A stretch of DNA of 20,000 nucleotides from an uncultured virus (IMG/VR IMGVR_UViG_3300035181_002953) (lineage: Duplodnaviria; Heunggongvirae; Uroviricota; Caudoviricetes). This document shows positions 1-20,000 of this stretch, piece after piece. The notes under the pieces were generated by a model. That model was not told the DNA's origin, did not search any database, and worked only from the letters and a program-made list of their open reading frames with translations. Each line of letters begins with the position of its first letter. The stretch's first letter is position 1. The position numbers and the translations under genes were made by a program. The stretch lies in IMG/VR virus record IMGVR_UViG_3300035181_002953; one strand, written 5' to 3'.

Positions 1-399
1 CGCCTCGGCACGGAGACAGTCGCGGCAAATGAACTCGAGGCACTCGATGCAGCCGAGCCCAGATGAATGCCGGGTCTCGCAATGCACGCACGCCCACTCC
101 CAGTCGCCCGTCAGGTCCGCAATGGGGTAGAGGAACGTGATCAGCTGTTGCTTCACATTCATCTGCGGACGCGTGCCGGGGCGTCGATCCAACAGATCGC
201 CAACATGGGCCATTTGACAGTCCTCCGGGTTGATCGACTCCGGCGGAAGCTCCCCGAACTCGCGCTCGAGATCGGCGAGGACCTGCTTGCCAAGCAGCAG
301 CGACGCGCTGAGGGACCACAGCGTCCCCGTCTGCGCGTAGAAGTATTTCCACCACCCGATCTCGCGGTTCATCGGAAGCCGGTCCTCGTCGTCGAACAT
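1..399 (-). CDS. Cys-rich putative zinc-finger protein (3'-truncated by window edge)
   Basis: Translated by hand, not in the ORF track: MFDDEDRLPMNREIGWWKYFY...WACVHCETRHSSGLGCIECLEFICRDCLRAEA, open to the edge, with three CxxC pairs. Alternative start ATG 213 has GGAGG upstream. Confidence 0.7.
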   Translation of the reverse strand, partial: MFDDEDRLPMNREIGWWKYFYAQTGTLWSLSASLLLGKQVLADLEREFGELPPESINPEDCQMAHVGDLLDRRPGTRPQMNVKQQLITFLYPIADLTGDWEWACVHCETRHSSGLGCIECLEFICRDCLRAEA

Positions 400-401
400 C
401 C

Positions 402-491
402 CTACCCCTTCCACATCCCCATCGTTCCGATCTCGGTCGTCGAGATCGCGATGGCGGCCACGATCACCAGGACGAGGAACGCGCAGTCCAT
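402..491 (-). CDS. small hydrophobic peptide (29 aa)
   Basis: MDCAFLVLVIVAAIAISTTEIGTMGMWKG*; fills the gap between two co-oriented genes; one TM-like stretch. Confidence 0.4.
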   Translation of the reverse strand: MDCAFLVLVIVAAIAISTTEIGTMGMWKG

Positions 492-500
492 CAGCCAAGT

Positions 501-776
501 CTATCGCGCGACGCGGTGGAAGATCTCCGGCATCGACGGTGCCGCGGGGGCGCGCGCTGCCGGCGGCTTGACGCCGCTCCCCGGCACCTCGACGCAGTCG
601 TACGATCGGTCGCCGCAGAACAGCGCCTTGGCGCCCCTGCGCTTCTGGATCGCCATGATCACCATGCGGTTCAGGCGGGGTTTCTTCGGAAGACGAACCG
701 TCTCGACCAGGCCGCTCTTGGTCCAGCGGACCTTCCCTCGCCGCTTCGCGACTTCGTAGAGCTCGGCGTGCGTCAT
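501..776 (-). CDS. basic hypothetical protein (91 aa)
   Basis: MTHAELYEVAKRRGKVRW...; ATG 776 overlaps the upstream TGA (TGATG). Confidence 0.65.
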   Translation of the reverse strand: MTHAELYEVAKRRGKVRWTKSGLVETVRLPKKPRLNRMVIMAIQKRRGAKALFCGDRSYDCVEVPGSGVKPPAARAPAAPSMPEIFHRVAR

Positions 777-1306
777 CACGGCGTTGCCTCGGGCGCGGCG
801 GACGCGACGGCGGGCGGGTGAAACGGACAGGCCTGCCCGGAGCGCGCGCGGAGCTCGCACACCTTGCACGGACCGTCGTCGAGCTTCCAGTGCTCGGAGA
901 CCTTCAGGACCTCGATCTCGGCCTTCTGCAGCGCATCGTCGACGAGACGCGAGAAGACGCGGATGGCCGGGTCCTTGTTCTCGCGCTCGATCGCCTTCTT
1001 CATGCCGAACGATCGGAGAACGCGGCGGGTGTCCGTCATCGACGGCCGCTTCTCCTTTTTCAGCCCGAGCACGCGGCTCATCGTGAGGCGCCAGTGCTTC
1101 TGACCATCCTCCTCGACGATCGACGAGATGACCCACACGATCCCGTCGCTCCACACGCTGCCCGACCGCGTCGTCCCCTCGAACAGGTCCGGCAGGCGCT
1201 TCCACGTGTCCTCTCCCTCGCCCGGCGATGCCACCGGCTTCAGCTCGGACAGCTTTTTCAGCACCGCCGGAAGCCGGTCCCATTCCTCTTTCGTCGTCGC
1301 GCGCAT
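776..1306 (-). CDS. hypothetical protein with C-terminal CxxC...CxxH motif (176 aa)
   Basis: MRATTKEEWDRL...GPCKVCELRARSGQACPFHP; TGATG coupling at both ends. Confidence 0.75.
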   Translation of the reverse strand: MRATTKEEWDRLPAVLKKLSELKPVASPGEGEDTWKRLPDLFEGTTRSGSVWSDGIVWVISSIVEEDGQKHWRLTMSRVLGLKKEKRPSMTDTRRVLRSFGMKKAIERENKDPAIRVFSRLVDDALQKAEIEVLKVSEHWKLDDGPCKVCELRARSGQACPFHPPAVASAAPEATP

Positions 1307-1668
1307 CACTCTCTCCCCTCGCGTTCGTACCACTCGTCCCGGATCGCGGTGAACTTGCGAACCTCGCCCCGGTAGATAACCCAGATGTTCCAGCCCACGC
1401 CAGCGATCCACGCGCCGGCCGCGATGACCAGGGTCGCAATCACCGGCGACGGCCAGATCGCCACGCCAACCGTCATGACCGAAATGCCCATCGCTACGAA
1501 GGACATGCCCGTCGTCGTATTGTCCCGGCACCGGCCGAGCGCGGCCCGAACGTCGCTGATGGTCTGCCCGCGCATGGCGAGGCGCTCCGGCTCGAGGGGC
1601 GTCGGCTGCTCGCCGAGCCGACGGCGTCGATCCAGGCTCGTCGTGCCGAGCAGGGAACCGAGCCTCAC
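1306..1668 (-). CDS. two-TM membrane protein
   Basis: GTG 1668 in GTGA overlap (alternative ATG 1575); hydrophobic GMSFVAMGISVMTVGVAIW and VIATLVIAAGAWIAGVGWNIWVIY followed by a charged tail. Confidence 0.7.
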   Translation of the reverse strand: MRLGSLLGTTSLDRRRRLGEQPTPLEPERLAMRGQTISDVRAALGRCRDNTTTGMSFVAMGISVMTVGVAIWPSPVIATLVIAAGAWIAGVGWNIWVIYRGEVRKFTAIRDEWYEREGRE

Positions 1669-1892
1669 GACGCCGCCCTGTTGCAGGTGGCGATCTTCTC
1701 CTGCAGGTCCTTCACGAGATCGGCGGCCGTCTCGGCCGAGAGCACCGAGATCGACGGCTCCCGCTTCCCGTGCGGATCGACCGACACGATCATGATGAAC
1801 TTTCGGCCGTGGGCGTCCCACCCGATGTCCGTGCGCAAGAGCGCGCACTCGTCGGTGCTCATGACCATATTTCCGTCGCCCGTCGGCCTCAT
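1665..1892 (-). CDS. hypothetical protein (75 aa)
   Basis: 4-nt start/stop overlaps on both sides; globular-looking composition. Confidence 0.7.
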   Translation of the reverse strand: MRPTGDGNMVMSTDECALLRTDIGWDAHGRKFIMIVSVDPHGKREPSISVLSAETAADLVKDLQEKIATCNRAAS

Positions 1893-2416
1893 GACTCACC
1901 CATTCTACGACGAGCCTCGGCCGTCGCCTTCGCCCGCGTGATGCCGAGGCATCCGCGGAAGTAGTCGCACTCTTCCTCGGTCCACTTGTACCGCCGGCGC
2001 GCCTCGACGACGAATCGGGCCGCGTCGTCAGCCTCGTCGGGCGTAGGGGGCGGCGGGCGCGGGATGTCCTCGTCGTCGAAGCCCGAGCTGTCCCGAGTCG
2101 AAGGTGAGATGTCTCGGGACGGAGGCACCCGAGCAGGCATCGAAGCAACGACGGACGTGTCTCGCGAATCAGGCACGCGAGCGGGCGTTTCAGCGGTCTC
2201 TTCCTCCCCCTTTTCGATGGGGCAGCCACGGCAGTGCCCCCGCTCGTCGAAGTTGTCGCAGCTCGGGAAGGCGTCGAATCCCTGCGCCCGCGCCTCGGCG
2301 CACATCCCCCGGAACTCGGCGACGCCGATGATGCGACCGTTGCGGCGAATGCCGGGGAGGACGTGCCGGCGGAGGTACGAGTCGTCGTGGCGGTCCACGT
2401 CGACCGCCATGCACAT
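1889..2416 (-). CDS. hypothetical protein with Cys cluster and Pro/Ser-rich repeat linker
   Basis: MCMAVDVDRHDD...FPSCDNFDERGHCRGCP...PARVPDSRDTS/PARVPPSRDIS; start uncertain. Confidence 0.65.
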   Translation of the reverse strand: MCMAVDVDRHDDSYLRRHVLPGIRRNGRIIGVAEFRGMCAEARAQGFDAFPSCDNFDERGHCRGCPIEKGEEETAETPARVPDSRDTSVVASMPARVPPSRDISPSTRDSSGFDDEDIPRPPPPTPDEADDAARFVVEARRRYKWTEEECDYFRGCLGITRAKATAEARRRMGES

Positions 2417-2448
2417 GTGGATCGTGTACGGAGGCTCGGGCGGCGGAA

Positions 2449-2661
2449 CTACTGCAGAACGTCCAGGCGCCACGTCCAGACCAGCATCAGCATCCCCGGC
2501 TTGTACGGCACCGCCGCTGTTCCGATGAGCTCCCACCTGTCGGGATCGGGCACGTCGTCGGGGCGGATCGGGTTGTCCGGCACCATCGTCACGCCCACCG
2601 CGTCCGAGTCCCGACGCGACGTCACGAACCCGATCGTCGTCCGGTACTCGCTCAGACTCAT
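2449..2661 (-). CDS. hypothetical protein (70 aa)
   Basis: ATGA overlap with the HD gene stop; ends in TAG. Confidence 0.6.
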   Translation of the reverse strand: MSLSEYRTTIGFVTSRRDSDAVGVTMVPDNPIRPDDVPDPDRWELIGTAAVPYKPGMLMLVWTWRLDVLQ

Positions 2662-3212
2662 GCGCCATGGTGTAGCTCATCGAAACGATTCAGGAAAGCC
2701 CGCTTTGCGTCGGACGGCGACATCGGAATGATGTGCTCCGGGTACGGCTCGAACGGAATCGACCAGTCCGGGTTCATGACCGCGAGCAGATCGCGGGCCT
2801 CGGTGGCGAGCATCCGGCCATCGGCGAGCTTTACCTCCGGGGGCTCGAGCGGGCGGCTCATCCTGAACGCCGTGCCGATGGCGTCCATGATCCGTTCCTC
2901 CGCGTCGCGGTAGGGGGCCATGATCGGGTGCCGCTTCACCGGCGACGCGAGGTCCGGCAGGTACGCTTCGCTCGCGTCGTGCATCAGGCCGTGGAAGGCG
3001 AAGGCCGAAGGCACGTAGAAGCTCACCAGGACCGCGTGCTGCGCCACGGAGTAGTGGACCCTCGAGTGCCCGGTGTAACGGCACATGTTGGAGAGCGCGT
3101 GCGCGATGTCCCCGATGCACACGTCCTCCCAGCGCGGCGCGAGCGGCCAGAACTTCCGGCCGGTGTAGGTCTGAATCCAGGCGCGATCGTCGTCGTTGAG
3201 GATGCCGGTCAT
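2658..3212 (-). CDS. HD-domain 5'-deoxynucleotidase, YfdR/YfbR-like phage family
   Basis: WIQTYTGRKF, DIAHALSNMCRYTGH, YSVAQH and LMHDASEAYLPDLASPVK motifs, characteristic of YfdR-like HD phosphohydrolases. Confidence 0.9.
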   Translation of the reverse strand: MTGILNDDDRAWIQTYTGRKFWPLAPRWEDVCIGDIAHALSNMCRYTGHSRVHYSVAQHAVLVSFYVPSAFAFHGLMHDASEAYLPDLASPVKRHPIMAPYRDAEERIMDAIGTAFRMSRPLEPPEVKLADGRMLATEARDLLAVMNPDWSIPFEPYPEHIIPMSPSDAKRAFLNRFDELHHGA

Positions 3213-3637
3213 CCGAAGGTCACCTTCTGTTTCAGGCTCGCTGCGAGGCGCAGGCCGTCGATGAACCGGCGCGTGAGGTGCTGAATCGTCTCCGGCCGAA
3301 AGCCCGCCCGGAGCTCCAGGATGCGAGGGGCGAGCGCCTCGAGCCGATCGGCGATGGGGCCGCAGTCCTCAGGCGCAAGGATGCCCTGGTCGTCCTCATG
3401 CTCGAGCAGAAGCGTGAGCACGTCCGAATCGTACGGCTCCCACGGGATGGGCACGACGCCCTTCCACTTGTTGAAGCACGGCTGCGCGCGCCGGACGAGC
3501 CACTGGTCCGCCGGGTCCCAGCAGCCTTCCATGAGCCACCAGGGCGGGAAGTCGGCGGCTTCAGCGACGATGGAGCGCCACTCGTTGAACGTGCCGCAGC
3601 TGCCGTGAAAACAACCGTGCGAGATCCGAAGGCTCAT
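3209..3637 (-). CDS. conserved phage hypothetical protein (142 aa)
   Basis: MSLRISHGCFHGSCGTFNEWR...LLLEHEDDQG...ADRLEAL...FIDGLRLAA; resembles a recurring phage family with an HSDCDG-type motif (recalled); ATGA overlaps. Confidence 0.75.
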   Translation of the reverse strand: MSLRISHGCFHGSCGTFNEWRSIVAEAADFPPWWLMEGCWDPADQWLVRRAQPCFNKWKGVVPIPWEPYDSDVLTLLLEHEDDQGILAPEDCGPIADRLEALAPRILELRAGFRPETIQHLTRRFIDGLRLAASLKQKVTFG

Positions 3638-4443
3638 CGTCGTAGAGTGACACCGGCCGCCACGGCCCGAGTATCGGCCTGCGCGACAGGGACCGCGTAG
3701 GTTTGCCCGTCGACGTAGGCGTACACCACGCTCGGATTCCCTGCGACGGTCAGAAGGGTGATGCGCCACCATTCGCGCGACTCCGTGGGGCGGAGGCCAC
3801 ACGACGCGAGACGGATCTCGTCGCCGACGAAGACCGGCTTTCCAGCTGCATTTAGCCCATACGACGGCACGGGGTCGCACAGATCGCAGAGCACGATGCC
3901 GCCGATCCCCTCATGGAGCGCTTCGGTGTGCGTCGTGCTCGTGGGGAGGCCCCTCGTCTCTTCCTGAGGGCGGTTCTCCGGCACGAACCTCCGTTCGCCC
4001 TTGTACCCCGACGTCAAATCCTCGATGGATGCGCCAGGCACCCAGCACGAGTGCCCACACGAGAAGGTGATCTCCATCTTCACGGGGCGGATCGCATCAT
4101 CGGTGTCCGAGGGGATCTCGTACGCACCGGCCGGGCGCTCGATGACTTGCGACATGCGGATGACCTGGACGGGGCGCTTGCCCATCTTCGGCTTCCCGAT
4201 CGGCGGCACCCGCGGCGGCGCCATCTTCGGCTCGAGATCCTTGGCCGTCAGATTGGTCTCCCGGTAGTCGATGTGGACGCCGCCGCCCTCGCTCGGGTAG
4301 AGGCCGGCGGTGTAGATGAGCCCGTTGAAGCAGAAGTACGTGTTCCCCGCGCCGAGGGCCGCCTTCGCCGCCATCTCACGCGTCCCGGCCCCTTTGAAAT
4401 CCATCACGTCACGCCACGTCAACGCCTCGGTCACCTCGATCAT
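3634..4443 (-). CDS. hypothetical protein (269 aa) with CGH and CxxC motifs
   Basis: ATGA overlaps at both ends; FSCGHSC and LCDLCD motifs. Confidence 0.75.
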   Translation of the reverse strand: MIEVTEALTWRDVMDFKGAGTREMAAKAALGAGNTYFCFNGLIYTAGLYPSEGGGVHIDYRETNLTAKDLEPKMAPPRVPPIGKPKMGKRPVQVIRMSQVIERPAGAYEIPSDTDDAIRPVKMEITFSCGHSCWVPGASIEDLTSGYKGERRFVPENRPQEETRGLPTSTTHTEALHEGIGGIVLCDLCDPVPSYGLNAAGKPVFVGDEIRLASCGLRPTESREWWRITLLTVAGNPSVVYAYVDGQTYAVPVAQADTRAVAAGVTLRR

Positions 4444-4793
4444 CGCCCACCACCCGTCCCTTTCTTCTGCTGCTCCCGCCGCTCCACGCGCTTGTCGAAG
4501 TGGGGGTCCGACACCACGACGAGTGCGATGGCCATCACGCTGATCTTTCGCTCGGCCGTGCCCCCGATCTGCTCGAGCAGTCGTACCACCTTGGACGCAT
4601 CCGTGAGGACGTCTTTCGGTACGTCCCCTTCGAGCAGCTGACTTTCTCTGACCACCGCCACGACCGCCGGCCGCGTCTCCCGGATGAACCGATCGACGAT
4701 CCGCTGCCCGGCGTCAGGGAGGCGCCACGACGTGCGGCGCATCTCATCGAAGAACCGCTCGAATGCGGCCGAGAACGGAGTCGGGTGCGCCAC
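4440..4793 (-). CDS. hypothetical protein (~117 aa)
   Basis: GTG 4793 lies 4 nt after the upstream TAA; helical composition. Confidence 0.65.
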   Translation of the reverse strand: MAHPTPFSAAFERFFDEMRRTSWRLPDAGQRIVDRFIRETRPAVVAVVRESQLLEGDVPKDVLTDASKVVRLLEQIGGTAERKISVMAIALVVVSDPHFDKRVERREQQKKGTGGGR

Positions 4794-4797
4794 CCGA

Positions 4798-5250
4798 TTA
4801 CTCGTCGTTCCAGCACTGGCAGCCGGCATCGCCGCCGCAGTGCCGGCAGACGTTCTGATTCATCCACCCGTTCACCTCGGAGATCTCTTCGTCCGTCGCA
4901 TCCTCGAGCCACGCGAGGATGTTCGCCGCCGGGGCGCGCGCCGGGGCGGCGTCGCGCGCCGTGCCGCGGGGCTCGAGCTCACGCGCCGACTCGTGCGGGA
5001 TCAGGTCGTACTTCCGAAGAAGATCGACCACGGCTTTCAGGGCCGCCATCTCGTCGCCGTCCGGGAAGCACGCGACGAACTGATCCGTGTGACGCACGCC
5101 GTCGGGGCCGTTCGAGATCGTGTGGATGTAGTCGATCAGGATCGTCCGCGTGCCGACGTTCTGTCCGATGGCCCGGAACGCCGCGCGCAGGCGGTAGTTC
5201 TCGTCGCGCAGCTCTTTGTTCAGCTGCTCTTGCGTCGGCGCCGCCGTCAC
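4798..5250 (-). CDS. hypothetical protein with C-terminal CxxCG...CxCWNDE motif
   Basis: GTGA overlap start; ends VCRHCGGDAGCQCWNDE with TAA stop. Confidence 0.75.
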   Translation of the reverse strand: MTAAPTQEQLNKELRDENYRLRAAFRAIGQNVGTRTILIDYIHTISNGPDGVRHTDQFVACFPDGDEMAALKAVVDLLRKYDLIPHESARELEPRGTARDAAPARAPAANILAWLEDATDEEISEVNGWMNQNVCRHCGGDAGCQCWNDE

Positions 5251-5537
5251 GATCCCTCCGGCGGAGGCGGCTCGACGGGCGGCGGCATCGTCGGCGGGCA
5301 GATCTTGAGCATTCGTGCCCGGGCGCGCTCGATCGACGCCGTCAGCTCGTCACGAAGAAACTCTGCCTGGTCGACGGTCAAGTTGTGGAAATGCCACTCA
5401 CCATCGTCGGCCTCGAAATCGACCGCCAAGGTTCCATTGGACTGCACCCCGACCGAAATCTCCGATTCCATGCCGACCTTCCCGAGGGTTCGCCACCAGA
5501 CGACGACCCTCCGCCATGCCCGCGCCGTCGTTCCCAT
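5247..5537 (-). CDS. hypothetical protein, first gene of the leftward arm
   Basis: ATG 5537 lies 9 nt after the predicted -10 (near-leaderless); alternative ATG 5471 has AAGG upstream; Pro-rich C-terminus. Confidence 0.65.
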   Translation of the reverse strand: MGTTARAWRRVVVWWRTLGKVGMESEISVGVQSNGTLAVDFEADDGEWHFHNLTVDQAEFLRDELTASIERARARMLKICPPTMPPPVEPPPPEGS

Positions 5538-5546
5538 CCCGCACGC

Positions 5547-5575
5547 ATCATGCACACCGTGCGCATGACGGTCAA
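5547..5575 (-). promoter_or_regulatory. sigma70-type leftward promoter TTGACC-N17-CATGAT
   Basis: -35 at 5575-5570, -10 at 5552-5547, exact 17-nt spacer, at the strand-switch point. Confidence 0.7.
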
Positions 5576-5584
5576 GCAAAACGA

Positions 5585-5613
5585 TTGACAGACGGATCTC
5601 GGCCCAGCATGAT
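5585..5613 (+). promoter_or_regulatory. sigma70-type rightward promoter TTGACA-N17-CATGAT
   Basis: -35 at 5585-5590, -10 at 5608-5613, 17-nt spacer; ATG 5622 follows 8 nt later. Confidence 0.75.
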
Positions 5614-5621
5614 GCAGCACT

Positions 5622-5879
5622 ATGAACACGAGGCGCGACACGGGGCGCGACGAGGAGCCCCTCCCGCAGGTAGCAGCGGCGCAGAAACGGCTGCTCGAGC
5701 AGTGGTCTGGATTCCCGATTGGGACGCGGGTGGTTCTCTCGCAGGGAGGCCGCGAGATCCAGACGCAGACGACCAGCTACCCGGCGATGTTCGGCCCGTT
5801 CGCCGTCGTGTGGCTGCGCGGGATCACGGGCGCGCAGCGCCTCAGCAAGGTTCGCGTCGCGCTTGCGAGGGTCGCGTGA
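5622..5879 (+). CDS. phage hypothetical protein (85 aa)
   Basis: FPIGTRV...TTSYPA...AVVWLRGITG resembles a recurring small phage family (recalled); directly after the promoter. Confidence 0.75.
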   Translation: MNTRRDTGRDEEPLPQVAAAQKRLLEQWSGFPIGTRVVLSQGGREIQTQTTSYPAMFGPFAVVWLRGITGAQRLSKVRVALARVA

Positions 5880-6082
5880 GCGCAGCGCCGAAGAAGGTGC
5901 TCGCGTACATCGATCCGCCGCCGTACATGCTCCGGGAGGTTGCGGCGCGGCACCAGCTCGACCCGCGGACGCTCATCCGGGCCTACCGGGGCGAGGCGAT
6001 TCGTGGCGCGGCCGTCATGGGGCGCGCCGAGGTAGCCGTGACGGAGATGCGGAAGCTGATGGCACGGAAGGGGAAGGTCTGA
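5876..6082 (+). CDS. helix-turn-helix DNA-binding protein (68 aa)
   Basis: GTGA overlap; MLREVAARHQLDPRTLIRAYRG is a LacI-like HTH pattern. Confidence 0.65.
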   Translation: MSAAPKKVLAYIDPPPYMLREVAARHQLDPRTLIRAYRGEAIRGAAVMGRAEVAVTEMRKLMARKGKV

Positions 6083-6085
6083 GGA

Positions 6086-6424
6086 ATGGCGACGGTCACT
6101 CGGAAGTTTCAGCACGCACTCTCGGTCGCCGAGGCGAAGTCCCGGTGCGACAAGGCCTTCGACCACTACCGCTCGCAGTTCCCTGGCTACACCATCACGG
6201 TCACGTGGCCCACGGCTACCGAGGCCAAGGTCGGCGTGCAGCTGACGCCGATGATGAAGATCGCGTGCACGGTGACGCTCGGCCAGTCGTCGGCGCAGCT
6301 GAACGTCACGTACCCGGACGCGATCAATATCCTGCGCGGCGGCAAGAAGATGGTCGAGAAATACATCGACGTCGTCGACGCCGAGATCCGCAGCTGGCTC
6401 GAGCGGGGTAGGCCGAGCGAGTGA
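6086..6424 (+). CDS. polyhydroxyalkanoic acid system family-like protein (PF09650/TIGR02610-like)
   Basis: HALSVAEAKSRCDKAFDHYRSQF...VTW...VDAEIRSWLE pattern and ~110-aa size; GAGGA immediately upstream. Confidence 0.6.
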   Translation: MATVTRKFQHALSVAEAKSRCDKAFDHYRSQFPGYTITVTWPTATEAKVGVQLTPMMKIACTVTLGQSSAQLNVTYPDAINILRGGKKMVEKYIDVVDAEIRSWLERGRPSE

Positions 6425-6696
6425 GACTGATGTCGGACAAGCCGCGCACGATGAAGTGCGGAACCCACGGGAAGAAGCCGTGGAAGGGCACGATCGTGTG
6501 CTCGGCGTGCAACCTGCCGTGGCAGATGCTCGACGAGCACGGGCCCTACTACGCGCCGCGGGTCTGCACGTGCGGCGCGCAGCTCATGCCGGCGAGCGCG
6601 GAGGACACGACCTTCAAGGGGCGCACCGCCTGCGACGTCTGCTGGCAGTGCGTCGTTCGTGAGTTGGAGAGCGAGCGGGCGGAGGGTGCTTCGTGA
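6421..6696 (+). CDS. Cys-rich zinc-binding protein
   Basis: CGTH, CSAC, CTC and CDVC motifs; GTGA overlap (alternative ATG 6430). Confidence 0.7.
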   Translation: MRLMSDKPRTMKCGTHGKKPWKGTIVCSACNLPWQMLDEHGPYYAPRVCTCGAQLMPASAEDTTFKGRTACDVCWQCVVRELESERAEGAS

Positions 6697-6914
6697 CGGG
6701 CGACGGCTGGTTCGACAAGGTGTATGACTACCGTCGGTCGTCCGACGTGTGGCTCCGTCGGCGCGAGGACGAGTCGTGGGACACGTTCAAGGCGCGCGTG
6801 AACACGGCACGCGGGTGCCTCACGCTCGCGCAGCAAACCGCGGACATCGAAGTTGTGCTCGATTCGCTGCGCGAGGCCGCCTGCGCGATTCGTGGCGACT
6901 CGCCTGGTCTCTGA
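6693..6914 (+). CDS. hypothetical protein (73 aa)
   Basis: GTGA overlap with GGAGGG RBS upstream. Confidence 0.7.
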   Translation: MTGDGWFDKVYDYRRSSDVWLRRREDESWDTFKARVNTARGCLTLAQQTADIEVVLDSLREAACAIRGDSPGL

Positions 6915-6925
6915 GGGGGATGGCA

Positions 6926-7471
6926 ATGGCGTCTGGACGGGCTGGCGTTGGCCGGCGGCTTCTCGAGTGGGGCTCGCGCGCGGCGTGGTCGGCGGTCGAT
7001 GCAGTGCTCGATCACGAGCCTGTCCTCAGCTGGGACGAGCTCTGGCGCGTCAAGATGGCGCTGAGTGACGAGGTCATCGCGCGCGGGAAGCGCATCGAAG
7101 AGCTCGAGGCTGAGCTCGATAAGCAGGAGCGCATCGGGCTCCGCCTGGTCGACCAGCTGTCCGAGCTCCAGATCCTCCAGAAGCGGCACTACGAAGAGCG
7201 GAACCACTACCGGGCGATGATGAACCCGTCGCCGCGGGTCGGGACGACGACGGACCGCGCGGTCCTCGGGTCCGTGATCGCGCGGATCGCGAGGAAGGCG
7301 TGCCGCAACGGGGAAGCCGGCAATCGCGAGTGGCCGAGGCTCTCGCAGCTGCCCGACGATCCGTCGTGGTGGTGCGTGGGCGACGAATATGTCGACCAGG
7401 TGATCGATGCGCTGCTCGAAGGCAGCATGTTCGAGGTGCCGCAGCCGGTGGCGGAGCGGAAGGTGGAGTGA
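6926..7471 (+). CDS. coiled-coil hypothetical protein
   Basis: GAGGGGG upstream of ATG 6926 (alternative 6920); heptad-like RIEELEAELDKQERIGLRLVDQLSELQIL. Confidence 0.7.
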   Translation: MASGRAGVGRRLLEWGSRAAWSAVDAVLDHEPVLSWDELWRVKMALSDEVIARGKRIEELEAELDKQERIGLRLVDQLSELQILQKRHYEERNHYRAMMNPSPRVGTTTDRAVLGSVIARIARKACRNGEAGNREWPRLSQLPDDPSWWCVGDEYVDQVIDALLEGSMFEVPQPVAERKVE

Positions 7472-7608
7472 AGGGGGAGCGAGAGATCGTTCGGTCGTGG
7501 CCCATCGCCGCGGCGATGGACCTGCTGGGGATGCTCATGCTGTTTCTGGTGGCGTGGGCAGCGGTAGAGGTAGTGCTTTTTCTCGGGGAGGTGTGGGCAT
7601 CATGGTGA
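7468..7608 (+). CDS. small membrane protein (46 aa)
   Basis: GTGA overlap; LLGMLMLFLVAWAAVEVVLFL hydrophobic segment. Confidence 0.55.
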   Translation: MKGEREIVRSWPIAAAMDLLGMLMLFLVAWAAVEVVLFLGEVWASW

Positions 7609-8177
7609 AGCGCATCGCGTCGGCGATGAAGAACGATCCGAACCTCGACCAGCTGATCCTGGACGTTCTGGCGGAGAACCAGACCGGGAAGGGATTGAGC
7701 TCGTACGAGGTCGCGCTTGCCGTGCAGGAGGAGCGCATCGTCACGGGGCCAACGTCCGGGCGCACGCGCGCGCGCCGGCGGGTGGGCGTCACGCGTGCGG
7801 AGAAGCTCGCGGTTCAGGACCGGCTCTTCGAGCTGTCCATCGGTGGCGACCGTGGATGCGTGCGTCTCGACGAGGACCAATGGCTCGGCGCGTGGCCATC
7901 TTGGCATGGGGCAGTGACCGCGGCGGCGGAGGTCGTGGAGCCGCAGATCTTCGACCAGCCGATGGCCTTCACGTTCGACCTCGGCGCGACGGTGCTCGTC
8001 GCGAACGGCGGCCGGCTCATCCTCGAGCACCGGGACGGTGTTCTACAGATCTCGCTCGGCTTCGGCCGTGAGGTGCGCGTGGTGGGCGAAGCGAGTACGC
8101 AGCTGTCGGCGGGCGGGGTGATGAACATCCGAGCGGTCCTGTGCCCACCCAAGCAAATCGAAATGGAGGAACCGTGA
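7602..8177 (+). CDS. hypothetical protein, possible N-terminal winged helix
   Basis: GGAGG upstream; LDQLILDVLAENQTGKGLSSYEVALAV is wHTH-like; beta-rich C-terminal half. Confidence 0.65.
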   Translation: MVKRIASAMKNDPNLDQLILDVLAENQTGKGLSSYEVALAVQEERIVTGPTSGRTRARRRVGVTRAEKLAVQDRLFELSIGGDRGCVRLDEDQWLGAWPSWHGAVTAAAEVVEPQIFDQPMAFTFDLGATVLVANGGRLILEHRDGVLQISLGFGREVRVVGEASTQLSAGGVMNIRAVLCPPKQIEMEEP

Positions 8178-8503
8178 TCATCTTCGCAGACCTGAAAGCC
8201 ATGCTCGACACCTTCACGCCCGAGCAGCTGGCGATGCCGGTCCGCTGGTGGGGCAACGAGCGGGGCGGGGTGATCGACTCGATCTCCGCGCTCAGCGAGG
8301 CGCACGTCCACCTCGGCGAGGGCTACGAGCCCCGGAGCGGCTACGACCCGAGCAACCCCGAGGACGCCGAGGTGCTCGCCGACGCCATCGATGAGCTGCC
8401 GAAGGGCACGCCGATCCTCTGGGTCGACGAGGACGACATCGATAGTCGTGACAACGGTCCCATTACCGACTTCGAGAAGCCTGTTCCCGCGGAGAAAGAG
8501 TGA
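8174..8503 (+). CDS. acidic hypothetical protein (109 aa)
   Basis: GGAGGA RBS and GTGA overlap. Confidence 0.75.
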   Translation: MIIFADLKAMLDTFTPEQLAMPVRWWGNERGGVIDSISALSEAHVHLGEGYEPRSGYDPSNPEDAEVLADAIDELPKGTPILWVDEDDIDSRDNGPITDFEKPVPAEKE

Positions 8504-8976
8504 TGACGACGCTGACGAAAGAGGAGAGGGTGGAGCTGCTCCGTCGGTTCGACGCGAAGGAGACGCTGACGACCGAGGAACAGGCCGTCGCCGAGAAGAT
8601 GATCTGGGACGCGTTCAAGACGCTTCGGTGGCGCATGTGGTCGGACATGATGGAGATCGAGCTCGCGATCGATCTCAAGCTCGACGAAGAGTGCCGCGCG
8701 CTCGAGAACATGCTCGTCTATGGCGTCTCGCACCCGACGGTCGAGGAGGAGTGCAAGCTCACGATCACCGTCGACCGCGTTCTCGACGGCGAACCGAGCC
8801 CCAAGGTCTTCGAGCGCTGGGTCAAGACGCGTGGCACCATCATGCCGCGTACCGTTGTCACCAAGGGGATGAGGGTCGAGCTCTCGGTGCCCGGCGCGAC
8901 GCTCTACGGACGCGTGCTCACGATTCCGGTCACGCTCCCCCAGGTGATGGCCATGGTGAAGGTGGGCGGCGGATGA
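8500..8976 (+). CDS. hypothetical protein (~158 aa)
   Basis: GTGA overlap; GC3-rich codons. Confidence 0.75.
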   Translation: MMTTLTKEERVELLRRFDAKETLTTEEQAVAEKMIWDAFKTLRWRMWSDMMEIELAIDLKLDEECRALENMLVYGVSHPTVEEECKLTITVDRVLDGEPSPKVFERWVKTRGTIMPRTVVTKGMRVELSVPGATLYGRVLTIPVTLPQVMAMVKVGGG

Positions 8977-9167
8977 AAACGGATCGCGCCTACCCGAGCC
9001 GGTCGCGCGTCCGGCGCACCGCGCTCTCGAACGGTCTTCTGGACATCGATGGCCCGACGCGGTGGCGCGAGTGGGGACGAAAGAGCCGTGAGGCGGAGCT
9101 CGCGTTCCGGCTCTGCTACCCGGTCAACGACCAGATGAGGGCGGACCTTCGGAGGGCGTACGCATGA
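8973..9167 (+). CDS. basic hypothetical protein (64 aa)
   Basis: MKTDRAYPSRSR...; ATGA overlaps on both sides. Confidence 0.65.
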   Translation: MKTDRAYPSRSRVRRTALSNGLLDIDGPTRWREWGRKSREAELAFRLCYPVNDQMRADLRRAYA

Positions 9168-9613
9168 GCGGCTGCCCGATGATCACGAGCCCGAGCTTCG
9201 AGGGATCGCCGGAGGTCGAGTGCGGCAAGCCGATCCTGATCCTCCCGGCGGACAAGGAACGGAACAACATGCCGAGCGAGGGCGTGTGCGTGGACTGCGC
9301 GCGCGCCCTGCTGCGAGAAGACCTGCTCATGCCGGCCGAGATCGTCGCGCTCGAGAACGTCGACGCCATGCTCTACCGCTGCCCAGGACACCTTGCCGTA
9401 CCCTGCGGCGTGGCGTGGACGCGAGGCGAGCTCTTCGTGCCGGGCGGCAAGACGATGCTCTGTACGCCGTGCTGCTGGCTCCCGCCTGCCGCGTACGCGC
9501 CGCCGGAGATGATCGCCTCGCTGCAGGCGCAGGCGGCCCGTGGCGCGGCGCTTCAAGCGTGGGTCGAGCGGAATGGTGTCGAGGTGCCGGACGATCTGCG
9601 GGTGCTCACGTGA
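9164..9613 (+). CDS. Cys-rich hypothetical protein (149 aa)
   Basis: GGAGGG RBS, ATGA overlap, several Cys pairs (CVDC, CTPC). Confidence 0.7.
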   Translation: MSGCPMITSPSFEGSPEVECGKPILILPADKERNNMPSEGVCVDCARALLREDLLMPAEIVALENVDAMLYRCPGHLAVPCGVAWTRGELFVPGGKTMLCTPCCWLPPAAYAPPEMIASLQAQAARGAALQAWVERNGVEVPDDLRVLT

Positions 9614-10236
9614 CCGGCATCAGCGACTCGTACATGGCACTGCTCGGCCTGCCGCCGGACGAGATCCGCAGCTCCCAGACCTTGCACGCGGCCATGCTCT
9701 CTCTTGCGAAGCTCGACCCTCGGGTAGCGCTTTCGATTCTTCGAGGTGATGCACGGTTGACCCCGCAGCTGTACGAGATGAGGGGGCCCTTCTATGCCAC
9801 GGAGGCGGGTGCCACTCTCGAGCTCAGCTACGACCAGCATCACGTCGCCACGGCGTTCATCTGCTGCGACATCTCGTATTCATTCAAGACGGCCGAAGGC
9901 GAACCCATCGTCGAGCACGGAATCGACGCGTTGCTTCGCGTGGTTGGCGGCTACTACATGCAGTGGATATTCTCGCCGACGCCTGAGCCCATTCAGAACA
10001 TCGCTCGGCCCAGCAAGTACGTCCCGTTCCTTCTGAGGTTCCCTCAGGAAATCAGGACGTCGCTCGTGCTCACGAAACCGTGCCCGCCGAAGGCTCAGAT
10101 CGCGATCATGTTCCATGGCCTCGACGTCGAGTCCCGCGCGCTCCACGACAACGTTTCGTTGACGGAGGCGAGGATGCGCCTCGCGCTCGAGTACGACGTC
10201 GGCATCGGGGACCAGGACGAGGACGTGTCGCCGTGA
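9610..10236 (+). CDS. beta-rich hypothetical protein (208 aa)
   Basis: GTGA overlaps on both sides; more A/T-ending codons than its neighbours. Confidence 0.7.
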   Translation: MTGISDSYMALLGLPPDEIRSSQTLHAAMLSLAKLDPRVALSILRGDARLTPQLYEMRGPFYATEAGATLELSYDQHHVATAFICCDISYSFKTAEGEPIVEHGIDALLRVVGGYYMQWIFSPTPEPIQNIARPSKYVPFLLRFPQEIRTSLVLTKPCPPKAQIAIMFHGLDVESRALHDNVSLTEARMRLALEYDVGIGDQDEDVSP

Positions 10237-10445
10237 GCCGGCGCGCGTGGCCCCACCTGCCCGTCGATCTGACGGGCGTCGCGTGGAACGACCTCCGCGT
10301 GGATCTGGGCGACTTCGCAGCGACGCCGCCGAACCTCTGCAAGCACGAGCATGGCGCGTGCGAGGCGTGCGGCACGACGGAGCGGCGAGACGCGGTGCAT
10401 GTGACCCGCGGTGACAAAGGACGTGTCGGACGCATCCGACGCTGA
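10233..10445 (+). CDS. small Cys/His protein (70 aa)
   Basis: GTGA overlap; CKHEHGACEAC motif. Confidence 0.65.
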   Translation: MSRRAWPHLPVDLTGVAWNDLRVDLGDFAATPPNLCKHEHGACEACGTTERRDAVHVTRGDKGRVGRIRR

Positions 10446-10460
10446 GGAGGAAGACGACCC

Positions 10461-10961
10461 ATGAGCATCATCGAGCAGCAGACGATCATCGAGCCGAAGG
10501 TAGAAGCCTGCGCGCGCGCCGCGCACGAGGCGAACCGGGCCTACTGCCTCGCCATCGGCGACGCGAGCCAGGCCCACTGGGAGGACGCGGAGGAGTGGCA
10601 GCGGGAGAGCGCGCGAAACGGCGTGGTCGTCGCGCTCGGCGGCGCGACGCCGGAGCATCAGCACGCGGCGTGGCTCGCAGACAAGGCGGCGGCGGGTTGG
10701 AAGTACGGGCCGGTCAAGGATCCGGAGAAGAAAGAGCATCCGTGCTTCGTGCCGTATGCCGAGCTCCCGGAGAACCAGAAGGCCAAGGACCAGCTCTACA
10801 TCTCGTCGGTGCGGTGCATGGCGGCGGCGCTCGGCATGACCGTCACGTACCCGCCGCTGCCCGCCGTCGCGGCGGACGGCCCCTTCCCTGCGCAGGCGGC
10901 GTACCCGGGACACACGGTCGACTGGTCCCTCGCGCAGAACTCGAAGCGGGACCAGGTCTGA
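10461..10961 (+). CDS. phage RyR-domain protein (PF02026-like)
   Basis: GAGGAGG RBS; AHEANRAYC...HAAWLADKAAAGWKYGPVKDPEKKEHPCFVPYAELPENQKAKD is the RyR repeat signature. Confidence 0.9.
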   Translation: MSIIEQQTIIEPKVEACARAAHEANRAYCLAIGDASQAHWEDAEEWQRESARNGVVVALGGATPEHQHAAWLADKAAAGWKYGPVKDPEKKEHPCFVPYAELPENQKAKDQLYISSVRCMAAALGMTVTYPPLPAVAADGPFPAQAAYPGHTVDWSLAQNSKRDQV

Positions 10962-10964
10962 ACG

Positions 10965-11144
10965 ATGCCTTGGGTTCTCGGACATGACGACCACGAGGTG
11001 GAAGAGCGCGAGGGCAAGCTCTTCTGCGTGACCTGCCAGCGGCACGTGCCGCGCGAAGGCGAGGACGAGTCGGGAGTGTCCGTGGAGCCCGACCTGCACG
11101 ATCAAGACGTGGCGGCGGACGTGAAAGTGAGGGTGACCTGGTGA
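10965..11144 (+). CDS. small acidic protein with CxxC (59 aa)
   Basis: Translated by hand: MPWVLGHDDHEVEEREGKLFCVTCQRH...VRVTW*; its TGA overlaps the next GTG. Confidence 0.65.
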   Translation: MPWVLGHDDHEVEEREGKLFCVTCQRHVPREGEDESGVSVEPDLHDQDVAADVKVRVTW

Positions 11145-11365
11145 GCTCGATTACGAAGATGACCCTGTATCTGGGCGCGCCATCGCGCCGCCGCCGGCGG
11201 GAGGGCGACCGCAAGAGGATCCGCGGCATCGAGCACCTCTGCCAGCAGGTGATCGCGGAGGGGTGCTACCTGGTGAGCGACGGCCGGCCGGTGCTCGAAT
11301 GGGTGCCGGTCGACCAAGCGCGCGCGACGCTCGAGCTTCGCGCAATCCGTGCTCGACATGGCTGA
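11141..11365 (+). CDS. hypothetical protein (74 aa)
   Basis: GTGA overlap with GAGGG upstream. Confidence 0.6.
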   Translation: MSSITKMTLYLGAPSRRRRREGDRKRIRGIEHLCQQVIAEGCYLVSDGRPVLEWVPVDQARATLELRAIRARHG

Positions 11366-11660
11366 ACCGTCGAGACCAAAATCGTCGGCGCTTCGCGTCT
11401 GCGAGGCCGCGGTGCTCGTGCTTCGCGAGACCAAGAACCCGGCGATCATGTGGGGTGACGCCGGGCTCGCTCACCTGATCGCCGAACGTGCACAGTTGAA
11501 GACGCAGAACAGATCGTGGAAGACGGAAGAGGCGGTGCTCGCCGCGCTCTCTCGACAACCGGGGGAGCTCGTTGCGGGCACGACGCTTCACCCTCGCTTC
11601 ACCAGGCGGCGCGTGCGCATCTTCTGGTTGCCCGAATGCGTCCCGGAGCGCCTACGATGA
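11358..11660 (+). CDS. hypothetical protein, possibly winged-helix-like
   Basis: MAEPSRPKSSALRVCEAAVLVLRETKNP...RVRIFWL; 8-nt overlap with the upstream gene. Confidence 0.65.
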   Translation: MAEPSRPKSSALRVCEAAVLVLRETKNPAIMWGDAGLAHLIAERAQLKTQNRSWKTEEAVLAALSRQPGELVAGTTLHPRFTRRRVRIFWLPECVPERLR

Positions 11661-11815
11661 TTCTCGCTCGGCAGCCTCTTGCCGAGACTTCGCCATGCGC
11701 AGATTCGAATGCCTCGGTCTGCCCGCGGGTCCGCCCCGCTGGCAGTGCGAGCCGCACGAACGGCTTCCGGGTCCGACCGGACCTGGCATCGCCCCGACCG
11801 GGGCACGGAGCATGA
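11657..11815 (+). CDS. small hypothetical protein (52 aa)
   Basis: ATGA overlaps at both ends, but the composition is unconvincing. Confidence 0.4.
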   Translation: MILARQPLAETSPCADSNASVCPRVRPAGSASRTNGFRVRPDLASPRPGHGA

Positions 11816-12963
11816 CCATGCAAACCGAATCGTCTCTTTCCGCTCTTCTTCTCCGCGCTGCCGAGGGCGCCATCCGGCGCGCGCGAGAGGCGGAGAGCTC
11901 GGCCGACGCGCTGCGCATCACGAAGGCGCAGGCGGACGTCGCGGAAGCCGTTGCCCTGTGGGGCGACACGCCGATCCCGGCAGCCGCCGGCGAGTACGTC
12001 TTCAACGTCGCGACGCTGAGCTCTGCGCGCGAGGTCGAGACCGCAGCATCCCGCGCGATCTGCCGCCTCGGCGACCCGAAGGTCATCGCGCGCTTCAACA
12101 GCGGCGAGTGCGACGAGGGCAGTGATCTGGAGTTCCCGAAGCTCGTCGAGAAGATGTGGATCGCCATCGGGGATGGCAAGGACGCTCCGTTCGCCGATGA
12201 GCACCCCGCGACGGCGGCGGAGGTGCGTCGTCGCGTCGACGCGTGGATCGCGCTGCCCGAGGACAAGTGGTTCATAGGCGGCCACGCGGTCCTCGTTCTC
12301 GTGGGCCTCGGCGGCAGGACGTACGAGGAAGACGTGCGCCGGCGTCTCGGCATGGAGGACGAGTACAACCGCAGGAAGATCGTCGCCGATTCGTACTACG
12401 TGGATCGTCGCGCGAAGCGCGAGGCAGCGGACGCGCGCAAGATCGATATGATCGAGATGATCGTCGACATGTTTGGGAGCGACGATCTCAAGGCGGGTCG
12501 CGCCGAGAAACTGATCTCGAACTCCGAGGTCGTTCACCTGCTGTGGTCGAAGGTCTTCAGGCCGGAGACGCCGAAAGATCTCGTGATCAGCGCTGTCCAC
12601 CGGATCGACCAGGCCAACTGGTACTACGACTACGGCTACGGCGGGGACTGGCCCAATGACGTCTTCTTCGGCGCCGACGACAAGATCGAGCCGGTGGAGC
12701 GCGTCTCGCTCGAGGCGTACAACGCCTTCAGCGCGCTCCGCGCGCGGATGCGCACGGAGACCGGCGATCCGCGCGACATCCTCTCGCATCCGTCGTGGAC
12801 GGGCGCGCAGCTCGCGATGTTCAATCCCGTCACGATCGGGTGGGCGCTCGAGCGCGTCCGCTCGGATCTCACCACCACCCGCCTCTACGTGGCGCGGTGC
12901 AAGGTCTCGTTCAACGAGAACACGATCACGCTGACCGCGCGCCGCTTCCTCGGCATGGCGTAA
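11812..12963 (+). CDS. hypothetical protein (383 aa)
   Basis: MTMQTESSLSALL...RRFLGMA; ATGA overlap, TAA stop, strong GC3 bias. Confidence 0.8.
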   Translation: MTMQTESSLSALLLRAAEGAIRRAREAESSADALRITKAQADVAEAVALWGDTPIPAAAGEYVFNVATLSSAREVETAASRAICRLGDPKVIARFNSGECDEGSDLEFPKLVEKMWIAIGDGKDAPFADEHPATAAEVRRRVDAWIALPEDKWFIGGHAVLVLVGLGGRTYEEDVRRRLGMEDEYNRRKIVADSYYVDRRAKREAADARKIDMIEMIVDMFGSDDLKAGRAEKLISNSEVVHLLWSKVFRPETPKDLVISAVHRIDQANWYYDYGYGGDWPNDVFFGADDKIEPVERVSLEAYNAFSALRARMRTETGDPRDILSHPSWTGAQLAMFNPVTIGWALERVRSDLTTTRLYVARCKVSFNENTITLTARRFLGMA

Positions 12964-13194
12964 ATCCCGGGGCGCCCAGTCCGGATCCTCTTCCTGGTCC
13001 CCGTCGATGTAGACGGGGATGGCGAGCTTGCACGTGTCGCAGACGGGCGGCGCGGTCCAGCCGCCCTCGTACGTGAGCCACGTCTCGATGTCGTCGTCCC
13101 CGAGGCGCTTCTTGAGCGCCTTGGGGATGCAATCCGGGCAGTACGTCGCATCTTCCCCGTGGACGAACACCTCGGGCTTTCGTTCCTTGGCCAT
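12961..13194 (-). CDS. zinc-ribbon-like protein (77 aa if it ends at the TTA codon)
   Basis: MAKERKPEVF...YCPDC...VCDTC...DPDWAPRD, then TTA at 12963-12961. The standard code would continue 454 codons antisense to the 11812-12963 gene. Confidence 0.65.
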
Positions 13195-13204
13195 GGCGGC
13201 ATCC

Positions 13205-13381
13205 TAACAAGGGTGCGGCCCGATGTCCCGAGATCAGCGCACGGCTGACGTGTCGAACGACCTGCGCGCGGCACGGAACGCAGTCGCATCCGTCCTTGGG
13301 CGTGGGCACGCCAAGGAAGCGCGCGAGCCGGTGGAGGCCCGCGGCGCGCGCCTTCCACAGCTTGCGGGAGTCGATCGTCAC
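13205..13381 (-). CDS. small basic protein with CxCxxC (58 aa if it ends at the TTA codon)
   Basis: GTG 13381 in GTGA overlap; VTIDSRKLWKARAAGLHRLARFLGV...GCDCVPCRAQVVRHVSRAL; TTA at 13207-13205, 10 nt before the next ATG. Confidence 0.55.
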
Positions 13382-13863
13382 TCTTTGGCGTGGAAGAGCG
13401 CTTTTCGCTCCTCGTGAACCTGATCCTCGGCCTTCCAGTATTTGGCCGCTGCGCCCTCGGGCCAGTCGGCGAAACTGTGACCGTACTTCTCGGTGATCGC
13501 GGCGCGCTCGGGGAAGAGCTCGCGCATCCTCTTCTCGGTGAAGAGCCGCTGCGCGTTCGCGAAGCGCTTCTCGAGCTTGTTCGCGATGTCGACGAGCGCG
13601 GACACGGACACCACCGTGAACGAGTAGGTGGCGAAGAACCCGAACGGCGTCGAGAAGACGAGCGCGCCGTGCTTCTTGCTGAGCTCGCTCAGCCTCTCCG
13701 AGCTGTTCCACACGTCGTTCAGCGCTTCCTGCATCCGATCGGCCGACCCGAGCCTCGACTCGATGTCGCCGTGGACGGTGGTGAGGAGGAGCATGATGTC
13801 CTCACCCTCCGGCATCTCGATGTAGAAGCGCCCGTCCTTCTCGGTGGTGTTCAAGTTCAACAT
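13378..13863 (-). CDS. hypothetical protein (161 aa)
   Basis: GAGG upstream; strong codon bias. Confidence 0.8.
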   Translation of the reverse strand: MLNLNTTEKDGRFYIEMPEGEDIMLLLTTVHGDIESRLGSADRMQEALNDVWNSSERLSELSKKHGALVFSTPFGFFATYSFTVVSVSALVDIANKLEKRFANAQRLFTEKRMRELFPERAAITEKYGHSFADWPEGAAAKYWKAEDQVHEERKALFHAKE

Positions 13864-13875
13864 GACAGGCCCGCC

Positions 13876-14199
13876 TCAGATGCAGTTGTAGCCGTGCTTC
13901 TCGGGGACCGCGACGGCCTTGCCGCTCTCGCAGTCGCGAGGCTTCGGTACGAACGTGCCGGCGGGCTGCCCCTTCGGGCAGTACGTGCGGCCGTCGGCGA
14001 GCGGGATTGGCATCTTGCCGTTCGGGCAGGTCGCGCTCGTCGTGATGGTGCCGTTCGCGCTGTCGAACGTCGGCGCGGCACCGGCGGCCGGCGCCGGCCC
14101 GGCCGCCGCGCTCTTTCGCGTGAGGGCGTAGGCGACGAGGCCGAGACCCGTCACGCCGACGAGCCCGTAGCCGATTTTGACTCCGGTGGAGAGGGCCAT
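13876..14199 (-). CDS. N-terminally membrane-anchored protein with two Cys-bracketed modules (paralog 3)
   Basis: TM IGYGLVGVTGLGLVAYAL + TRK, Ala/Pro linker, CPNGK...YC and CESGK...YNC. Confidence 0.8.
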   Translation of the reverse strand: MALSTGVKIGYGLVGVTGLGLVAYALTRKSAAAGPAPAAGAAPTFDSANGTITTSATCPNGKMPIPLADGRTYCPKGQPAGTFVPKPRDCESGKAVAVPEKHGYNCI

Positions 14200-14202
14200 G
14201 GG

Positions 14203-14634
14203 TCAGCCGGTGCAGATCGAGAGGGGGATCCCCGGGACCTGGACGCCATGCCCGCTGTCGCACTCGACGGCAGGGTTGATGACCTGCTCGCCCGTACCCG
14301 CGCCGCCGCAGATGTAGACAGGACCGGGGAGGGCCTGCTTGTACCCGTACTTGCACCCGCTGGGCTGGAACGATGCCGTGTGGGCCTCATACGGGCCGCT
14401 GCCGGGGATCAGCTTGCCCGTCCAGGTGCCAGGGCCGGCACCAGCGCCGCCCGGGGCGCCGCCGCCCGCACCCGGCGCGCCCGGGGCGCCGCCGCTGCCA
14501 CCCTTGCCGCCGCTACCCGCCGCGCCGCCCGCGGCGGGCGTGGTAGCAGCCGGCTTCTTGAAGGCGTAGGCGAGGGCTCCGAGGGCAGCGAGGCCGATGC
14601 CCCCGGCGATTGCGTAACGAGCGTTGGGATTCAT
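14203..14634 (-). CDS. N-terminally membrane-anchored Gly-rich protein with Cys modules (paralog 2)
   Basis: TM AIAGGIGLAALGALAYAF + KK, Gly/Ala linker, TWTG...GCKYGYKQALPGPVYIC...ECDSG...PLSIC. Confidence 0.85.
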   Translation of the reverse strand: MNPNARYAIAGGIGLAALGALAYAFKKPAATTPAAGGAAGSGGKGGSGGAPGAPGAGGGAPGGAGAGPGTWTGKLIPGSGPYEAHTASFQPSGCKYGYKQALPGPVYICGGAGTGEQVINPAVECDSGHGVQVPGIPLSICTG

Positions 14635-14868
14635 GGGCTGTGTCCTTCAGGTGCAGAGGTAGAGCGGGTTGCCGGGGGTCTTCGTGCCCTTGCCGCTGTC
14701 GCATTCGAGCTCGGGGTCGGCGACCTGCTGGAAGGGCCCCGCGCCGCCGCAGATGTAGAGCGGGCCGGGGAGGGCCTGCTTGTAGCCGTACTTGCACCCG
14801 GTCGGCTGGAACGACGCCGCGCGCGCTTCGTACGGCCCGTTGCCGGGGATCGGGAAGCCCGTCCAGGT
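14299..14868. repeat. imperfect direct repeat (~14299-14428 vs ~14740-14868) from duplicated coding domain
   Basis: Shared CGCCGCCGCAGATGTAGA...CCGGGGAGGGCCTGCTTGTA.CCGTACTTGCACCCG...GGCTGGAACGA...GCCGGGGATC. Confidence 0.85.
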
Positions 14869-15198
14869 GCTCGCGGGGGGCGCCGCCGGGTCTTCGTGAT
14901 CCGACGTGTCGATCACGCAGTGGCCGTTTGCGTCGGCCTTGTAGATGCCCTGCGGATCGAGTCCCTGCGCCTTCGCCTGCGCGTCCGTGCACCAGCTGCC
15001 GGGCGCGGGGAGGGCCGAGGCGCCACTGCCGTTTCCCTTGCCGCCGGCGCCGCCACCGCTGGGCGCGCCGCTGCTGCCGCCGGTCCCGCCGCCCTTGGCG
15101 GGCGCCGCGTCGGCGGGCTTCCGGAACGCGAAGTACGCCCCGATGCCGGCGATTGCGACGACGCCGCCAGCAACCGCGAGCCGCGCGCCGTCCTTCAC
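14647..15198 (-). CDS. N-terminally membrane-anchored Gly-rich protein with Cys modules (paralog 1)
   Basis: GTG 15198 in GTGA overlap; TM LAVAGGVVAIAGIGAYFAF + RK; C-terminal domain closely similar to that of 14203-14634. Confidence 0.85.
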   Translation of the reverse strand: MKDGARLAVAGGVVAIAGIGAYFAFRKPADAAPAKGGGTGGSSGAPSGGGAGGKGNGSGASALPAPGSWCTDAQAKAQGLDPQGIYKADANGHCVIDTSDHEDPAAPPASTWTGFPIPGNGPYEARAASFQPTGCKYGYKQALPGPLYICGGAGPFQQVADPELECDSGKGTKTPGNPLYLCT

Positions 15199-15308
15199 GG
15201 CGTCACCTTGGCCGGGGCGGCTTGCGCCGCCTGGGGGCTCACGCGTCCGTGCTCGAGCAGACCGATCTTCTTCTGGGCCCGCAGGCGCCGACGACGCTTC
15301 CATCGCAT
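15195..15308 (-). CDS. small Arg/Lys-rich peptide (37 aa)
   Basis: MRWKRRRRLRAQKKIGLLEHGRVSPQAAQAAPAKVTP*; ATG 7 nt after an extended -10; its TGA overlaps the next GTG. Confidence 0.55.
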   Translation of the reverse strand: MRWKRRRRLRAQKKIGLLEHGRVSPQAAQAAPAKVTP

Positions 15309-15315
15309 GAGCAAG

Positions 15316-15324
15316 ACGATACCA
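15316..15324 (-). promoter_or_regulatory. extended -10 element TGGTATCGT (leaderless start)
   Basis: TGn-TAnnnT 7 nt before ATG 15308; TCGACA lies 18 nt upstream of the hexamer. Confidence 0.5.
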
Positions 15325-15379
15325 CCGCTCTCGCGGACGTGTCGAGCGTGTCAAGGCCGTTCTCCGGCGTCCCGAGGCC

Positions 15380-15388
15380 TGATACCGT
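15380..15388 (+). promoter_or_regulatory. extended -10 element TGATACCGT (leaderless start)
   Basis: 7 nt before ATG 15396, no Shine-Dalgarno; same 9-mer at 17108. Confidence 0.6.
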
Positions 15389-15395
15389 ACGTCTC

Positions 15396-16172
15396 ATGTC
15401 GGCCTTCGGCGCGCTCGCTCGTCTTGCTGGATTCATCGGATCCGGCAATCCGCTCTACGACTGGGCGCGCGAGGTGACGCGTGCCGTCGGAAGCGGCGGC
15501 GGGGGCGGAACGCCGTTCCTCAACATGCGTGTCGACCTCAGCGTGAACTCGGCCCGCGTCGAGCAGGTCTACTCGAGCTCGATGTTCATGCACTGCCAGA
15601 CGGGCGGGAACTCACCTGGCGGCTTCGCTGGCGGCGGCACCGGGAACAAGTCGATCGTGGGCTTCCAGGTCGGCAACGGTCTCCCGCTCGGGCAGCTGCA
15701 TTCGTTCTCGTGGACGTGGCTCGATCTCCTCTCGTACATCTCGGGCTTCGTCGTCTATTCGAACCTCGTGCTCGATGTGAACGGCGACGGTTCGCTCTAC
15801 AAGATCATCGTCATCGACTCATCGACGCAGGCAGCCCACCCGAACCTCGACACGTGCACCGTGACGGTGAACCCCGACGGGTCCGTGACGACCGCGTGGG
15901 ACGCGACGAAGAACATCCAGATCGTCAACGGCATCGCCGGCGTTGTCCCGGTGGTCGACGACGGCCCCATCTGGAACCAGCAGTCCTACCGGATCGCCGA
16001 CATCCTCGCCGTCTACCCGAACGCGACGCTCCGGCAGGCGTTCAGTGGTGACGGGGGCCTCCCCGCGAACACCATCACGCCGGCCTTCATGCTCGTAACG
16101 GGGGACAGCGGGAACAACGTCATCCGCGCCTTCCGCATCACCCTGGTCCGCTTCAACGGAGCGATCGTCTTA
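15396..16172 (+). CDS. beta-rich putative virion spike/adhesin protein A (258 aa to TTA; standard stop at 16196)
   Basis: MSAFGALARLAGFIGSGNPLYDWAREVTR...DLSVN...GGGTGNK...YKI...GDGGLP...ITPA...NGAIV; paralog of 17123-18044. Confidence 0.8.
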
Positions 16173-17110
16173 TGTCCTGGCCCTTCGACTTGCTGAACCG
16201 CACTGCGAAGTTCCCCGCGGGTTCCGACGAGTGGAACCTCTTGCAGGCGCTCTGCCGCGCGGCGGCGTCCTCGGGCGCGTTCGCCTACGAGCTCGCCTAT
16301 CAGCCCGGCGGCGCGCCCGGGCGCCCGGGCGTCTTCTCCGATTTCGGCGCCCTCGCGGAGCGGGCGCGCTCGATCCCCGGCCAGAAGATCATCACGTTCG
16401 ATCCGTCGTTCCTCACGCCGGGCGTACCGATGCCGATCGCGCCGGGGTTCTACGACTTCCGCGCGCCGGCGGGCGCGGGCGGCGGCGGCGCCGACACTGT
16501 CTGGCGCACGGACCCGTCGCGCTTCCCCGCGCCCTTCACGATCGAGCTCGCGGACGGCGTGACGATCGACGGCGTCTCGACCTTCCGGGACGTGCGCGTC
16601 GTCGCGCAGAACACGAGCGCGCCCGTCATCGTTGCGGGGCCCGGAGACACCGGCTGGTTCCTGCAAGGGTGGGGCATGGTCCGGAACGACGGGACGAAGC
16701 CCTTCATCGACGATGCCGTCGTGGGTCACAATACGCTTGTCCAGGTGTCCAACGACGCCGAGCTCGCGACGGGCGCGAACAACGCGCCGTTCATCCGCAT
16801 GAGCGCGACGCCGCAGAGCATGACTGTCCTCACGCAAGACGAAGCGCTCGTCGACGCGAACGTCCTCGCGGGCGTCGCCGGAAACACGTACGGAGCGCGT
16901 ATCGGGTCCGCGTCTGGCCAGATCGTCAATCCGCAGATCGGCTTGCCGGGCGGCGTGATCGCCATCGCCTTCGGTGAAAACGACCTCTACATCCAGCACA
17001 ACTCGCCCCCGAACCCGCTCGTATGGGTCACGCTGCCGGGGACCACGTTCCAGGCCATCGAGCGCATTGCCGCGGCCCTCGCCGTGCGAACGGGTGCGCC
17101 CATTCCGTGA
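16172..17110 (+). CDS. putative virion fibre/beta-helix-like protein (312 aa)
   Basis: Gly/Ala/Val/Asn/Thr-rich body; short helical C-terminus WVTLPGTTFQAIERIAAALAVRTGAPIP; function inferred from composition and context. Confidence 0.75.
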   Translation: MSWPFDLLNRTAKFPAGSDEWNLLQALCRAAASSGAFAYELAYQPGGAPGRPGVFSDFGALAERARSIPGQKIITFDPSFLTPGVPMPIAPGFYDFRAPAGAGGGGADTVWRTDPSRFPAPFTIELADGVTIDGVSTFRDVRVVAQNTSAPVIVAGPGDTGWFLQGWGMVRNDGTKPFIDDAVVGHNTLVQVSNDAELATGANNAPFIRMSATPQSMTVLTQDEALVDANVLAGVAGNTYGARIGSASGQIVNPQIGLPGGVIAIAFGENDLYIQHNSPPNPLVWVTLPGTTFQAIERIAAALAVRTGAPIP

Positions 17111-17116
17111 TACCGT
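17108..17116 (+). promoter_or_regulatory. extended -10 element TGATACCGT (leaderless start)
   Basis: 6 nt before ATG 17123; its TGA is also the upstream stop codon. Confidence 0.6.
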
Positions 17117-17122
17117 CGCGGG

Positions 17123-18044
17123 ATGTCGGCCTTCGATGCACTCACGCGGCTCGCGGGCTATATCGGCTCGGGTAACCCCCCTCTACGACTGGGCTCGTGA
17201 GGTGACGCGGAGCGCCGGGGGCGGGACGAGCGTCGTCCGGTACCCGAACCGCTACGACCTCTCGGTGAACAACGCGCGCGTCGAGAACGCGGCGGCGTCG
17301 GTCGCGTCGATGATCACGGGGACCGCGACGGCCGCGGCCGGCAGCTACATCGGTGGCGGCACGGGAAACAAGGCGCTGCTCGGGTGCAAGGGGCACGACG
17401 GTCTGCTGCTCTCGGCGCTCCAGTCGCTCGAATGGTCGTGGGAGCTCGTGGGCTTCCAGGATCCGAACCCGAGGTTCTACGCGCCGTACCTCAACATGCA
17501 GGTTCAGCTGACGACCGGCGAGTACAAGATCCTGGTGGTCGACCCGAACGTCACGGGCCTGAATCTCGGCACGCTCACCTCGCTCGGCGCGAACAAGTTC
17601 CGCTTCCGCCACGACACGAGCGTCAACTTCGTGTCCGTCGGCGACGCCTTCTCCGCCCGCCCGGCCAACCCCGCGCTCGGCCTCGTCGACATGCCCCTCG
17701 TCTGCGATCCGGTGAACCCGCCGAGCGCGCCCGGGACCACGCCGAACCCCGTCGCCTATGCCGCCGGGCCGCCGCCGCCCGTTGTGCCGGCACCGATCAT
17801 TCCCGGCACGTGGCCGGGCTACAGCTTCCGCTACACGGACATCCTCGCCGTGCCGGGGTGGTCGGGGGCGAAGCTCGTCGACGTCTTCATCGGGGACAAC
17901 GGGCTCCCGGGCCCCGCGCCCACGATCGGCTCGCCGGGCGGGCTCATCACGCCGGCCGTTCTGCTCTCACTCGGGAACAGCGGTTTCCACGACCAGCGCA
18001 ACCTCCGCGTGTCGTCGATCCTGCTGAACGGAGCTCCGGCGTTA
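17123..18044 (+). CDS. beta-rich putative spike/adhesin protein B, +1 frameshift at C6 run 17176-17181 (standard stop at 18161)
   Basis: MSAFDALTRLAGYIGSGNP in one frame and LYDWAREVTR...NGAPA in the +1 frame; colinear with 15396-16172. Confidence 0.75.
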
Positions 18045-18069
18045 GGCCGATACGACCGCCGATCGGGCG

Positions 18070-18078
18070 TGATAGCGT
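18070..18078 (+). promoter_or_regulatory. extended -10 element TGATAGCGT (leaderless start)
   Basis: 7 nt before ATG 18086; one mismatch to TGATACCGT. Confidence 0.55.
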
Positions 18079-18085
18079 CGGCTGG

Positions 18086-19087
18086 ATGGAACACAAGAAC
18101 CACCATCTGGCTAGTCACATCAACCACCACGAGCTGCGCTCGGACAATACCCTGCACGTGATTGGCGTGCTGGCAAACCCGGCGCGATTTCACTCTCGCT
18201 ACCGCCTCGCCCGAGAGTGGCAAGAGCACATGGCGGGCACCCCAAACGTGAAGCTCCACATGGTGGAGTCTGCGTTCGGGGATCGGCATCACGAGGTCGT
18301 CGACGGCCTCGACAGCGTTCTCCGTCTCCGGACCAACAGCGAGATCTGGACGAAGGAGAACATGATCAACCTGGGGGTGAAGCACCTCCTCCCGGTGGAC
18401 TGGAAGTACGTCGCGTGGGTGGATTGCGACGTGCACTTCCGCGACCCGAACTGGGCGCAGGAAACGCTGCACATGCTCCAGCACTGGCCCATCGTGCAGC
18501 CCTGGATGCAGTGCGCGGACCTTGGCTTCCGAGGCGACATCCGAAACACCGATCACAGCTTCGGGTACCTCTGGCACAACGGGAAGATCCCCGAGCATCA
18601 CTCGAAGCACCGGATGAAGGACGGCTACCCGTACGAGAACTTCATGTACGGACACTCTGGCTACGCGTGGGCCTGCACCCGCGCGTTCTGGGAGCAAGTC
18701 GGCGGCCTCATGGACTGGTGCATCCTCGGCAGCGCCGACCACCACATGGCCTGGGGATGTGTGGGGAAGATCGACGACACGATCAACGGCAACTGCGATC
18801 CGGCGTTCTTCCGTAAGGCTCACGAATGGCAGGCGCGGGCGATGCGCGCGTGCCACGCGCAGGTCGCGTACGTGAACGGCCGCATCGAACACAACTTCCA
18901 CGGGCCGAAGGGGCGCCGTGGGTACCGTGACCGGTGGAAGCTCCTCATCGAGCACAAGTACAACCCGGACGTCGACCTGATGTACGACGCGCAGGGGATG
19001 ATCCAGCTCGCCGGCAAGCCCGCGCTCGAGCAGGCCATCCGCCTCTACAACCGCAGCCGCGGAGAGGACTCGATCGAAGACGAGTGA
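18086..19087 (+). CDS. glycosyltransferase-like protein (GT-A fold, DxD motif), 333 aa
   Basis: WTKENMINLGV...KYVAWVDCDVHF...GHSGYAWACTRAFWEQVGGL...GSADHHMA...HNFHG. Confidence 0.75.
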   Translation: MEHKNHHLASHINHHELRSDNTLHVIGVLANPARFHSRYRLAREWQEHMAGTPNVKLHMVESAFGDRHHEVVDGLDSVLRLRTNSEIWTKENMINLGVKHLLPVDWKYVAWVDCDVHFRDPNWAQETLHMLQHWPIVQPWMQCADLGFRGDIRNTDHSFGYLWHNGKIPEHHSKHRMKDGYPYENFMYGHSGYAWACTRAFWEQVGGLMDWCILGSADHHMAWGCVGKIDDTINGNCDPAFFRKAHEWQARAMRACHAQVAYVNGRIEHNFHGPKGRRGYRDRWKLLIEHKYNPDVDLMYDAQGMIQLAGKPALEQAIRLYNRSRGEDSIEDE

Positions 19088-19089
19088 GG

Positions 19090-19401
19090 TCAGCCGAAGC
19101 GTACGGCTTCGTGAAGCTCGGGGATCTCGGCGAGGTCCACGTACGAATCCCCGGGCCTCATGTACCCGAGCCATGAGCCGTGCGCGTCGAGGATGCTCTC
19201 GCCGTTGTCGCTCGCGAAGCCGCGGAACGTGTAGACCTGCTCACGGAGCATCTGATCGTAGATCAGCCGCGCCGCCTTCGGCCCCACCTTCCGCATCCGC
19301 GCCGCGCGTCGGAGCGCGAGACGCGGATCGGTCGGGCGCACGACGGCGAGCGCGTCGACAGACCCTCGCATGAACGGATCCGCGAGGTTTCGGCAGCTCA
19401 C
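19090..19401 (-). CDS. hypothetical protein (103 aa)
   Basis: GTG 19401 in GTGA overlap with GGAGG-like AGAGG upstream; convergent with the glycosyltransferase-like gene. Confidence 0.65.
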   Translation of the reverse strand: MSCRNLADPFMRGSVDALAVVRPTDPRLALRRAARMRKVGPKAARLIYDQMLREQVYTFRGFASDNGESILDAHGSWLGYMRPGDSYVDLAEIPELHEAVRFG

Positions 19402-19823
19402 CGGCGCCTCTTGGCCTTCGCGAGCTTCCGGATCTGCTTGCGGGCGGCGTGAACGCGCTTGAGGTAGCCCTTGTCGCCCGGGTTGTAGAGCGCAATGGCC
19501 CCGCCGCGCTTGCAGGCCTCGTTGTCCGGGTGCTCTTTGCAGTACGTGCGGTTCGTGTCGAGGATGACCGCGATGGCGCGGACGTTGGCGTCCGGGCTCT
19601 TGAGGTGCTCGACGACCACCGGGTCGCAGCCCGGCACGTTGATGCCGCCGAGCCCCACTGAGCACGAGCCGTTCGACTCGTGCTTCACGATGTCCGCCTG
19701 CCCCCGGCTCTCGACATGGGCGATGGCCATGATGAGGTCCGGGTCGACGTGGTGGGCCTTCCCGTGGTCCTGCGCGAGCGCGAGGATGGAGAGCGCGCCG
19801 GCGAAGAGAGCGAGCGGGTTCAT
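19398..19823 (-). CDS. lytic transglycosylase (SLT domain) with N-terminal hydrophobic signal
   Basis: VDPDLIMAIAHVES (catalytic Glu), SVGLGGIN (GLxQ-like), P.ANV and AIALYN motifs. Confidence 0.85.
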   Translation of the reverse strand: MNPLALFAGALSILALAQDHGKAHHVDPDLIMAIAHVESRGQADIVKHESNGSCSVGLGGINVPGCDPVVVEHLKSPDANVRAIAVILDTNRTYCKEHPDNEACKRGGAIALYNPGDKGYLKRVHAARKQIRKLAKAKRRR

Positions 19824-20000
19824 CGGTGCTTTCCCGTGAGAGACCGCGCCCGCGCGCTGCCGCGGATGGCGGCCTCGAGCTTGTGGGCGTTCCCGCTCTC
19901 GAACTCGGCCCTATCCGTGACGAACCACTCCGACATCGCGCCGGCCACCGTGCGGAGGGCGAGCGAGATCTCGGTGCCAACCGACCACGCGGTCGTGCCC
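19820..20000 (-). CDS. hypothetical protein (5'-truncated by window edge)
   Basis: ...GTTAWSVGTEISLALRTVAGAMSEWFVTDRAEFESGNAHKLEAAIRG...KHR*; its TGA overlaps the SLT ATG. Confidence 0.65.
   Translation of the reverse strand, partial: GTTAWSVGTEISLALRTVAGAMSEWFVTDRAEFESGNAHKLEAAIRGSARARSLTGKHR

Follow-up and report, generated by a model that had tools for sequence, protein, structure and literature searches.

The TTA codons and their genes

The window, that is, the whole stretch of 20,000 nucleotides analysed here, comes from an uncultured, high-GC sediment virus of the Caudoviricetes (IMG/VR record IMGVR_UViG_3300035181_002953). It contains 16 TTA triplets on both strands, four of which are in frame with credible genes, and this count returned the same four codons that the first-pass annotation had picked out by eye when it proposed that TTA acts as a stop.

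Two of the four end small genes on the minus strand. Site 1 (13207-13205, minus strand) ends the gene for a 58-aa protein (13208..13381, minus strand); it is followed by G, an AGGA ribosome-binding-like stretch lies around it, and the next ATG is 10 nt on. If it is read through, a protein of 151 aa results, which spans the entire next gene. Site 2 (12963-12961, minus strand) ends the gene for a 77-aa protein (12964..13194, minus strand) with CxxC/CxxH-like cysteine pairs, presumably zinc-ribbon-like, and the same three bases serve the convergent gene at 11812-12963 (plus strand) as its TAA stop. Its read-through would continue for 454 more codons, all antisense. The lengths and distances first reported for these two sites were all reproduced on recomputation.

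The other two end a pair of paralogs on the plus strand. The -10-like motif TGATASCGT, which may be a promoter element, is located at 15380..15388 (plus strand) with an ATG 7 nt downstream, and has further copies at 17108-17116 and 18070-18078 (three found in the window vs. 0.07 expected). Paralog 1 (15396..16169, plus strand; 258 aa) ends in NGAIV and is closed by site 3 (16170-16172, plus strand), whose last base is common to the ATG of the next gene (16172..17110, plus strand; 312 aa). The resulting TTATG, a one-base overlap, is indeed like the TGATG couplings with which it had been compared. The structure model of paralog 1 (pLDDT 85.6) suggests a beta-sandwich, weakly lectin- or CBM-like; it has no PDB match at E<=0.001, and its last block (pLDDT 73) speaks neither for nor against the tail.

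Paralog 2 (17123..18041, plus strand) starts at ATG 17123 and is closed, after NGAPA, by site 4 (18042-18044, plus strand), which is also followed by G. Its frame is broken at a run of six C (17176-17181), with a TGA at 17198-17200 and a GTG at 17202, past which 280 open codons with a GC3 of 0.94 lead up to site 4. With this fixed frameshift near its start, paralog 2 may be decaying. Read-through of site 4 would overlap the next gene (18086..19087, plus strand; 333 aa), whose relatives L110 and L111 are 81% identical, by 76 nt, the same figure as originally given.

The 43 curated genes of the window end in TGA (35), TTA (4), TAG (2) and TAA (2). All three standard stops are thus still in use, as had been stated, and TTG (19 interior occurrences) and TCA (9) are still sense codons. 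TTA is found at none of the 6,129 interior codons and at none of the 471 interior Leu codons. Since 0.8-2.1 would be expected in the window, which is about a quarter of its contig (about 77 kb), the absence alone is not significant; ACA (1) and ATA (2) are also rare. What exceeds chance is the placement of TTA at gene ends. Past each TTA the GC3 falls, namely from 0.95 to 0.43, from 0.88 to 0.66, from 0.78 to 0.38 and from 0.93 to 0.55. Where a gene has a standard stop, its overlap with the following start is 8 nt or less; the single exception, of 32 nt, disappears if translation begins at the in-frame GTG at 4793. If TTA is read as Leu, three of the four genes overlap the next one by 25, 76 and 269 nt, and the fourth runs antisense for 1.36 kb.

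Could the letters themselves be wrong? Sites 1 and 4 read TTAG, one T short of TAG, a caveat already raised by the first-pass annotation, and the C run at 17176-17181 is a second apparent indel. However, contigs of three runs (X1, X2 and X3) span all four sites with no gaps and no change at TTA, although they are assembled contigs rather than reads, and all three are possible sources of the same DNA. The X3 contig is a variant: its three listed pieces depart from the window at 25 other letters, and it keeps all four TTA. In a contig of a fourth run (X4), site 2 is unchanged, and the piece over site 4 has 10 differing letters whose places are only partly shown; the C run is ungapped in the contigs of X1-X4. 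The proposed extra T finds no support, because the X1-X3 contigs are ungapped and identical at the sites. Consequently, an error of sequencing or assembly at all four sites is highly improbable, given that separate assemblies of three runs, one of them a variant, agree at these sites and at the C run.

Where the homologs end

Aligning homologs, as the annotation had recommended, placed the TTA of sites 3 and 4 in the column where the family has its standard stops. Besides its own variant, paralog 1 has 27 homologs, whose ends coincide exactly with the TTA column in 16, including 11/11 of the closest; one is shorter, ten have 1-3 extra residues and none has four or more. Read-through would add 8 residues to paralog 1 and 39 to paralog 2, whose NGAPA ending is also that of P0003, L025 and L056. 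Among 50 distinct relatives compared as DNA, this column holds a standard stop in 30 (TGA 15, TAG 10, TAA 5); 16 stop within four residues, four run long and none has TTA. Ten of the 50 have Leu there (CTG, CTT, CTA or CTC) and then stop within four residues. When the window and 69 related sequences were compared all against all, a TTA lay opposite the stop of a homolog at site 3 (31 matches), at site 4 (6 matches) and in one single other case, in L022, where the frame looks non-coding. Elsewhere, interior TTA codons were aligned mostly to Leu, and the relatives use TTA as Leu inside their genes. The exact column evidence is limited to sites 3 and 4, which are paralogs, and no locus of this family was found in the genome collection. 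The contig of the window itself turned up neither among viral contigs nor in the 66 loci from metagenomes.

For the two small genes the homologs end close to the TTA. Four of the five homologs of the 58-aa protein have 48, 52, 52 and 53 aa and the fifth has 71, compared with 58 up to the TTA and 151 on read-through. Both homologs of the site 2 protein, P0029 (71 aa) and the C-terminal domain of P0060, stop a few residues ahead of the TTA column (6 and 5, respectively). For the site 2 gene itself, no entry of 77 aa and none of 531 aa was found in the protein database.

TTA is confined to gene ends and twice occupies the stop column of the relatives; therefore, it is most likely a fourth stop signal. 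The original reading is thus supported by the homolog ends at four sites, while its indel caveat failed.

Possible readings of a terminal TTA

We put at roughly 70% the probability that UUA terminates translation of the phage mRNA, probably by means of the host release factor in a host without tRNA-Leu(UAA). A changed host release factor, as one part of this reading, has slightly less than an even chance; the rest falls to an unassigned codon at which near-cognate release or rescue ends translation, or to a factor whose gene lies in another part of the phage genome. Neither a tRNA nor a release factor was found in the window, and there was no Rfam match. The change could have arisen by codon capture. 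Strong GC pressure would remove TTA from the genes of host and phage, and the host would lose or cease using tRNA-Leu(UAA). A class I release factor of the host, most likely RF2 changed at Ser204, a change known from mitochondria of labyrinthuleans and plastids of peDinoflagellates (PMC12574857), would then end translation at UUA, so that single substitutions from TGA or TAA to TTA would turn neutral and drift into about a tenth of the phage gene ends.

Under an ordinary code, the four sites would be independent losses of a stop to Leu-TTA, tolerated as C-terminal tails in accessory or decaying genes. A single change does turn TGA or TAA into TTA, every relative examined reads TTA as Leu, and in relatives that run on, the column most often holds Leu; moreover, the tail of paralog 1 would be just eight residues and paralog 2 carries an early frameshift. 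However, all four losses would have to produce the same codon, the rarest in the window, which by a hand estimate for four random single-change losses of TGA has a probability of about (1/8)^3 = 0.002. Tails of 93 and 454 residues would be added to proteins of 58 and 77 aa, and no gene with a standard stop has a comparably long overlap. The sequences upstream have a GC3 of 0.84-0.94 and no internal stops, and the X3 variant has kept every one of the four TTA. Stop loss is consequently unlikely.

A little less probable still is a hungry codon in the style of Streptomyces bldA, where limited tRNA would stall the ribosome at UUA and lead to drop-off or a +1 slip onto UAG, with read-through once the tRNA is charged. 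The TTAG of sites 1 and 4 would give an immediate +1 TAG, and a UUA-G, for which a 1-nt push onto a stop has been proposed, is described from the adpA uORF (PMC10732093); sites 2 and 3, on the other hand, have no overlapping stop. The TTA stands at a stop column and not ahead of a second domain, the read-through products are conserved in no homolog, and the host hint is other than Streptomyces. A programmed -1 shift or a bypass at UUA, which would fuse each gene to the next, is very improbable. It could draw on the -1 frame, which at sites 3 and 4 runs open into the gene that follows, and on UUA-induced bypassing, which is supported for a Streptomyces phage terminase (PMC10732093). Yet at site 3 a coupling by one base opens this frame in any case, neither of the two TTA follows a slippery run, the gene past site 4 has its own upstream TGATASCGT motif, and the scheme does not work at sites 1 and 2.

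Known UUA stops, the host and consequences

In the labyrinthulean mitochondria, including Thraustochytrium (NCBI table 23), UUA joins UAA, UAG and UGA as a fourth stop (PMC10752896), and it sits where homologs end, as in the phage. In these organelles a change of Ser204 to Ala, Gly or Cys in mtRF2a is documented (PMC12574857), whereas the present case concerns a bacterial virus of 67% GC. Its genes have PHROG matches and its relatives are found in viral contigs. Therefore, termination at UUA would work here as in table 23, yet outside those lineages. UUA and UCA are stops in peDinoflagellate plastids, and UUA and UUG in the mitochondria of Marsupiomonadales and Pseudoscourfieldia; loss of the cognate tRNA and release factor changes have been shown for them, and the new stops end a third to over half of the plastid genes (PMC12574857). 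These organelles use bacterial-type release factors, and the codon is likewise restricted to 3' ends defined by homologs. The phage differs in keeping TCA and TTG as sense codons and in ending about a tenth of its genes with TTA. With the bldA-dependent genes of Streptomyces (adpA, the terminase of phage Hau3) it shares very rare UUA, high GC and a UUA-G leading to a +1 UAG. There, however, the UUA is a conserved Leu codon, internal or in a uORF, with functional sequence after it (PMC10732093), whereas the phage TTA is terminal and the residues past it are kept in no homolog at any site.

UUA as a stop was found published solely for some mitochondria and plastids, and for no bacterium or phage, in a literature search short of most subscription papers and supplements. 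Phages are known to recode stop codons, TAG to Gln and TGA to Trp. With the present phage, as with them, gene callers would go astray over a code that is not table 11; they make stops into sense codons, whereas here a sense codon would become a stop.

The sole hint at the host, outside the finding itself, is a PF09650-like gene (6086..6424, plus strand), whose nearest Atlas clusters are most often from Myxococcota (scores 0.84-0.88, TM 0.75). It weakly suggests that the host is probably a high-GC, Myxococcota-like bacterium. PF09650 was found neither in 151 genomes of the phylum of G008 nor in plasmids, and no Myxococcota were among the RF2 matches listed in plasmid and phage records (60 of 91 and 40 of 73). 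An RF2 with Ala or Gly at the Ser position occurred in 0 of 401 genomes of the Acidobacteriota phylum (a Ser-type control matched 373/401), tallies that include three unpublished genomes (G312, G184 and G209), and in no viral contig. Probing 185,579 species genomes for an S9 end followed by TTA gave four matches and none was upheld: two were not S9, and two lay in genomes with interior TTA in a release factor gene and a normal SPF motif in RF2. Of these matches G007 seemed promising at first, but its TTA lies 12 nt from a contig end, and its RF1 and an rfaE-like gene have internal TTA.

No second phage with TTA stops was found among the relatives or probes examined. A dUTPase end plus TTA gave 12 matches, but in none of them did an in-frame TTA close a dUTPase; a DDIPF-type end plus TTA gave one, internal and at 52% GC; the site 2 family left 0 of 134 candidates confirmed, and RF2 as query gave none. 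Among the candidate relatives, G001-G004, L015/L016, L110/L111 and G010 carry internal TTA; L055 and L060 have TTA 2-9 codons ahead of standard stops, with no homolog support; L022 was set aside for the non-coding look of the frame of its lone match; and low-TTA loci such as L008, L009, L011 and L041 have no informative site. A classifier of internal and terminal codons based on coding scores produced 13 'terminal' calls for TTG in the window and, being too noisy, was set aside.

We regard it as an even chance that UUA has gone from sense to stop in a free-living, high-GC bacterial lineage, possibly within Myxococcota, by loss of tRNA-Leu(UAA) together with a changed release factor, and that the phage mirrors the code of its host. 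Published genome-wide screens were not designed to catch a change of this type in a bacterium. Annotation is already corrupted, as the database entry P0001 is paralog 1 with the 8-residue tail. If true, UUA as a bacterial stop would add a translation table, would offer a model, possibly one that can be cultured, of codon capture and of the way in which release factors widen their specificity, and would predict a host-range barrier against phages with internal TTA.

Genes ending at TTA

The window, a piece of an uncultured phage with a GC content of 67%, is present in four DNA runs, which come from sediment and microbial mat. It makes up about a quarter of its contig, judging by a near-identical database protein that sits on a 76,668-base contig. 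It holds about 43 tightly packed genes, few of which belong to known families (a 5'-deoxynucleotidase, an RyR-domain protein and a lytic transglycosylase were recognised); no tRNA was found in the window, and an Rfam search of it gave no matches. Both strands together carry 16 TTA triplets. The first-pass annotation had reported only four in-frame TTA codons, all terminal, and a recount on both strands over 43 genes, curated by frame-specific GC and ORF layout, confirmed this observation. They end a 58-aa gene (site 1, 13207-13205, -), a 77-aa zinc-ribbon-like gene (site 2, 12963-12961, -) and two paralogs, paralog 1 (15396-16169, +; site 3, 16170-16172, +) and paralog 2 (17123-18041, +; site 4, 18042-18044, +). 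The curated genes end in TGA (35), TTA (4), TAG (2) and TAA (2), and TTA is found at none of their 6,129 internal codons, 471 of which encode Leu. This absence is weak evidence for a stop role, because only 0.8-2.1 internal TTA are expected from third-position bias, and ACA and ATA are almost as scarce inside the genes.

The gene layout agrees with TTA as a stop. GC3 drops beyond each of the four codons. Genes with standard stops overlap the next start by no more than 8 nt, apart from one 32-nt case, which depends on starting the gene at ATG 4829 and not at the in-frame GTG 4793. Reading TTA as Leu makes three genes run 25, 76 and 269 nt into the next one and the fourth continue for 1.36 kb in antisense. 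Reading it as a stop leaves gaps of 41 and 10 nt at two sites, a coupling by a single base at a third, and at the fourth a convergent overlap of three bases that read TAA on one strand and TTA on the other.

Some other features of the window were also noted. The motif TGATASCGT occurs at 15380-15388, 17108-17116 and 18070-18078 (+), 6-7 nt ahead of ATGs (three copies vs. 0.07 expected), and the copies are probably -10 elements of leaderless transcripts. Back-to-back sigma-70-like promoters (TTGACC/TTGACA, 17 nt, CATGAT) lie at 5537-5622, 8-9 nt before two divergent ATGs. Three related genes at 13876-15198 (-), with an N-terminal hydrophobic helix, a Gly/Ala/Pro linker and a Cys-containing C-terminal part, had no match in a PHROGs search.

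Ends of homologous genes

Each TTA had been claimed to sit where a stop is expected, and the homologs bear this out exactly at the family stop column for sites 3 and 4 and are consistent with it for sites 1 and 2. For site 1, five short homologs have 48-71 aa, whereas the gene itself has 58 aa if it ends at the TTA and 151 aa if it continues through it; for site 2, homolog P0029 stops six residues short of the TTA column and homolog P0060 five. Among 27 paralog 1 homologs (its own variant left out), 16 end exactly before the TTA column, one ends three residues earlier, 10 carry 1-3 extra residues and none carries four or more; with TTA as Leu, paralog 1 would be longer by 8 residues and paralog 2 by 39. 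All 11 closest homologs (49-57% BLAST identity) end Asn-Gly-x-x-x, exactly before the column. At the DNA level, 70 related loci were fetched, and the matches reaching the C-terminus gave 50 distinct ends. A standard stop stands at the TTA column in 30 of them (TGA 15, TAG 10, TAA 5), another 16 stop within 4 residues of it, four run long (the motif rule may have anchored two of these rows, L005 and L039, wrongly), and none has TTA there. For example, the ending NGAPA is followed by TGA in L025, by TAA in L056 and by TTA at site 4. It counts against the stop reading that 10 of the 50 relatives have Leu at the column, but they encode it as CTG, CTT, CTA or CTC, with a stop close behind.

In an all-against-all ORF comparison of the window and 69 related sequences, the internal TTA of relatives mostly aligned to Leu, and TTA stood opposite a homolog's stop only at sites 3 and 4, bar a single match in locus L022, rejected as a second case since it lies in a seemingly non-coding frame. 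TTA is read as Leu by relatives that share the paralog family, and also by two large phages with 81% identity to the window in the gene that follows site 4; the code is therefore not tied to the gene family.

Paralog 1 is a predicted beta-sandwich. Of the viral proteins, an uncharacterised one from Pandoravirus japonicus matches its structure best (E 5e-11, TM 0.59), and weak matches to lectin-like and tail proteins follow. The N-terminus of paralog 2 (17123-17204, +) resembles that of paralog 1, but the frame is lost at a six-C run, which is ungapped in contigs of all four runs (X1-X4). A 25-codon ORF, its TGA one base ahead of a GTG, lies at the start of paralog 2, which could reflect a pseudogene, a +1 frameshift at CCC-C or re-initiation.

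Alternative explanations

Sequencing or assembly error fits poorly and is the least credible alternative. All four sites are spanned, ungapped, by contigs of runs X1 (9766-20000), X2 (2193-13521 and 13657-20000) and X3 (11273-20000), with no other letter there in X1 and X2 and two differing letters, at 16143 and 19403, in the X3 contig; across its three listed pieces, X3 differs from the window at 25 letters and keeps every TTA. The caveat that an extra T might restore TAG thus finds no support. As these are contigs, and all three runs are flagged as possible sources of the window DNA, they exclude a single-assembly slip and leave room for rare variants. X1 and X3 also share a 9-base deletion variant at 1567, near the start of the gene 1575-1306. 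Each of the three runs contains one contig about 85-90% alike to 18134-18339 and 18979-19088, the two stretches adjoining there, which is a co-occurring relative with a shortened gene copy.

Four independent stop-loss mutations under the ordinary code are unlikely: paralog 2, frameshifted at its fixed six-C run, may be decaying, but four changes all onto the rarest codon would be required, together with long junk tails on tiny proteins. Quite unlikely, too, is a bldA-like hungry codon at UUA, which would suit the two TTAG sites, as in a proposal for the adpA uORF (PMC10732093), but does not fit the remaining two. A -1 fusion to the next gene is a poor fit and very improbable.

From the observed placement of TTA we infer, with a probability of about 0.7, that UUA ends translation in this phage, in support of the first-pass annotation.

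Known codes and a possible host

The proposed UUA stop would work like that of NCBI table 23, whose lineages are organellar and do not include this phage. A literature search of incomplete coverage found no UUA stop in a bacterium or phage; a plastid case is called the first outside mitochondria in PMC12574857. Codetta is described as unable to detect new stops (PMC8629427), and gTranslate as covering tables 4, 11 and 25 (PMC13695967).

A probe of the ribosomal S9 C-terminus followed by TTA gave four matches in 185,579 species genomes, none from a TTA-stop organism, a weak negative because the probe covered a single highly expressed gene at a single spacing. The TTA codons that follow S9 at loci L087 (genome G007) and L085 (genome G005) are likely assembly errors; both assemblies otherwise use TTA as Leu. 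RF2 with Ala/Gly was found in none of 401 genomes of Acidobacteriota, the phylum of G007 (the Ser-type control matched 373), nor in viral contigs. Probing of dUTPase ends and DDIPF-type ends turned up no further phage with a TTA stop. Two gene ends of locus L055, near 2700 and 4753 (+), were considered as TTA stops, and their common TTACGTCA-N3/4-TGACGCA looks more like a repeated binding site. A related 75-kb phage (L073, genome G002) has a tmRNA gene at 14427-14768.

No translation machinery for a UUA stop was found in the window, and the sole hint of a host comes from a PF09650-like gene: the clusters nearest to it occur most often in Myxococcota (scores <0.9). In labyrinthulean mitochondria and peDinoflagellate plastids, according to PMC12574857, RF2 carries Ala, Gly or Cys instead of Ser204, and peDinoflagellate plastomes encode no cognate tRNA. 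By analogy with this organellar precedent, we favour a model in which a high-GC host would have emptied its genes of TTA, lost tRNA-Leu(UAA) and gained recognition of UUA at termination, and the changes TGA>TTA and TAA>TTA would then be neutral for the phage.
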